From assembly GCA_015063895.1 (NCBI GenBank), contig SVTG01000001.1:13260-77259 (forward strand): DNA of 64,000 nucleotides, in the 5' to 3' direction. The first letter of the stretch is position 1. Each line of letters begins with the position of its first letter. The stretch is from Oscillospiraceae bacterium. GTDB lineage: Bacteria > Bacillota > Clostridia > Oscillospirales > CAG-272. Positions 1 to 64,000 of this stretch are shown here, piece by piece. Under the pieces are notes generated by a model. The model searched no databases. It saw nothing but the letters and a program-made list of their open reading frames with translations, and had not been told where the DNA came from. A program made the translations under genes and the position numbers.

Positions 1-1
1 C

Positions 2-259
2 CTGCCCGTGTCGCTTGAAAAATCCGATTCGCGTGCCTTCCTGCCCGAAAACGGTGCGATCCGCATGCCGTTCTCGGCACTTGGCGGCGTTGGTGAAAAC
101 GCCGCGGAAAGCATTGTGGCGGCACGCAACGAGGAGCCCTTTTTCTCCATTGAGGATCTGCAGATCCGCGCAGGACTGAATAAGAGCGTGGTAGAAACGC
201 TGCGCCAGGCAGGCGTGCTTGACGGCATCAACGAAACCGATCAGCTTTCCTTTTTCTGA
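2..259 (+). CDS. polC: DNA polymerase III PolC-type, C-terminal end (5' part outside window)
   Basis: Frame is open to the window edge. The tail ...GGVGENAAESIVAARNEEPFFSIEDLQIRAGLNKSVVETLRQAGVL...QLSFF resembles the conserved PolC C-terminus. Confidence 0.7.
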   Translation: MPVSLEKSDSRAFLPENGAIRMPFSALGGVGENAAESIVAARNEEPFFSIEDLQIRAGLNKSVVETLRQAGVLDGINETDQLSFF

Positions 260-261
260 GT

Positions 262-969
262 ATGAATATCGTATATTATGACAGTCTCGCCTCTACCAAC
301 GACGAGGCGAAGAAAAGAGGCTTCGTGGGGGCACCGCACCTTTTTTGCGTGGCGGCAGCCACCCAGACCGCAGGGCGCGGCAGACTCGGGCGCCGCTTTC
401 TTTCACCGACAGGCGGCACGTATTTCAGCGTTGTGCTGCGCCCCACGCTTCCGCGTGCCGATTACGGCGTTATTACGCCGATCTGCGCGGTAGCTGTGCA
501 CCGTGCGCTCGTCAGGATCACAGGCATCGCGCCAGAGATCAAATGGGTCAACGACCTCCTGCTTGACGAAAAAAAGCTCTGTGGCATTCTCTCGGAAGCC
601 ACGAGTGATCAAAACGGAGATCCCTTCGTGGTGCTCGGCATTGGTATCAATACGGGAAGGGGGCCGCTACCCTTGGAAATTGCCGATATTGCCACCGCTT
701 TGCCCGTTGACGATAAAAATGCCTTGATCACGGCTGTTTTAGAGGAGCTTTCCTTGCTCGACGATGCATTTTTGACGGGTGAGTGGTGCGATTATTACCG
801 CCGCTATGCTGCGTTTCTCGGCCATAGCGTAACACTGACCGATGCAAAGGGCTCACAATGCGTCAATGCCCTTGATATTGACGGGAGGGGCGGACTTGTG
901 GTAGAGCTTGCCGACGGTACCGTTACCACGCTTTACGGCGGCGAAATTTCCTTGCGCCAAAACAAATAA
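262..969 (+). CDS. birA: biotin--[acetyl-CoA-carboxylase] ligase, group I (no N-terminal HTH)
   Basis: 235 aa. GRGRLGRRF and KWVNDLL motifs are typical of biotin protein ligases. Confidence 0.85.
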   Translation: MNIVYYDSLASTNDEAKKRGFVGAPHLFCVAAATQTAGRGRLGRRFLSPTGGTYFSVVLRPTLPRADYGVITPICAVAVHRALVRITGIAPEIKWVNDLLLDEKKLCGILSEATSDQNGDPFVVLGIGINTGRGPLPLEIADIATALPVDDKNALITAVLEELSLLDDAFLTGEWCDYYRRYAAFLGHSVTLTDAKGSQCVNALDIDGRGGLVVELADGTVTTLYGGEISLRQNK

Positions 970-1008
970 TTTGACATAATCTTGTAATAAAGGGATTGTG
1001 TCGGAGAG

Positions 1009-1046
1009 AAAAAACCGATTTCGACTCACCGAAATCGGTTTTTTTA
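1009..1046 (+). terminator. rho-independent terminator after birA
   Basis: AAAAAACCGATTTCG-ACTCAC-CGAAATCGGTTTTTTT: perfect stem followed by a T-run. Confidence 0.8.
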
Positions 1047-1069
1047 TTGTCATTTGAGTAGGAGAGCTT

Positions 1070-1960
1070 ATGTCATTTGAAACAACACTTACGGTTTTAG
1101 GGGGAGATCTGCGGCAAGCGGCCGTTGCCTCGCGCCTGACGGCTTCGTACCGTGTGCTGGCGTGGGCGGTGCCGCAGCGGCATCTTTTACCTCTTGTCAT
1201 AGAACAAAAGGATTGGCGAAGTGCCGTAGCAGCGGCCGATATTCTGGTGCTGCCACTACCGGCTTCACCCGATAGCAAGCACGTATACGCCCCGTTTTGC
1301 GAGGATAGGGAAAAGCCACCGCAGATCGGCGAGGTGCTTGCCGCAGTACAAAGTGGCGTGCTTGTAGCGGGTGGGCGACTCTCGCGCGGCGTGCGTGAAT
1401 TATTGGAATCACGGCATCTTCCTTATTTTGATTATTTTGAGAATGAGCGGTTACAGCAAGCAAATGCCATTCCTACGGCCGAAGGGGCGGTTGAGATCTT
1501 GATGCGCGAGATACCGCGCACGGTAAACGGTCTTTCCGTGGCCATCACGGGCTTCGGGCGCGTGGGGCAGGCACTGGCGCGATTGCTGATCGCCATGGGT
1601 GCTAAGGTCACGGTGGCAGCAAGGAGGCACGAGGTGCTTTGGGAGGCAGAGGCTATGGGGTGCGAGGTGCTCCTCCTTGAAAATGCCGCCAGCCTTACGG
1701 AGCTTCGGGAATGCGATGCTGTTTTTAACACGGTGCCTCAGCAGATCTTTACAAAAGAGGTCTTACAGGCCTTGCCCTTGTCATTGCTGCTGGTAGATCT
1801 GGCGTCAACGCCCGGAGGATTTGAAAATAGCGCCCTCGCAGCACTGGGGCGCCGCGTGATCTTTGCGCTGTCCTTACCCGGTAAATATGCACCCTTGACG
1901 GCGGGCGAGATCATTGCCGATACTATTTTGGAAAAAATCGCGCAAGGGGGGAGAGTATGA
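1070..1960 (+). CDS. dpaA: dipicolinate synthase subunit A
   Basis: 296 aa with a Rossmann-type GFGRVG motif. Overlaps the flavoprotein-like partner gene by 4 nt. Overall resemblance to SpoVFA. Confidence 0.8.
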   Translation: MSFETTLTVLGGDLRQAAVASRLTASYRVLAWAVPQRHLLPLVIEQKDWRSAVAAADILVLPLPASPDSKHVYAPFCEDREKPPQIGEVLAAVQSGVLVAGGRLSRGVRELLESRHLPYFDYFENERLQQANAIPTAEGAVEILMREIPRTVNGLSVAITGFGRVGQALARLLIAMGAKVTVAARRHEVLWEAEAMGCEVLLLENAASLTELRECDAVFNTVPQQIFTKEVLQALPLSLLLVDLASTPGGFENSALAALGRRVIFALSLPGKYAPLTAGEIIADTILEKIAQGGRV

Positions 1961-2517
1961 TCGGATTTGCACTTTGCGGCTCGTTTTGTACGGTGCGTAC
2001 GGCGCTGGTGGAGATGGAGCGGCTTTGCGCTGTGAATGAGGTGCAGGGAATCGTCAGCGAAACTGTGTTCGCCACCGATACGCGCTTTGCCCGTGCCGCT
2101 GACGTTATAGAGGAGATCGGGCAAATTACGGGCAAGCCTGTGATCCATAGCATCGTGGAGGCGGAGCCCTTGGGGCCGCGTGTGCCGCTTGATGCCTTGA
2201 TCATTTGTCCTTGTACCGGGAATACGTTGGCAAAAATGGCAAACGGTATTACCGATACGGCTGTTACCATGGCGGCAAAGGCGCATCTGCGCAGCGATCG
2301 TCCGTTGGTGATCGCTCTTGCTTCAAACGATGCACTTTCCTCAAACCTGAAAAACATCGGCGCGCTTCTCACGCGCAAAAACGTATATTTTGTGCCGATG
2401 CGACAGGACGACCCCAAGGATAAGCCGCATTCGCTGGTAGCGGATTTCGGAAAGCTACAAGAAACGCTGGAGGCAGCGCTGAAGGGTAAGCAATATCAGC
2501 GGCTGTTTCAAATATAA
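1957..2517 (+). CDS. dpaB: dipicolinate synthase subunit B
   Basis: 186 aa. N-terminus MIGFALCGSFCT and ...PCTGNTLAKMANGITD... are typical of SpoVFB flavoprotein-fold subunits. Translationally coupled to dpaA. Confidence 0.8.
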   Translation: MIGFALCGSFCTVRTALVEMERLCAVNEVQGIVSETVFATDTRFARAADVIEEIGQITGKPVIHSIVEAEPLGPRVPLDALIICPCTGNTLAKMANGITDTAVTMAAKAHLRSDRPLVIALASNDALSSNLKNIGALLTRKNVYFVPMRQDDPKDKPHSLVADFGKLQETLEAALKGKQYQRLFQI

Positions 2518-2520
2518 ACA

Positions 2521-2550
2521 AAGGGGTGGCACCTCGGGTGCTACCCCTTT
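2521..2550. terminator. bidirectional terminator hairpin between convergent dpaB and the TVP38 gene
   Basis: AAGGGGTGGCACC-TCG-GGTGCTACCCCTT with T-rich flanks on both strands. Confidence 0.7.
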
Positions 2551-2556
2551 GCTGTT

Positions 2557-3252
2557 TTACTTAGTTTGCTCGGTTGGCTTGTCCTTTGCTTTTCGATAGC
2601 GTGAGAGCCATGCCGTCAGCGCGACGATCAGTAAAAAGGCCGCGATGAAAAGTGCAATTAAAAGGGGGGAACGCTCGCTGGCGGCGGCTCCGCCAAGCAC
2701 AGCCACCAAAATTCCCGGCAGACGTCCGACAGTGGAGATCAGCATAAAGGTGCCAAGGGGCATCGCGGTAAGACCCATGAAATATGCCAGCATGTCCTTG
2801 GGAACACCGGGAATCAAAAAGAAGATAAATGCAAACAAAGTACGCTGTTTGCTTGTTCTTAAAAACGACACTTTTTGCAGTTTTTCTTCGTTATAGAACA
2901 TTTTCACCACACCCGCGCCAAAAATGCGCGATAACCAAAATGCGATCACGGAGCCGATCAGCGCCCCTGCGGTCGTGAGCAGAACACCCCACAAAACACC
3001 GAAGGAATAGCCTGCCACCACCTCGAAGGGGTGACCGGGAACAGGGGCTAAAATGACTTGAGCCGCCATGAGTGCGACAAACAAAAGCTTGCCCCCAAAG
3101 CCGTAGCTCTCCATGCGTGCACGAAATGCCTGCGGATCTGCCACCATCTCGGTCAGGCTGTCCCAGAACAGCACCGTGCCCGCAGCCACGGCCAGTAGCA
3201 AAAACGAAAAGAAGGCTATGGCGGCGGCACGCCGCTTGGTACTATTTTGCAT
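2557..3252 (-). CDS. TVP38/TMEM64 (DedA/SNARE-associated) family membrane protein
   Basis: 231 aa with multiple TM segments. The ...VPGHPFEVVAGYSFG... core is typical of the family. Confidence 0.7.
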   Translation of the reverse strand: MQNSTKRRAAAIAFFSFLLLAVAAGTVLFWDSLTEMVADPQAFRARMESYGFGGKLLFVALMAAQVILAPVPGHPFEVVAGYSFGVLWGVLLTTAGALIGSVIAFWLSRIFGAGVVKMFYNEEKLQKVSFLRTSKQRTLFAFIFFLIPGVPKDMLAYFMGLTAMPLGTFMLISTVGRLPGILVAVLGGAAASERSPLLIALFIAAFLLIVALTAWLSRYRKAKDKPTEQTK

Positions 3253-3327
3253 CCGGAGCCCTCCTTTCGTAATTGTTGGGGATCGCCGTTATTGTAGCAC
3301 AAAACGAGTTAAAATACAAGTGAGAAT

Positions 3328-6300
3328 TTACTCTTTTACGAGCCGACATTGCGGGGCGGTGAGCAATCCCTGCTCGGATAAGGTGTATTCGTAGGCAAAG
3401 GCGTCGTTCTTGGTGCGCCAGGTGCCTGCCCCCAGCCATTCGCGGCGGCGGTCGGTCATATGAACGGGGCCGAAGCCGTTGGTGCGGTTGATATAAAGGT
3501 CAAGCGTCAGCGTGTGTGTGCCCGCTCCTGCGGGGAGCGTGGCCAGGTAGGGGGAAAGGGATAGCTGCACGGGCTCACCGCCGTCAAGCGAGGCCAGGAC
3601 CGTCGCGGCGCGGTATTGGGGTACGCAGATCTGCAGCTGAGCGTCCTCGGGGAGGCTTACGGGCAGATGATACGAGAGCTTGCCGCTGTAAAAGGGCAGG
3701 CCCTGCGCCGTGATCGTGCTGAAGCCAAGCCTTTCGGGCAGGGCACAAAGGCGCTTCTCGCGTCCCGTGACGCGCACGCCGAAGCCGCCTAACAGATAGC
3801 ACCATTCGAGCGTACTGCGTTCCCCGTAGGGGAGGGTCAGCACGAGCGTGTGCGTGCCGCGCGTAATGGGTGGCAGCGCCACGCGTTTGATGGCAATATC
3901 TACGTAATAGCCGCAGGGAATATTGGCAACCTCGCAGCCGTCAAGTTGAATTTGGGCGGTGTCGGGAATTTCGCTTGCCAGCGCTACGTTAACGAGGTCA
4001 ACCTCGCTTTCCACGGTGAAGCGGAGTGAAACCGTATGCGTGGGGGTCTCCTCAGACAGACACCAGGGCTGGCAGTCGTCGCCGTTTTGCACGCGCAGAC
4101 CGAGCATCTCACGGATGGCGTCGTTGGCGCGCATCATTTCCTCAACAGGATGCCATGCGCCGCCGTCAACGGCATATTCCGCCATATCAAGCAGCAGGGC
4201 GTTAGGCTCGTGAAGCGTAAACGCGGCGCTGCTCGGTAGGCAAAGGGGCGTGAGTGCTTGCTTGGCCGTTGTCGGTGAGGCAGTTTCCTCGTCGGTTGCA
4301 GGCGTGAGGTATAACAGGAGGCTATCGTAGGGATAAAAGATCTTTTCTATTTGCGTGGCGTCGCCCGTCAGCGTGACGGGATAGGGCCTGACCTCACCCG
4401 TCAGGGTGTCGTAAAGCGTTGCCTGCCAACGGCCCTTGACGGTGATAAGGCGCTTGTCGGCGTTGGAAATATCCTTGTTGTAGGGCATAACGGCCTTGGT
4501 GACGAAGAGCCAGCGCCCCTCACCGTCGTTACGCAGGGCGTAGATCATATCACCCGATTGCTTGCCCTTATCGGTCTTGATGCTCACCGTGCGGTAGGGT
4601 GCAAGGGCTGCAAGCAGCGCGGCACGCGTGGGGGATATCCTCACGGCATCGGCCAGCGCTTCGGCCGCATCGTGGGCACGCACACCGTCCACGTGCTTTG
4701 GTATGTCGCCCATAACGATCAGCCTGCCGCCTGCCTTGGTAAAGGCCTGTAAGCGGTCAAGCGTGGTCCTGCGCAGCGTGTCGACGGGCGGGATCACCAC
4801 GGCGTCGTAGGCCATCTCGCCCACCTGCAGCGGCGCGCCGCCTACGGGACAGAGCGCGGGGAGGGTGGATTCGCAAATGTAATCGAAATCAAGTGTGCCG
4901 AACAGCAGCCAGGAGGTCACGCTCTTGAAGGCGTTGCCGAGATCCTCGCGTATCGCGCCGGTTTTGTCCTCGGGGCCGTCGTTGAGCCAGTTGCTTTCGA
5001 TCGGGTGAATGACGCCGATGTGCACCACGGGCTTACCGCGCGTGAGAGCGGTATTCAGACGGGCGTAATGATCCTCTACGTAGTGATACTCGCCGTACCA
5101 CGGGGAATGATAATGGAAGGAGGCGGGGTAATCGCGCTTGGCACCGCCCTTCATCGAATACCACGAGAGATGAGGCACGCGCACCGTCACGCCCAGCGCC
5201 GCCTGCCAGTCGCCCTGCATCTTATGGCCGCGAAAATCGTTATCCCAGCCCGTCACGCCGTAAAGCTCGGAGAGCATCGCCTCGCGTCCGTATTGGTGCT
5301 TGGCGGATTGCGCCTGCTTGGCGGTGGTAAATTCGTATTTGTTGCAAAGAATATCGATGCCGGGAATTTCAAAGCCGCGGTAGGAGCGCATTGCTTCGCC
5401 TACGGCGTGCGTCTGGCCGCCGAGCGTCGGCTCGGCCATCACGTGGCCCGTCAGGGCAATGCCGTTTTTCTTGCACCAAGCACCGATATTGTCGGCAAAG
5501 GCGTTGACGAAGCGCTCTGTAAGATGGTCGAAATACTGATAGCGCAGGGGCGAGGAGATACCGTCCTTTAACTGCCAGATAAGCTCGGGGATCGCGGCGA
5601 TCAGGCCTTTGCCCGTGGCCGACTTAAAGCTTTCGTCAAGGTCGGTGGTGAAGGGGAGCAGCATATCAACGGGGCCAAGAGAGTCATCCAGCGTGTAATT
5701 CGTGACAATGCTGTATTGTGGCTCGTCGGTAAATATAGCGGGCACAGCACCGCCGAAATCCTCGCCCACCGTCGCCTTGAATTTTTCGTGCGTGCTTTCG
5801 ATAAAGAGATCGATAGCCTCCTTTGAAAGCGTGTCAACGTACGCCGTGTCATTGAAGCGCGGGCTTGGCGGCAGGGTGCGCAAATAGGCGTAAAGTAAAC
5901 GCCCCTGCGCCACCTCGCCTCTGGCGAGCATACGGTAGGAAGTGAGATTGCCCTCGCCGTCAAGGCATACGTCAAAGCGCGCCAGCAGCTCGTCGGGCAG
6001 GCTTTCGGTCTTTTGCGGCTTTGGTGCGGTGCTAAGATACAGTCGCTTGGCGCGACGTGCGGGATCACCCGTCACGAGCCCGCCCGCAAACCCCGAGGGG
6101 TAGCGATCCTCATCGTACAGCCACGCCAGCATATCAAGGCGCTTGGCTTCCTCCACGCAGGCCCTCGTCAGGTCAAGAAATTCCTCTGAAAGGTAGGGTG
6201 TCGCCATACCGTAACGCACGTGCATATGAAAGCCGCCGAAGCCCATTTTCTTGAAAATACTGATCTGACGCAGCAGCTCGTTTTTCTCAAGCTGCCCGTT

Positions 6301-6393
6301 CCAAGCCCAGAAGGGCGTGCCGCGATACTCGGCCGTTGGGTTGGCGAAGAGTGTGGGAGATAGCGTTTTTTTGCGGTTTTTCGGGTAAAGCAC
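3328..6393 (-). CDS. large putative glycoside hydrolase (family not assigned)
   Basis: 1021-aa uninterrupted ORF with a GTG start 6 nt after AGGAGG. The N-terminal ...GTPFWAWNGQLEKNELLRQISIFKKMGFGGFHMH... resembles uncharacterised glycosyl-hydrolase/jelly-roll proteins. Confidence 0.55.
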   Translation of the reverse strand: MLYPKNRKKTLSPTLFANPTAEYRGTPFWAWNGQLEKNELLRQISIFKKMGFGGFHMHVRYGMATPYLSEEFLDLTRACVEEAKRLDMLAWLYDEDRYPSGFAGGLVTGDPARRAKRLYLSTAPKPQKTESLPDELLARFDVCLDGEGNLTSYRMLARGEVAQGRLLYAYLRTLPPSPRFNDTAYVDTLSKEAIDLFIESTHEKFKATVGEDFGGAVPAIFTDEPQYSIVTNYTLDDSLGPVDMLLPFTTDLDESFKSATGKGLIAAIPELIWQLKDGISSPLRYQYFDHLTERFVNAFADNIGAWCKKNGIALTGHVMAEPTLGGQTHAVGEAMRSYRGFEIPGIDILCNKYEFTTAKQAQSAKHQYGREAMLSELYGVTGWDNDFRGHKMQGDWQAALGVTVRVPHLSWYSMKGGAKRDYPASFHYHSPWYGEYHYVEDHYARLNTALTRGKPVVHIGVIHPIESNWLNDGPEDKTGAIREDLGNAFKSVTSWLLFGTLDFDYICESTLPALCPVGGAPLQVGEMAYDAVVIPPVDTLRRTTLDRLQAFTKAGGRLIVMGDIPKHVDGVRAHDAAEALADAVRISPTRAALLAALAPYRTVSIKTDKGKQSGDMIYALRNDGEGRWLFVTKAVMPYNKDISNADKRLITVKGRWQATLYDTLTGEVRPYPVTLTGDATQIEKIFYPYDSLLLYLTPATDEETASPTTAKQALTPLCLPSSAAFTLHEPNALLLDMAEYAVDGGAWHPVEEMMRANDAIREMLGLRVQNGDDCQPWCLSEETPTHTVSLRFTVESEVDLVNVALASEIPDTAQIQLDGCEVANIPCGYYVDIAIKRVALPPITRGTHTLVLTLPYGERSTLEWCYLLGGFGVRVTGREKRLCALPERLGFSTITAQGLPFYSGKLSYHLPVSLPEDAQLQICVPQYRAATVLASLDGGEPVQLSLSPYLATLPAGAGTHTLTLDLYINRTNGFGPVHMTDRRREWLGAGTWRTKNDAFAYEYTLSEQGLLTAPQCRLVKE

Positions 6394-6597
6394 GGGGAAC
6401 CTCCTACGGCAAAAAAGTCTTTATGCTTATTGTAACACAGAAATGATAGCAATAAAACGACTTTTTTTCTCATCAAAAGCGCGTTATCGTTATGCTTTTG
6501 AAAACGAATTTGTCAAAATCTTGTCAAAAACCCTTTTCAAACGCGCAAATGCGTGCTATAATATATACAATATATTAAATTGCGGAGGACTTCTGCT

Positions 6598-8052
6598 ATG
6601 AAAAAAATTTCACGTAACCTCACGATGCTTTTTGACTACTATGAAATGTCGATGGCAAACGGCTATTTCAAAAAGGGCATGAAAGATACGATTGCCTACT
6701 TTGACGTTTTTTATCGTTCCAACCCCGATGACGGCGGCTATGCGATCGTAGCAGGGCTTGAGCAGGTGATCGAGTACATCAACGATCTGCATTTTGATGA
6801 GGACGATATTGCGTATCTGCGTGAGAAGGGCTGCTTTGATGAGGCATTCTTTCAGTATTTGCGCAGCTTTAAGTTCACGGGTGATATCTGGGCAGTGCCC
6901 GAGGGTACGGTCGTTTTCCCGGGTGAGCCTTTGATGACGGTGCGTGCTCCTACCATGGAGGCACAGCTGATAGAAACTTATATTCTGATGATGCTCAATC
7001 ACGAGTCCCTGATCGCTACCAAGGCGGCACGCATCACGCGCGCTGCCAAGGGCAGACCTGTCAGTGAATTCGGCTCTCGCCGTGCGCAGGGCGCCGATGC
7101 TGCCATTCTCGGTGCACGCGCCGCTTATATCGGCGGTGTGTCGGGCACAGCCTGTGCCATTGCAGATCAGGTCTACGGCGTACCTGCGTCGGGCACCATG
7201 GCGCACTCGTGGGTACAAATGTTTGACAGTGAATACGAGGCCTTTCGCGCTTATTGCGAGCTCTATCCCGATAGTGTGACGCTGCTTGTCGATACTTATA
7301 ACGTGCTTGAGTCGGGCGTGCCCAATGCCATTCGCGCCTTCCGCGATACGGGCGTGAAAAAGTGCGCCGTTCGCATCGACTCGGGCGACATTACCTATCT
7401 TTCCTGCAAGATCCGTGAAATGCTGGATGCCGCAGGCTTTGAGCATTGCAAGATCGTTGCCTCCAATTCGCTTGACGAGTACATTATCCGCGGTCTTTTG
7501 CTGCAGGGCGCAAAGGTTGACGCCTTTGGCGTCGGTGAGCGTCTGATCACCTCGAAATCGAATCCCGTTTTCGGCGGCGTTTACAAGCTCTGCGCCATTG
7601 AGGACGCGGCAGGGAATATTTTGCCAAAGATCAAGCTCAGTGAAAACGTCGGTAAGATCACCACACCTCATTTCAAAAAGGTATACCGTCTGTTCGGACG
7701 CGATACGGGAAAGGCCGAGGCAGACCTTATCTGTGTATACGACGAGGTGATCGACGATACCAAGCCCCTTGAGATCTTTGACCCCGAGAACACCTGGAAG
7801 ACCAAGGTGCTTGAGAATTTTGTGGCAAAGGAGCTGCTGGTGCCGATCTTTAAAAACGGTAAACAGGTATATGCCTTGCCCTCGCTTACCGAGATCCGCG
7901 AGCATTGCCAAGCCTCTCTTGCCAGCATCTGGGAGGAGGTCAAGCGCTTTGACAATCCTCATAATTATTACGTGGACCTTTCTCAAAAGCTTTGGGACGT
8001 GAAATACGGTATGATCAAGACTAAGCGTCACGACGCAAAAAAATCCAAATAA
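6598..8052 (+). CDS. pncB: nicotinate phosphoribosyltransferase
   Basis: ATG at 6598 lies after GGAGGA. LFDYYEMSMANGYF... and ...GTMAHSWVQ... motifs are typical of NAPRTase. Confidence 0.9.
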   Translation: MKKISRNLTMLFDYYEMSMANGYFKKGMKDTIAYFDVFYRSNPDDGGYAIVAGLEQVIEYINDLHFDEDDIAYLREKGCFDEAFFQYLRSFKFTGDIWAVPEGTVVFPGEPLMTVRAPTMEAQLIETYILMMLNHESLIATKAARITRAAKGRPVSEFGSRRAQGADAAILGARAAYIGGVSGTACAIADQVYGVPASGTMAHSWVQMFDSEYEAFRAYCELYPDSVTLLVDTYNVLESGVPNAIRAFRDTGVKKCAVRIDSGDITYLSCKIREMLDAAGFEHCKIVASNSLDEYIIRGLLLQGAKVDAFGVGERLITSKSNPVFGGVYKLCAIEDAAGNILPKIKLSENVGKITTPHFKKVYRLFGRDTGKAEADLICVYDEVIDDTKPLEIFDPENTWKTKVLENFVAKELLVPIFKNGKQVYALPSLTEIREHCQASLASIWEEVKRFDNPHNYYVDLSQKLWDVKYGMIKTKRHDAKKSK

Positions 8053-8088
8053 TACTGCAAAATCCGCCAAAATTTTTGCGCAAGTATC

Positions 8089-8117
8089 TTGACAATAAAA
8101 TAAGCGGTTGATATAAT
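8089..8117 (+). promoter_or_regulatory. consensus sigma-A type promoter of the pyr operon
   Basis: TTGACA (8089-8094), 17-nt spacer, TATAAT (8112-8117). Lies 82 nt upstream of the pyrC start. Confidence 0.65.
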
Positions 8118-8198
8118 AGTTAAGATAACTTACACACACTCGCGCGCACGCCACACACGTGGCGTGTCGCGCACACGATATGCGAAAGGAGTATTGTT

Positions 8199-9407
8199 GT
8201 GACGACGTTGCAGAACCTTAACACAAAATTGCTCAAGGCCGACAATATTTCTCCTGTCGTCACCGATGGTGACGCTCTTGCCGCTTCTGTTGATTTTCCC
8301 GAATATGTTGCTTTTCCCGGCTTTTGTGACGTGCACGTGCATTTCAGAGAGCCGGGCTTTTCTTATAAAGAAACGATTCAAAGCGGTTCTATGGCGGCTG
8401 CGGCAGGCGGTTATACGGCAGTATGCACGATGCCCAATCTTTCGCCCGTGCCCGATTCGCTCGCACACCTCGGTGAGCAGCTGGAGCTGATCGCGCAGGA
8501 CGCCGCGATCCGCGTGCTGCCATACGGCTCGATTACCGTGGGTCAGAAGGGGCAGATGCTTTCGGCTATGGAGGAGATGGCACCCTTTGTCGCCGCCTTT
8601 TCCGACGATGGCGTAGACGTGCGCTCGGATAGCTTGATGCGCGCGGCAATGGAAAAGGCCAAGTCGCTGGGGAAAATGATCGTAGCACATTGCGAGATCA
8701 AATACGAGGGTATCGGCTATATCCACGACGGCGAGTATGCCCGTGCCCACGACCACCGCGGCATCACCTCGGAAAGTGAGTATTTGCAGGTAGCACGCGA
8801 CATCGCACTTGCAAAGGAAACCGGGTGTGCTTATCACGTATGTCACATCTCCACTAAGGAGAGCGTGGCGCTGATCCGCGAGGCCAAGCGGCAGGGCATA
8901 AACGTGACCTGTGAAACCGGCCCCCACTATCTTGTGCTTGACGACAGTCATCTGCGCGAGGAGGGGCGCTTTAAGATGAATCCGCCACTCCGCGCCGCCG
9001 CCGACCGCGAGGCGCTGCTCGCGGGGCTTGCTGACGGCACGATCGATATGATCGCTACCGACCACGCGCCTCACTCGGCCGAGGAAAAGGCAAGGGGACT
9101 TGCCGGCAGTGCCTTTGGCATCGTCGGGCTTGAAACTGCTTTTCCCGTTCTTTATACAAAGCTGGTGCGCGAGGGTGTGATTTCGCTTGAAAAGCTGATC
9201 GACCTGATGTCGGGGGCGCCCCGTCGCCGCTTCGGGCTACCGGTCGGTAACGATTTTACGGTCTTTGATCTTAATACGGTGCAGGCAGTCGATCCCGATA
9301 AATTCCTTTCAAAGGGGCGTGCTACGCCCTTTGCAGGCTGGGAGCTGTACGGCAAATGCCTGATGACCGTGCATGACGGTCACGTCGTTTACAAAAGTCA
9401 AAAATAA
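8199..9407 (+). CDS. pyrC: dihydroorotase
   Basis: GTG start after AAGGAG. DVHVHFREPG metal-binding motif, ...ATDHAPH... Confidence 0.9.
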   Translation: MTTLQNLNTKLLKADNISPVVTDGDALAASVDFPEYVAFPGFCDVHVHFREPGFSYKETIQSGSMAAAAGGYTAVCTMPNLSPVPDSLAHLGEQLELIAQDAAIRVLPYGSITVGQKGQMLSAMEEMAPFVAAFSDDGVDVRSDSLMRAAMEKAKSLGKMIVAHCEIKYEGIGYIHDGEYARAHDHRGITSESEYLQVARDIALAKETGCAYHVCHISTKESVALIREAKRQGINVTCETGPHYLVLDDSHLREEGRFKMNPPLRAAADREALLAGLADGTIDMIATDHAPHSAEEKARGLAGSAFGIVGLETAFPVLYTKLVREGVISLEKLIDLMSGAPRRRFGLPVGNDFTVFDLNTVQAVDPDKFLSKGRATPFAGWELYGKCLMTVHDGHVVYKSQK

Positions 9408-9442
9408 AAATTTATCATAGATAACAAAAGGGAGGCTCTTTT

Positions 9443-12400
9443 ATGGCAAAAAGAACAGACATCAAAAAAATTCTGATCATCGGCTCAGGCCCGATCATTA
9501 TCGGCCAGGCTGCCGAATTTGACTACGCGGGCACGCAGGCTTGTCTTGCACTCAAGGAGGAGGGGTACGAGGTCGTGCTCGTCAACTCCAATCCCGCAAC
9601 CATTATGACCGATACGACCATTGCCGATAAGGTGTATATGGAGCCTTTGACGCTCGAATATATCGCCAAGATCCTTCGTTACGAGCGTCCCGACGCGATC
9701 CTGCCTGGCATCGGCGGTCAGACCGGCCTCAATCTTGCCATGCAGCTTGAAAAGAAGGGCGTTTTGAAGGAGTGCCGCGTCGAGCTGCTCGGTACGAGCA
9801 GCGAATCGATCGAGCGCGCAGAGGACCGCGAGCTCTTTAAGGAGCTTTGCCAGTCTATCGGTGAGCCCACCATTCCTTCTGAGATCACGTATAGCCTTGA
9901 CGAGGCAAAGATCGCCGCAGAGAAGATCGGGTATCCCGTTGTATTGCGCCCTGCCTTCACGCTCGGCGGCACGGGCGGCGGCTTTGCCAACAACGAGCAG
10001 GAGCTTGTGGAGATCGGCGTGAACGCCTTCAAGCTTTCTCCCGTGCACCAGGTGCTCATTGAGAAGAGCGTGAAGGGCTACAAGGAAATTGAGTTTGAGG
10101 TCATGCGCGACAGCAAGGACCACGCCATCACCATCTGCGGCATGGAAAATGTCGACCCTGTCGGCGTGCATACGGGTGACTCTATCGTGGTAGCACCGAT
10201 CCTGACGCTGAACGATCACGATCTGAAAATGCTCAACGACAGCGCCTTGAAGATCATTAAGGAGCTGAAGATCGAGGGTGGCTGCAATGTGCAATTTGCT
10301 CTGAACCCCACCACCAGCGAATATTTTCTTATTGAGGTTAATCCCCGCGTATCGCGTTCCTCGGCGCTTGCCTCGAAGGCCAGCGGTTATCCGATCGCCC
10401 GCGTGACCGCTAAGATCGCCGTGGGTATGTCGCTTGAGGAGATCCCGCTTGCGAACACCACCGCCGCACGCGAGCCTGTGCTTGATTACGTGGTAGCCAA
10501 GTTCCCGCGCTTCCCGTTTGATAAATTCACCAACGCCTCCAATATCCTCGGCACGCAGATGAAGGCTACGGGCGAGGTCATGGGCATCGGCTCCAACCTT
10601 GAGGAGTGTGTGCTCAAATCCGTACGCTCGCTTGAAACGGGCGTGTGCCACTTGCACAATCACAAGTTTGACGGCATGAGCAAGATGGAGCTTTTTGCGT
10701 ATCTTTCCGAGTTCCACGCAGACGGCATTTACGCCGTGACCGAGGCACTGCGTATCGGTGCCACGATCGAAGAGCTGCACGAGGTCACAAAGATCACGCC
10801 CTATTTCCTTGAATCCTTTAAGAAGATCGTGGAAATGGAGCAAACGCTCGCGAAGCGCCCCGGCAATATCAAGAATCTGCACGAGGCAAAGCGTATGGGC
10901 TTCAGCGATAAGTATATTGCTAAGCTCTGGAAAAAGAAAGAGGATTGGGTCAACAAGGTCAGAAAGGAAAACGGCATCATTCCCGTATTCAAGATGGCCG
11001 ATACCTTCCATACCGATGCCTATATTCCGTATTTCTATTCCTCCTATACGGGTGAGAACGCTTCGGTTCTGACCGACATGAAAAAGGTCGTGGTGCTGGG
11101 CGCAGGCCCCATTCGTATCGGCCAGGGCGTTGAGTTTGACTACTCTACCGTACACGCCGTTACCACCATTAAGGATTCGGGCTACGAGGCAATTATCATC
11201 AATAACAACCCCGAGACCGTTTCTACCGACTATACCACCAGCGATAAGCTTTACTTTGAGCCCCTCACGCCCGAGGACGTGATGAATATCATCGAGTTTG
11301 AAAATCCCGAGGGTGTGGTGGCCTCGCTTGGCGGTCAGACCGCCATTAACCTCGCGCAGCCTCTGACCGATAAGGGTGTTGCCATCATCGGCACAGACTG
11401 TGCGGCCATTGAAAAGGCAGAGGACCGCGGCTCGTTTGAAAGATTGCTCAAGGAGCTGGATATTCCGCAGCCTCAGGGCTGTGCCGTCACGAAGATCGAG
11501 GACGGTGTTGCCGCAGCCGAAAAGATCGGTTATCCCGTGCTGGTGCGCCCGAGCTTTGTGCTTGGCGGTCGCGCTATGCAGATCGTATCCGATGAAAAGC
11601 AGCTTCGCCATTATTTGAAGACTGCCGTTGAGGTTGACGAGGACAAGCCTGTGCTGGTAGATAAGTATATCATCGGCAAGGAGGTAGAGGTTGACGCCAT
11701 TTGTGACGGTCGCGACGTTTTCGTGCCCGGTATTATGGAGCTTGTAGAGCGCACGGGTATTCACTCGGGTGACTCGATCAGCGTATACCCCACCTTCAGC
11801 GTATCCGATAAGGTCAAGGGCACGATCCTGCAGTACGCCAAGAAGCTTGGTCTTGGCATTGGCATCGTCGGTCTTTATAACATTCAGTTCATCGTTGATA
11901 AGAACGAAAAGGTCTATATCATCGAGGTGAACCCCCGTTCCTCGCGCACGGTGCCGTTCCTCTCTAAGGCAACGGGCTACAGCTTAGCTGACATTGCCAC
12001 CAAGTGTATTCTCGGTCAAAGCCTCAAGGAGCAGGGGATCTTTGATCTGTATCCCGCCGAGAAGGAGCGCTGGTACGTAAAGGTGCCCGTATTCTCCTTT
12101 AACAAGATCCGCGGTCTTGACGCTTACCTCTCGCCCGAAATGAAGTCCACGGGCGAGGCTATCGGCTACGACAATAAGCTCAACCGCGCGCTTTACAAGG
12201 CCTTGCAGGCCTCCGGTATGAAGCTGCAAAACTACGGCTCGGTGCTTGCCACCATCGCCGATTGCGATAAGGAGGAGGCACTGCCCCTCATTCGCCGCTT
12301 CTACAACCTCGGCTTTAATATCGAGGCAACTGCGGGCACTGCCAAGTTCCTCAAGAAAAACGGTATTCGCACGCACGTCGTGAAGAAGATCAGCGACCGC

Positions 12401-12616
12401 AGCGACGAGATCAAGGAAGAGATCAGACAGGGCTATATTGCCTACGTGATCAACACCAGCGATATCGGCTCCCGTCATGACCAGACCGACGGTGTGGAGA
12501 TCCGCAAGTGTGCGACCGAAAACAACGTCTCTATCTTCACCTCGCTCGATACCGTAAAGGTGCTGCTTGACGTGCTTGAGGAAACCACGCTTTGCATTTC
12601 TACGATCGATGCATAA
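9443..12616 (+). CDS. carB: carbamoyl-phosphate synthase large subunit
   Basis: 1057 aa with duplicated ATP-grasp halves (ILIIGSGPIIIGQAAEFDYAG... and VVVLGAGPIRIGQGVEFDY...) and an MGS-like C-terminus. Confidence 0.95.
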   Translation: MAKRTDIKKILIIGSGPIIIGQAAEFDYAGTQACLALKEEGYEVVLVNSNPATIMTDTTIADKVYMEPLTLEYIAKILRYERPDAILPGIGGQTGLNLAMQLEKKGVLKECRVELLGTSSESIERAEDRELFKELCQSIGEPTIPSEITYSLDEAKIAAEKIGYPVVLRPAFTLGGTGGGFANNEQELVEIGVNAFKLSPVHQVLIEKSVKGYKEIEFEVMRDSKDHAITICGMENVDPVGVHTGDSIVVAPILTLNDHDLKMLNDSALKIIKELKIEGGCNVQFALNPTTSEYFLIEVNPRVSRSSALASKASGYPIARVTAKIAVGMSLEEIPLANTTAAREPVLDYVVAKFPRFPFDKFTNASNILGTQMKATGEVMGIGSNLEECVLKSVRSLETGVCHLHNHKFDGMSKMELFAYLSEFHADGIYAVTEALRIGATIEELHEVTKITPYFLESFKKIVEMEQTLAKRPGNIKNLHEAKRMGFSDKYIAKLWKKKEDWVNKVRKENGIIPVFKMADTFHTDAYIPYFYSSYTGENASVLTDMKKVVVLGAGPIRIGQGVEFDYSTVHAVTTIKDSGYEAIIINNNPETVSTDYTTSDKLYFEPLTPEDVMNIIEFENPEGVVASLGGQTAINLAQPLTDKGVAIIGTDCAAIEKAEDRGSFERLLKELDIPQPQGCAVTKIEDGVAAAEKIGYPVLVRPSFVLGGRAMQIVSDEKQLRHYLKTAVEVDEDKPVLVDKYIIGKEVEVDAICDGRDVFVPGIMELVERTGIHSGDSISVYPTFSVSDKVKGTILQYAKKLGLGIGIVGLYNIQFIVDKNEKVYIIEVNPRSSRTVPFLSKATGYSLADIATKCILGQSLKEQGIFDLYPAEKERWYVKVPVFSFNKIRGLDAYLSPEMKSTGEAIGYDNKLNRALYKALQASGMKLQNYGSVLATIADCDKEEALPLIRRFYNLGFNIEATAGTAKFLKKNGIRTHVVKKISDRSDEIKEEIRQGYIAYVINTSDIGSRHDQTDGVEIRKCATENNVSIFTSLDTVKVLLDVLEETTLCISTIDA

Positions 12617-12628
12617 GGCGGAAACAGC

Positions 12629-13366
12629 ATGAAACAGGGAATTTTTAAAATTATTTCTAACGTGGCGCTGACCGACAGCGTTATGAAAATGGTGATGGCG
12701 GGGGATACCTCTGCCATCACCGCCGCAGGGCAGTTTCTTAATATCAAATTAAGCGGACTGTTTTTGCGCCGTCCTATTTCGATTTGTGATTACGATGAAA
12801 AAACCGTTACCATTCTTTATAAGGTGGTGGGCAAGGGAACCGAGGCTATGCGTGAAATGGTGGCAGGTGACGAGCTTGACGTGTTAACGGGGCTTGGCAA
12901 CGGCTACGATCCGACCCTCTCGGGTGAGCGCCCGCTGCTGCTTGGCGGCGGTGTTGGCGTACCGCCCCTTTACCGTCTTGCAAAGGATCTTGTCGCATCG
13001 GGCAAAAGCGTCAGCGTCGTTCTTGGCTTTAATACGAAGGACGAGATCTTTTATGAAGCCGAATTCCGCGCGCTCGGTGCCGACGTGACCGTGACGACAG
13101 TGGACGGCAGCTACGGCACAAAGGGATTTGTGACCGACGCCATGGCGGCGATTGATTATACGTATTTTTACACCTGCGGCCCCGAGCCGATGCTGAAGGC
13201 TATTTACCGTGTGGCAAAAACAAGCGGCCAGCTCAGCTTTGAGGAGCGTATGGGCTGCGGCTTCGGTGCTTGCATGGGCTGCTCCTGCAAAACGGTAACA
13301 GGCAACAAGCGCATTTGCAAGGAGGGCCCTGTGCTTGTAAAGGAGGATATCATATGGGAGAAGTAA
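12629..13366 (+). CDS. pyrK: dihydroorotate dehydrogenase electron-transfer subunit
   Basis: 245 aa. C-terminal Fe-S cluster cysteines CGFGACMGCSC....C. Overlaps pyrD. Confidence 0.85.
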   Translation: MKQGIFKIISNVALTDSVMKMVMAGDTSAITAAGQFLNIKLSGLFLRRPISICDYDEKTVTILYKVVGKGTEAMREMVAGDELDVLTGLGNGYDPTLSGERPLLLGGGVGVPPLYRLAKDLVASGKSVSVVLGFNTKDEIFYEAEFRALGADVTVTTVDGSYGTKGFVTDAMAAIDYTYFYTCGPEPMLKAIYRVAKTSGQLSFEERMGCGFGACMGCSCKTVTGNKRICKEGPVLVKEDIIWEK

Positions 13367-14271
13367 ATACCAAGGTCACGCTTTGTGGCATTACGTTGGA
13401 TAATCCCGTGATCCCCGCATCGGGCACATTTGGCTACGGTTATGAATTTGCCGAGCTTTACGATATCAACTGCCTTGGCAGCTTTTCCTTTAAGGGTACC
13501 ACCAAGGATCCGCGATTTGGCAATCCCACACCCCGTATTGCCGAGTGCACGGCGGGTATGATCAACGCCGTAGGCCTGCAAAATCCGGGTGTTGAAAAGG
13601 TGATCAGCGAGGAGCTGCCGCGCCTTGCCAAGTGCTTCCATAAGCCCGTTATGGCAAACGTGAGTGGCTTTTCCGTTGAGGATTACGCCTATACCTGTGA
13701 GCGCCTTGATAAAGAGGCGCAGGTCGGCTGGCTTGAGGTCAACGTCAGCTGCCCCAACGTTCACGGCGGCGGTATGTCGTTCGGTACGTTGCCCGAGGCC
13801 GCGGCTGAGGTAACGGCGGCCGTAAAAAGGGTGACGACCAAGCCTGTTATCATTAAGCTTTCACCGAACGTGACCGATATCGTGTCGATCGCCAAGGCCT
13901 GCGAGGCGGCAGGAGCTGACGGCATCAGCCTTATTAACACCATGCTTGGTATGCGTATTGATCTGCGCACGAGAAAGCCCGTGATCGCCAATACGATGGG
14001 CGGCTTTTCGGGCTCTGCTATTTTCCCAGTAGCTGTCCGCATGGTCTATCAGGTCGCACACGCCGTAAAGATCCCCGTAGTTGGTATGGGCGGTGTTTCC
14101 ACAGCCGAGGACGTGATCGAAATGATGCTGGCAGGCGCTACTGCTGTTGAGGTGGGTGCTGCTAATCTCGTGGATCCCTTCGCATCAAAGAAGATCGTAG
14201 AGGATCTGCCGCGTGTGATGACAAAATATAAAATCAACGCTTTAAGTGAAATTATCGGAGGTGTAAAGTAA
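13354..14271 (+). CDS. pyrD: dihydroorotate dehydrogenase B catalytic subunit
   Basis: ATG at 13354 after AGGAGG. ...ASGTFGYG..., ...NVSCPNV..., ...GMGGV... class 1B DHODH motifs. Confidence 0.9.
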   Translation: MGEVNTKVTLCGITLDNPVIPASGTFGYGYEFAELYDINCLGSFSFKGTTKDPRFGNPTPRIAECTAGMINAVGLQNPGVEKVISEELPRLAKCFHKPVMANVSGFSVEDYAYTCERLDKEAQVGWLEVNVSCPNVHGGGMSFGTLPEAAAEVTAAVKRVTTKPVIIKLSPNVTDIVSIAKACEAAGADGISLINTMLGMRIDLRTRKPVIANTMGGFSGSAIFPVAVRMVYQVAHAVKIPVVGMGGVSTAEDVIEMMLAGATAVEVGAANLVDPFASKKIVEDLPRVMTKYKINALSEIIGGVK

Positions 14272-14969
14272 TGGGAAAAGACGTGATTATTGCCTGTGAT
14301 TTTGACAGTGCTGCAAAGACCTTTGCGTTCCTTGATCGCTTTACCGGCAAAAAGCCCTTTGTAAAGATCGGTATGGAGCTGTTTTACGCAGAAGGCCCTG
14401 CCATTGTTCACGAGCTGAAAAAAAGAGGTCATAAGATCTTTCTTGACTTAAAGCTCCACGATATCCCTAATACCGTTAAAAAGTCAATGGCTGTCCTTTC
14501 GCGCCTTGACGTAGATATGACCAACCTGCACGCAGGCGGCACGATCTCCATGATGGAGGCGGCACTGGAGGGCTTGACGCGCCCCGACGGCACGCGCCCC
14601 CTGCTGATCGCCGTTACGCAGCTGACCTCTACCGACCAGGCACGTATGGAGAACGATCTCCTGATCAGAGAGCCCATCGATAAGGTCGTTATGCACTATG
14701 CGCACAATGCCATGGTAGCAGGGCTTGACGGTGTTGTTTGCTCACCCCTGGAGGCAGGCAAGGTTCATGATACCTGCGGTAAGAAGTTCCTGACCGTTAC
14801 GCCCGGTGTGCGCTTTGCCGACGGTGATATTGGCGACCAGAAGCGCGTGATGACCCCTGCTGAGGCGAAGAAGATCGGCTCTGACTATATCGTTGTGGGC
14901 AGACCCATTACCGCCGCTGAGGATCCCGTGGCCGCTTACGAGCGTTGCCTTGCCGAATTTGTAGATTGA
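14271..14969 (+). CDS. pyrF: orotidine 5'-phosphate decarboxylase
   Basis: 232 aa. ...FLDLKLHDIPNTV... and ...IVVGRPIT... motifs. Confidence 0.9.
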   Translation: MGKDVIIACDFDSAAKTFAFLDRFTGKKPFVKIGMELFYAEGPAIVHELKKRGHKIFLDLKLHDIPNTVKKSMAVLSRLDVDMTNLHAGGTISMMEAALEGLTRPDGTRPLLIAVTQLTSTDQARMENDLLIREPIDKVVMHYAHNAMVAGLDGVVCSPLEAGKVHDTCGKKFLTVTPGVRFADGDIGDQKRVMTPAEAKKIGSDYIVVGRPITAAEDPVAAYERCLAEFVD

Positions 14970-14980
14970 GGAGAAACAAA

Positions 14981-15637
14981 ATGGAAAGCTATAAGAGAGA
15001 GTTTATACAGTTTTTAGAGGGTGCCGGCGTTTTAAAGTTCGGTGATTTTACCGCAAAGAGCGGTCGCAAGATCCCTTACTTTATCAATGCAGGCGATATC
15101 AAAACAGGCGATCAGATCGCCAAGCTCGGCGAGTTTTACGCCAAGGCTTACTTTGAAAAGGTAGGCAACAAGAAGAGCGTGCTCTACGGCCCTGCATACA
15201 AGGGTATCTCCATTGCTGTTTCCGCTGCTGTGGCGCTTTCCAAAAACGGTCTTGACGTGCCCTTCTTCTTTAACCGTAAGGAAGCAAAGGATCACGGAGA
15301 GGGCGGTATTTTCGTTGGTTACGTGCCTAAGGCCGGTGAGGAGGTCGTGATCGTTGAGGACGTCATCACCGCAGGCACTGCGATCCGTGAAAGCATGGCA
15401 AACCTTTCTGCCCTTGAGGGTGTAAAGGTAGCCGCAACCTTTGTGATGGTTGACCGTAAGGAAAAGGGCAAGGGTGAAAAATCCGCTATGGCCGAGGTTG
15501 CCGATGAGTTTGGCTTCCCCGTGTATTCCGTGGTTGACGTTTACGATATTATTGAATATCTTGAGGAAGATCCTAAAAACGAAGAAAACGTTACGCGCAT
15601 TAAAAACTATCTGGCCGTTAACGGTGCTAAAGCATAA
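14981..15637 (+). CDS. pyrE: orotate phosphoribosyltransferase
   Basis: ATG at 14981 after GAGGAG. PRPP-binding loop VVIVEDVITAGTA. Confidence 0.9.
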   Translation: MESYKREFIQFLEGAGVLKFGDFTAKSGRKIPYFINAGDIKTGDQIAKLGEFYAKAYFEKVGNKKSVLYGPAYKGISIAVSAAVALSKNGLDVPFFFNRKEAKDHGEGGIFVGYVPKAGEEVVIVEDVITAGTAIRESMANLSALEGVKVAATFVMVDRKEKGKGEKSAMAEVADEFGFPVYSVVDVYDIIEYLEEDPKNEENVTRIKNYLAVNGAKA

Positions 15638-15655
15638 GCTGCGGAGGTAATTACC

Positions 15656-16747
15656 ATGAGAAGTGTTATTGATATTCTTGATCTGTCGGTTGAAGAGGTA
15701 GACGAGCTTCTTGCAACCGCCGAGGATATGATCGCCAATCCCACCAAATACAGCGATGCTTGTCGCGGTAAGAAGCTGGCAACGCTCTTCTTTGAGCCCT
15801 CTACCCGTACGCGCCTTTCCTTTGAGGCCGCCATGTACGAGCTGGGCGGTAACGTGATCGGCTTTTCCTCTGCTAAGGATACCTCTGCCTCCAAGGGTGA
15901 GAGCGTGGCGGATACCTCCAAGGTCATCAGCTGCTACGCCGACATTATCGCTATGCGTCACCCGAAGGAGGGGGCGCCCTTCGTTTCCTCGCAAAACGCG
16001 AGTATTCCCGTGATCAATGCGGGCGACGGCGGTCACCACCACCCCACCCAGACTCTGGCAGACCTGCTCACCATTAAGCATGAAAAGGGCAGACTCAGCG
16101 ATCTTACCATCGGCTTTTGCGGCGATCTGAAGTTCGGGCGCACCGTGCATTCACTGATCACCGCACTTTGCCGCTATGAAAATATCAATTTTGTGATGAT
16201 CTCGCCCGAAGAATTAAAACTTCCCGGCTACGTCAAGAACGAGATCCCCGAAAACGGCAGCTTTACCTATCGTGAGACCACCGATCTTGAGGCTGTGATG
16301 CCCGAGCTGGATATTCTTTATATGACCCGTGTGCAGCAGGAGCGCTTTGACGACATTGAGGAGTACCTGCGTTTGCGCGATGCGTATATTCTCACGCCCG
16401 AAAAGTTGGTGCCTGCCAAGAAGGATCTGATCGTATTGCACCCGCTGCCCCGTGTAAACGAGATCAGCGTTGCCATTGACAACGATCCCCGTGCTTGCTA
16501 TTTCAAGCAGGTCAGAAACGGCAAATATATGCGTATGGCGCTGATCCTTAAGCTGATCCGTGAGGCGCAGGATAATCCCGTACGTGTGCAAAAGCATACG
16601 GAGGGTACCTTCCTTTACGATTATAAGTGCGACAATCCGCGCTGCATTACTACCACCGAGCAGGAGCTCCGGCAGAAGTTCCGTGTGGTGAGCCCCGAAA
16701 ACCGCATTTGCCGTTGCATTTACTGCGATACGAAGAAAAAATATTGA
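15656..16747 (+). CDS. pyrB: aspartate carbamoyltransferase catalytic chain fused to a PyrI-type zinc domain
   Basis: 363 aa. Catalytic motifs are FFEPSTRTR, ...HPTQ..., ...HPLPR... An extra ~55-aa C-terminus carries C-x4-C ... C-x2-C (CDNPRC...CIYC), like the regulatory-chain Zn domain. Confidence 0.85.
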
Positions 16748-16751
16748 TTTT

Positions 16752-18062
16752 ATGAATAAAATTATACCAAGATTACTGATCTACGGCTCTATGCCGCAGG
16801 ACAGTATTTTAATGGAGGTTGGGCGCGTTTGTCGCGACGCGGCTTTGCCGACGTTTGATAAGGCTGATCTGGTGTCGCGCGTGTACCGTCAGGTCAAGCG
16901 CTTGCTGGTGCTTGCCACCGATTTTGGCTTTGATGAAAATTTGTGGCAGAATTATCTGACCTTTTTACTGATTACCGATGAAAACCCCTTCACACTGACC
17001 TGTGAAAAAATGGGCGTGAGAGAGGGGAGCGTCAATCACTTTGCCATGCAGGATTTTGCTGCCTTTCGCGAGCTCTTTCATTATGATTTTGCGCCGCTGG
17101 AGGAAAAGCTGGGCGTTGATTGCTTTTCGTGCCTGACAAGCTATCGGGCCATTGAGAAGCCCGAGCTGATGTATAACAAGAGCGTGAGTGAAAAGGTACG
17201 TGCGCTTTCGCGCTTGCTGGCCGCCGCTCCTGATACGCAAAGCTTTTTTGCAGCCGTGATCGATTTCTATGCCGCTTACGGTGTAGGGCAGTTCGGTCTG
17301 AATAAGGCCTTCCGCATACACGAGGCCGAGGCGGGGCGCGTGGCATTTCAGCCCATCAATAATATGGAGCGTGTCATGCTTGACGACCTCGTTGGTTACG
17401 AGATCCAAAAGCAGCAGCTGGTTGAAAATACCGAGGCGTTTGTGTCAGGCAAGCGCGCCAATAACGTGCTTTTGTACGGCGATAGCGGTACGGGTAAGTC
17501 CACCAGCATCAAGGCGATCGTCAACGAGTTCTATCCCAAGGGCTTGCGCATGATCGAGATCTATAAGCATCAGTTTAAAAACCTTTCACAGGTGATCGCG
17601 CAGATCAAAAATCGCAATTATAAGTTCATCATTTATATGGACGACCTCTCCTTTGAGGAATTTGAGATCGAGTATAAATTCCTCAAGGCCGTGATTGAGG
17701 GCGGTGTTGAGACCAAGCCCGAAAACGTACTGATCTATGCCACGTCAAACCGCCGTCATCTCATTCGAGAGACCTGGGGCGACCGTTCCGACGTACACCT
17801 GACCGAGCAAGACGTGCATCATTCCGACACCATGGAGGAAAAGCTTTCTCTTGCAACGCGCTTTGGCCTTGCTATTAACTATTCTAAGCCCTCGCGCGAT
17901 GAGTATTTTGCCATTGTAGATGAGCTTGCCGCACGTTATCATATTGATATGCCCGTTGAGCAACTGCATTTTGAGGCCAACCGTTGGGAAATGCGCCATG
18001 GCGGTGTTTCGGGGCGTACCGCACAGCAATTTATCAATCATTTGCTCGGCAAGAGCAATTAA
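16752..18062 (+). CDS. DUF815-type AAA+ ATPase
   Basis: 436 aa with Walker A LLYGDSGTGKST. Resembles the ATP-binding DUF815 family. Starts 4 nt after the pyrB stop. Confidence 0.7.
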   Translation: MNKIIPRLLIYGSMPQDSILMEVGRVCRDAALPTFDKADLVSRVYRQVKRLLVLATDFGFDENLWQNYLTFLLITDENPFTLTCEKMGVREGSVNHFAMQDFAAFRELFHYDFAPLEEKLGVDCFSCLTSYRAIEKPELMYNKSVSEKVRALSRLLAAAPDTQSFFAAVIDFYAAYGVGQFGLNKAFRIHEAEAGRVAFQPINNMERVMLDDLVGYEIQKQQLVENTEAFVSGKRANNVLLYGDSGTGKSTSIKAIVNEFYPKGLRMIEIYKHQFKNLSQVIAQIKNRNYKFIIYMDDLSFEEFEIEYKFLKAVIEGGVETKPENVLIYATSNRRHLIRETWGDRSDVHLTEQDVHHSDTMEEKLSLATRFGLAINYSKPSRDEYFAIVDELAARYHIDMPVEQLHFEANRWEMRHGGVSGRTAQQFINHLLGKSN

Positions 18063-18074
18063 AAGGAGAATAGT

Positions 18075-19493
18075 ATGTTCCCAAAAGCAAATAGTTACGC
18101 CATTTATCCTGCCGTGGTGCAGGCAAATAAGGAAACTGAAATGATCATTGCCCCCGCTGAGCGTTCGTTTATGCTCTACGAGGGGGAGGAGTACGAGGTG
18201 CGCGTGATCCCCGTTGATGCGGATTACCCCTCGTACAGTGCACCCGCCGCCCACGTGATCCTCCATGCCGTTGCCAAGGACGGCGTTTTGCGCTTCAACT
18301 ACACCTTTGAGGGTGAGATGGAGTACGTTGTTTGGCTCTATTATAAGGAAAAAAAGGTTCAGAAAATGAACGTGTATGCGCTGGAGAAGGATCTTTTTGA
18401 TTTGATTCCCTTAAAGGGTGATTTCCACGGTCACAGCTACCGCTCCGACGGTAAACGCGATCCCGTGGCGCTTGCCGGCCATTACCGTGAGCAGGGGTAC
18501 GATTTCTTCTCCCTTACCGACCATAACCGCTATTATCCCGGCAATGAAATCGACGAGGCTTATGGGGGTGTTGATCTTGGTATCACGCGTGTGCGCGGCG
18601 AGGAGGTGCATCCCATCGGCTCGGTCGTACATATTGTGCACGTGGGGGGCAATACCAGCGTTTGTGAGCAGTATACGGATGATCCCGAGGGATTTTATGA
18701 GGCGATCAAGCCGTATTTCCAAAAAATTCCTGCAAACGTGCCCGAAAAGTATCACGACAGATACGCGAAGTGCATGTGGGCTACCGACCGCATTCACGCG
18801 GCTGGCGGTATTGCTATTTTTGCGCATCCGTACTGGACGCCCGGCTCAAGCCAGGCACACAACGTCTGCCAGGAGTTGGCGCGTCTGCTGCTGACCAGCG
18901 GTATGTTTGATGCCTACGAGCTTGTTGGCGGCATGGAGCAGCACGGTGTAAACCGTTCCGTGGCCCTTTGGGGTGACCTGCGCGCCGAGCAGGGGCTTTG
19001 CATTCCCGTAGTCGGATCGAGTGACGTGCACGCGATCTCTACCGACTATACCTTCCCGCATTATTTCACGGTCTGCTTTAGTAAAGCAAGAGAGAACGAT
19101 GCGATCATTGATGCTGTGAAAAACGGTCTCTCGGTTGCTGTTGAGGCAAGCGGTGACGATCACGACCGTGTTTTCCGTTGCTACGGTAATCTGCGCCTTG
19201 TCAATTATGCGCATTTTCTGTTACAGCATTACTTCCTGCCTATGCAGCGTGTCTGCCAGGGTGAGGGCGTTGCGATGCGCAGCTATGCGATGAACGATGC
19301 ACCGGCCGAGCTGATCACGCTCCAGGTGGAGCAGACCAGACGTTTTTGTGCTCGCTTCTTCGGTAAGGCCGAGGCACTTTTGCCCGATGCTGATATTGCC
19401 GCATTTGTGGCACGCGCCCGTGAGCGTCAGCTGAAGGGCCCGATCACCTGTGGCTCGCAGATCATTTCCGAAAAGATCACAAGACGTGTGTGA
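18075..19493 (+). CDS. PHP-domain phosphoesterase-like protein
   Basis: 472 aa. GDFHGHSYRSDG and SLTDHN are PHP metal-binding motifs. RBS is AAAGGAGA. Confidence 0.65.
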   Translation: MFPKANSYAIYPAVVQANKETEMIIAPAERSFMLYEGEEYEVRVIPVDADYPSYSAPAAHVILHAVAKDGVLRFNYTFEGEMEYVVWLYYKEKKVQKMNVYALEKDLFDLIPLKGDFHGHSYRSDGKRDPVALAGHYREQGYDFFSLTDHNRYYPGNEIDEAYGGVDLGITRVRGEEVHPIGSVVHIVHVGGNTSVCEQYTDDPEGFYEAIKPYFQKIPANVPEKYHDRYAKCMWATDRIHAAGGIAIFAHPYWTPGSSQAHNVCQELARLLLTSGMFDAYELVGGMEQHGVNRSVALWGDLRAEQGLCIPVVGSSDVHAISTDYTFPHYFTVCFSKARENDAIIDAVKNGLSVAVEASGDDHDRVFRCYGNLRLVNYAHFLLQHYFLPMQRVCQGEGVAMRSYAMNDAPAELITLQVEQTRRFCARFFGKAEALLPDADIAAFVARARERQLKGPITCGSQIISEKITRRV

Positions 19494-19501
19494 TCCAGGA
19501 T

Positions 19502-19538
19502 AAAGAGGGATAAGGCAACGCCTTATCCCTCTTTATTT
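19502..19538. terminator. bidirectional terminator
   Basis: AAAGAGGGATAAGG-CAACG-CCTTATCCCTCTTT followed by a T-run. Lies between convergent genes. Confidence 0.8.
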
Positions 19539-20027
19539 TCAGTCGTTAAACGCACCCAAAAACGCGGATTTGGCGGTTTTTGTGTCATTTTGAGATAATA
19601 CGAAATAGGCAACGTATGCCCCCTTTGTCATCACGGTTGCGTTTTGATAACGCCATAAGCGTTCGGTAAGATCGTCAGTCGGATAAAGTGCACAAAGGGA
19701 CCTGAGTGCCTCTTGCTCGCTTTTTAAATAGTCGCGTATGCCGTGCTCCACGTCAGCGGTGGTTGTTCCGTCCGCGGTCTTAAAGATGCCGATTTCTCGT
19801 GTGCCGCTATCGCTCGTGTCAAGCAGCAGCACGTGATCCTCGGTTTTTGTAATAAAATCAAAGGTCGTTTCTAAAAAATCCTCGTCAACGTGTGTGAGCT
19901 GCACGCCGTTTGGCAGGGCATTGCCGACGGCGAGCCCCAGATCCGCGCAGGCAGGCTCTGTCTTGGTTGCCTGACAGCTACTGAGGAGCAGCAAAAGCAA
20001 GCATAATACTAAAATATACTTTTTCAT
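19539..20027 (-). CDS. DUF4358-like lipoprotein
   Basis: 162 aa. Signal peptide plus lipobox MKKYILVLCLLLLLLSSC. Confidence 0.6.
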   Translation of the reverse strand: MKKYILVLCLLLLLLSSCQATKTEPACADLGLAVGNALPNGVQLTHVDEDFLETTFDFITKTEDHVLLLDTSDSGTREIGIFKTADGTTTADVEHGIRDYLKSEQEALRSLCALYPTDDLTERLWRYQNATVMTKGAYVAYFVLSQNDTKTAKSAFLGAFND

Positions 20028-20757
20028 GTTTTCCTCGTGATTTCCTGCTCGTAATTTTTTAAATTTTCAAATATTGCCCCATATGCAGCGGCGCTCAGAT
20101 GAATGCCGTCGGCACTGTAGCAGTATTCCTTTGCCAAAAATCCGTCACTATCCTTTAAAATGCGGTTAGCATCTACAAAAACCAGACCGCGTCTTTCGGC
20201 AACGGCGGCAATCGTTTCGTTGGCCTTATCAACCATCTCGTTGGTGATGGCCGCACTTTCTCGCCCAACGGGAAAGACCGATTGGAGGATCAGTGTGGTG
20301 CTTGGGCTTTTTTCCAAAATGGCGTCAAGCAGCTTTTCGTAATAAAAAGCAAGGCTATCTTGGTCGTTTCGGTAATAATAAACGCCGTAATCAATGCCAA
20401 GTGTGATCACAAGGCGCTGTGGCTTAATGCGTGCCGCCACCTCGGCAATGGTCATCTCCTCATCGCTTTCGGGATAGAGAATACGCTCGTAGGTAATGCG
20501 TGGCCCCAGGTTTAATAACGGCTTTTGGTCATCCAGACGCGCCCGGCAGGCCCCCTGTTTCCAAACGGTGCGCGTGTTGCCATGTGTGCGGTGGTAGAAT
20601 CGCCAAGAAAGGTCAGAGTATCCAAAAAATCAACCGACTCCTGTTTTGGTGTGCGTGCTTCCTCTGCGACCGCTGCTACGGTACCGTTGGCGCAGGCTGT
20701 GCACGTAAAGGGGAGTAAGAGTGAAAAAATGCATAAAAAAATACGGCTGAAGTACAT
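20024..20757 (-). pseudogene. SGNH/GDSL hydrolase interrupted by a -1 frameshift near 20520
   Basis: The N-terminal ORF (20512-20757) has a signal peptide and the FLGDSTT block I motif. The C-terminal ORF (20024-20455) continues in another frame, which stays open up to ~20519 (...PLLNLGPRITYERILYPESDEEMTIAEV...). Confidence 0.7.
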
Positions 20758-20799
20758 AAGAGAACCTCCGTTTGAACTTCAACCGTATTATGTGAATAT

Positions 20800-21264
20800 T
20801 CATTTTTTATATACGCTGGTATATTCTGAGCTTTCGCGCGTCATGTGCTTGATACGGCGATGCATGAAGCCGACAGCGCCCATGATCAGCGCATAAACAA
20901 GCGTCAGTGCCAAAAACAAGATCAGCGCACCCGAGGCCGCGGCATCGGGATTTTTGTTTGGCAAAAACAAGAACAGCCAAACCCCGCCCATGGTAAGTGC
21001 ATAGTGTACGAGCACGGCAAGAAAGCCCGAAAGCACAGCGCGATGCCATAACGTATTTGCCGTAGCAAAGCAAATGCAAAACGGTAACACCAGCATCAGG
21101 GCAACGGGATGCATGGCGCGCGTGATATCGTCACTGATCAGCCAGAACAAAAAGATCAGCAAAAAGGTCGTAACCGTATAATATATGCAAGAAAGGCGTA
21201 AAATATGCGCCACAACGCTTTCCTTTTTCTCGTTTTTTTGCTGTACGTTCTTTTTCTTTGCCAT
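20800..21264 (-). CDS. hypothetical multi-pass membrane protein
   Basis: The MAKKKNVQQK... start is preferred. Four hydrophobic segments. No family recognised. Confidence 0.5.
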   Translation of the reverse strand: MAKKKNVQQKNEKKESVVAHILRLSCIYYTVTTFLLIFLFWLISDDITRAMHPVALMLVLPFCICFATANTLWHRAVLSGFLAVLVHYALTMGGVWLFLFLPNKNPDAAASGALILFLALTLVYALIMGAVGFMHRRIKHMTRESSEYTSVYKK

Positions 21265-21363
21265 TTTTTGACCTCGCTTTGGAAATTCTTTTTTTATTTT
21301 ATCACACCTTACAAAAAAACACAATACTTTTGTGAAAAAATCGCCCCTGCACGTGCGCTTTCA

Positions 21364-21392
21364 TTGACAGAAAAGTAAAAAAGTAGTATAAT
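21364..21392 (+). promoter_or_regulatory. consensus sigma-A type promoter upstream of polA
   Basis: TTGACA (21364-21369), 17-nt spacer, TATAAT (21387-21392). Confidence 0.6.
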
Positions 21393-21430
21393 ATTTTATA
21401 TAGCGATATACCGACGGAGGTCGAGCTTAT

Positions 21431-23947
21431 ATGAAAAAATTTTTGGCAGTTGACGGCAACAGCATTGTAAACCGCGCGTTTTACGGTGTGCGTCCCCTTT
21501 CTAATAAGGAGGGCTTTCCTACCAACGCCCTTTTTGGCATGGTTTCAATTTTAGAAAAGAATATTGAAGCGGTGAAGCCCGATTATTGTGCCATTGCATT
21601 TGATTTAAAGGCACCCACGTTCCGACATAAAATGTACGATGCCTATAAGGCGGGGCGCAGACCCACCCCCGAGGACTTGCTGCGCCAAATGCCCGTCGCA
21701 AAGGAGCTGGCGGCGGCGCTCGGCTTTACCTGCCTTGAAATGGAAGGATATGAGGCTGATGATATTTTAGGAACGGTCGCCACCTTTGCGCCTTCTGAGG
21801 AGTGCGAGGTCTTTGTGCTGACGGGTGACCGCGATGCCTTGCAGCTGATCAGTGACCGTGTGCACGTGCTGCTGGTCACGAATACCGAAACCGTAGATTT
21901 CAGCGCTGCGCACTTTTTTGAAAAGTATGGCGTTGATGCATCGCAGTTTATTGACGTGAAGGCCTTGATGGGCGATAGCTCCGATAATATCCCCGGTGTG
22001 CCCGGTATCGGCGAAAAAACGGCCTTGAAGCTGATTGCCGATTACGGCTCGCTTGACGGTGTTTACGAAGCGCTGCCAACGGCATCGCTCACTCCCTCTG
22101 TGCGCCGTAAGCTTGAAGAGGGGAAGGACAGCGCGTATCTTTCACAAAAGCTGGCTACCATCTACCGCGCGGTGCCCATCGATCGGATGCTGGATACGTA
22201 TGCGTATCAGGGCTTTGCGCACGCAGCACTTTTAAAGCTTTTCACAAAGCTTGAATTTCACGCTTTCATCAAGCGTTTTGGGCTCGGTGAAGCGGCGCCC
22301 GCACCGTCGGCGGTACAAAACGATCTGCCTGTGCCTGTGCTCGGTGTGGCGGAAATGAAGGATTTTGGCAAGACGGTAGCCCTTGATGTGCTTGACGGTG
22401 CGGTGTTTGTATGTAACGGCACGGTGCTGGCACGCATAGAGGATAAGGCGATGCTTGAAGCAATGCTTGCCGACACCGAAACGGAATTTGTCTGCCACGA
22501 TGCTAAAAGTGTGTACCATGCATTGACGGCGCTGGGTATTCGCTGGCGCGGCTGCCATTTTGATACGATGCTGGCGGCCTACGTATTAAACGCCGCCGAA
22601 AACGGATTTGATCTGCCGCGCTTGGCGCTGCAGTATCTCGGGGAGCAGGCGAGTGCTGCGCCGCAGCATTTGTTTACGATCCTCTCACTTAAGGCTGAGC
22701 TTGCCAAGCGCATTGCAGAGCAAAACGCCGAAAAACTGCTTTTTGAGATTGAAATGCCGCTCTGTCAGGTCCTTACCGACATGGAGCAGGTCGGCTTTGC
22801 CGTAGATGCCAAGGGACTTGCTGCTTATGGCGCACAGCTATCCGAGGTGGCAGAGCAGCTTGCCGCGCGTATTTATTTTGCAGCAGGCGAGGAGTTTAAC
22901 ATCAATTCACCGAAGCAGCTTGGAGAAGTGCTGTTTGAAAAATTGCAGCTGCCTCATGGCAAGAAAACCAAAACAGGGTATTCCACCAATGCTGAGGTGC
23001 TGGAAAAATTACGCCACGTTCATCCCATCATCGAGGACATTTTGGATTACCGCCAGGTGACCAAGCTGAACAGCACCTATGCCGAGGGACTGCTGAAGCA
23101 AATGGAAGGGGACGGACGCATCCACACGACCTTCAAGCAGACCGGAACCGCTACAGGCAGACTTTCTTCGGCTGAGCCGAACCTGCAAAACATTCCGATC
23201 CGCACCGAGCTTGGCCGTGAATTAAGGCGCTATTTTATCGCTAAAAACAACAATTATATTTTAATTGATGCAGACTACTCGCAAATCGAGTTGAGATTGC
23301 TGGCATCCATGGCAAATGATCAGGCGATGATCGAGGCCTTTAACAGCGGTGCGGATATTCATGCTTCAACCGCCGCTAAGGTCTTCCGTTTGCCCGAGGC
23401 TGCCGTCACGCCCGAGCTGCGTAAGCGCGCTAAGGCTGTGAATTTCGGTATTCTTTACGGTATGGGCGCGCATAGCCTTTCTGAGGATCTGCATATTTCT
23501 ATGGCACAGGCGCGGGAATATATTGCAAGCTATTTTGCCGCTTATCCCGATATAGACGCATATTTGAAAAACGTGATAGCCGAGGCAAGAGAAGCGGGGT
23601 ACGTGACAACGCTTCTTGGTCGCCGTCGCTATATTCCCGAGCTTTCGGCTACCAATAAAATGCTGCAGCATTTCGGCGAGCGCGTGGCAATGAACAGCCC
23701 GATCCAGGGCACCGCCGCCGATATTATTAAAATTGCGATGCTGCGCACCGATGCGCGCTTGAAGCGCGAGGGGATCGATGCGCGCCTGGTTTTGCAGGTG
23801 CATGACGAGCTGATCATAGAAGCGCACCGCGATGCGACAGAGAAGGCCGAGCAAATTCTCGTTGAGGAAATGGAGGGTGCCGTCAAGCTTGCTGTGGCAC
23901 TTTCCGTCGGCGTTGCAAAGGGGGCTACCTGGTATGACAGCCATTAA
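21431..23947 (+). CDS. polA: DNA polymerase I
   Basis: 838 aa with an N-terminal 5'-3' exonuclease (LAVDGNSIVNRAFYG). Pol A motifs include DYSQIELRLLA and QVHDELI. Confidence 0.95.
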   Translation: MKKFLAVDGNSIVNRAFYGVRPLSNKEGFPTNALFGMVSILEKNIEAVKPDYCAIAFDLKAPTFRHKMYDAYKAGRRPTPEDLLRQMPVAKELAAALGFTCLEMEGYEADDILGTVATFAPSEECEVFVLTGDRDALQLISDRVHVLLVTNTETVDFSAAHFFEKYGVDASQFIDVKALMGDSSDNIPGVPGIGEKTALKLIADYGSLDGVYEALPTASLTPSVRRKLEEGKDSAYLSQKLATIYRAVPIDRMLDTYAYQGFAHAALLKLFTKLEFHAFIKRFGLGEAAPAPSAVQNDLPVPVLGVAEMKDFGKTVALDVLDGAVFVCNGTVLARIEDKAMLEAMLADTETEFVCHDAKSVYHALTALGIRWRGCHFDTMLAAYVLNAAENGFDLPRLALQYLGEQASAAPQHLFTILSLKAELAKRIAEQNAEKLLFEIEMPLCQVLTDMEQVGFAVDAKGLAAYGAQLSEVAEQLAARIYFAAGEEFNINSPKQLGEVLFEKLQLPHGKKTKTGYSTNAEVLEKLRHVHPIIEDILDYRQVTKLNSTYAEGLLKQMEGDGRIHTTFKQTGTATGRLSSAEPNLQNIPIRTELGRELRRYFIAKNNNYILIDADYSQIELRLLASMANDQAMIEAFNSGADIHASTAAKVFRLPEAAVTPELRKRAKAVNFGILYGMGAHSLSEDLHISMAQAREYIASYFAAYPDIDAYLKNVIAEAREAGYVTTLLGRRRYIPELSATNKMLQHFGERVAMNSPIQGTAADIIKIAMLRTDARLKREGIDARLVLQVHDELIIEAHRDATEKAEQILVEEMEGAVKLAVALSVGVAKGATWYDSH

Positions 23948-23962
23948 AAGGAAAGCGGTGTT

Positions 23963-25375
23963 TTGCTTCACGTTTCCTCCTTGCCGGGTGAATATTCAAC
24001 AGGCTCCTTCGGTACGGCGGCCTTTCAGTTCGTTGATTTTCTTGTCAAGGGCGGCTTCTCCTATTGGCAGGTCTTGCCGTTCTGCATTCCCGATGAGTGT
24101 AACTCACCCTATAAGTCCGAAGCATCCTTTGCGGGCAATCCTTATTTTATCGATCTGCCATTGCTGGCTGCCGAGGGTCTTTTGACAAGCGAGGAGCTGG
24201 CTGCCGCACGGCAAAATCAGCCCTTTCTTACCGAAAGTGCGCGTCTTGGTGCCGAGCGCGCTGCGCTTCTACGCCTTGCTGCCTCGCGCGCCGTTAACCG
24301 TGATGAAATTCTTGATTTTGTAAAAGCACACAAACAGGTTGAAAATGCCTGTCGTTTCCTTGCCTTAAAGCGTAAAAACGGTGGCTTGCCATGGCAGGAA
24401 TTTACCGATTTTGAGGTAAACGAGGAGGATTATTTCTATTTTGCCTTTACCCAATTCCATTTCTGGCGTCAGTGGCAAGCGGTGAAATCCTATGCAAACG
24501 CCAAGGGGATCTCCGTGATCGGAGATATTCCGATCTACGTGGCAGCAGACAGCGCCGACGTATTTGGCAACAAGGCGCAGTTTTTACTTGATGAGAAGGG
24601 CAACCCCACCTCGGTTGCAGGTGTGCCGCCCGATTATTTTGCGGCTGACGGTCAGTTGTGGGGCAATCCCTTGTATGATTGGAAAAAAATGAAGGCAGAC
24701 GGTTTTTCCTGGTGGCGTGAGCGACTGGCCTTTATGCTGGAGCTGTTTGACGGTGTGCGTATTGATCACTTCCGCGGCTTTGAGGCCTTTTGGAGCGTGC
24801 CTGCCAGCGCCACAACCGCAAAGGAGGGCAAGTGGGTCAAGGGCCCCGGCATGGCGCTGATCAAAGCGCTTCGTGAGGTCGCAGGGGATAAGCTGATCAT
24901 TGCCGAGGATTTAGGAGATATTACCGAGGCGGTAAAGCGCTTGGTACAAAAAAGCGGCTTTCCGGGTATGCGCGTGTTTCAGTTTGCCTTTCTCGGTGAT
25001 CCTGCCACGCCGCATCTGCCGCATACGTATGAAAATAACTGTGTGGCTTACACGGGTACACACGATAATAACACGCTGCTCGGCTACGTGTGGGAGCTTG
25101 ACGGCGCTACGCGTGCCAAAATGCTCGAATACTGCGGTTATACCGATACAGACTGGGATAACGGCTACGATGCGATCCTGCGCACGATGATGCAGTCGCA
25201 CGCAGGCGTGGTGATCTTTCCCGTGCAGGATCTGCTTGGGTTTGGTGCCGATACGCGTATGAATACTCCCGGCAGGTCGGACGGTAACTGGGAATACCGT
25301 ATGACAAAGGAGCAGCTTTCCCGCCTTGATGCTGCAAAATACCGCCGTTTTAACGAGCTTTACGGCAGAATATGA
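23963..25375 (+). CDS. malQ: 4-alpha-glucanotransferase (amylomaltase)
   Basis: TTG start. LHVSSLPGEYSTGSFG..., ...RIDHFRGF..., ...GTHDNNT... GH77 motifs. Confidence 0.9.
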   Translation: MLHVSSLPGEYSTGSFGTAAFQFVDFLVKGGFSYWQVLPFCIPDECNSPYKSEASFAGNPYFIDLPLLAAEGLLTSEELAAARQNQPFLTESARLGAERAALLRLAASRAVNRDEILDFVKAHKQVENACRFLALKRKNGGLPWQEFTDFEVNEEDYFYFAFTQFHFWRQWQAVKSYANAKGISVIGDIPIYVAADSADVFGNKAQFLLDEKGNPTSVAGVPPDYFAADGQLWGNPLYDWKKMKADGFSWWRERLAFMLELFDGVRIDHFRGFEAFWSVPASATTAKEGKWVKGPGMALIKALREVAGDKLIIAEDLGDITEAVKRLVQKSGFPGMRVFQFAFLGDPATPHLPHTYENNCVAYTGTHDNNTLLGYVWELDGATRAKMLEYCGYTDTDWDNGYDAILRTMMQSHAGVVIFPVQDLLGFGADTRMNTPGRSDGNWEYRMTKEQLSRLDAAKYRRFNELYGRI

Positions 25376-25385
25376 GGAGAAAAAA

Positions 25386-25562
25386 ATGGACGAAAAAAGA
25401 TTTGAGCGCACCTATAAGCAGGGCGTGATGGACGTTGTGGAGATCTGGGTAGACCGTCAGACAGGTGTCAATTACATCTTTCGTCAAAGCGGATATGCGG
25501 GCGGCATCAGCCCCTTGCTTGACCGCGAGGGCAAGCCCGTGATCACACCTATTGTTAAATAA
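25386..25562 (+). CDS. small DUF6440-like protein
   Basis: 58 aa. ATG after GAGGAG. ...DRQTGVNYIFRQSGYAGGISPLLDREGKP... Confidence 0.55.
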   Translation: MDEKRFERTYKQGVMDVVEIWVDRQTGVNYIFRQSGYAGGISPLLDREGKPVITPIVK

Positions 25563-25598
25563 GAAAAGAGCCGATACAGATCTGTATCGGCTCTTTTC
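25563..25598. terminator. bidirectional terminator
   Basis: AAAAGAGCCGATACAG-AT-CTGTATCGGCTCTTTT between convergent genes. Confidence 0.8.
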
Positions 25599-26786
25599 TT
25601 ATACTTCGCTCAAATCGTTCATATTGAGCGTTACGGTTTTTTCGTGCGTATAATGGCGCCCTGCATTGGCGATCAGATAGCGGCTCGGCTCAAACGAGCG
25701 CGTGACCTTAATCGGCTTTTCGCGCCCCTCGACGAAGATCTCCTGCTCGGCGGCAAAGCGCCAATGCGGTGTATTCCACAATACGATCTCGGGTGCAGCG
25801 CACTCGTAAAAGGATATGCTTCCGCCTGCTAATCCGTGATGCGCAGCCTGTAAAACGTCACATTTCAATTCTTTACCGAACAACGCCGCCATTTTTGCGG
25901 TCTGCTCACGCCAGGCATCGGTCGGAAGCAGGGCGATCTTACCGCTATCAAAGTGAAGGCGCAGGCAAAGCGAGGTCTGGTTGATATTGCCAAAGGGCAG
26001 GGGCCAAAAATCCTCCCACGTGCAAAGCACCTCGGCGGTGCAGCCGGGCAGGATAAGGCGCTCGCCGCTATGCGGCGTCCAGCGTGCGGTATTTTTAAAA
26101 TTAGTATCCAAGATCTCGGCCATCTGTGCCTGCCAACGCGGTGAGGAGCCCTTATCGGCGATCAGATCGCCTTGATAATCGGGAAAGTTATAGCCAAACA
26201 GGTCAAGCACGATCTCGTCGTGATAGCGCTTTAAAAATTCCTGGCAAAGATGAATATGGTCGTTGTGCGCGTGCGAGATCACCCAAGCGGCAATGCGCGG
26301 CTTTTCATGGCTTGGCGTGCGGCTTTTTAAAAAGAGAAACAGACGCTCTACCTCCTGGTCGCTCGCAATGCCGCCGTCAAGCATAAAAAAGCTGCCGTCT
26401 GCGAGCTGTACCGCGTGGCTGGCACCTTCAACCGTCAGTCCGATCTGCGTCAGGGTCGGTACCGTAAGGGCGGAGCCCTTTTTTTCTGCTTGTGACGGGA
26501 GATAGGTATAGCGCCCGACACAGATCCGCAGCTCGCGGCAGCTTTGGTAATAGCAAAGATGGATCGCAGTATCGGCTACGGTATACGTGGTGTAATAATT
26601 ATCATTTATTCGACGCGAGGCAAATAAAGCAGCGCCGAAGCTCTTTAAAGCCTCAAGGCAGTTTTGAAATTGCTCATATGCAACGTTTTCATAATAAACC
26701 AAGTAAAGCGCGTGCTTTTCGTTTTGCAACTCGTCATCGGGCTCTTTTGGCTGTAAGGCGTTTTTGAGCATAGACAGGATATGCAT
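25599..26786 (-). CDS. MBL-fold metallo-hydrolase
   Basis: HAHNDH metal motif. ATG at 26786 is preferred because GGGGTGG lies upstream. Confidence 0.65.
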   Translation of the reverse strand: MHILSMLKNALQPKEPDDELQNEKHALYLVYYENVAYEQFQNCLEALKSFGAALFASRRINDNYYTTYTVADTAIHLCYYQSCRELRICVGRYTYLPSQAEKKGSALTVPTLTQIGLTVEGASHAVQLADGSFFMLDGGIASDQEVERLFLFLKSRTPSHEKPRIAAWVISHAHNDHIHLCQEFLKRYHDEIVLDLFGYNFPDYQGDLIADKGSSPRWQAQMAEILDTNFKNTARWTPHSGERLILPGCTAEVLCTWEDFWPLPFGNINQTSLCLRLHFDSGKIALLPTDAWREQTAKMAALFGKELKCDVLQAAHHGLAGGSISFYECAAPEIVLWNTPHWRFAAEQEIFVEGREKPIKVTRSFEPSRYLIANAGRHYTHEKTVTLNMNDLSEV

Positions 26787-26877
26787 TTTTCCACCCCCTT
26801 TTCTTCTATCATAAAACAAATATCTGCAATTTTATAGTATAATTTTGCTTATTTACATCAAAACGTATAAAATATTG

Positions 26878-26907
26878 CCCCACGCGCCGCAAAGGTGGCG
26901 CGTGGGG
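26878..26907 (-). terminator. terminator downstream of radA
   Basis: CCCCACGCGCC-loop-GGCGCGTGGGG: an 11-bp GC-rich stem. Confidence 0.65.
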
Positions 26908-26912
26908 TGATT

Positions 26913-28307
26913 TTAGGTTGATTGCTGTGGGGATAGGAGCTTCAGCACCTCAAATATGCTTTTAATGGGAATGAGTTCAATGTCGGCCTTGATCTCGCGC
27001 TTTTCAAGATTGCGGCAGGGGACTACAGCACGCTTGAAGCCAAGGCGCGCCGCCTCCTTAACACGGTATTCAAGCCCCGATACGGCACGGCATTCACCCG
27101 CCAGCCCCAATTCACCGATGGCAATGAGATCGTCGGGCACAGCACGGTCTGTGAGTGAGGAGATCAGTGCCATCGCCACCGCCACGTCAGAGGCGGGCTC
27201 GTCAAGGCGCAGACCGCCGATGACGTTCAGATAAACGTCGTTTACCGAGAAGCGGAGCCCCAGGCGCTTTTCAAGCACGGCAAGGATCAGGCAAAGGCGA
27301 TTGTAGTCAATGCCGTTTGAGGTGCGGCGAGGGGCAGGGAACGCCGTTGCGCTGACAAGCGCTTGGATCTCGGCGATCAACGGGCGCGTGCCCTCCATCG
27401 TGCAAACGGCACAGTTTCCGGAGGTGTTTTGCGGACGGCCCGACAGTAGCATTTCGGAGGGATTTTGTACCTCGGCCAGTCCTTCGTCGGTCATTTCAAA
27501 TACGCCGATCTCATTGGTTGAGCCGTAGCGGTTTTTGATCGCGCGGATGATACGGTAGGTCTGTTGGCGCTCGCCCTCAAAATAAAGCACGGCGTCAACC
27601 ATGTGCTCTAAGAGCTTAGGGCCCGCAATGCTGCCCTCCTTATTGACGTGACCCACCAGAATCACCGAGATATTGTCGGCCTTGGCCTTATTGATCAGCG
27701 CCAGTGCGCTTTCGCGCACCTGCGTGACCGCCCCTGCGGTGGAGGCAATATTTTCACTGTATATGGTTTGGATCGAGTCAACGATCGCCACGTCGGGCTT
27801 GACGCGGTCAATTTCCTTTAAGATTTTTTCAATGTTGGTTTCGGTTAAGATGGAAAGATTTTCGCCCCGCACACCAAGACGCTCGGCGCGCAGCTTCAGC
27901 TGTCCGCTTGATTCCTCTCCCGAAATATAAAGCACGCGACGGTGCGCGCCCAAAATATCGGAGATCTGCATCAAAAGCGTTGATTTACCGATGCCGGGTT
28001 CACCCGAAAGCAACACCACGGACCCGAGCACCAGGCCGCCGCCCAGTACGCGATCAAGCTCGCAAAGACCGGTGGCTGTGCGGATATAGGAGGGCATTTC
28101 AAGCTCCTGATAGGGCGTTGCCTGCTGCTCACCCGTGCGCGCGGTCAGCGCGTGACGCGCGGCTGCCGCCGAGGGCTCCTTGGCCTCAAGTGCGATCACG
28201 TCCTCCACAAAGCTGTTCCACGCACCGCAGGCAGGGCATTTTCCAAGCCATTTGGGGGATCTGTGATTGCATTCCGAGCAAATGTAAACGGTTTTTAAGC
28301 CTTTCAT
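26913..28307 (-). CDS. radA: DNA repair protein RadA
   Basis: N-terminal zinc finger CSECNHRSPKWLGKCPACGAWNSF, Walker A GEPGIGKST, KNRYG motif and a Lon-like C-terminus. Confidence 0.95.
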   Translation of the reverse strand: MKGLKTVYICSECNHRSPKWLGKCPACGAWNSFVEDVIALEAKEPSAAAARHALTARTGEQQATPYQELEMPSYIRTATGLCELDRVLGGGLVLGSVVLLSGEPGIGKSTLLMQISDILGAHRRVLYISGEESSGQLKLRAERLGVRGENLSILTETNIEKILKEIDRVKPDVAIVDSIQTIYSENIASTAGAVTQVRESALALINKAKADNISVILVGHVNKEGSIAGPKLLEHMVDAVLYFEGERQQTYRIIRAIKNRYGSTNEIGVFEMTDEGLAEVQNPSEMLLSGRPQNTSGNCAVCTMEGTRPLIAEIQALVSATAFPAPRRTSNGIDYNRLCLILAVLEKRLGLRFSVNDVYLNVIGGLRLDEPASDVAVAMALISSLTDRAVPDDLIAIGELGLAGECRAVSGLEYRVKEAARLGFKRAVVPCRNLEKREIKADIELIPIKSIFEVLKLLSPQQST

Positions 28308-28389
28308 AACACGTCCGTTCCGTCATCTGTGATGACACTATACTATATCTTTAGTATATCATAATTTATGGCATCGTGCAAGTGCCGCG

Positions 28390-29097
28390 TTATATTTTTT
28401 TAAACCTCATCAAAGCCCCCGCCAGCACCAGTGCCAGCCTTTTTTGCGCCTGCTCGCTTTCAAGCGTGGCGCATTCCAAAGGATTTGAAAGAAAGCCGCA
28501 TTCGATCAAAACGGCAGGGCAGTCAAGATGGCGTAAAATATAAATGCTGCCCGTTGCCGCCTTTGTCTTGCGATGATTGTCGTTTTGCAGCTGCTCACGC
28601 ACGTCGTTTTGCAGCATATCGGCAAGCACCTTGGAGCTTTGGTGGTTTTGCGAGTACCATACCTGTAAGCCGTGGTATTTCTCCTCGGGAAAGGCGTTCA
28701 TGTGAATGCTGACAAAAATCGCATTTTCATATTTTTTGGCAAGCGCTACACGGTTTTCAAGATCCGATTGCTTCACGTGCCCCTTCTTGGCATCGGGAGA
28801 GGCCAGGGAAATATCGGCTGTGCGCGTTTCGATCACGGTGGCACCAAGCAAGCGGCAAAAGCTTGCAAGGTGTGCGGCGATCGCCAGATTCAGATCCTTT
28901 TCAAGCACGCCGCTTTTGCCCGTCGTCCCACCGTCAATGCCGCCGTGACCCGCATCAATGATAATCACAACGTCGCTTGGATCTGCGATCGTTACGGTCG
29001 GTGCCGTGGCGGTAAAGAATCGGGCAAGGGAGGGTGCCAGCAGGGAAAAGCATAAAAACAGTGCCAAAAACAAGCTCCATAATTTTTTAAAAGACAT
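28390..29097 (-). CDS. cwlD: N-acetylmuramoyl-L-alanine amidase, CwlD-like
   Basis: 235 aa with a signal/anchor segment. IIIDAGHGGIDGG and ...SIHMNAF... Amidase_3 motifs. Size and architecture match the germination-specific amidase. Confidence 0.7.
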   Translation of the reverse strand: MSFKKLWSLFLALFLCFSLLAPSLARFFTATAPTVTIADPSDVVIIIDAGHGGIDGGTTGKSGVLEKDLNLAIAAHLASFCRLLGATVIETRTADISLASPDAKKGHVKQSDLENRVALAKKYENAIFVSIHMNAFPEEKYHGLQVWYSQNHQSSKVLADMLQNDVREQLQNDNHRKTKAATGSIYILRHLDCPAVLIECGFLSNPLECATLESEQAQKRLALVLAGALMRFKKI

Positions 29098-29194
29098 AAA
29101 CTCACCTCAATTAAATATAGGTGTATGCCGCAAAGATTATGCCAACGAAAAAAGCACCCACGCTATGCGTGTTATCCTTAACGGAGAACACGCA

Positions 29195-29370
29195 GCGATA
29201 TAAATCCCTTGCGGGATTGCGATATTCCCTTGCGGGAGCGATATAAGGTTACGCCTTGCGATATGCCCTCTTGGGCGTGAGGGGATTTATATCATATCGC
29301 ATTGGAGCGAAGCGACAATATATCGCACGAGCAAAGCGAGTATATCGCGTTTGCATAGCAAACATATCGC
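29195..29370. repeat. array of eight GCGATAT/ATATCGC boxes (4 + 4 inverted) separated by mini-palindromes, copy 1
   Basis: GCGATAT at 29195, 29219, 29238, 29258. ATATCGC at 29294, 29320, 29342, 29364. The centre is GGATTTATATCATATCGC. Confidence 0.85.
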
Positions 29371-29376
29371 CAAGCA

Positions 29377-29421
29377 GAAAAAAGAGATAACATTTCGGCT
29401 ACGAACCGATTTGTTATCTCT
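29377..29421 (-). terminator. rho-independent terminator downstream of acpP
   Basis: On the minus strand: AGAGATAACAAATCGG-TTCGTAG-CCGAAATGTTATCTCT followed by TTTTTT. Confidence 0.75.
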
Positions 29422-29552
29422 TTCTGTCGTTATAAGGGTTTGGGCTTAGCCTATAATGCATTTGACCCGTCAATGCGATGCTCGCACTTAGCAGTATTTT
29501 TCAATTTCTCCGCTAAGAACATCACCCATAAGGCGCGGGTGCTTTTCATGCT

Positions 29553-29774
29553 TTAAAGAGATTCCAGATAATTTACCACGTCACCGACGGTAATAAATTC
29601 GTTGGCGTCGTCCTCGGGGATTTCAATGTTAAATTGCTCCTCACATCTGAGGATCAGGTCTGCCAGATCAATCGAATTGATGCCAAGATCGCGGGAAAGC
29701 TCAGCATCAAGCGTGATCTCGCTTTCGTCGATCTGCAATTCCTCAACGAGAAGTTGCTTTACTTTATCAAACAT
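29553..29774 (-). CDS. acpP: acyl carrier protein
   Basis: 73 aa from the ATG after GGAGGA. Phosphopantetheine site DLGINSIDLADL. Confidence 0.85.
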   Translation of the reverse strand: MFDKVKQLLVEELQIDESEITLDAELSRDLGINSIDLADLILRCEEQFNIEIPEDDANEFITVGDVVNYLESL

Positions 29775-29946
29775 AAACAGTCCTCCAAAAGTTGATATAA
29801 CTATTATATAGATGAAAATGTAATTTGTCAAGGTTTTTTTGCCAAATTCGCATCATATATGCCTACTTTTGTCAAAAAACATTGACATTTTCGGTAAAAA
29901 AACGTATAATGTCGGAGAAGTTTTACACAAAATAAGGGGGGATTTC

Positions 29947-31893
29947 ATGGCTTTACTCAAGAAACGGCCGTTGGCGATGGCCTGTATATGCTTGATCATA
30001 AGTACGGCTTGTGCCTTTTTTCTCCCCGTGTTTTGGTGCGGTATAGCGGCCGTTGCGGCGAGCGTCGCATTTCTTATTGTGCTGACCGTCATGCTTAGCC
30101 GCGGTTACCGTTATTCCTTACTGTGTGTGCTGCTGGTGTGCCTATTGGTGGCTTTGGGGTTATTGCGCACGGGTTTTTATCGCCGCGGAACGCCAAGGCT
30201 TGAGGAACGTATCGGCCAAAGCGTGCAGGCCGTGCTGACGGTCGAAGAGGTCAGATACAGCAATGCCTATACCTCTGAGCTGCTGGTGCGTGTCGATACG
30301 CTGGGTGATGAGCATGCGGGATTTTTGGCAATTCTTGCCTTGGATTACGCCACACCGTTTTATAGCGGCGATATACTGGAGGGTGAATTTATATGCCAGA
30401 CGCTTGCGTATGATAGCTATTATCCTACCCAGCAATATCATTATATGGCTGAGGGGTGCCGCATTATGTTGCTGGGCAGCAGTGATACGCCGCCGATTTT
30501 GCAAGATCGCATTTCAAACTCTCTTAACACTACGCTGCTTGATTTGCGTCACTATCTTTCTTTGAAGCTTACAAACGCCGTTTCAGGAGACGCAGGCCGT
30601 TTGCTGAGTGCTATGCTGCTTGGCACGCGCGATATGCTTCCCGATACGCTGACGCGTGATTTTGGCCGTGCGGGTGTCGCGCACTTATTGGCTTTGAGCG
30701 GTCTGCACGTGGGGATCCTTGCGCTGATTTTTGACCGCTTGCTGTGTCTGTTTGCCATAGGCAAGCGATGGCGCGCATTGGCAACTATGCTGTTTTTAGG
30801 GTTTTATTTTGCCATGACAGGCGGCGCACTTTCTACGTTGCGTGCGGTCATCATGTTTGGTGTGGTCTATCTGGCCTTTTTCTGTAAAACAAGAGCCGAC
30901 GCGCTGACGTCACTGTTCTTGGCCGCGAGCGGCATTGTTCTGATACACCCCTTTGCCGTTTTCAGCGTTTCCTTTCAGATGACGGTTCTGGCGACACTCG
31001 GCATTTTGGCATATAGCGCCCTTGGGGCAGCTCTTTTACGGCGTCTGCGTGAGAGGCGAGGGCTGAAGGGGATTTTATATAAGTGTCTTGGTGCGCTTAT
31101 GCTTTCCTTGGTGATCAGTCTTTCTGCGGGCTTTGCCGTGTTGCCCGTGCAGTGGTATGCTTTCGGTACGTTGGCGGCCATGACTCCGATCTCCAATTTG
31201 ATCATTTTACCCTTGGCAACGCCATTTTTGTTATTGGGTCTGGCGACTTTGTTCTTATTCCCGAGTGGGCTTTTTGGCGTTTTGGCAGGTTATCTTGGCG
31301 AACTGATGCTACATTTTATCGAGTGGCTGGCTTCGTTTCGTGCGGTGTTTTCCTTGCAATATGCATTCGTGCCCTATCTCTTGTGGCCGCTTCTGATCGC
31401 GGCAGCAGTTCTGCTTTTGCTTGATCTGAAAAAGCGGCGCTGGTGCGCAGGACTGCCGATCTTAGCCTTTGTGCTGTGCTTTGCCGTTGGTGTTTGTATC
31501 GTACATAGGCACCAGGCAGGGCAGATAGAGGTCGCCTACCGTGTATCGGGCAAGCAAGAGGGGATCGTATGCACGTCGGCGGGGCGATCGTTGCTGATCG
31601 ACGTGTCGGGCGGTAGCTATGCACAGTTAAACGAGGATTGGAGTCTGGCGTGCGACGGCTATGCAACACAAATCGACGTCTTATGCCTCACACACTATCA
31701 TACGGCACACGCGGCAGGCTTCTCGAAGCTTGCTTCCCGTGTTACCGTACGGCAGCTTTGGGTGCCCACACCCACTACGGTGCAAGAGGCACAGACCCTG
31801 CAAGCACTTTTTGAGAACGCCACAGCCTGCGGTACTGCCGTGGTGCTATATGAGTACGGTACGCCTCTTACGGTATTTCGGGTGCCGCGCTAA
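29947..31893 (+). CDS. comEC: ComEC/Rec2 family DNA internalisation protein (reading frame breaks before the natural C-terminus)
   Basis: Polytopic competence domain (...GVAHLLALSGLHVGIL...) followed by the start of an MBL-like domain (...LCLTHYHTAHAAG...). The stop at 31893 is premature; see 31894-32215. Confidence 0.8.
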   Translation: MALLKKRPLAMACICLIISTACAFFLPVFWCGIAAVAASVAFLIVLTVMLSRGYRYSLLCVLLVCLLVALGLLRTGFYRRGTPRLEERIGQSVQAVLTVEEVRYSNAYTSELLVRVDTLGDEHAGFLAILALDYATPFYSGDILEGEFICQTLAYDSYYPTQQYHYMAEGCRIMLLGSSDTPPILQDRISNSLNTTLLDLRHYLSLKLTNAVSGDAGRLLSAMLLGTRDMLPDTLTRDFGRAGVAHLLALSGLHVGILALIFDRLLCLFAIGKRWRALATMLFLGFYFAMTGGALSTLRAVIMFGVVYLAFFCKTRADALTSLFLAASGIVLIHPFAVFSVSFQMTVLATLGILAYSALGAALLRRLRERRGLKGILYKCLGALMLSLVISLSAGFAVLPVQWYAFGTLAAMTPISNLIILPLATPFLLLGLATLFLFPSGLFGVLAGYLGELMLHFIEWLASFRAVFSLQYAFVPYLLWPLLIAAAVLLLLDLKKRRWCAGLPILAFVLCFAVGVCIVHRHQAGQIEVAYRVSGKQEGIVCTSAGRSLLIDVSGGSYAQLNEDWSLACDGYATQIDVLCLTHYHTAHAAGFSKLASRVTVRQLWVPTPTTVQEAQTLQALFENATACGTAVVLYEYGTPLTVFRVPR

Positions 31894-32215
31894 CGATAAC
31901 TGAGCCTGTCTTTGAAGCGCGCTCCACCGAGCCCGCTTTTGCCATCACGCTTTCGGGCGCCGAGCAAACGCTATATTACGAAACCGCCGCTTATGCCGAG
32001 TATGCGCGCATCGGTCGGCCCCGCGTGCAGCGCAGGAGGCCGCACTTTATATCGTGGGTGCCCACGGCCCCGTACCCCGTGAGGATATCCCATCGGCCGT
32101 TGAGGGGGCATGCACCGTGATTTTGCCGAGTCAGGCCGCCGTGACGCGCTTTTTGCCAAAACAAGCACACGAATACGTGGTCTATCCCAAAACTTACGTC
32201 ACGGTATTACAATAA
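31894..32215 (+). pseudogene. comEC: remainder of the comEC C-terminal domain in two other frames
   Basis: Frame 2 reads ...ALTITEPVFEARSTEPAFAITLSGAEQTLYYETAAYAEYARIG... Frame 3 reads ...AAQEAALYIVGAHGPVPREDIPSAVEGACTVILPSQAAVTRFLPKQ...VTVLQ* (stop at 32213-32215). Confidence 0.6.
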
Positions 32216-32300
32216 ACTGTCAAATGCGACACGCCTTTCATAGGATAATAAGGAAGAGCAGTATTGCTCTTGAAACCTTTAAAGGAGGAACCAATTTCCT

Positions 32301-33143
32301 ATGGGAGATAACAGATTTTCCTGTACGGGTGCAGGTGCGCAGAACGAGCGCTTCGGCATTGAAGCCTCGCGCATTCTGGACGCGTGTCGCGATAGAGATT
32401 GCTTTGAAGACGTACGCGTCTTTTTGACGGCAGGCGGCGCTGAATTGGTAGCACGCACGGGAAATATCCGTGTGAAATCTGCCAAGATCGTGGCATCAAA
32501 TATCTCGGTTGACCCCATTCAGTTCAACTGCGGCTTTTATACCGTGCTTGCAAGATTTTACGTGCTTTGCAGGTTTGAGGTCTGCGTGCCGATCGGTCAG
32601 TCGCAGGAGGTAGAGGGCATTGCCGTGCTTGAAAAGCGCGTGGTGCTGTTCGGGGGCGAGAGTAACGTCAGCGTCTTCCGCAGCAAGGCTTGCGACAGCT
32701 TCTGCGCGTCGCCCGAGCCTGTTTCCTGTGCGCAAAACGGCCCTGAGGCCGTCATTGAGGTGGTAGAGCCTGTGGTGCTTGGTGCGCGCTTTGTAGAGCC
32801 TGCCGAGTGCCATTGCTGCTGTTGTGGGTGCGATATTCCCAGTGCTGTCAGCGACCGCCTTTGCGGCACCGTATGTGACGACGACAGCGACGAAAATAAC
32901 GGCCGCTATCTTGCCGTTTCGCTGGGGCTTTTCTCGGTGATCCGTCTGGTACGCGACGGGCAGCTGTTGGTTGAGGCAAGCGAATTTTGCTTGCCCGACA
33001 AGGAATGCACTGCCGTGACCGATGAAAATCCCTGCTGCACCTTCCGCAATATGCCGTTCCCGACGGCAGCCTTTTGCCCCAACAACGTGGCACCTACCGC
33101 GGGTGAGGGGAGAGGTCGCAGCCGCTGCTGTGGCAATTCCTAA
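32301..33143 (+). CDS. hypothetical cysteine-rich protein
   Basis: 280 aa with an AGGAGG RBS. Many Cys residues, including CHCCCCGC and a C-terminal RCCGNS. No family recognised. Confidence 0.6.
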   Translation: MGDNRFSCTGAGAQNERFGIEASRILDACRDRDCFEDVRVFLTAGGAELVARTGNIRVKSAKIVASNISVDPIQFNCGFYTVLARFYVLCRFEVCVPIGQSQEVEGIAVLEKRVVLFGGESNVSVFRSKACDSFCASPEPVSCAQNGPEAVIEVVEPVVLGARFVEPAECHCCCCGCDIPSAVSDRLCGTVCDDDSDENNGRYLAVSLGLFSVIRLVRDGQLLVEASEFCLPDKECTAVTDENPCCTFRNMPFPTAAFCPNNVAPTAGEGRGRSRCCGNS

Positions 33144-33190
33144 ATAAAATAAGGGCGCCGTATGCGTAGTGCCCTTAAGGACACTACGCG

Positions 33191-33373
33191 TCGATATAGA
33201 TCCGCTTGCGCGGATCTTCGATATACGCTGACGCGTTCGATATGTGCTGACGCACTCGATATGCTCACTGCGTGAGCGCGGATCTATATCATATCGTGCT
33301 TGAGCGTAGCGAAAGCATATCGAATTTGCCGCAAGGCAAATATATCGAGCCGAGCGAAGCGACGGCATATCGA
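33191..33373. repeat. array of eight TCGATAT/ATATCGA boxes (4 + 4 inverted) separated by mini-palindromes, copy 2
   Basis: TCGATAT at 33191, 33218, 33237, 33256. ATATCG at 33291, 33317, 33342, 33367. The centre is GGATCTATATCATATCG. Confidence 0.85.
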
Positions 33374-33526
33374 CAAAATCAAAATAGCTTCTGTGGACAC
33401 AGAAGCAGCGCTTCGTATGCCTTAATTAAAGACTACAAAACGAGTGACAAAAGTAACGCAAAGGCACTCATGGCAAGTGATTTCCATAAGTGCTTTTTGC
33501 TACCTTTCGAGAAGTGCTCCTCCCCT

Positions 33527-33692
33527 CGTGTCATCCTGAGCGGAGGAAGGCGTATACGCCGCCCGCAGTCGAACCCGTAGGGCGATGCGCAGCATCGGGA
33601 TCTACGAGGGGAAAGGATGATATTCCCGCCCGAGATCCTGCTCGGCTTTGCCTCGCACTGCTTCGCAGTTCGGCTTCGCTCAGGATGACACG
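33527..33692. repeat. 16-bp perfect inverted repeat pair flanking 134 bp of GC-rich non-coding sequence
   Basis: CGTGTCATCCTGAGCG (33527-33542) and CGCTCAGGATGACACG (33677-33692). The interior contains further palindromes, e.g. GGCGTATACGCC. Confidence 0.8.
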
Positions 33693-33789
33693 GGCGGGAT
33701 TTCGCTTTGCAGGAGAATATGTCTTTAATGAAGTCGGTGGTTGCAAAGAAAAAAGGACGGGGAGTTTTTACAACTCCCCGTCCTTTTCC

Positions 33790-34779
33790 TTATTCGGTTT
33801 CCGCCTCGCCGTCCTTGCGGAGCTTGCGCCACTTAAAGGGCGAGCACGCATAACGCGCACGGAATTGATTGTGGAAAAAGCTCGTGTTTTCGTAACCGAC
33901 GGCAATGATGATATCGCCCACGGGCAGGTCGGTGGTCTCCAGCAGTCTTAAGGCCTCGTTAAATCGCTCCTCCTGCAGCAAACGGCTGAAGGTCGTGCCG
34001 CACAGCTCGCGCACACGCTTAGAAAGGTAGGGAACACTCAGCCCCAGCTTATCGGCCAGCTCCGTCAGAGTCGCGGTGCGGAAATTAGAGCGCAAATATT
34101 CCTCAATACGTGCTTGCAGCAGCTCGGCATCGGAGCGATGACGCGCGGCGGCGATCATACAGTCGGGCATTTCGGCAAAATGGCGCAGGATCAGCGCTAC
34201 GGTGCTTTTTAAAATATCGGGGCTTAAAATATCGTTGCCGACCATGGCATAGCAAAGGTTTTCAAACAAATTTTCAAGGGGTGGCACGCCTTCGGTAGAA
34301 AAGAGCATATACTCAGGCTCGCCGTTTGAGCGGATATTTTCCGCAATAAAGGAGGAAAGCGGCGAGGAGGGAGGCAGGACGGGCGCAAAGGAGTGGAAGC
34401 AGTCGGTGGCTAACAGAACGTTGACGGCAATATCGTCAACGCCCGTTTTGCGCACGTTATGCTGTGTGTGACGGTTTAACAGCAGCACGTCACCCGCGTG
34501 CATCTTTACCTCGCGGTGCTTGATCACGTGCGTGACCTCACCGGCGCATACGTAGGTCATTTCCACGTAGTTGTGACCGTGCGTAGGGAAGTCGGTAAAG
34601 CGCGTATGACGCCTGAGGGCGATCTGTTCACCCTCTTGCATGAGGCGATGATGATTGATGATAAATTCCTTGGTAAAGGCTGAGTAAAGCTTTTTGTTGA
34701 TCTTTTGCTCGCCCTCTAAAATGCGCTTTTCCTCATCACTGATATAGGAAAGTCGATTGAGAATTTCGGATTTCATCAT
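33790..34779 (-). CDS. AraC-family transcriptional regulator (cupin + HTH), probable rhamnose regulator
   Basis: ATGATG start after AAGGAGA. C-terminal AraC HTH (...IIIAVGYENTSFFHNQFRARY...). Divergent from rhaA-rhaD. Confidence 0.8.
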   Translation of the reverse strand: MMKSEILNRLSYISDEEKRILEGEQKINKKLYSAFTKEFIINHHRLMQEGEQIALRRHTRFTDFPTHGHNYVEMTYVCAGEVTHVIKHREVKMHAGDVLLLNRHTQHNVRKTGVDDIAVNVLLATDCFHSFAPVLPPSSPLSSFIAENIRSNGEPEYMLFSTEGVPPLENLFENLCYAMVGNDILSPDILKSTVALILRHFAEMPDCMIAAARHRSDAELLQARIEEYLRSNFRTATLTELADKLGLSVPYLSKRVRELCGTTFSRLLQEERFNEALRLLETTDLPVGDIIIAVGYENTSFFHNQFRARYACSPFKWRKLRKDGEAETE

Positions 34780-35043
34780 AAGTCTCCTTGCCAAAAAGTC
34801 TTATTATTTGTAGTATAGCACAAAAAAAGCGGCATTTCAAGTGCTTTTTGTTAAAAAAGGTCTTTTTTTGACAAACATACTGGCGTAATAAAAGACATTG
34901 CACCATCGCTCATAAAGGTGCGCGCACCGTGGGTAATGCCGATCTTAATATGAAAATAACGCATAATCCATCAAAATAACCGACCTTTTTCTTCGGCGCG
35001 TTTTTTGATAAACTATACTTGATAAAAACAGGAGGTGACTTTT

Positions 35044-36300
35044 ATGAGCTATATGGAAGCCAAGCAAAAATACGCAGCCCTTGGCATTGATACCGATGCG
35101 GCGATCGCCAAGCTGAAAACGGTGCCCGTAGCCTTGCATTGCTGGCAGGGTGATGACGTTGGTGGCTTTGATCAAAAGGATAAGGCGCTTTCGGGCGGTA
35201 TTCAGACCACGGGTAACTATCCCGGCAAGGCGACCACACCCGCTGAATTGATGCAGGATATTGATAAGGTGATCGAGCTGGTGCCCGGCACCGTGAAGCT
35301 CAATCTGCATGCTTCTTACGCTATTTTTGACGAGGAAAACGGCGGCTGGGTCGACCGTGACAGGCTGGAGCCCAAGCACTTTAAAAAATGGGTTGATTTT
35401 TGCCGCGCACGCGGCATCGGGTGTGACTTTAACCCCACGTTCTTCGGTCACCCCATGTGCGATCCCTTAACGCTTTCCTCCCCGAATGAGGAAACGCGCC
35501 GCTTCTGGGTGGAGCACGGTAAGGCATCGGTGCGCATCTCGCAATATCTTGCCGATGAGCTCGGCTACCCTTGCGTGATGAATATCTGGGCGGGTGACGG
35601 CTATAAGGATATCCCTGCAGACCGTTTAGGCCCGCGTCAGCGCTATAAGCAGTCCTTTGATGAGATCCTCTCCGAGCCCTTTGATAAAACGAAGGTGTTT
35701 CCGTGTGCGGAAAGCAAGGTCTTCGGTATTGGCGTTGAAAGCTATACCGTCGGATCGGCGGAATGGTGCCTGAAATATGCAGCAGGGCGCGACGATTGCA
35801 TTACCCTGATGGATAACGGTCATTATCACCCCACCGAGGTCGTCAGTGACAAGATCTCCGCCGTGCTTACTTACGATGAGCGTATGGCATTGCACGTAAC
35901 GCGCGGTGTGCGCTGGGACTCTGACCACGTGGTGCTGTTTGATGATGAGACCAAGGAGATCTGCAAGGAGATCGTGCGTTGTAACGCCCTCGATCGCGTG
36001 TTTATCGCCCTTGACTATTTTGATGCCTCCATCAACCGCATCGGTGCGTGGGTAACCGGCTTCAGAAACCTGCAAAAGGCACTGCTGTTTGCCTTGCTGC
36101 AGCCCAATGATCGGATGACCGAGATGCAGAACAAGGGTGATTTCGGCGCGCTGATGGCGCTTGCCGAGGAGCTGAAGACCTATCCCTTCGGCGAGGTCTT
36201 TGAGGAATACTGTCGCGTGTGCGGCAAGCCCGTTGACGGCGAGTGGTATCCTCTGATCGTTGATTATGAAAAAGAAATTTTAAGCAAGAGAGGCAACTGA
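35044..36300 (+). CDS. rhaA: L-rhamnose isomerase
   Basis: ATG after AGGAGG. 418 aa. ...VALHCWQGDDVGGF... is typical of RhaA. Confidence 0.9.
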   Translation: MSYMEAKQKYAALGIDTDAAIAKLKTVPVALHCWQGDDVGGFDQKDKALSGGIQTTGNYPGKATTPAELMQDIDKVIELVPGTVKLNLHASYAIFDEENGGWVDRDRLEPKHFKKWVDFCRARGIGCDFNPTFFGHPMCDPLTLSSPNEETRRFWVEHGKASVRISQYLADELGYPCVMNIWAGDGYKDIPADRLGPRQRYKQSFDEILSEPFDKTKVFPCAESKVFGIGVESYTVGSAEWCLKYAAGRDDCITLMDNGHYHPTEVVSDKISAVLTYDERMALHVTRGVRWDSDHVVLFDDETKEICKEIVRCNALDRVFIALDYFDASINRIGAWVTGFRNLQKALLFALLQPNDRMTEMQNKGDFGALMALAEELKTYPFGEVFEEYCRVCGKPVDGEWYPLIVDYEKEILSKRGN

Positions 36301-36301
36301 T

Positions 36302-37141
36302 ATGAGCATTTTTGACGTAAAAATTATCAAGGATTATATGCGCACCTGCAACGACGGTTGGGAGCAGGGCTGGCACGAGCGCAATGGCGGCAATCTGACC
36401 TACCGTCTTACCGCCGATGAGGTCGCGGCCTGCCGTCCTTACTTTAACGAGCCGCGTGAGTGGGTCAATATGGGCGTTGAGGCGGCACATCTTGGCGGCG
36501 AATATTTCCTCACCACGGGCAGCGGTAAGTTTTTCCGCAACGTTTTGCTTGACCCCACGCACTCGATCGGTATCGTGGAGATCAATGCCGCAGGCAACGC
36601 TTGGCGCGTGGTATGGGGGCTTGAGGGCGGTGCCCGTCCTACCAGTGAGTTCCCGAGCCACTTCATGAATCACGCTGTGCGCGTGAAGGCAACCAATGGC
36701 GCCTGCCGTGTCATTTACCACGCTCACCCTGCCAATATCATTGCCATGACCTATACCACGCCCCTCACGGCAAAGGCCTTCAGCCGTGCGCTTTGGCAGT
36801 CGGCAACCGAATGCCCTGTGGTATTCCCGGGCGGTGTCGGTGTGGTACCGTGGATGGTGCCGGGCGGTGCCGAGATCGCGCTTGCCACCTCCCACGTGAT
36901 GAAGGAGTTTGAGGCAGCTGTTTGGGCGCATCACGGGCTGTTTTGCTCGGGCCCCGATCTTGATATCACCTTCGGCCTGATGCATACCATTGAAAAGGCC
37001 GCAGAAATTTATAATCTCGTCATGAGTAGCGGCGGCGGTAAGGTAATGCAGACCATCAGCGATGAAAATCTGCTGGCGATCGCCAAGGACTTCGGTGTGC
37101 AGCTGCGCGAGGAGTTTCTGGAGCTTTCATACATAAATTGA
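36302..37141 (+). CDS. rhaD: rhamnulose-1-phosphate aldolase
   Basis: 279 aa class II aldolase. ...ERNGGNLTYR... and ...HAHPANIIAMT... motifs. Confidence 0.85.
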   Translation: MSIFDVKIIKDYMRTCNDGWEQGWHERNGGNLTYRLTADEVAACRPYFNEPREWVNMGVEAAHLGGEYFLTTGSGKFFRNVLLDPTHSIGIVEINAAGNAWRVVWGLEGGARPTSEFPSHFMNHAVRVKATNGACRVIYHAHPANIIAMTYTTPLTAKAFSRALWQSATECPVVFPGGVGVVPWMVPGGAEIALATSHVMKEFEAAVWAHHGLFCSGPDLDITFGLMHTIEKAAEIYNLVMSSGGGKVMQTISDENLLAIAKDFGVQLREEFLELSYIN

Positions 37142-37144
37142 TAA

Positions 37145-37174
37145 AGGAGCGACCGCAGGCGGTCGCTCCTTTTA
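37145..37174 (+). terminator. terminator after rhaD
   Basis: AGGAGCGACCGC..GCGGTCGCTCCT followed by TTTT. Confidence 0.75.
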
Positions 37175-37186
37175 CATAAAAAAGAA

Positions 37187-37222
37187 CAAAAAAGAGGGTG
37201 GAGCGTGTCCACCCTCTTTTTT
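37187..37222. terminator. bidirectional terminator (serves purA)
   Basis: AAAAAAGAGGGTGGA-GCGTG-TCCACCCTCTTTTTT. Confidence 0.8.
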
Positions 37223-37223
37223 A

Positions 37224-38498
37224 TCAGAACATTTGCACGTAAGCCTCGCGCTCAGCGCCAACGGATACGTACTTGATCTTGCAATCAACCAGCTCCTCAA
37301 GCTTCTTCACGTAAGCCACAAGCTCCTTGGGCATATCCTCGATCGTGCGGCAGCCGCTGATATCGCAGTTCCAGCCGTCAACGTACTCGTAGATGGGCTT
37401 AGCGATATTGAGAGCCTGGCCGGTGGGGAACTCGGTCACGCGCTCGCCGTTTACCTCGTAGGCAACGCAGATCGGGATCTTTTTCATATAGGAAAGAATA
37501 TCGGTCTTTGTGAGGGCAATGTAATCAGCACCCTGCACGCGGCAGCCGTAACGGGAGGCAACCACGTCAAAGGGACCTACACGACGGGGGCGACCGGTAG
37601 CGGCACCGTACTCACCGCCCGCACGGCGAAGCTCCTCAGCCTCCTCACCAAACCACTCACAGGTGAAGGGGCCTTCACCCACGCACGTGGAGTAAGCCTT
37701 CATGACGCCGTAAACCTCGTCAAGCTTCACACCGGGAATGCCCGAGCCAATGGGCGCGTAAGCGGCAATGGTGGAAGAGGAGGAGGTGTAGGGATAAATG
37801 CCGAAGTCAATGTCACGAAGCGCGCCAAGCTGTGCCTCAAACATAATGCGCTTGCCGGCCTGTACAGCCTCGGTAAGGTAAACGCCCGTATCAACCACGT
37901 AGTCACGGAAGATCTCGGCGTATTTCTTCAACCAAGCAAAAAGCTCATCGTAAACAAGGGGCTCAGCACCGTACATGCCCTCAACCATCAAGGACTTGTA
38001 CGCAACAATGCCACGCAGACGCTTCGCAAGGTAATCAAGGTCAAGCAGATCGCCCATACGAATGCATTTTTTGAGATATTTATCACCGTAAACGGGACCG
38101 ATGCCACGACGGGTAGAGCCGTATTTTTCGCCGGCCAGACGCTCCTCCTCCAGGCAGTCAAGCTGCACGTGGTAGGGCAGAGTGAGGATCGCGCGGTCGC
38201 TGATCTTCAGATTTTTGGGCGAGATATCAATACCGCCGTCGCGCAGTGCCTGTGCCTCTTTTTCAAGGTGTGCAAGGTCAATGGCCATACCGTTGCCCAT
38301 TACACAAACGACCTCGGGGCGCAGAATGCCGGAGGGCAGAAGATTGAGGATAAACTTGCCGCGCTCGTTGATCACGGTGTGGCCTGCGTTGTTGCCACCC
38401 TGATAACGAACGACGATGTCCTGCTGCTCGGAGAGAAGGTCGACCATACGGCCCTTGCCTTCGTCACCCCAGTTAATACCAACAATAGATGTAAGCAT
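37224..38498 (-). CDS. purA: adenylosuccinate synthase
   Basis: N-terminus ...GINWGDEGKGRMVD... and ...GGNNAGHTV... motifs. Confidence 0.95.
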   Translation of the reverse strand: MLTSIVGINWGDEGKGRMVDLLSEQQDIVVRYQGGNNAGHTVINERGKFILNLLPSGILRPEVVCVMGNGMAIDLAHLEKEAQALRDGGIDISPKNLKISDRAILTLPYHVQLDCLEEERLAGEKYGSTRRGIGPVYGDKYLKKCIRMGDLLDLDYLAKRLRGIVAYKSLMVEGMYGAEPLVYDELFAWLKKYAEIFRDYVVDTGVYLTEAVQAGKRIMFEAQLGALRDIDFGIYPYTSSSSTIAAYAPIGSGIPGVKLDEVYGVMKAYSTCVGEGPFTCEWFGEEAEELRRAGGEYGAATGRPRRVGPFDVVASRYGCRVQGADYIALTKTDILSYMKKIPICVAYEVNGERVTEFPTGQALNIAKPIYEYVDGWNCDISGCRTIEDMPKELVAYVKKLEELVDCKIKYVSVGAEREAYVQMF

Positions 38499-38600
38499 AG
38501 ATGCTACCTCCCTAATTTTTTACCAAACCTTATTATAACAAATTATTTTTGATTTTTCAACCTTAAAAGCAAAAATAGTATGAAAAAATATATTTTTTTA

Positions 38601-39371
38601 TTAGCTGTTCTGTCGCAGCACCTCAAAGGCTAGGACCGTGGCCGCGGAAGCTGCGGAAAGCGATCCGCGAAAGGCCCTGCCGTAATCGATGCGCACAACG
38701 GTATCGGCCTTGACGAGGAGGGAGGCGGAAATGCCTCGTTTTTCGCCCCCAACGACCAAAAGCAAAGGCTTTTTGAGATCGGCAACCGTATGCGATACGG
38801 CGTCGCGAATACCTGCGCACGCCACGCGGTAGCCAAGCGCCCGTGCCTCATCAATGGCCGCGTGGATATCGCCGCTGTAAAGCGGTAAGGCCTCAGAGGC
38901 ACCCGCCGAAGCACGTGCCACCACGCCTGCGGCGCTCATCCAGTTGCGCTCTCCCAGCAAAATGCCGTCACACCCCGCCGCGTAAAGTGAGCGCAGGGCA
39001 TAGCCGAAGTTGTAAGGGTCCTCGATCCCCTCAAGCAGGCAAAGAAAGCCGTCCTTGGGGAGCGTATCGACGGTTGGCGGCAAGAGTGTGCGCGTACCGC
39101 AAAGGGCAATGATGCCACCGTGTGTGTTGCCAACGCAAAGGCTATGGATCTCTTCGGCGGTGGTGGCGGTGAGGGGAATACCCAGCGCCGCGGCCTTTGC
39201 CGCAAGGAAGCCTAGCTCGCGCGCCTTTTTTTCCTTTTTCTCGGCATCATATTTGATTTCAAAAAGGGGTCTGTCGTTCACGCCCGCCTCACGTGCGGCC
39301 AAGAGTGCTGAAATAGAGGTCATGCCCTCCAGCACGTAGGACTCGCAAAAGCGTTTTTCTTCCTTTATCAT
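38601..39371 (-). CDS. TrmH/SpoU-family RNA 2'-O-methyltransferase
   Basis: 256 aa. ...LLVVGGEKRGIS... SpoU methylase motif with an N-terminal substrate-binding domain. Confidence 0.75.
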   Translation of the reverse strand: MIKEEKRFCESYVLEGMTSISALLAAREAGVNDRPLFEIKYDAEKKEKKARELGFLAAKAAALGIPLTATTAEEIHSLCVGNTHGGIIALCGTRTLLPPTVDTLPKDGFLCLLEGIEDPYNFGYALRSLYAAGCDGILLGERNWMSAAGVVARASAGASEALPLYSGDIHAAIDEARALGYRVACAGIRDAVSHTVADLKKPLLLVVGGEKRGISASLLVKADTVVRIDYGRAFRGSLSAASAATVLAFEVLRQNS

Positions 39372-39461
39372 AAAGCGCTCCTTTTGTTCTCATTGGGCAA
39401 AATTGTGCATAAGTTAAGTATAGCAGAAGTCGCGCAAAATTACAAGGGAAAGAGATAGATT

Positions 39462-39746
39462 ATGATACATTTTGTCATTTCAGATGGGCGCCGTGCCGAG
39501 GTGATCGGTCTATATATGATAGAGCACGGTGCCACGGTCCGTGCCGCCTCGGCACATTTCGGCATCAGTAAAAGTACGGTACATAAGGACGTCACCACCG
39601 ATCTGCGCCACCAAAACCCCGCGCTTTTTACGGCTGTGGCAGAGCTGCTTGAAAAAAACAAAAGCGAGCGCCACCTGCGCGGCGGCGAAGCCACACGGCA
39701 AAAATACAGCAGGGCAGAAAAGCAGAAAGATTTTTTAAAAATATAA
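39462..39746 (+). CDS. spoIIID: sporulation transcriptional regulator SpoIIID
   Basis: 94 aa. ...FGISKSTVHKDVT... HTH and ...ERHLRGGEATRQKY... are characteristic of SpoIIID. Confidence 0.85.
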   Translation: MIHFVISDGRRAEVIGLYMIEHGATVRAASAHFGISKSTVHKDVTTDLRHQNPALFTAVAELLEKNKSERHLRGGEATRQKYSRAEKQKDFLKI

Positions 39747-39752
39747 GAAAAG

Positions 39753-39785
39753 GTGCGGCTTACCGACGTAAGCCGCACATTTTTA
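39753..39785. terminator. terminator between spoIIID and the island
   Basis: GTGCGGCTTAC-CGAC-GTAAGCCGCAC followed by ATTTTTATTT. Confidence 0.8.
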
Positions 39786-39786
39786 T

Positions 39787-40458
39787 TTATTCAACGCTTT
39801 CAATGATCCTCAAGGCATTTTCAAGCCCGATCTCGGAGGGGCAGAATAATTCAAACACGTAGGTATCGGTGACCCATATTGCGGTGAGTAAGCCGTTTTT
39901 ATCGTTCATGTAAACGAGCGTTTGATTGACGTATACGGTGAAAAAAGAGGAGTTTTCAGTGTCTAAGCCAATTTTATTGTTAGAAGTTTGTTGGTAAAAT
40001 CTTATTTGATCATCATCATTTTCCCAAAGGTAGTAGTTGGAAATAGTATTTTTGTTGTTTTCTTTTTCTATGTAGTTTTCAGGTAACCAGGATGGCTTGT
40101 AATATGTGGAGATCGTATTTGATGTGTAATTGCTTTGAGGATTGCTTATCTCAAAATTGCTGTGCGTGCCAAACGTTTTGATGATAAATTCATAAACAGC
40201 CTCGCGTACGCCGCTGATGCTGAGTGAAAGTGCAAATAATAACATCAACGCCACCACTACCGTGATAAAACGGCGCTTGGCAGTTTTGACAAAGCGCCAC
40301 GTAAAACGGCGCTGCGCACGCGCCAGTCTTTCAATCTTTTTCGTGAGCTGTGGGGAGGTGATCGGCGGGCAGGAGGGCAGGGCCTCAAAAACAGCGATCT
40401 CCGCCATAGCTACACTTTGCAGCGCTTGCTTAACGTAAGAATTGGTGATGCGTTTCAT
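39787..40458 (-). CDS. anti-sigma factor-like membrane protein with DUF4367-type extracytoplasmic domain
   Basis: 223 aa with a single TM segment (ITVVVALMLLFALSLSI). ...YKPSWLPENY... is typical of DUF4367. Overlaps the sigma gene by 4 nt. Confidence 0.65.
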   Translation of the reverse strand: MKRITNSYVKQALQSVAMAEIAVFEALPSCPPITSPQLTKKIERLARAQRRFTWRFVKTAKRRFITVVVALMLLFALSLSISGVREAVYEFIIKTFGTHSNFEISNPQSNYTSNTISTYYKPSWLPENYIEKENNKNTISNYYLWENDDDQIRFYQQTSNNKIGLDTENSSFFTVYVNQTLVYMNDKNGLLTAIWVTDTYVFELFCPSEIGLENALRIIESVE

Positions 40459-40970
40459 AATTTGAGCACCTCATCAAATTTTTTTCGTATCAGCTGCTGA
40501 CCGCGTCTTAACTGGGTACGCACCGTATGGACTGAACGCCCAAGTGCTGTGGCGATCTCTTGTGGGCTAAGCTCTAAAACAATAAAGAAGGTCAACGGAT
40601 CTACGTATTGTGAGGGCAAGGTATTTATGAAAGCGATAAGCTGGTCGTAAATATTTTCAGCAGCAACCTCTTGCGCTATGTTTTGGCCGTCATCGCGGAG
40701 GTCGTCAGTCGGTGCTATGTGTGCGTGTCGGTTGTTTTCGCGCAGAATTTCAACAGCGGCGCATTTGATCACCTTTGTTACGTAAATTCTAACTTCGTTA
40801 CTATATGGATCTTGTAACTTTTTTATGTTGCGCGCAACAGCCAGCATCGCGTCTTGTACCGCGTCCTCTTGGTCCTGCGGCGAGGTTAGATATTTGCAAG
40901 CGATTTTTGACATCAAGGGTAGATACGCTTCGTATATCTTGATAAAAGTATCGCTTTCTTCTGCTGACAT
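40455..40970 (-). CDS. ECF-type RNA polymerase sigma-70 family factor
   Basis: 171 aa. Region 2 (...DQEDAVQDAMLAV...) and region 4 HTH (...SPQEIATALGRSVHTVRTQLRRG...). Confidence 0.8.
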   Translation of the reverse strand: MSAEESDTFIKIYEAYLPLMSKIACKYLTSPQDQEDAVQDAMLAVARNIKKLQDPYSNEVRIYVTKVIKCAAVEILRENNRHAHIAPTDDLRDDGQNIAQEVAAENIYDQLIAFINTLPSQYVDPLTFFIVLELSPQEIATALGRSVHTVRTQLRRGQQLIRKKFDEVLKL

Positions 40971-41128
40971 CGGTACAACCGATAATAAAATGCTAACATT
41001 GCGTCCTCACTTTTAAATAGTATCCTTATTGTAACATATTTGCGCAATATGTAAACAAAGCGATAAATTATTATGTTAAAACACCGATTTTTGGTTATTT
41101 TAAAAATTTTTGTAAAATTTTCAAAAAA

Positions 41129-41156
41129 TGAATAATTTTGCCACTTTTTCCGTTTA
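41129..41156 (+). promoter_or_regulatory. candidate ECF-type promoter upstream of the secreted-protein gene
   Basis: TGAATA (41129-41134), 16-nt spacer, CGTTTA (41151-41156). Resembles TGAAAC-N16-CGTA type ECF promoters. Speculative. Confidence 0.3.
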
Positions 41157-41188
41157 TATATATAAAAGGCAAAAAAGGAGGTAACAAA

Positions 41189-41605
41189 ATGAAAAAAATA
41201 ATAGCCTTTTTAATGTGTTTGATAGTGTTGATTACAGTTCTATCAGTTGGAGTTGTAGCCACGGATGATGTAGCACCATGTGCTAACAATGTTGCTTTGT
41301 GGGATATTGACTTCAGTATTTCTGAGTATGGCCACGCGTCATATACCGTTAAATATATAGGTTATAGCGGTATTACCACGGGCGGTTCAATTACTATTCA
41401 AATGCAAAAAAAGTTTTTAGGGCTTTTTTGGCGCGACGTTGAGGGAAAATACTGGGAATTGAGTAGCAATCAGGTAAATTATAGCTACCAAAACGTCGTG
41501 CAGCTCTCCGATACGGGTAAATACCGCATCGTGGTAAACTTCACAATTTACGGCACCGGTGGTGCTGCAGATCAGTTTGAAAAGACGGCTGAGGCCGAAT
41601 GGTAA
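41189..41605 (+). CDS. small secreted hypothetical protein
   Basis: 138 aa. ATG after AAAGGAGG. Signal peptide MKKIIAFLMCLIVLITVLSVGVVA. No family recognised. Confidence 0.6.
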   Translation: MKKIIAFLMCLIVLITVLSVGVVATDDVAPCANNVALWDIDFSISEYGHASYTVKYIGYSGITTGGSITIQMQKKFLGLFWRDVEGKYWELSSNQVNYSYQNVVQLSDTGKYRIVVNFTIYGTGGAADQFEKTAEAEW

Positions 41606-41649
41606 AAATAATTGAAAGAGGTGCAGGCCAATGGGTTATCCATATTCGG

Positions 41650-41678
41650 TTGACTATTTTTTAAAAAGATGGTATAAT
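41650..41678 (+). promoter_or_regulatory. near-consensus sigma-A type promoter upstream of rhs
   Basis: TTGACT (41650-41655), 17-nt spacer ending in TGG, TATAAT (41673-41678). Confidence 0.6.
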
Positions 41679-41767
41679 AAAGAAGCAGAGTAAACAATGT
41701 AATGTCGCTTTGCTTCTTTGATAAAAATTTGACGGGTTAAAGTCTTGTTTTGTTAAAGGAGAGTTTA

Positions 41768-44700
41768 ATGATGAAAAAAACAGTAAAACGTTTCTCATTT
41801 AAAAGTGTTACTTTTTTCTTGGCGATCATTATTGCAGTGCTTTCCTTACCTCTTAGCGTATTTGCAGCAGGGATAGCGTCCTCGGCGGAGCCGACCGACG
41901 CCGAGCAGGAGCTGCCCGAGGCTTTTGAGATTGTAGAGCTAAGAGAAGAAAGCGTCAAGCATTACCGTTTGCTGGACGGCACATACGTGGCCGCCCAATA
42001 TGATGTTGCCGTGCACGAAAAGGACGAGAACGGTGTATGGCAGGATATTGATAATTCGCTGAGCGAAACGCTGCTCGGTTATCAGACCAATAACGAGCGC
42101 GTTAAATTTGCCAAAAAATCAACCGCCTCAAAGCTTATCAAGATCAAAGACGGCGAGTATCAGATCTCATACAGTCTGATCGATGCCGAAAAGAGCGAGG
42201 CTGTGGTGCAAACGACCTCGCCCGAGGAAGAAGCTTCGGTTACCAAATTTGAGGAGCTTTCGGAGCTTTCTCGCTTGGTATCCACGGTTACCTATCAAAA
42301 CGTATTTGAAAACACCGATATAGAATACGTGCTCAAGGGCAACGCGATCAAGGAAAATATTATCGTCAAAGCGGCGGGTACCGACTCGTATAGCTATAGC
42401 TTTGAGATCAAGCTGAAAAACTTAGAGGCCGCCCTGCAGGGCGATGGCTCCATCGCTTTTACCGATAGCGAAACGGGAAAAAACGTTTATAGCGTGCCGG
42501 CCCCCTATATGTACGATGCAAACGGTATCGTATCGCACGCAGTATCTTATACGCTTACCCAAAAGGGCAACAAATATATCTTAACCGTCACCGCCGATGC
42601 CGCTTGGCTGAACGCCGAGGGGCGCGCCCTGCCCGTTGTGATCGACCCCACGCTGACCTACGGGCCACACAATAACGGCTTGGAGTCTACTTATATTGAT
42701 AGCGCAAATCCCAACACCAACTATGTCAATACCGATCCCTTACAGGTTGGCAAAACGGCAAGCGGCGTTTCCTATGCGCTGATGCGCGTGCCGCAGCTGC
42801 CGACCCTGCCCGCCAACGCCGTGCTGAGTGAAGCTAAGCTGTATTTTTCCGCTTTGTATACCTCGCAAACGGGTGCCAACGGAAAATTAACGGTTGCCAA
42901 AATAAGCACGTCGCAATTGGGTAGCTCTTGGCAGGCCAATACCGTTACTTATGCCGACTGTGCAAGCGGCGCTGTGTATTTGGATAGCATGAGCTTGGAT
43001 TTTTGGGAATTTACGTCAAATACCGAGCACAACGGCGGCACTTCTCAAGCGATAGCCTGCTATATGGATCTGACCGTGCTTGCAGGGCAGTGGTATGACG
43101 GTACGACACCCAATCACGGTGTATGGCTCTCCTTGGCAAATGCAAGCGTCGGTGACACGGTGGCCATTACCAATACCAATACCTCTACAAAACCGTATTT
43201 TACGCTTACCTATCGCGATACCAAGGGTGTGGAGGATTATTATACCTACGCTTCTTTTCCCACCGACGGAGCAGGCACGGGTTACGTGAATGCCTTTGGC
43301 GGCAATCTGGTGTTTGCTCATAACAGTATTTCCACCACCGACGAGCTTTTACCCTATACCTTGGGGCTTGTTTATAACAGCGCACTGGCAGGGAAATATT
43401 ATACTGCAGAAAATGCCAAGACCGCATTGACCTCCGCAACCACGGGCAAGGGCTTCAAGCTTTCCTTTGACGAAACAGTGATAAAGGAAGTGATCGCTGG
43501 CACTCCGTATATAATATTGGCTGACGCAGACGGCACCGAGCATTATTTTTACAATGGCTCAAATGCCGCTACGATGGACGATGAGATATATATGGAATAT
43601 TTTGATAATTATTATCGTATACGAAATGATTACGTGAAGCACACCTTGCAAACCGACATTGGTTTGAAGGTCACGTTCCGAGAAGTCATAGAGGAGCTGG
43701 TTCTCAGCGCAAATGAGGACTTGTCCGAGGACTTTACGCTTTATATTCTGCGCGGCTATGAGGTAGAGGACGACACCGGCAATTTCAAGCAATTTTCGCT
43801 TGACGGCAGATTAACGAGCATCACCGATGCCAACGGCAACGCGCGTTATTTCAATTGGCACGATGAGGGCTATTTACAAAGCATTTCACTAACGCCCTAC
43901 GGTGTGTCTGCCATCACGCAAATGACCTTCACCTACACGCCTGCGGGCAAGCTTGCCACGGCTACCAACGTGCAGACGGGGCTTACTGCGACCTTTCTTT
44001 ACGGCACCGAGGGTGCAGAGGCAGGCTGTCTTGTAGGCATCACCTACACGTATTCCTCAACCGATACCTATCAGGTGCAATTTTCTTATGATACAAGCGG
44101 CCGCCTGCAGCGCGTGACCGATACCAAAACCGCGATCAGTACCGTATATACGTATGACGAAGCAGACCGTGTGGTGCAGGTGCAGTATTACGGTGAAAAC
44201 GGTGCCGTTGGCCAAACGGCAGGGATGATATACGAGGGCAATACCACCTCGTACCGCACGGCGGGCATTGATAACGTGTACGGCAACGACGATGATATTA
44301 TTACCGTATACGTGCTTGACCGTATGGGGCGCGTTGTAACCGAATATACCAAGTGCGGCAATAAGGTCTATGGGGCTACGCAGTATTCTTACGTTTCCGA
44401 GGATAACGACAGAGCCTACCATAACTATAAAACCGTCACGGCAACGGGAAGTGCCACGACCAATTATCTCGTCAATCCCGGCTTTGACGTTAGGGGTAGC
44501 AACGCGCTGCCCGCGAATTGGAGCTATAGCGGCATCACGGTTTCCGGCACGCAAATAAAGCCTGTTTCTGGCGAGAACGCCGTTGCCGTATTGGGCGCCT
44601 ATCAGGGTAACGCTGCCACCTTGTCGCAAGAGTATACCTGTGAGGCAGGCACCTATACCTTTGCGGTATCTTACCTGCGTAAATATTTGCGGGCGGGGGA

Positions 44701-47700
44701 TATTGCGAAAATTGCCGTATACCGTCAATCGGATAACGAAGTATTGGTGTCAAGTGATAATATTACCAACAGCATTGCCGAATATCCCGACGAATGGGAG
44801 CGCGCAAGCGTGACGTTTACGCTTGCCGAGAGTACCGCCATCTACGTGCAGATAGAGCTGAGTTCAAGTGCTGCACAGTCAAATGACCCGGCACAGCTTT
44901 ACGTGGATTCCGCGATGCTGGAAAAGGCCGACGGTGCAAGCTCCTATAGCAGTATTGGTGACGGCTCCTTTGAAAGCTCCTCGCTTTTATGGGATGTGCC
45001 CTCGTATAGCGAAATCAGCGAAAGCAGCAACGCCTTTGAGGGTGCAAGCGCGCTGAAGATCACTTCACCGTGGCAAGGTACTGCGGAGCCTGCACACACC
45101 ACCCTGACGTATGACGTGGGGGTAGCCACAAGCAGCAGCAAGCCGACGTCCTTCGTGCTTTCGGGCTGGGCCAAGGCAAATGCCACCCCGAAGGGCAAGC
45201 TTGAATTGCGCGCGGTGCTGCATTATGCAGGCACCGATCACACAAGCACCTACACGGCCGAATTCAACTATCAGACCACCGATTGGCAGTTTGCCTTCTG
45301 CGTGCTGTTCAGCGAGCAGATCGAAAACTCAAACGCAAACGAATCTGTAACGTATTACTGCGTCACAAGCATTGATATTTATTGCGATTATGCGGGCAAC
45401 CTGAACACCGCCTATTTTGATAATATCTCGCTGGTGCAAAACGCGGGCTACCTCACCGAATACACCTATAATGAAAAGGGATACGTAACAAGGTCAACCT
45501 GCTCAGATGCCACAGGTGTGGAGCTGACCTATGCATCAAACGGCGTTGACGTCACCAAGCTGACAGATATTGGTGCCAACAGCTACGATATCACCTATGA
45601 CAGCAAGCACCGCCCCACCTCGTTTGTCAACAAAAACGGTGACACCGACTATACTGTTTCTTATGAATACGATAACGTGGGACACGTGACCGCCACCTAT
45701 GTAGAGGGCAGCACGGTTTCCGCCACCACCTACGCAACCGCCCCGGGGTATTTTGGCGCGATGCTGACGCACACCGATGAAAACGGTGGCACAACGCGTT
45801 ATTTCTACAACAGCAAGGGTGAGCTGACAGGTGTTGCAGACCCCAACGAAAACGGCATTGTCTATACCTATAACGCCTACGGCCAGCTGACGGGCGCACA
45901 GGTGGCAACCTACAACGCGGCAAGTGATACGCTGTCGGTAGTGCCTACGGGCAGTGACGTCGGCTACAGCTATAACGGCAAGGGTCAGCTGCTGGAGATC
46001 GAGGCAAACGGCACCGAATACGCCTTTACCTACGATGCCTTCGGCAACGTGCTGAGCATCACCGCCAACGGTCAAATGCTTTCCGCCAATCAGTATGCCC
46101 CCAACAACGGTGTGCTGCTGCAACCACCTATGGCAACGGCTTTTTCGTGTATTATCAATATGATGAGCTTGGCCGCACTGTGGGCGTGTGCTACAATGGC
46201 ACGCAAACAGCTACCTATAAATATGCCTATAACGCAAACGGCAGATCGCTACGCATACCGATACGGCAAACAACGTCAATACGAGTATACCTATGATGCT
46301 GATGGGCGTCTGCTGCTCTCGGCGATGCGCGACAACACGGGCGATACGCTGTATTTGCGAAAGCTCAGCTATGACGGTAAGGGGCGTGTCACGGCCATTG
46401 ACCGCTATTATCCCAATTCACCCGATACCGCGGCAGATACCACCACCTATACCTATACCGAGGAGGGGAATCTCGCGACCCTCACGCACAGTGGGGCAGA
46501 GCGTAGCTTTACCTATCTTTACGATGCGCTGGGGCGGTATATCGGCCACAACGCCGCCAGCACGACCAACAGCAGTGCTTGGCAGACTGTTAGTATTGAA
46601 TATGGGGGCATTAGCAATCAGGTATACGGCGCTTATATAGACGACACTAACAACACCGTAGGCGAAATGTTTTACTACGATGAGGCAGGCAATATCGTCG
46701 AGTATTATTATGTGCTCTATGACGGCAATTACTACCAATTCAATTACACCTACGATGAAAAGTCGCAGCTGGTGCGCGCCGACGTGCTGTATAGCGACGA
46801 CCCGACGCACGAAAGCTCCGCCACCTACGTCTATACCTATGATAACGCAGGCAATCGCACAGCGGTGCTGAAATATGCGTATACATGGTTTTATGAAACC
46901 CCCATGGCACCGCTTGCCACCAAGAGCTATACCTATCAGGGCAATTTGCTGGTGAGCGCTAACGGGCAGGCTGTCACGTATGACCAAATCGGCAACCCCT
47001 TGAGCTATAACGGCGCTGCGTTCACGTGGCAGGGGCGACGCTTGATGCAATATGCCAAGGGCAACCAAACCGTTTCGTATACCTACAATGCCGATGGCAT
47101 TCGCACGAGCAAGACCGTAAACGGCATCAAGCACGAATACGTGCTTGACGGCACGCAAATTTTGCGTGAACGCATTTACAGCGCCAACGGCCAATACGTG
47201 GCCGAGGAACTGCGTTATTATTACGACGGGCAGGGGCAGCCTGCGGCGCTGCGGCACGTGACCTTTAACCAAAGCGGCACCGAAACAGCCAACGATCTCT
47301 ATTATTTCAGCACCACGCTTGCGGGTGACGTTTGCCATATTTATGACGAGAACGGCACTGTGCTTGCCACCTACGTTTACGATGCCTGGGGCAACGTAAC
47401 CGAAATTCAAGAGCTTGCCGACGGCGGCACCGAGATCGCCAACCTCAACCCCTTGCGCTACCGTGGGTATTATTTTGATACCGACACGGGGTATTATTAT
47501 CTGAACTCCAGATATTACAGCGCCGAGTGGGGGAGGTTTATTAGTGCGGATGCGTACGTTTCCACGGGGCAGGGGTTAACTGGCTGCAATATGTTCATAT
47601 ATTGTGGCAATAATCCCATTAATTTCTGTGATCCTAAGGGCGAATTTTTTACTGCTATTGCAGTAGGTGGAATTGCAGCATGGAAGATAGGCGTTGCAGT

Positions 47701-48160
47701 TGTAGGTTTAATTATAGCAGCTGGTGTAGCTGCTTCAATTGCAGAAAACCCTCCTGCTTATCCCACAATTGTATCGCCCAAAATTGAAGTAAAAGTTCAG
47801 AGCGAAAGCAAAGTTGAGGATGCTGTTTCATCTATACCAAATGAAACTCCTAAAACTACCATTATATATCGTTATGGTGGATCTAATCCTGGAAATTTTG
47901 TGCCAAGTCAAAAAGATGTTTTGACTAATTCAGGGCTATCTTTTTCTACTGTTCCTCCTCCACCGGGAACTAGAGCAGTTATAACAACTATAGAAGCGCT
48001 TAATGCAACTGGCATAGTTAGAGCATATCAAGATAAGCCGGGCCATGTAAGAGTTGATCCGGTTGTTGGAACTTTGGCTGATTGGCGAGCGGGTGGCAGT
48101 GAGCATATATGTACAATTGCTGTTAAAAGCGTTTCAGTGAAGTGGTATGGAGGTAAATAA
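41768..48160 (+). CDS. Sec-signal RHS/YD-repeat polymorphic toxin (WapA-like) with variable C-terminal toxin domain
   Basis: About 2,130 aa. Signal peptide MMKKTVKRFSFKSVTFFLAIIIAVLSLPLSVFA, many YD repeats (YTYDxxGR...), the RHS core ...LNPLRYRGYYFDTDTGYYYLNSRYYSAEWGRFIS..., then ...NNPINFCDPKGEF plus a ~170-aa AT-rich tail. Confidence 0.9.
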   Translation: MMKKTVKRFSFKSVTFFLAIIIAVLSLPLSVFAAGIASSAEPTDAEQELPEAFEIVELREESVKHYRLLDGTYVAAQYDVAVHEKDENGVWQDIDNSLSETLLGYQTNNERVKFAKKSTASKLIKIKDGEYQISYSLIDAEKSEAVVQTTSPEEEASVTKFEELSELSRLVSTVTYQNVFENTDIEYVLKGNAIKENIIVKAAGTDSYSYSFEIKLKNLEAALQGDGSIAFTDSETGKNVYSVPAPYMYDANGIVSHAVSYTLTQKGNKYILTVTADAAWLNAEGRALPVVIDPTLTYGPHNNGLESTYIDSANPNTNYVNTDPLQVGKTASGVSYALMRVPQLPTLPANAVLSEAKLYFSALYTSQTGANGKLTVAKISTSQLGSSWQANTVTYADCASGAVYLDSMSLDFWEFTSNTEHNGGTSQAIACYMDLTVLAGQWYDGTTPNHGVWLSLANASVGDTVAITNTNTSTKPYFTLTYRDTKGVEDYYTYASFPTDGAGTGYVNAFGGNLVFAHNSISTTDELLPYTLGLVYNSALAGKYYTAENAKTALTSATTGKGFKLSFDETVIKEVIAGTPYIILADADGTEHYFYNGSNAATMDDEIYMEYFDNYYRIRNDYVKHTLQTDIGLKVTFREVIEELVLSANEDLSEDFTLYILRGYEVEDDTGNFKQFSLDGRLTSITDANGNARYFNWHDEGYLQSISLTPYGVSAITQMTFTYTPAGKLATATNVQTGLTATFLYGTEGAEAGCLVGITYTYSSTDTYQVQFSYDTSGRLQRVTDTKTAISTVYTYDEADRVVQVQYYGENGAVGQTAGMIYEGNTTSYRTAGIDNVYGNDDDIITVYVLDRMGRVVTEYTKCGNKVYGATQYSYVSEDNDRAYHNYKTVTATGSATTNYLVNPGFDVRGSNALPANWSYSGITVSGTQIKPVSGENAVAVLGAYQGNAATLSQEYTCEAGTYTFAVSYLRKYLRAGDIAKIAVYRQSDNEVLVSSDNITNSIAEYPDEWERASVTFTLAESTAIYVQIELSSSAAQSNDPAQLYVDSAMLEKADGASSYSSIGDGSFESSSLLWDVPSYSEISESSNAFEGASALKITSPWQGTAEPAHTTLTYDVGVATSSSKPTSFVLSGWAKANATPKGKLELRAVLHYAGTDHTSTYTAEFNYQTTDWQFAFCVLFSEQIENSNANESVTYYCVTSIDIYCDYAGNLNTAYFDNISLVQNAGYLTEYTYNEKGYVTRSTCSDATGVELTYASNGVDVTKLTDIGANSYDITYDSKHRPTSFVNKNGDTDYTVSYEYDNVGHVTATYVEGSTVSATTYATAPGYFGAMLTHTDENGGTTRYFYNSKGELTGVADPNENGIVYTYNAYGQLTGAQVATYNAASDTLSVVPTGSDVGYSYNGKGQLLEIEANGTEYAFTYDAFGNVLSITANGQMLSANQYAPNNGVLLQPPMATAFSCIINMMSLAALWACATMARKQLPINMPITQTADRYAYRYGKQRQYEYTYDADGRLLLSAMRDNTGDTLYLRKLSYDGKGRVTAIDRYYPNSPDTAADTTTYTYTEEGNLATLTHSGAERSFTYLYDALGRYIGHNAASTTNSSAWQTVSIEYGGISNQVYGAYIDDTNNTVGEMFYYDEAGNIVEYYYVLYDGNYYQFNYTYDEKSQLVRADVLYSDDPTHESSATYVYTYDNAGNRTAVLKYAYTWFYETPMAPLATKSYTYQGNLLVSANGQAVTYDQIGNPLSYNGAAFTWQGRRLMQYAKGNQTVSYTYNADGIRTSKTVNGIKHEYVLDGTQILRERIYSANGQYVAEELRYYYDGQGQPAALRHVTFNQSGTETANDLYYFSTTLAGDVCHIYDENGTVLATYVYDAWGNVTEIQELADGGTEIANLNPLRYRGYYFDTDTGYYYLNSRYYSAEWGRFISADAYVSTGQGLTGCNMFIYCGNNPINFCDPKGEFFTAIAVGGIAAWKIGVAVVGLIIAAGVAASIAENPPAYPTIVSPKIEVKVQSESKVEDAVSSIPNETPKTTIIYRYGGSNPGNFVPSQKDVLTNSGLSFSTVPPPPGTRAVITTIEALNATGIVRAYQDKPGHVRVDPVVGTLADWRAGGSEHICTIAVKSVSVKWYGGK
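46720..47538 (+). repeat. ~0.8-kb rhs core segment repeated at 48741-49557
   Basis: Encoded proteins are nearly identical from ...APLATKSYTYQGNLLVSANGQAVTYDQIGNPL... to ...YYLNSRYYSAEWGR. The first ~55 aa are more diverged. Confidence 0.9.
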
Positions 48161-48637
48161 ATGAACGATGTGAATGAAATATATAGAATGTTAAATTGCC
48201 AAAGTAAATTAGAGGAGCAATTAAGGGGAATCAAACTGGCAAGAAACTTAGAAGATTTGTCTTTTTTAATTCTTCCTTTTGCAAACGGAGAAAGCAAGAG
48301 ACTTTGGGAAAATTGTGCAAAAGCATTATACGAAATATCAGATGAAAAATTAGAGCAATACTTACCTTCTTTGTTAGAGTGGTTGCAAGATTTAAATTGG
48401 CCCGGGGCATTGATAATATTAGACAGACTTAAAAAATTTTCAGGTAAAAAATTAAAAAAGCCCTTTATGGATCGGTATACTTTTGCTTGTAATTTGAATG
48501 ACGAAGAAGGGTTGATGTGGTTAGATTATTTGTCAGAATTGCTTGAAAATGAGCAATTGAAGCAAGAATTGCCTATACATGTCAAAGAAAAGTTGCAAGA
48601 ACATTTTAAAAATTGGGGTTTTTGGTATAGTGAGTAA
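48161..48637 (+). CDS. cognate immunity protein candidate (DUF5071-like)
   Basis: The ATG directly abuts the rhs stop (TAAATG). 158 aa. ...LLEWLQDLNWPGALIILDRL... resembles the DUF5071 family. Confidence 0.65.
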   Translation: MNDVNEIYRMLNCQSKLEEQLRGIKLARNLEDLSFLILPFANGESKRLWENCAKALYEISDEKLEQYLPSLLEWLQDLNWPGALIILDRLKKFSGKKLKKPFMDRYTFACNLNDEEGLMWLDYLSELLENEQLKQELPIHVKEKLQEHFKNWGFWYSE

Positions 48638-48643
48638 CATAGT

Positions 48644-48728
48644 AACACAGGGGACGGTTCATTGTGTTAAGTTGACAGCGTAACAAATTGTGGTAAAATG
48701 TAACCACAGGGCAATTTCCTGTGGTTAC
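48644..48728. repeat. cassette-boundary paired-hairpin element, copy 1 (variant second hairpin)
   Basis: AACACAGGGGACGGTTCATTGTGTT, then a spacer containing TTGACA, then GTAACCACAGG-GCAATTT-CCTGTGGTTAC. Confidence 0.9.
48672..48699 (+). promoter_or_regulatory. candidate promoter inside element copy 1
   Basis: TTGACA (48672-48677), 16-nt spacer ending in TGG, TAAAAT (48694-48699). Confidence 0.45.
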
Positions 48729-50223
48729 ATCTGCCACCGCCGACGGCAGCTACGATCAAGTCAATTACACCTACGATGAAAAGTCGCAGCTGGTGCGTGT
48801 TGATATCCTTTATAACGGTGATCCGACGCATGAGCGCTCCTTGACCTACGTCTATACCTATGATAACGCAGGCAATCGCACGGCGGTGATGAAGTACGCT
48901 TATACCTCGCCCGACCAAACGCCAATGGCACCGCTTGCCACCAAGAGCTATACCTATCAGGGCAATTTGCTGGTGAGCGCCAACGGGCAGGCCGTCACGT
49001 ATGACCAAATCGGTAACCCCTTAAGCTATAACGGTGCCACGTTTACGTGGCAGGGGCGGCGCTTGATGCAATATGCCAAGGGCAACCAAACCGTTTCGTA
49101 TACCTACAATGCCGATGGCATTCGCACAAGCAAGACCGTAAACGGCATCAAGCACGAATACGTGCTTGACGGCACGCAGATTTTGCGTGAGCGTATTTAC
49201 AGCGCAAACGGACAATACGTGGCACAGGAGCTGCGCTATTATTACGACGGGCAGGGGCAGCCTGCGGCGCTGCGGCACGTGACCTTTAACCAAAGCGGCA
49301 CCGAAACGGCCAACGATCTCTATTATTTCAGCACCACGCTTGCGGGTGACGTCTGCCATATCTACGATGAAAACGGCACCGTGCTTGCCACCTACGTTTA
49401 CGATGCCTGGGGCAACGTAACCGAAATTCAAGAGCTTGCCGACGGCGGCACCGAAATTGCCAACCTCAACCCCTTGCGCTACCGTGGGTATTATTTTGAT
49501 ACCGACACGAGGTATTATTATCTGAATTCCAGATATTACAGCGCCGAGTGGGGGAGGATGATCAGTCCCGATAATGCCAATGTTGTAACAGCTACTCCCA
49601 CGGCACTCACTGATAAAAATTTGTATGCTTACTGTGATAATAACCCTGTTATGAGGGTTGATGCATGTGGGGAATTTTGGCATATAGCTGTTGGTGCAAT
49701 TGCGGGAGCAATAATAGGTGGAGTAACTAAAGTAGTATCTAATGCTATAGAAGGTAAATCGCTAAATGATGGTTTGGCAATGGCTATGATAACAGGTGCT
49801 GCTAGTGGAGCTCTCGCGGCAACAGGTGTTGGAATTGTTGGACAGGTAGTTGGAAGTGCAGCAATTGCAATGGCAGGAAATGCTACACAACAAGTTATAA
49901 ATATTGCCCAAGGTGAAAGTGAAACTTTTAGTGTTATAGAAGTTTTGGCAGATGGAGCTATTGGAGCAGCGGGGGGATTATTAGGGGGACCAGGAGCTAG
50001 TCAAGGAAATAATAAAACCGCGATGACTTTAGGAAAGCAATTAACAAAAAGAATTTTTACTAAGGGGGAAGTTTCTAAAGGATTATCTTATTATGCCAAA
50101 AATATGATGAATGGTGCGGGTAAATCAATTTTCAAAGGATTGAGAAATGCATTGGTTTTCTCTGGTACGACAACGCTTACTTTAAATTCAAATAGAGCAG
50201 TATACAATAGGTGGTTCAGATGA
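48721..50223 (+). CDS. orphan Rhs C-terminal fragment: RHS core plus alternative glycine-zipper-rich toxin tail (no own N-terminus or RBS)
   Basis: The ORF opens inside a hairpin with GTG and no SD. Residues ~15-280 duplicate the main rhs core. After ...NNPVMRVDACGEF comes a different tail rich in GxxxG/A (IAGAIIGG..., GAASGALAATGVGIVGQVVGSAAIAMAG...). Confidence 0.75.
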   Translation: MVTSATADGSYDQVNYTYDEKSQLVRVDILYNGDPTHERSLTYVYTYDNAGNRTAVMKYAYTSPDQTPMAPLATKSYTYQGNLLVSANGQAVTYDQIGNPLSYNGATFTWQGRRLMQYAKGNQTVSYTYNADGIRTSKTVNGIKHEYVLDGTQILRERIYSANGQYVAQELRYYYDGQGQPAALRHVTFNQSGTETANDLYYFSTTLAGDVCHIYDENGTVLATYVYDAWGNVTEIQELADGGTEIANLNPLRYRGYYFDTDTRYYYLNSRYYSAEWGRMISPDNANVVTATPTALTDKNLYAYCDNNPVMRVDACGEFWHIAVGAIAGAIIGGVTKVVSNAIEGKSLNDGLAMAMITGAASGALAATGVGIVGQVVGSAAIAMAGNATQQVINIAQGESETFSVIEVLADGAIGAAGGLLGGPGASQGNNKTAMTLGKQLTKRIFTKGEVSKGLSYYAKNMMNGAGKSIFKGLRNALVFSGTTTLTLNSNRAVYNRWFR

Positions 50224-50648
50224 TTTTTCCGTTGAGTTTATGGATAGTTGGGTTTTTCATGTCTGTGTTGGTTAATTTTGTGAGTTATTTTGCGATCCGA
50301 GAAATTATATGGTCCATTATTTGGTGTGATAAAAAAGGGAAATACAGTGCTTTAAAACATGTAAAGAAAAAACTTTCTTTTTTTCAAAGAATTACTATGA
50401 GAAATTTAAAACAATATACCAGCATTCATGAAAAAAATTTTCTCTTTTGGTTAAAAATAAAATTGTTCTTTACAATAACAGAAATCATTTTGCTATTGTT
50501 TTATTGTATATGTATGGTTTTCCATCATCATTTTTTGTGTCAACAAGTTATGATTTTTATTATAATTCAATCTTATGTTTTATTTTTTATTTTGCGGTGT
50601 CAATTTGGTTTTCAACGCCGAACCAAATATGATAGAAGTAACAAATAA
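50220..50648 (+). CDS. polytopic membrane protein, candidate immunity for the orphan toxin
   Basis: ATGA start/stop overlap with the orphan rhs fragment. About 142 aa with 4 hydrophobic segments. Very AT-rich. Confidence 0.6.
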   Translation: MIFPLSLWIVGFFMSVLVNFVSYFAIREIIWSIIWCDKKGKYSALKHVKKKLSFFQRITMRNLKQYTSIHEKNFLFWLKIKLFFTITEIILLLFYCICMVFHHHFLCQQVMIFIIIQSYVLFFILRCQFGFQRRTKYDRSNK

Positions 50649-50723
50649 CACAGGGGACGGTTCCTTGTGTTAACGTTGACAAGAGCAAAAGCCATTATAA
50701 CACAGGGAACCGTCCCCTGTGTT
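50647..50723. repeat. cassette-boundary paired-hairpin element, copy 2
   Basis: AACACAGGGGACGGTTCCTTGTGTT-AACGTTGACAAGAGCAAAAGCCATTAT-AACACAGGGAACCGTCCCCTGTGTT. Confidence 0.95.
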
Positions 50724-50745
50724 CCAAAAAGGAGATCTCTTTTGA

Positions 50746-51345
50746 ATGATTGATTTACAAACATACCTTAAAAGCAAAATATGTGATATTATTTCAATGT
50801 GGAATGAAGATAATATCTATGCCATTTCATTTTTTGTTTATTCAAATGAGGCATATCAATACAATGGATATTCAAATGTAACCGAATTTTGTGTGAGTTA
50901 TAACACTGAGGCTGATTGTAACGGTGCGGACCGGTTCTCTGAGGAGCGTTGGAACTATGCTTTTTGGCGACAAAATGAATTTCCTGTTATTGAAGCTAAC
51001 AATGAAAACGAGGGCATCAAAATTCTTTTTGAATGGTACAAGCAAAACAGCATTGTAAATATTGGTTATGAAGATTCAAAAGCTTGTTATGATGATAAAA
51101 TGCGATATATCGGAAAAGGCCCTGTCGGTTATTATGAGCTGCTCTCAGAAATAGCAATCGTTGCAAAAGAACTTCAGGATAGCGGTTTTATTAAGAATAA
51201 ATTTGGTAGGGCGATTCCTATTATTCTCCACGACTTAGAGTATGCGTGGTACGTTATGGAAGCAACTAAAAAAGCAAATCCTAACGGAGAAGCTGATGTG
51301 TTTTTTGCTGCGATGAAAAAACTTGGTTTTAACACAGGGGATTAA
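50746..51345 (+). CDS. orphan immunity-type protein (possibly DUF4303-like), copy 1
   Basis: 199 aa. RBS AAAGGAGA. Protein identical to 52392-52991. Cytoplasmic, no signal peptide. Confidence 0.6.
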   Translation: MIDLQTYLKSKICDIISMWNEDNIYAISFFVYSNEAYQYNGYSNVTEFCVSYNTEADCNGADRFSEERWNYAFWRQNEFPVIEANNENEGIKILFEWYKQNSIVNIGYEDSKACYDDKMRYIGKGPVGYYELLSEIAIVAKELQDSGFIKNKFGRAIPIILHDLEYAWYVMEATKKANPNGEADVFFAAMKKLGFNTGD

Positions 51346-51396
51346 TAACACAGGGGTGGATCTAATTCGGTTATTTGGAGATTGGGGGTGATTTGC

Positions 51397-51792
51397 ATGA
51401 AAAAGATCATATTGCTTTTGTGTCTTGCTTCTATGCTTTCGTGTTGTTCCTGCGGTTTATTTGGTGCTCGAAAGTATGTGTGTGAAGTTGAAAACGTTGA
51501 TTCTATTCAAATTGTTAGATTGGATCAATATATCGAGGAGGAATTGCGATATGAATATACTGTTCTTTCACAAATTGTTGATTATGAGGCTTTTGTGTGT
51601 GAATTGAATGAAGTAGAGCATTCTGTAAATTGGGGTGACCCACGTCAAATGGACATTGGATATGTTGTCATTAAAATTAACTACATTAATGGTGATTTGA
51701 TTTGCTTCATCCGGATGCACAATGTTTTCATCGATCAGGAAAAAATCAATATGGTTATTTCTTTTTCGATGATGCAGCTTTTAATTTGTTGA
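51397..51792 (+). CDS. putative lipoprotein, copy 1 (frameshifted relative to copy 2)
   Basis: MKKIILLLCLASMLSCCSC signal. A T3 run at 51696-51698 replaces the T4 of copy 2 and changes the last ~35 residues. Confidence 0.5.
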   Translation: MKKIILLLCLASMLSCCSCGLFGARKYVCEVENVDSIQIVRLDQYIEEELRYEYTVLSQIVDYEAFVCELNEVEHSVNWGDPRQMDIGYVVIKINYINGDLICFIRMHNVFIDQEKINMVISFSMMQLLIC

Positions 51793-51800
51793 TCTCTAAT

Positions 51801-51874
51801 AACACAGGGACGGTTCTTTGTGTTAACGTTGACAAGGGAAAAAAGCCATAACACAGGGAACTGCCCCCTGTGTT
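51801..51874. repeat. cassette-boundary paired-hairpin element, copy 3
   Basis: AACACAGGGACGGTTCTTTGTGTT-AACGTTGACAAGGGAAAAAAGCCAT-AACACAGGGAACTGCCCCCTGTGTT. Confidence 0.9.
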
Positions 51875-51904
51875 CTGCAATACAATAAAATCAGGTGATT
51901 TATA

Positions 51905-52282
51905 ATGGATTTATTTTATCAAATATTAGCATTAACACTTACTTTGTTTTTAATGTTTTTTTTAATTCGTGGCGTAACAAGAATGTATATAGATTCTGTG
52001 TTAACAAAACGACAAAGAAAAACTCGTGCCAAGAAACAAACTTTTTTTGAGTGGTTTTTTTATAGGCGCTTTTTAGGTGTTTTGCCAAAATTTTCATTGG
52101 TATGGTATTATATTAATTTTGCTGTGTATTTTGTTATGGTTATTGCTGTCATTATATTAAAAATAGTCGGTATACCTAATATTGGTAGAGATATTGTGTG
52201 GGTGTATTTTGCTATCAATGCTGTTTTTCTCATTTCTTTTAGGTTTACTTGTGTTAAAGTTGACAAGGGCCAAAAGCCATGA
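51905..52282 (+). CDS. small polytopic membrane protein (immunity-type candidate)
   Basis: 125 aa with 3-4 TM segments. The 3' end is encoded by a partial boundary element (52248-52292). Confidence 0.5.
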   Translation: MDLFYQILALTLTLFLMFFLIRGVTRMYIDSVLTKRQRKTRAKKQTFFEWFFYRRFLGVLPKFSLVWYYINFAVYFVMVIAVIILKIVGIPNIGRDIVWVYFAINAVFLISFRFTCVKVDKGQKP

Positions 52283-52292
52283 TAAAATGCAT

Positions 52293-52369
52293 AACACAGG
52301 GGACGGTTCCTTGTGTTAACGTTGACAAGAGCAAAAGCCATTATAACGCAGGGAACCGTCCCCTGTGTT
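52293..52369. repeat. cassette-boundary paired-hairpin element, copy 4
   Basis: Identical to copy 2 except for one base (AACGCAGGG). Confidence 0.95.
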
Positions 52370-52391
52370 CCAAAAAGGAGATCTCTTTTGA

Positions 52392-52991
52392 ATGATTGAT
52401 TTACAAACATACCTTAAAAGCAAAATATGTGATATTATTTCAATGTGGAATGAAGATAATATCTATGCCATTTCATTTTTTGTTTATTCAAATGAGGCAT
52501 ATCAATACAATGGATATTCAAATGTAACCGAATTTTGTGTGAGTTATAACACTGAGGCTGATTGTAACGGTGCGGACCGGTTCTCTGAGGAGCGTTGGAA
52601 CTATGCTTTTTGGCGACAAAATGAATTTCCTGTTATTGAAGCTAACAATGAAAACGAGGGCATCAAAATTCTTTTTGAATGGTACAAGCAAAACAGCATT
52701 GTAAATATTGGTTATGAAGATTCAAAAGCTTGTTATGATGATAAAATGCGATATATCGGAAAAGGCCCTGTCGGTTATTATGAGCTGCTCTCAGAAATAG
52801 CAATCGTTGCAAAAGAACTTCAGGATAGCGGTTTTATTAAGAATAAATTTGGTAGGGCGATTCCTATTATTCTCCACGACTTAGAGTATGCGTGGTACGT
52901 TATGGAAGCAACTAAAAAAGCAAATCCTAACGGAGAAGCTGATGTGTTTTTTGCTGCGATGAAAAAACTTGGTTTTAACACAGGGGATTAA
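52392..52991 (+). CDS. orphan immunity-type protein, copy 2
   Basis: Protein identical to 50746-51345. Confidence 0.6.
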   Translation: MIDLQTYLKSKICDIISMWNEDNIYAISFFVYSNEAYQYNGYSNVTEFCVSYNTEADCNGADRFSEERWNYAFWRQNEFPVIEANNENEGIKILFEWYKQNSIVNIGYEDSKACYDDKMRYIGKGPVGYYELLSEIAIVAKELQDSGFIKNKFGRAIPIILHDLEYAWYVMEATKKANPNGEADVFFAAMKKLGFNTGD

Positions 52992-53042
52992 TAACACAGG
53001 GGTGGATCTAATTCGGTTATTTGGAGATTGGGGGTGATTTGC

Positions 53043-53474
53043 ATGAAAAAGATCATATTGCTTTTGTGTCTTGCTTCTATGCTTTCGTGTTGTTCCTGCG
53101 GTTTATTTGGTGCTCGAAAGTATGTGTGTGAAGTTGAAAACGTTGATTCTATTCAAATTGTTAGATTGGATCAATATATCGAGGAGGAATTGAGATATGA
53201 ATATACTGTTCTTTCACAAATTGTTGATTGTGAGGCTTTTGTGTCTGAATTGAATGAAGTAGAGCATTCTGTAAATTGGGGTGACCCACGTCAAATGGAC
53301 ATTGGATATGTTGTCATTAAAATTAACTACATTAATGGTGATTTTGATTTGCTTCATCCGGATGCACAATGTTTTCATCGATCGGGAAAAAATCAATATG
53401 GTTATTTCTTTTTCGATGATGCAGCTTTTAATTTGCTGATCTCTAATAACACAGGGGACGGTTCCTTGTGTTAA
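53043..53474 (+). CDS. putative lipoprotein, copy 2 (longer frame)
   Basis: 143 aa. Reads through hairpin A of the next element (...ISNNTGDGSLC*). Confidence 0.5.
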   Translation: MKKIILLLCLASMLSCCSCGLFGARKYVCEVENVDSIQIVRLDQYIEEELRYEYTVLSQIVDCEAFVSELNEVEHSVNWGDPRQMDIGYVVIKINYINGDFDLLHPDAQCFHRSGKNQYGYFFFDDAAFNLLISNNTGDGSLC

Positions 53475-53520
53475 ACTGACAAGGGCATAACACATAACAC
53501 AGGGAACCGTCCCTTGTGTT
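53448..53520. repeat. cassette-boundary paired-hairpin element, copy 5
   Basis: AACACAGGGGACGGTTCCTTGTGTT-AAACTGACAAGGGCATAACACAT-AACACAGGGAACCGTCCCTTGTGTT. Confidence 0.9.
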
Positions 53521-53536
53521 TAAGGAGAAAATGAAT

Positions 53537-53929
53537 ATGATCACAAGAAAAAATTTTCTTTTGTTGACAATAGCATTAATATTAACAGTCTGTATTTTAG
53601 TAGGTGCTATTATATTTTTGCGATACCGAAATCCTAAAGTAAACAGCTTTGAGTTTAGTGACTATCAGCATTATGTGGATGAATTTCCTTTGGATAAAAA
53701 TGTTGGCGCTATCATTGATGCGAAAGACGCTACTAAGAAAGCTGAAACCGTTTGGATAGAAATATACGGAAAAGCGGTGACAAAACAAAAACCATATGAA
53801 GTGTTTTACGATGCAGCGAATAAGGTTTGGCTTGTAAAAGGGACTGTAGGATTTCAACGTAAAGGTGGCGTAGCCCATATATTGATGAACAATACCGGTG
53901 ATGTATTGGCTGTATGGCATACGAAATAA
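53537..53929 (+). CDS. NTF2-fold immunity protein (Imm-NTF2-like), membrane-anchored
   Basis: The ATG at 53537 has the best spacing from AAGGAG (53531 is also possible). ...AETVWIEIYGKAVTKQKPYEVFYDAANKVWLVKGT...GGVAHILMNNTGDVLAVWHTK pattern. Confidence 0.65.
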   Translation: MITRKNFLLLTIALILTVCILVGAIIFLRYRNPKVNSFEFSDYQHYVDEFPLDKNVGAIIDAKDATKKAETVWIEIYGKAVTKQKPYEVFYDAANKVWLVKGTVGFQRKGGVAHILMNNTGDVLAVWHTK

Positions 53930-53932
53930 TGT

Positions 53933-54006
53933 AACACAGGGGACGGTTCCTTGTGTTAAAGCTTACAAGGGCATAACACATAACACAGGGAATCGTCCCC
54001 GGTGTT
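53933..54006. repeat. cassette-boundary paired-hairpin element, copy 6
   Basis: AACACAGGGGACGGTTCCTTGTGTT-AAAGCTTACAAGGGCATAACACAT-AACACAGGGAATCGTCCCCGGTGTT. Confidence 0.9.
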
Positions 54007-54049
54007 CCTAAATCACCCAAGACCCCATGGTTGCCATAAGGAGAACAAC

Positions 54050-54433
54050 ATGAAGAAAAAACGTTTTATATTGGCTATATTCGCACTAATTATTTTTGGA
54101 GGAATATTTAGTGTGGTGTTTCAATATCATCGGTTTAAAATAAGTGTTGGGAATTTCAATCTAATAGAATATCAATGGGAGATAGAGAATTTTTCAACTG
54201 AACAAAACATTGGAGAGATTATAGATAAAAACGATGCCGTTGAAAAGGCTGCGTCAATATGGCTTGAGCAATATGGCATTTGTGTTCAAAAAAAGAATAT
54301 TAAAGTGGATTTTGATTCTAGTGAGGATTGTTGGCATGTTTATAATTCAGTACCAAAAAATCAGTTAGGAGGAGTATACCACGCTATTATTCAAACCAAT
54401 GGAAACCTTGTTGCTGTTTGGGCTGAAGATTGA
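54050..54433 (+). CDS. NTF2-fold immunity protein (Imm-NTF2-like), second diverged paralogue
   Basis: ATG after AAGGAGA. 127 aa. ...AASIWLEQYGICVQKKNIKVDFDSSEDCWHVYNS...GGVYHAIIQTNGNLVAVWAED. Confidence 0.65.
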   Translation: MKKKRFILAIFALIIFGGIFSVVFQYHRFKISVGNFNLIEYQWEIENFSTEQNIGEIIDKNDAVEKAASIWLEQYGICVQKKNIKVDFDSSEDCWHVYNSVPKNQLGGVYHAIIQTNGNLVAVWAED

Positions 54434-54449
54434 ATGTTAAAGTTGTCAT

Positions 54450-54539
54450 AACACAGGGGACAGTCCCTTGTGTTAAAGCTTACAAGGTCAAAACGCCATG
54501 ACAAAATGCAACCACAGGAGTAAAATCCTGTGGTTGCAT
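54450..54539. repeat. cassette-boundary element, terminal copy 7 (variant second hairpin)
   Basis: AACACAGGGGACAGTCCCTTGTGTT, then a spacer, then ATGCAACCACAGGA-GTAAAA-TCCTGTGGTTGCAT (14-bp perfect stem). Confidence 0.9.
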
Positions 54540-54680
54540 AAATCACCTATGATAACGTAAGAGGGCACGGCGCTTGCCGCGCCTTTTTTAATTGGGGATT
54601 TGAAACGCAGATAAAAAACCAAATTATCCTTTGTACCTGCAAGGGAACAAATCTCCCCCATACAGCTTTCATATAGACAT

Positions 54681-54710
54681 TTTTATACAAAATGCAAATT
54701 TTGTATAAAA
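54681..54710. repeat. AT-rich perfect palindrome (13-bp arms)
   Basis: TTTTATACAAAAT-GCAA-ATTTTGTATAAAA. Confidence 0.85.
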
Positions 54711-54738
54711 AAGGGAATGTGAAAAGTCGTAAAAAGGA

Positions 54739-54893
54739 GGGTTTTGCGTGTTTTTCCGTGTTTTTCGGGTTTTGCGTGTCTTTCCGTGTTTTTCGGGTTT
54801 TGCGTGTTTTTTCGTGTTTTTTGGGTTTTGTGTGTCTTTCCGTGTTTTTCGGGTTTTGCGTGTTTTTTCGTGTTTTTTGGGTTTTGTGTGTCT
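54739..54893. repeat. 5.5 tandem copies of a 28-bp T-tract repeat
   Basis: Units start at 54739, 54767, 54795, 54823, 54851 and 54879. Consensus is GGGTTTTGCGTGTNTTTCCGTGTTTTTC. Units 3+4 equal units 5+6, giving a 56-bp higher order. Confidence 0.9.
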
Positions 54894-54998
54894 AAGGGCG
54901 AATTTTTTGCTGCACGTCATAAATCGCCAACGCTCGGTGCCTCATTTTTTTGCGTTGCATTTTTTAGGCTTTTCAAGATTTTCAAAAAGCAATTTTTA

Positions 54999-55341
54999 TA
55001 ATGAAAATTTTTTGCCTCAATGGACTGTGGATCGTTTTACACAAAAATTTTTAACGCGTTTTTTCCGTTGTCCCCACAGGTGCCTTGCATCTGATCGCGA
55101 ACGGCAGCTTTTTTGTCGGTCATTACATTTTTTAAATCTCACGTTTAAGATCGTTACAAATCCACGCTAAAAATTTTTCATTGCCACGGACTCTCCATCG
55201 TTTTTGTTAAAAATTTTTAACGCTTTTTTCTACTTTTATTTTTACTTTTCTTTTTTAGCTCTTATTCAAAAATCACGCTTAAAATTTTTCACTTCCACGG
55301 ACTCTTTATCGTTTTTGCTAAAAATTTTTAACGTCTTTTTT
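54999..55341. repeat. three ~68-bp direct repeats in AT-rich non-coding DNA
   Basis: The 55163-55230 and 55273-55341 copies are very similar (CACGCT(A/T)AAAATTTTTCA(T/C)T(G/T)CCACGGACTCT..ATCGTTTTTG.TAAAAATTTTTAACG). There is a degenerate copy at ~54999-55066. Confidence 0.75.
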
Positions 55342-55786
55342 TAGGTCCTTTCAGAGCTGAAAATTTTAAAATGAGTTTTCCCTTTTTTAACGTTTTTTTG
55401 CGCGTTTTTTTCGGTGGTGTTTTTTAACTTTTTTTCAATGCGTTTTTTACACCATAAAAAAATCACAAAAACAAATGCAAAAAAAACGCGCAAAAAAAAG
55501 ATGCAAAAATCAAACGAAAAAAGCTTTAAAAAAACTTTTTGAAAACAAATCAAAAAAAGATGCGTTTTATTATTGAGTGGTCAACAATAAAAAATAACAG
55601 GGAATTAAAAAAAGATTTTTTTGCGTTGAATTTACCAAAAAGAAAGCTTTAAAACTGTTTGAATTTAACAATCTTTTTGTGAATATTACAAAAGGATTTG
55701 CGCTTTTTTCTTTGATATGTTATACTATAAAAGGCTAATAATTAGGCTGTGAATTTTGTAGCAAAATATAGTTTTCGGAGGTTTTT

Positions 55787-56212
55787 ATGGCTATCAAAAT
55801 GCGCGTGCTTCACGCATCAAAAAAGAAGAAGATCTTAGATATGGCAAAGATGATCCATGCCAAATACGAGCTGGCGATCAATGCCGTTGACACCATTCCC
55901 CCCGCCTACTCCTGCAACAATGAGCGCTTGGTCGTTCTGATGCTTTCCCTCAAGGGCGATCCCGAGGATCAGGTACGCTTGTTCTGCCGTGAGCTGACCA
56001 AGGCACGTGCCCAAAACGTGGCACTTGTGATCGACGGTAACGAGGCTGCCGCCAACAAGATGAAGGCCATTCTTCAGGAGGCCGGCACCAACGTAGCCGA
56101 CGAGGTACATTACGTGAAATGCGCCTTCCTTCCCTTCCTTGACAAGATCACGCCCGATGAGCAAGAGGCACTTCTTGCCTTCGTTCAGCGCACGATTGAC
56201 AACCTTCAATAA
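55787..56212 (+). CDS. hypothetical protein
   Basis: 141 aa. ATG after GGAGG. GC-normal composition. No family recognised. Confidence 0.55.
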   Translation: MAIKMRVLHASKKKKILDMAKMIHAKYELAINAVDTIPPAYSCNNERLVVLMLSLKGDPEDQVRLFCRELTKARAQNVALVIDGNEAAANKMKAILQEAGTNVADEVHYVKCAFLPFLDKITPDEQEALLAFVQRTIDNLQ

Positions 56213-56359
56213 GGTTAAAGCACCGTTTTCATGCAGAAAACGGTGCTTTTCTTTATATTTTTGTAAAATATTTTCGCCTGAGTGTTGCTCTTCCCCATAG
56301 TTTATGGTATAATATTTTATTATCATTATTTTGCGCGCATCGCGCTGACAGAGGTTCTT

Positions 56360-57574
56360 ATGAAATATCTTGTTTTAATTCCCGATGGCATGGCCGATGA
56401 GCCCATTGAGGCGCTTGGCGGTCTTACCCCTATGGCAAAGGCACACAAGCCCGTGATGGACGAGCTTGCTAAGGTCTCCTTTGTGGGCACGGTGTCAAAC
56501 GTTCCCGCCGATATGGTGCCCGAAAGCGATACCGCCAATCTTGCCATTCTTTCCTATGATCCCAAGATCTATTCTAAAGGCCGTTCTCCGCTTGAGGCGG
56601 TCAGTATGGGCATTGAAATGCAGCCCGACGAAACGGCTTACCGCTGCAACGTAGTCACCCTTTCCGACGAGGGTGAGGCTTACGAGGATAAAATTATTAT
56701 TGACCACAGTGCCGATGAGATCACCACTGCCGAGGCTGATGAGCTGATCAAGGCCTTGCAGGCACATTTTGGCAACGCTGAGCGCCGTTTTTACACGGGT
56801 GTCAGCTACCGTCATTGCCTGATCCGCAAGAATGGCAACGATAAATATAATTTTATGCGTCCCCACGATATTCTCGGTCGCCGCATCGGTGAATATTTGC
56901 CGCGTGCAGAGGACGGCGGTGCTGAATTTTATCAGATGATGAAGGAAAGCTTTGACGTGCTCAATCATCACCCCGTCAACGAGGCACGCCGCGCTCGTGG
57001 CTTGAAGCCTGCAAACTCCGCTTGGTTCTGGAGCCCGGGCAAAAAGCCGCAGCTTCCCTCTTTTTCCGAGAAATGGGGGCTTTCAGGTGCAGTGATCTCC
57101 GCCGTTGACCTGATCAAGGGCATCGGGCTTTGCGCAGGCATGAAATCGATTGACGTAGAGGGTGCTACGGGTAACGTGCATACCAATTACAAGGGCAAGG
57201 CCGACGCCGCGATCAACGCATTTCAAAACGGCGCCGAGCTTGTTTACGTGCACGTGGAGGGCCCCGACGAGTGTGGGCACCGTGCCGAGCTTGAAAACAA
57301 GGTGATCTCGGTCGAGCGCATTGATGCAGAGATCCTTGCCCCTGTGCTTTCCTATCTGCGTGGCACGGGTGAGGATTTTAAGATCATGATCCTGCCCGAC
57401 CACCCCACGCCCATTCGTGCGCGCACACATACGATCGACCCTGTTCCCTTCCTCATTTACGCCTCTGACGCCGTCTTGTCGGGCGTGGATACCTTCAACG
57501 AAAAAACCGCTGCCGCCAAGCAAAATTATCTCGCAAACGGCTACCGTTTGATGGAACTGCTGACCGGCAACTGA
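56360..57574 (+). CDS. cofactor-independent phosphoglycerate mutase family protein (ApgM-type)
   Basis: MKYLVLIPDGMADEP... N-terminus and ...HVEGPDECGH..., ...ILPDHPTP... metalloenzyme motifs. Confidence 0.8.
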   Translation: MKYLVLIPDGMADEPIEALGGLTPMAKAHKPVMDELAKVSFVGTVSNVPADMVPESDTANLAILSYDPKIYSKGRSPLEAVSMGIEMQPDETAYRCNVVTLSDEGEAYEDKIIIDHSADEITTAEADELIKALQAHFGNAERRFYTGVSYRHCLIRKNGNDKYNFMRPHDILGRRIGEYLPRAEDGGAEFYQMMKESFDVLNHHPVNEARRARGLKPANSAWFWSPGKKPQLPSFSEKWGLSGAVISAVDLIKGIGLCAGMKSIDVEGATGNVHTNYKGKADAAINAFQNGAELVYVHVEGPDECGHRAELENKVISVERIDAEILAPVLSYLRGTGEDFKIMILPDHPTPIRARTHTIDPVPFLIYASDAVLSGVDTFNEKTAAAKQNYLANGYRLMELLTGN

Positions 57575-57589
57575 TAAAGGAGAATTGCA

Positions 57590-58186
57590 TTGAGCGCTAA
57601 GCAAAAAAGCGTGCCGAAAAAGGGTACGTTTGCTTCAAATTTAGTGGAATATCTTGAAATGTTTGTGTTTGCCGTGGTTTTTGTGGTAGTCGTCATGACC
57701 TTCGGCTTCCGCCTTTGCGAGGTGGACGGCCCTTCCATGAATAAGACCCTCAATCACGGGGAGCGCCTGGTTATTTCCGATCTTTTTTATACGCCCAAAA
57801 CGGGTGATATTATCGTATTTCACCCCGGCAATTCCGACGTTGCATATTATAATAAGCCGATCGTTAAGCGTGTGATCGCAACCGAAGGGCAATTTGTTAA
57901 GATCGATTATCTCCAAAGGGCCGTCTACGTTTCTGCCGATCCCACGTTTGAGGCGAGTGAGATACTTGACGAGGGCACCTATGCGTATTACGATACGGGT
58001 GTTTTTAAAGAGACGCTGAGCGGTACTGCGAGCGCTGTATTTGAGGTGCCCGAGGGGTGTCTTTTCGTGATGGGCGATAACCGCAACAATTCAGCGGACA
58101 GCCGCAATCAGCATATCGGTATGATCAGTGAGGATTGCGTGCTGGGTAAGGTGCTGCTGCGCGTGGCACCCTTTACCAAATTTTAA
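57590..58186 (+). CDS. lepB: signal peptidase I
   Basis: TTG start 6 nt after AAGGAGA. GPSMNKTL (catalytic Ser box), KRVIA and GDNRNNSADSR boxes. Confidence 0.9.
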   Translation: MSAKQKSVPKKGTFASNLVEYLEMFVFAVVFVVVVMTFGFRLCEVDGPSMNKTLNHGERLVISDLFYTPKTGDIIVFHPGNSDVAYYNKPIVKRVIATEGQFVKIDYLQRAVYVSADPTFEASEILDEGTYAYYDTGVFKETLSGTASAVFEVPEGCLFVMGDNRNNSADSRNQHIGMISEDCVLGKVLLRVAPFTKF

Positions 58187-58197
58187 TGAGGTGACTG

Positions 58198-59076
58198 ATG
58201 CCAACCGATATTATACAATGGTTCCCCGGTCATATGGCGAAGACGCGCCGCCTGATCGGTGAAAATCTGAAAAACGTGGATCTTGTCATTGAGCTGCTTG
58301 ATGCACGTATCCCCAAGAGCTCGCGTAACCCTGAAATTATGCGTTTGACAGAGGGTAAGCCCCTGATCACGCTCCTGAACAAGTCAGGACTTGCCGACCC
58401 GCAGGAAACCGAAAAATGGGTGCGCCACTATACGGGCGCGGGGCATATTTGCCTGCCCTTTGACTGTGTGACGAAAAAAGGAGTTGAGCGCCTTTTGCCT
58501 GCCGTGCGCGAATTGATGGCCGAAAAGCTTCAGCGCTACGCACAAAAGGGCATGGACGGCCGCAAGCTGAAGGCAATGGTGGTGGGGATCCCCAACGTGG
58601 GAAAATCATCGCTTATTAACCTGCTCGGAGGCACGAAAAAGGCTAAGGTGGAAAACCGCCCGGGTGTCACGCTGACTCCCCAGTGGGTCACCACCAAGGA
58701 GGGGCTGGATCTGATGGATATGCCGGGCGTTCTGTGGCCGCGATTTGATGACCGCGAGACAGGTGAAAATTTGGCGATCACGGGTGCCATTAAGGACGAC
58801 GTGGTAGAAATTGAAACGCTTGCTATGGCGCTTTGCCGCAAGCTGCGTCACCGTTATCCTCTTTTGCTTTGTGAGCGCTATAAATTAGATGCCGCGCAGG
58901 TTACGGGCGATGCGCTTGACGATTACGATCTCTTTTGCCTGATCGGCAAAAAACGCGGATTTCTTATCAGCGGCGGCGAGGTGAATACCGAGCGCACTGC
59001 CAATACCCTGCTTGATGAATTTCGCGCTGCCAAGATCGGCAGGATCACACTGGATAAACTGCCCCAAGGAGAATGA
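58198..59076 (+). CDS. rbgA: ribosome biogenesis GTPase A (YlqF/RbgA)
   Basis: IQWFPGHMAKT N-terminus. Circularly permuted GTPase motifs (NKSGLAD..., GIPNVGKSSLIN). Confidence 0.9.
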   Translation: MPTDIIQWFPGHMAKTRRLIGENLKNVDLVIELLDARIPKSSRNPEIMRLTEGKPLITLLNKSGLADPQETEKWVRHYTGAGHICLPFDCVTKKGVERLLPAVRELMAEKLQRYAQKGMDGRKLKAMVVGIPNVGKSSLINLLGGTKKAKVENRPGVTLTPQWVTTKEGLDLMDMPGVLWPRFDDRETGENLAITGAIKDDVVEIETLAMALCRKLRHRYPLLLCERYKLDAAQVTGDALDDYDLFCLIGKKRGFLISGGEVNTERTANTLLDEFRAAKIGRITLDKLPQGE

Positions 59077-59079
59077 CAG

Positions 59080-59682
59080 ATGCTGACCTATGAGCTTGAA
59101 ACCGCCCTTGAAAATGAGGGCTATCACGCCGTTTGCGGTGTAGATGAGGCGGGGCGCGGTCCGCTTTGCGGTCCTGTTGCCGCCGCTGCCTGTATGTTAC
59201 CGACGGGCCTTGTGATCGAAGGCCTGAACGATTCTAAAAAGCTCACCGAAAAAAAGCGCGAGCTTTTGTACGATGAGATCGTTAAAAATGCAATAGCTTA
59301 CTGTGTGGTGCTCGGAAGTGTGGAGGAGATCAATGAAACCGATATCCTGTCTACTACCCTGCACGCGATGCGACGCGCTGTTGACGGCTTGCAGGTCAAG
59401 GCAGATTTTGCACTGATCGACGGCAATCAAACGCGTGGCTTTACCATTCCCTGCCGCGCGGTGGTGCACGGTGATGCCACCTCCCCCTCGATCGCTGCCG
59501 CCTCAATTCTTGCCAAGGTCACCCGTGACCGCTTGTGTGCCGAGCTTGATGCGGCGCACCCCGAATACGGCATTGCCAAGCACAAGGGCTACGGCACTAA
59601 GGCGCATATGGACGCTTTGCGGAAATACGGCCCGTGCGAGATCTACCGCAGCAAATTCATCCGTTTTCTTGACGAAAAATGA
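59080..59682 (+). CDS. rnhB: ribonuclease HII
   Basis: ...CGVDEAGRGPLCGPV... and ...DSKKL... motifs. Confidence 0.9.
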   Translation: MLTYELETALENEGYHAVCGVDEAGRGPLCGPVAAAACMLPTGLVIEGLNDSKKLTEKKRELLYDEIVKNAIAYCVVLGSVEEINETDILSTTLHAMRRAVDGLQVKADFALIDGNQTRGFTIPCRAVVHGDATSPSIAAASILAKVTRDRLCAELDAAHPEYGIAKHKGYGTKAHMDALRKYGPCEIYRSKFIRFLDEK

Positions 59683-60077
59683 AGACCGAAAAGCAAAAGA
59701 TCGGTCGCAAGGGAGAGCGTGCCGCAGCCAGGCTTCTGCGCCGCAGCGGTTACCGCGTCGTGGCGAAAAATTGCTATTTTGGTAAAAATGAGCTGGATAT
59801 TGTGGCACGTGATAAGCAATATATCGTGTTTGTGGAGGTCAAGGCGCGCACCGCAGATACGCTCCTTGATTTTACCGCGCGCCCGAGCGAGGCAGTTGAC
59901 CCTGAAAAACGTCGCCGTACCGTTGCTGCAGCCATTTGCTATTTAAAGCAGCACCCGACGCCCTTATGCCCGCGCTTTGACGTGGTAGAGGTCTATTTTG
60001 ACCGCGAAAGGCGCCACCGTTTACTGAAGATCAATCATATTGCCAATGCGTTTACCGCAAGCGGCAAAACCCGTTAA
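59679..60077 (+). CDS. YraN-family (UPF0102) endonuclease-like protein
   Basis: 132 aa. ...GELDIVARD...VFVEVKAR... motif. 4-nt overlap with rnhB. Confidence 0.8.
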   Translation: MKTEKQKIGRKGERAAARLLRRSGYRVVAKNCYFGKNELDIVARDKQYIVFVEVKARTADTLLDFTARPSEAVDPEKRRRTVAAAICYLKQHPTPLCPRFDVVEVYFDRERRHRLLKINHIANAFTASGKTR

Positions 60078-60100
60078 AAATACTCAAAGGAGCTCTTACA

Positions 60101-61588
60101 ATGAAATTTCAAAGCACACGCGACAAAAACGCCGCCAAATTCAGCGCGGCACAGGTTATCAAGCAAGGTCTTGCCGCCGATGGCGGGCTGTTTGTACCCG
60201 AATCGATCCCCACACTGACCAAGGAGGATATCACTGCGCTTTGCGCGATGGACTACCCTGCCCGTGCCGCCTTCATTCTTGGTAAATTTTTGACCGATTA
60301 TACCGCCGAGGAGCTGCTTTGTGACTGCCGCGAGGCCTATGCTGCCACCTCTTTTGTCGGTGGCGCCGCGCCCCTGCATCAGCTGGGCGACACCGAGACG
60401 CACGTCATGGAGCTCTGGCACGGTCCGACTGCGGCCTTTAAGGATATGGCATTGCAGATCATGCCCCGCTTGCTTTCGCGCGCTCTTGTTAAAACCGGTG
60501 AGGAGCGCACGGCGCTGATCCTGGTGGCTACCTCGGGCGATACGGGCAAGGCCGCGCTTGAGGGCTACAAGGATATTGACCGTATTAAAATGATGGTTTT
60601 CTACCCTGTTGACGGCGTTTCCGTGGTGCAAAAGCTGCAAATGCAAACCCAAACGGGCGATAACGTGAACGTAACCGCTATCAAGGGCAATTTTGACGAC
60701 GCGCAAAGCGGTGTCAAAAAGATCTTTGGCGATGCCGAGGTTGCTCGGGCGCTTGATAAACAGGGTTATTTCCTCTCCTCAGCCAACTCCATCAACTGGG
60801 GGCGCCTTGCACCGCAGATCGTATATTACGTATCGGCCTACTGTGACCTTTTGAACGCGGGTAAGATCGCGTACGGCGACAAGATCAACGTGACGGTCCC
60901 CACAGGCAATTTCGGTAATATTTTTGCCGCTTATCTTGCTAAATTGATGGGTTTGCCCCTGGATCGCCTTGTTTGTGCTTCCAACAAGAATAATATTCTG
61001 ACCGATTTCCTGGCTACCGGTACCTACGACCGCAACCGTCACTTCTATCTGACGATGTCCCCCTCGATGGATATTCTGATCTCCAGTAATCTTGAACGCC
61101 TTTTGTACTTTGTAGCAGGACCCGAAAAGACAGCCGCTTATATGAAGTCGTTGAACGAAACGGGCGCTTATACGGTAGATGCTGCCGATCTTGCCGCGAT
61201 CAAGGAAAGCTTTGACGGCTTCTATGCCGATGAGCAGGATACTGCCGCCACCATTCGGGCAACCATGCAGGATCACGGTTATCTGATCGATACGCATACC
61301 GCTGTTGCCGTCAGCGCGGCAAAGGCCTATCAGGCAGCGACGGGTGATAAGAAGCCCATGGTCGTCGCCTCCACTGCCAGCCCCTATAAATTCGCATGCG
61401 ACGTATACACCTCGCTTTACGGCGAAGCACCTGAATCTCCCCTGGCGGCGCTTAGCCAGCTCTGCGAGAAAACAGGCGTTGAGATCACCTATCCGCTTCG
61501 CGGTATCGGTGAGCGCACCGTGCGCTTTACCGACGTGGTAGATGCAACCGAGATGCAGGACGCCATGTTTGCGTATCTTGCTAAATAA
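60101..61588 (+). CDS. thrC: threonine synthase
   Basis: 495 aa. ...GPTAAFKDMALQ... PLP-lysine motif, ...ATSGDTGKAA... Confidence 0.9.
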   Translation: MKFQSTRDKNAAKFSAAQVIKQGLAADGGLFVPESIPTLTKEDITALCAMDYPARAAFILGKFLTDYTAEELLCDCREAYAATSFVGGAAPLHQLGDTETHVMELWHGPTAAFKDMALQIMPRLLSRALVKTGEERTALILVATSGDTGKAALEGYKDIDRIKMMVFYPVDGVSVVQKLQMQTQTGDNVNVTAIKGNFDDAQSGVKKIFGDAEVARALDKQGYFLSSANSINWGRLAPQIVYYVSAYCDLLNAGKIAYGDKINVTVPTGNFGNIFAAYLAKLMGLPLDRLVCASNKNNILTDFLATGTYDRNRHFYLTMSPSMDILISSNLERLLYFVAGPEKTAAYMKSLNETGAYTVDAADLAAIKESFDGFYADEQDTAATIRATMQDHGYLIDTHTAVAVSAAKAYQAATGDKKPMVVASTASPYKFACDVYTSLYGEAPESPLAALSQLCEKTGVEITYPLRGIGERTVRFTDVVDATEMQDAMFAYLAK

Positions 61589-61602
61589 TCTAAAACAAAA
61601 AC

Positions 61603-61634
61603 GGAGTTGCCCCGTATAACAGGGCAACTCCTTT
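61603..61634. terminator. bidirectional terminator between thrC and the DUF1540 gene
   Basis: GGAGTTGCCC-loop-GGGCAACTCC followed by TTT. Confidence 0.7.
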
Positions 61635-61647
61635 GATAAAGATAAAA

Positions 61648-61827
61648 TCAGTCCTTTTTAGGCTTAAACGTAGCGCACACTGTGTCGGTGCTGGAGGTGG
61701 CAAAGCTGGGGCCAACGGCAATCTTTTGCGCCGTGCAATAGCAATCCCCCTCGTGGTACTGGCAGTTCTTTACGTCACAGGTAATGCCCTCATTCACGTT
61801 CTTGCAGCAGTTATCATTTCTATCCAT
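61648..61827 (-). CDS. DUF1540-type small cysteine-rich protein (below the ORF-track length cut-off)
   Basis: My own translation: MDRNDNCCKNVNEGITCDVKNCQYHEGDCYCTAQKIAVGPSFATSSTDTVCATFKPKKD*. RBS AAGGAGA. The C-x-V-x-x-C-x-YH ... C-x-TF pattern is typical of DUF1540. Confidence 0.7.
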   Translation of the reverse strand: MDRNDNCCKNVNEGITCDVKNCQYHEGDCYCTAQKIAVGPSFATSSTDTVCATFKPKKD

Positions 61828-61913
61828 TTTTCACTATCTCCTTTCAAAGGGATAGTATCAGTATACCCGTATCGTCTTCATTTATACCCTATTTTTTGAA
61901 AGGAGCTTTCCAC

Positions 61914-62642
61914 GTGTCGGTTTTTACAATGGCAGATCTGCACCTCTCAACAGCGTCGGGCCACGAAATGGACGTGTTTGGCTCCCGTTGGCGGGATTAT
62001 ACCAAAAAGATCGTCAAAAATTGGCGTGCGGTCATCAAGGACGGGGATACCGTCATTTTACCGGGTGATATTTCCTGGGCCATGAATTTAGATGAGGCCA
62101 GAGAGGATTTTGCTCTCCTTGATTCCCTGCCCGGAAAAAAGCTGCTCGGTAAGGGTAATCACGATTTTTGGTGGGATACTGCTACCAAATGCAATAAGTT
62201 CTTTGATGAGCATAAGTTTTCAACGCTTACCCTGCTTTATAATAATGCGTTTATTGCGGAGGATTTTATTGTATGCGGCACGCGCGGCTGGTTTTTGGAA
62301 AAAACACAGCAGATCACGGTCGGGGAGGTTGATTTTGAAAAGATCTCCAACCGCGAGAATATGCGTCTGCGCATGAGTCTTGATGCCGCAAGATCCTTAC
62401 AGCAAAGCGGCCACGGCGAAAAGGAAATTCTTTGCTTTTTGCATTTTCCGCTCGTGTGGGGAGATTTCGTTGCCAAGGAGATGCTGCAAACGCTGCAGGC
62501 ATACGGTGTGCGGCGCTGCTATTACGGTCATATTCACGGCAACTATCACGCGCCGCGCACACAAAGCTATGAAAATCTGACTCTTTCACTCATATCGTCG
62601 GATTTTCTTGATTTCGTGCCGCATAAGATTTTGCCCCTTTAA
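61914..62642 (+). CDS. metallophosphoesterase
   Basis: The GTG at 61914 lies 8 nt after AGGAG (ATG at 61929 is also possible). DLHL, GDISW and GNHDFWW motifs. Confidence 0.75.
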   Translation: MSVFTMADLHLSTASGHEMDVFGSRWRDYTKKIVKNWRAVIKDGDTVILPGDISWAMNLDEAREDFALLDSLPGKKLLGKGNHDFWWDTATKCNKFFDEHKFSTLTLLYNNAFIAEDFIVCGTRGWFLEKTQQITVGEVDFEKISNRENMRLRMSLDAARSLQQSGHGEKEILCFLHFPLVWGDFVAKEMLQTLQAYGVRRCYYGHIHGNYHAPRTQSYENLTLSLISSDFLDFVPHKILPL

Positions 62643-62737
62643 TATTTATATTATTTTGTAGAAAACACTTGACAAAAGGTGTTAAAATCGTTACAATATA
62701 CTTTGTGTAAATTTTCAAATCTTTGGAGGATGAAAAA

Positions 62738-64000
62738 ATGAAATTGGTAAAAGCTGAAAAAATCGAGAACAGCAAATTTGAGCTTGAGATCTCGGTTGAT
62801 AAGGCGACCTTTGACGAGGCCGTAACCAAGGCCTTCCAGAAGGAAAGCAAAAAGATCACTGTGCCCGGTTTCCGTAAGGGCAAGGCTCCCCGTGCGATCA
62901 TTGAAAAGATGTACGGTCAGGGCGTGTTCTATGAAACCGCTATCAACGATATTATCCCCGATGCTTACGAGGCTGCCGTAGCCGAGGCAGGCATTACGCC
63001 TGTAGCACGTCCTGATTTTGACGTGGTTTCGCTTGACGAAAACGGCCTTGTGCTCTCCGCTAAGGTATTCGTAAAGCCCGACGTTGCCATCAGCGATTAC
63101 CTCGGTATTGCCGCTACCCGTAACGTTGCTCCCGTTACCGACGAGGAAATCGATGCCGAGATCAACACCGTACGTGAGCGCAACTCCCGTGAGGCTGAGG
63201 TGATGGGCCGTGCCGCTGAGCTTGGCGACACTGCTGTCATTGACTACGAGGGCTTTGCCGACGGCGTTGCCTTCGAGGGCGGCAAGGGTGAGCAGTATTC
63301 CCTGAAGCTTGGCTCCGGCAGCTTTATTCCCGGCTTTGAGGAGCAGATCGTTGGCCATAAGGTTGACGACGAGTTTGACGTAAACGTGACCTTCCCCACC
63401 GAGTATCACGCCCCCGAGCTTGCAGGCAAGGAGGCTACCTTCAAGTGCAAGATCCATGCCCTTACGCGCGTAGAGCTCCCCGAGCTTGACGACGATTTTG
63501 CAAAGGACGTTTCTGAATTTGACACCTTTGCCGAATATAAAGCTGATGTTAAGGCTAAAATTGAGAAAAGACATGCCGATACGGCCGACAATGCCGTTAC
63601 CGAGCAGCTCATCAACGCACTCATTGAGAAGATGGAGGCTGATATTCCTGCCCCCATGTTTGAGACCGAGACCGAGAACTGCCTGCGCGATTACGACGGT
63701 CAGCTTCGTATGTCCGGCCTTGATCTCAACACCTATATGAAGTATACCGGCATGACGCTTGAGAAGATGCGCGAGCAGCTTCGTCCCCAGGCTGAGCATC
63801 AGGTCAAGGCACGTCTTGTACTTGAGAAGATCGCCGAGCTTGAGAAGATCGAGGTCAGCGAAGAGGAGATCAACGCTGAATACGATCGCATCGCCGCCGC
63901 ATATAATATGCCTGTTGATCAGGTCAAGGCCAGCCTTCCCGCCGACGCCATCGTTGATGACGTAAAGGTGAAGAAGACGATCGACCTTGTACGTGAGAAG
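62738..64000 (+). CDS. tig: trigger factor (3' end outside window)
   Basis: Not in the ORF track because no stop occurs before the window end. ATG after GGAGGA. MKLVKAEKIENSKFELEISVD... and ...VPGFRKGKAPRAIIEKMYG... are typical of Tig. Confidence 0.9.
   Translation, partial: MKLVKAEKIENSKFELEISVDKATFDEAVTKAFQKESKKITVPGFRKGKAPRAIIEKMYGQGVFYETAINDIIPDAYEAAVAEAGITPVARPDFDVVSLDENGLVLSAKVFVKPDVAISDYLGIAATRNVAPVTDEEIDAEINTVRERNSREAEVMGRAAELGDTAVIDYEGFADGVAFEGGKGEQYSLKLGSGSFIPGFEEQIVGHKVDDEFDVNVTFPTEYHAPELAGKEATFKCKIHALTRVELPELDDDFAKDVSEFDTFAEYKADVKAKIEKRHADTADNAVTEQLINALIEKMEADIPAPMFETETENCLRDYDGQLRMSGLDLNTYMKYTGMTLEKMREQLRPQAEHQVKARLVLEKIAELEKIEVSEEEINAEYDRIAAAYNMPVDQVKASLPADAIVDDVKVKKTIDLVREK

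Follow-up and report, generated by a model that had tools for sequence, protein, structure and literature searches.

The window analysed here is a 64-kb stretch of DNA from an Oscillospiraceae bacterium, in which a low-GC array of co-directional genes hangs off an rhs gene. Specifically, the main rhs gene (41750..48160, + strand, 2136 aa) is followed on the same strand by a DUF5071 protein gene, presumed to encode the cognate immunity protein (48161..48637), an orphan rhs core fragment with a toxin tip (48729..50648, the tip reaching 50223) and a 145-aa membrane-protein gene overlapping that fragment (50211-50648). The array further contains two copies of a 199-aa gene and a lipoprotein gene, a 125-aa ORF, and two Imm-NTF2-2 immunity genes (53516-53929 and 54002-54433, +). 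ECF sigma/anti-sigma genes lie upstream of the rhs gene, and such pairs also adjoin the repeat described below in two other loci (L055, L062). The first-pass annotation had noted no integrase, transposase or RAYT gene in the window; for RAYT this was borne out by tblastn across the 64 kb, and for integrase and transposase domains among the genes adjoining the array.

The gene junctions of the array carry a repeated 77-bp paired hairpin, and our analysis confirmed this earlier observation, including all seven full copies (E1-E7) and every fragment. The building block is a 25-nt imperfect palindrome, AACACAGGGGACGGTTCCTTGTGTT, with 12 matches (≤3 mismatches) between 48644 and 54474, all inside the array, against 0 expected from 100 shuffles. 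As had been claimed, the motif occurs nowhere else in the window, even when 5 mismatches are allowed or the 12-nt half-unit is used as query; together, the ~58 kb of non-array window and a further ~15 kb of this organism's flanking sequence (~73 kb) hold zero units. The local density is extreme (12 units per 6 kb), every array junction has an element, and all seven inverted doublets share one orientation.

All elements are described on the + strand. E1 (48644..48728), which follows the stop codon of the DUF5071 immunity gene and precedes the 5'-truncated orphan rhs, comprises unit A (48644-48668), a promoter-like site (48672-48699, TTGACA-16-TGgTAAAAT) and a variant hairpin (48699-48728, AACCACAGG-N7-CCTGTGGTT). 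E2 (50647..50723) is a 77-bp REPIN-type doublet of unit A, a 27-nt spacer that keeps the -35 TTGACA and has lost the -10, and inverted unit B; E4 (52293..52369) is its duplicate with a single substitution in B. In E3 (51801..51874) the doublet is decayed, A having lost 1 nt and the loop of B being altered, while E5 (53448..53520) has a 23-nt spacer and E6 (53933..54006) a 24-nt spacer and a decayed unit B. The last element (54434..54539) joins a partial fragment of right arm plus spacer (54434-54449) to E7 (54450-54539), in which unit A is followed by a weak promoter-like spacer and a variant hairpin, ATGCAACCACAGGA-N6-TCCTGTGGTTGCAT. The variant second hairpin is limited to E1 and E7, as first described, and is absent from all 91 other loci examined. 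The remaining fragments are a pair of left half-units, AACACAGGGG, at the junction of the 199-aa gene with the lipoprotein gene (51331..51359), its duplicate (52977..53005), and a partial element (52248..52292) made of the right arm of a unit and a long spacer in which a promoter-like site is intact (52260-52288, TTGACA-17-TGaTAAAAT). The spacer motif AGCCAT, described as conserved, is missing from E5 and E6.

The elements do not lie strictly between a stop codon and the next RBS, as had been proposed, since several ORFs end in or overlap them. The lipoprotein ORF 53028-53474 runs through hairpin A of E5 to a TAA stop at the hairpin end (tail ...NTGDGSLC, then stop), the start of E2 shares bases with the stop codon of ORF 50211-50648, the 125-aa ORF terminates within the 52248 fragment, and the 199-aa ORFs reach their stop inside a half-unit (NTGD, then stop; for copy 1, the first half-unit at 51331-51359). 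Unit B of the array doublets ends a little way before each RBS. The promoter-like sites at 48672-48699 and 52260-52288 score 11/12, have an extended -10 and are directed at downstream genes; a usable -10 box is missing in five of the seven doublets (E2-E6). On the + strand no T-run follows the REP hairpins, and the sole intrinsic-terminator-like site (54569..54590, +, GGCGCTTGCCGCGCC then T6) sits past the array and closes it.

Hairpin A is nearly the reverse complement of hairpin B, and the two pair with each other, as suggested earlier, in a stem computed at 26 bp (DNA -28.2 kcal/mol, z -9.1; RNA -47.6). The doublet RNA hairpins reach -41 to -48 kcal/mol, and the + (mRNA) strand of the window doublets folds better than the - strand. 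The long hairpin of E3 reaches only -16.4 kcal/mol; E3, E6 and E7 are decayed and fold more weakly, and no compensatory changes were found in the decaying copies. The decay of several copies suggests that the elements are selfish or neutral and not essential modules. When consistently oriented, the unit is more than the 9-bp stem with one G-T first described: its palindrome has 12 pairs, up to three of which can be G·T; perfect 12+1+12 forms also exist. The polarity is marked: G·T with G in the 5' arm occurs 280 times versus 6 in the opposite sense, and 89 units have two G·T and no A·C versus 4 with one of each. These one-strand-only wobbles are consistent with recognition on a single DNA strand.

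Part of the array is a segmental duplication. Copy 1 (50645..51874, +) carries E2, the 199-aa gene, a frameshifted lipoprotein gene and E3; copy 2 (52291..53520, +) carries E4, the 199-aa gene, the lipoprotein gene and E5. The copies are alignable over 1232 bp at 98.4% identity, which is 100% at first and is lost inside hairpin A of the next element. The repeat starts 2 nt ahead of hairpin A (50645 / 52291). Four strains (L096, L097, L099 and L100) have copy 2 only and lack 1646 bp. This variable segment is bounded by elements; it is also located between two 1.23-kb direct repeats, so that ordinary homologous recombination explains the difference. The density of the units and the uniform orientation of the doublets show more order than random insertion predicts, and are partly explained by segmental duplication.

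Nearly identical copies of the 25-mer turned up in 61 species-representative genomes (91 blocks of 8 kb), many of them from gut Clostridia and Coriobacteriia (two phyla), with low copy number everywhere (≤6 blocks per genome). The 183 units (≤1 mismatch per arm) are mostly intergenic, occur in diverse gene contexts and in either orientation relative to genes, and 29 of 48 neighbouring pairs are in convergent inverted arrangement. The first-pass annotation had asked whether the motif is confined to rhs/polymorphic-toxin islands; it also neighbours valS, a ClpB-like ATPase gene, rpsI, AraC regulators and sigma factors, a scatter through unrelated intergenic regions of related genomes which that annotation had named as evidence against its reading. 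The same 25-mer in 61 genomes, in diverse contexts and flanking RAYT genes, speaks against a new array-specific recombination site.

The gene that accompanies the units is a transposase gene. Among 150 unit-adjacent ORFs the commonest Pfam family is Y1_Tnp (n=7), and in at least 7 blocks the 25-mer lies in inverted orientation on both sides of a ~250-aa gene. The encoded proteins match Pfam PF01797 and the NCBIfam model NF047646, 'REP-associated tyrosine transposase' (89.8, 84.2 and 81.4 bits; cut-off 80 bits), and their only PDB match is 4ER8 (TnpArep). Five loci (L067, L051, L041, L069 and L042) have one unit directly against the -35 box of the RAYT gene promoter and an inverted unit 0-5 nt past the stop codon. 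The promoters beside units preceding RAYT genes (TTGACAAGATTATGGAAAAATGATAGAAT in L042, TTGACAAAAAGAGCAAAAAATGATATATT in L011) resemble the window spacer TTGACAAG...CCATGATAAAAT, the similarity being short. A 137-bp doublet common to three species (L065, L054, L077) keeps the promoter, the RBS, ATGCCAAGACAGGCAAG and the last RAYT codons ...ATTGTGAGGAAATTCAATTAA, and RAYT fragments adjoin units in seven further loci. The unit-associated proteins are mutually 44-72% identical and have a ~110-aa C-terminal extension, whereas the RAYT gene of L061 (30% identical) is flanked by a different hairpin, GTGACAGGGGGACGGTCC; REP and RAYT co-vary. One RAYT cassette is 99% identical across three species whose flanks are 89-95% identical, which suggests horizontal spread.

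We therefore favour, with a probability of about 0.8, the reading that the 77-bp elements are REPIN/MITE-type miniature non-autonomous mobile elements of the RAYT (Y1 HUH) family. Each doublet would consist of two inverted 25-nt REP hairpins around the remnant of a RAYT promoter. The putative full-length parent, REP-TTGACA-17-TAAAAT-RBS-RAYT gene-stop-inverted REP, is found in many gut/rumen Clostridia and Coriobacteriia, and loss of the gene interior would leave the doublet. Such doublets may be mobilised as single-stranded hairpins by a RAYT acting in trans, whether its gene lies elsewhere in this genome or has since been lost; as the window has no RAYT gene and the ~73 kb outside the array no units, mobilisation in trans is here an assumption. 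The elements have accumulated at intergenic junctions of the low-GC co-directional array, some copies having been made there by segmental duplication.

The interpretation offered by the first-pass annotation was thus supported in part. Its comparison with REPIN doublets holds, as inverted REP-type hairpins fold as one and the same hairpins flank RAYT genes in related genomes; the element is accordingly of a known kind, not an undescribed one. Like REPINs (Bertels & Rainey 2011, PMC3116915; Bertels et al. 2017, PMC5581495; E. coli TnpArep structure 4ER8), the units are short imperfect palindromes in extragenic space, their replicating form is an inverted doublet with spacer predicted to make a single long hairpin in ssDNA or mRNA, and they flank, inverted, a Y1 HUH transposase gene whose product is recognised by the NCBIfam RAYT model. 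Clostridia were already reported to have Group 1 RAYTs with few flanking repeats. Unlike classical REPINs, with tens to hundreds per genome, there are few blocks per genome here; the units lack the GTAG 5' motif, are strongly clustered in small-gene arrays and enclose a spacer with the transposase promoter, and the protein has the C-terminal extension. Moreover, proteobacterial REPIN-RAYT systems are vertically inherited, whereas here the 25-mer is almost invariant across two phyla although the proteins are only 44-72% identical, and one RAYT cassette is 99% identical between species. Internal deletion with both hairpin ends of a Y1 element kept recalls IS200/IS605-family MITEs (palindrome-associated transposable elements), as does the 137-bp version with the first and last RAYT codons; in contrast to these, the parent carries a RAYT-type gene only, full-length parents were not seen more than once in a genome, and the two end hairpins are inverted copies, as in REPs, instead of a left and a right end that differ.

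Several features of the array would also fit a dedicated cassette-capture system, integron- or rAID-1-like, with the doublets as recombination sites for immunity and orphan-toxin cassettes and with RAYT, moving REP-bounded segments as single strands, or another dedicated enzyme as recombinase. An element stands at every junction in a single orientation, the 1646-bp strain difference is bounded by elements, rhs fragments occur in 10 of the 91 unit-containing blocks, the full RAYT gene of L042 adjoins a short rhs-related fragment, and in L027 a small co-directional gene begins 15-60 nt downstream of each of seven units. The ankyrin-repeat genes of L040 and L077 lose their homology at a unit or ≤2 nt from one (downstream gene end in L040, upstream gene end in L077), and synteny between L019 and L039 breaks exactly at a unit, resuming 162 nt past a second unit in L019. 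Homology end-points fall ≤10 nt from a unit in 29 of 144 cases versus 14.6 expected from random intergenic positions, an excess inflated by conserved 25-mers that stretch BLAST alignments to their edge. With the strain segment, these breakpoints uphold the earlier view of the element as a rearrangement boundary. There is precedent in rAID-1 of Bacteroidales, a low-GC co-directional orphan immunity array with a repeat in each intergenic gap (bioRxiv 10.1101/471110), as here; the present repeats are, however, REP/RAYT-type and occur outside arrays too, and the array hangs off an rhs gene. Like attC sites, the units are imperfect palindromes at cassette boundaries that fold single-stranded with a preferred strand, but the integron-like logic proposed earlier does not hold: no IntI lies next to the array, attI and Pc are absent, attC is conserved in structure and variable in sequence whereas the units are >90% identical across 61 species, and the associated enzyme is of the HUH family, not a tyrosine recombinase. 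With neither recombinase nor RAYT in or beside the array, the strain polymorphism explicable by the direct repeats, units beside housekeeping genes and several copies decaying, we consider a capture system improbable. Furthermore, L003 has two consecutive orphan rhs modules with no unit between them, and rhs arrays of other species with homologues of the window's immunity-like 199-aa gene (73-81% identical) contain no units, so such arrays do not need the element. A direct role of the doublets in cassette capture is possible.

It is less probable still that the doublet is a host-selected expression module that insulates each immunity gene, its long hairpin ending or processing the upstream transcript (e.g. 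RNase III on the 26-bp stem, or 3'-end protection) and its internal promoter restarting transcription. E. coli REPs stabilise upstream mRNA, and the two promoter-like sites, the very stable RNA hairpins, the better folding of the mRNA strand and the position of unit B before each RBS would agree with such a module. Against it, there is no usable -10 box in five of seven doublets and no U-tract at any hairpin, the decaying copies show no compensatory changes, and units elsewhere take both orientations (29 vs 25 between + strand genes, 17 vs 16 between - strand genes), the well-pairing strand being antisense for 6 of the 7 units in L027; it could hold as a side effect but leaves the origin of the element unexplained. 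A double-stranded operator, where the 25-bp palindrome binds a dimeric transcription factor co-regulating the adjoining genes, seems to us scarcely credible: the perfect palindromic forms, the units that frequently abut a -35 box and the sigma/anti-sigma pairs would suit it, but the strand-specific G·T asymmetry favours a form that is single-stranded, units are as frequent after stop codons and inside 3' ORF ends as before genes, and the gene that tracks the units encodes no regulator but the Y1 transposase.

If the doublets are RAYT-derived miniature elements, they probably provide dispersed homology for the duplication and deletion of cassettes in the rhs array. Copies with both promoter boxes (48672-48699 and 52260-52288) could probably drive separate transcription of the downstream immunity genes, and each doublet in a read-through transcript would form a 26-bp RNA hairpin.

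The region at 48.6–54.6 kb of the window carries a 25-nt imperfect palindrome, AACACAGGGGACGGTTCCTTGTGTT, a unit of the REP type whose 5' end reads (T)AACACAGGG. The unit has 12 matches at up to three mismatches, all within 48644–54474, where shuffles of the 64-kb window give an expectation of 0. We recovered the seven full copies at the positions claimed by the first-pass annotation, namely 48644–48728 (E1), 50647–50723 (E2), 51801–51874 (E3), 52293–52369 (E4), 53448–53520 (E5), 53933–54006 (E6) and 54450–54539 (E7), together with the partial copies at 51331–51359, 52248–52292, 52977–53005 and 54434–54449. Its claim that the motif is absent from the rest of the 64 kb is also borne out, since relaxed searches (5 mismatches, or 12-nt half-units) found no unit outside the array. 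Nor does any occur in about 73 kb of neighbouring sequence of this organism, of which ~15 kb lies beyond the window. In the five doublets E2–E6, unit A is followed by a 23–27-nt spacer and an inverted unit B, and the two units pair into a single, very stable 26-bp hairpin with z-scores of -6 to -9. Doublet fold energies reach -28.2 kcal/mol as DNA and -47.6 kcal/mol as RNA, and the + strand, which is also GC-skew positive, is the better-folding strand for every doublet of the window. In E1 and E7 a different hairpin, AACCACAGG...CCTGTGGTT, takes the second position; it was not found in any other sequence retrieved. Uncompensated changes have built up in E3, E6 and E7, whose folds are much weaker; this argues against strong selection on each individual copy.

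The elements lie at the junctions between cassettes of the array. The repeat hairpins have no coding-strand T-run, and no terminator-like site on the + strand coincides with any unit; the sole intrinsic-terminator-like site near the array comes after it (54569–54590, + strand). Rfam gave no match in gathering mode over the whole window and nothing relevant in evalue mode over the array and six loci, the array yielding only sub-threshold miRNA-precursor look-alikes. A full-text search of the papers in the searchable library found no match to the unit sequence. The earlier statement that the element always lies between a stop codon and an RBS proved too strict, because the ORF at 53028–53474 runs through hairpin A, two ORFs terminate in half-units, and one extends into the partial element at 52248. 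ORFs that end within units (window 53448–53474, 51331–51345 and 52977–52991, and 4167–4193 of L019, a unit-bearing block from another genome) have the tails ...NTGDGSLC* or ...NTGD*, in which the last codons and the stop are supplied by the REP unit; these protein C-termini have thus been remodelled by REP insertion.

We then scanned one genome per species with the pattern AACACAGGGRACNGTYCCYTGTGTT and retrieved 8-kb blocks. This exact-pattern scan yielded 91 unit-bearing blocks from 61 genomes. The hosts are MAGs of Acutalibacteraceae, Oscillospiraceae and other Clostridia, most of them of ruminant-gut origin, as well as Eggerthellaceae/Coriobacteriia, including the isolate Adlercreutzia sp. 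ZJ141. With one mismatch allowed in each arm, the 91 blocks plus the window contain 183 units, which are mostly intergenic, and 29 of 48 neighbouring unit pairs over all loci are convergent inverted. The unit sequence is almost invariant over the 61 species, while its flanks are unconserved and its gene neighbourhoods diverse. Both orientations relative to flanking genes are equally common, so an RNA-level signal with a fixed gene-relative orientation was rejected. An ECF sigma promoter (GGAAC...CGTC within the unit) was dropped as well, because the two motifs are contiguous rather than spaced. Viral contigs gave 0 matches to the unit pattern, and there is therefore no evidence of phage carriage; the spacer-specific pattern TTGTGTTAANGTTGACAAGRG gave three chance matches, none with units, in a metagenome collection that evidently holds no source samples. 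A longer doublet variant occurs in three genomes (L003 7124–7290 and 1190–1384, L035 2919–3082, L054 3560–3796), with a spacer of ~140–200 nt that also forms an imperfect palindrome (GTTACCGCCCAAAGCCTTCCCC...GGGGAAGGTGGG...); the variant matches nothing in Rfam. Another block, L023, contains a sub-threshold Rfam match to Gut-1 RNA (6291–6364, - strand; 45 bits against a gathering cut-off of 50, E 9e-6).

This survey does not sustain a restriction of the units to rhs arrays, as they also adjoin genes such as valS and rpsI and those for a ClpB-like ATPase, AraC regulators and sigma factors. Moreover, rhs arrays of other species that encode homologues 73–81% identical to the 199-aa gene of the window contain no units, so such arrays do not need the element. 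The tendency of units to cluster is real: the array packs 12 units into 6 kb, the blocks L027 and L074 each reach 7 units within 8 kb, and rhs fragments occur in 10 of the 91 blocks. Pfam found mostly no domains in the unit-rich arrays L027, L040, L047, L035 and L054 and so did not confirm them as immunity arrays. Cross-genome homology end-points fall within 10 nt of a unit in 29 of 144 cases, against 3.3 expected at random and 14.6 at random intergenic positions, a statistic that is inflated because the conserved 25-mer itself carries alignments to its edge.

The one conserved neighbour of the unit is a REP-associated tyrosine transposase (RAYT) gene; the largest clusters among 658 ORFs are rhs fragments (9) and RAYT (8). 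Y1_Tnp is the commonest Pfam family among 150 unit-adjacent ORFs. The ~250-aa unit-adjacent proteins match Pfam PF01797 and NCBIfam NF047646, 'REP-associated tyrosine transposase', where three of five score higher than the curated cut-off, and their sole PDB match is 4ER8 (TnpArep). Specifically, the RAYT gene is flanked by inverted units in seven blocks (L067, L051, L041, L069, L042, L016 and L011), and in L042 the full gene also adjoins a short rhs-related fragment. The final bases of the upstream unit form the -35 box of a TTGACA-17-TAAAAT promoter, followed by an RBS and the RAYT gene, and the downstream inverted unit lies 0–5 nt past the RAYT stop codon. RAYT gene fragments adjoin units in seven further loci, and two incomplete genomes, CAMHER01 (L051 plus L025) and DJYJ01 (L041 plus L056), each hold one full RAYT copy plus fragments. 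No tblastn match to RAYT was found in the 64-kb window, and a tblastn search of plasmids returned nothing but distant 'transposase' homologues. In the Eggerthellaceae locus L061 (3340–4420), the RAYT shares only 30% identity with the rest, and the hairpin on its two sides, GTGACAGGGGGACGGTCCAG, is related to the unit but not the same; protein and hairpin thus co-vary, and L061 is an example of REP-RAYT co-divergence. The RAYT cassette is inverted in L041 (5043–5894) relative to L051 (7000–7851) and L067 (6358–7208) within syntenic flanks, and is 99.2–99.3% identical among the three species as against 89–95% for the flanks, which suggests inversion between REPs and recent exchange of the cassette.

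The doublets of the window can be derived from this arrangement. A 137-bp doublet common to three species (L065, L054 and L077) contains, in order, unit A, a promoter and RBS, ATGCCAAGACAGGCAAG (MPRQA...), the last codons ATTGTGAGGAAATTCAATTAA, and unit B, and so retains the first 6 and the last 7 codons of RAYT. The window spacers are shortened versions of its inner region, the 77-bp form keeping a promoter remnant only. Both promoter boxes and the extended -10 are kept in E1 and in the partial element at 52248–52292, whereas in E2–E6 the -35 remains and the -10 is gone; promoter-like sites are present in two or three copies. Judged by these shared features, the window element is a REPIN-type derivative of a RAYT element, and the doublets are deletion derivatives of it. 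They would be mobilised by RAYT in trans, may donate promoters to downstream immunity genes, and could through their 26-bp stems act in RNA processing or stabilisation.

The pairing of the units is polar. In consistently oriented units, the non-Watson-Crick pairs are of the G·T type, the G falling in the 5' arm in 280 cases against 6, and 89 units have two G·T and no A·C, compared with 4 that have one of each. Complete hairpin pairing is therefore available on one strand only. Y1 HUH transposases act on single-stranded DNA, and the one-strand pairing would fit such a substrate.

The array itself is a low-GC tail (31–37%) on a chromosome of ~53% GC, and nearby genes, including PolC and dipicolinate synthase, are as expected for a spore-forming Firmicute. 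It consists, in order, of a 2136-aa rhs gene, a DUF5071 gene, an orphan rhs core that carries its toxin tip, a small membrane protein, a 199-aa gene with a lipoprotein gene (this pair twice), a 125-aa membrane protein and two Imm-NTF2-2 genes. The 199-aa protein (50746–51345 and 52392–52991) has no Pfam domain and 1151 homologues. It is probably an AHH-toxin immunity protein, because an AHH-nuclease ORF immediately precedes its homologue within an rhs array of another species (L114, 6920–8588, and L115). The two lipoprotein gene copies differ by a 1-nt T-run deletion (~51690 versus ~53337), GGTGATTTGATTT versus GGTGATTTTGATT, which shifts the frame and leaves a 136-aa ORF in copy 1 against 148 aa, so that copy 1 is probably a pseudogene. 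Just past the array, a 28-bp tandem repeat, GGGTTTTGCGTGTTTTTCCGTGTTTTTC (5.5 copies, 54739–54893), varies in copy number between strains; the 140-aa ORF that spans it is probably spurious, and in L002 and L018 units are followed by comparable GTGTT-rich stutters. A divergent ECF-type sigma factor and DUF4367 pair (39787–40970, - strand) is located upstream of the rhs locus, and homologous pairs in two other species (L055 1188–2374 and L062 2278–3458) have REP units ~100 bp upstream of the operon. An unrelated element of ~280 bp with 27-nt terminal inverted repeats, TACCCTAAATTGACAAGGGCATATACG, is intergenic in another species' rhs immunity array (L116 9547–9823); the likeness of 'TTGACAAGGGCATA' to these inverted repeats was judged coincidental.

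Strain contigs bearing the identical 199-aa protein are of two types. L092 and L093 are 100% identical to the window (JGI samples 3300029705 and 3300032167 are the origin of contigs identical to it), while L096, L097, L099 and L100 lack 1646 bp and have a single 199-aa/lipoprotein pair and no 125-aa cassette. The 1646-bp difference lies between direct repeats of 1.23 kb (50645–51874 and 52291–53520; 98.4% identical), each of which runs from the left edge of one doublet to the right edge of the next. The proposal that the element marks rearrangement boundaries therefore agrees with the strain comparison, and ordinary homologous recombination between the 1.23-kb repeats explains the indel. The 1.6% divergence of the copies suggests that the duplication happened some time ago, or that one of them was acquired from a different strain. 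In L096 (a contig of ENA ERZ27248446), a second event joins the main rhs core to the orphan toxin tip via an 816-bp core repeat (46721–47536 and 48742–49557; 91.8% identical), with a 2021-bp deletion between the two repeat copies through which the main toxin tip, the DUF5071 immunity gene and E1 are lost. We read this as toxin switching through recombination, a natural polymorphism.

Among known systems, REPINs offer the closest comparison. They are defined as inverted REP doublets with a spacer that form hairpins in ssDNA or mRNA and are RAYT-associated (PMC3116915), and the inverted, spacer-separated, hairpin-folding doublets of the window match this definition; the REPIN likeness drawn in the first-pass annotation is strengthened by the RAYT genes flanked by inverted units in related genomes. 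Group 1 RAYTs are known from Clostridia, with few flanking repeats (PMC5581495). Unlike proteobacterial REPs, the units lack the GTAG tetranucleotide at their 5' end, a feature that may be specific to proteobacterial groups. Classical copy numbers are tens to hundreds per genome; here each species genome has at most six exact-match blocks, or about one per 100–290 kb on long contigs, counts that reflect fragmented MAGs and exact matches only. The hairpin departs from the classical picture in being almost invariant across phyla, with signs of horizontal spread. In having both ends of a Y1 transposase element with the interior deleted, the doublets resemble an IS200/IS605-derived MITE. The suggestion of a new kind of element falls away. 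The proposed likeness to integrons does not hold either: attC sites are conserved in structure but variable in sequence, in contrast to the nearly invariant unit, and no IntI with attI and Pc occurs among the genes that border the array, which encode an ECF sigma factor, a DUF4367 protein, rhs, phosphoglycerate mutase and signal peptidase. rAID-1 is defined by a XerD-like recombinase at the 5' end of an array of co-directional, low-GC immunity genes whose intergenic gaps are repetitive (bioRxiv 10.1101/471110); the low GC and the intergenic repeats recur here, but a XerD-like recombinase is absent among the array and flanking genes.

The original observation is thus confirmed, and its interpretation is supported in part. 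A bolder reading takes the REP-bounded segments of gut Clostridia as an HUH-transposase functional analogue of integrons or rAID-1 in Gram-positive rhs arrays, serving the capture, duplication, interspecies exchange and promoter supply of orphan immunity and toxin cassettes, with the 25-mer, conserved over two phyla, as a shared exchange currency; we regard it as improbable. If RAYT does move REP-bounded cassettes, this would be a new route for acquiring immunity genes, which the present evidence does not require. Reading the doublets as REPIN-type derivatives of RAYT elements adds Clostridia and Coriobacteriia of the rumen and gut to the hosts of clearly doublet-forming REP-RAYT systems, whose best-documented examples come from Proteobacteria. 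For polymorphic-toxin biology, it means that an rhs immunity array can be peppered with mobile hairpin doublets that mark the gain and loss of cassettes between strains and that may provide promoters to orphan immunity genes.
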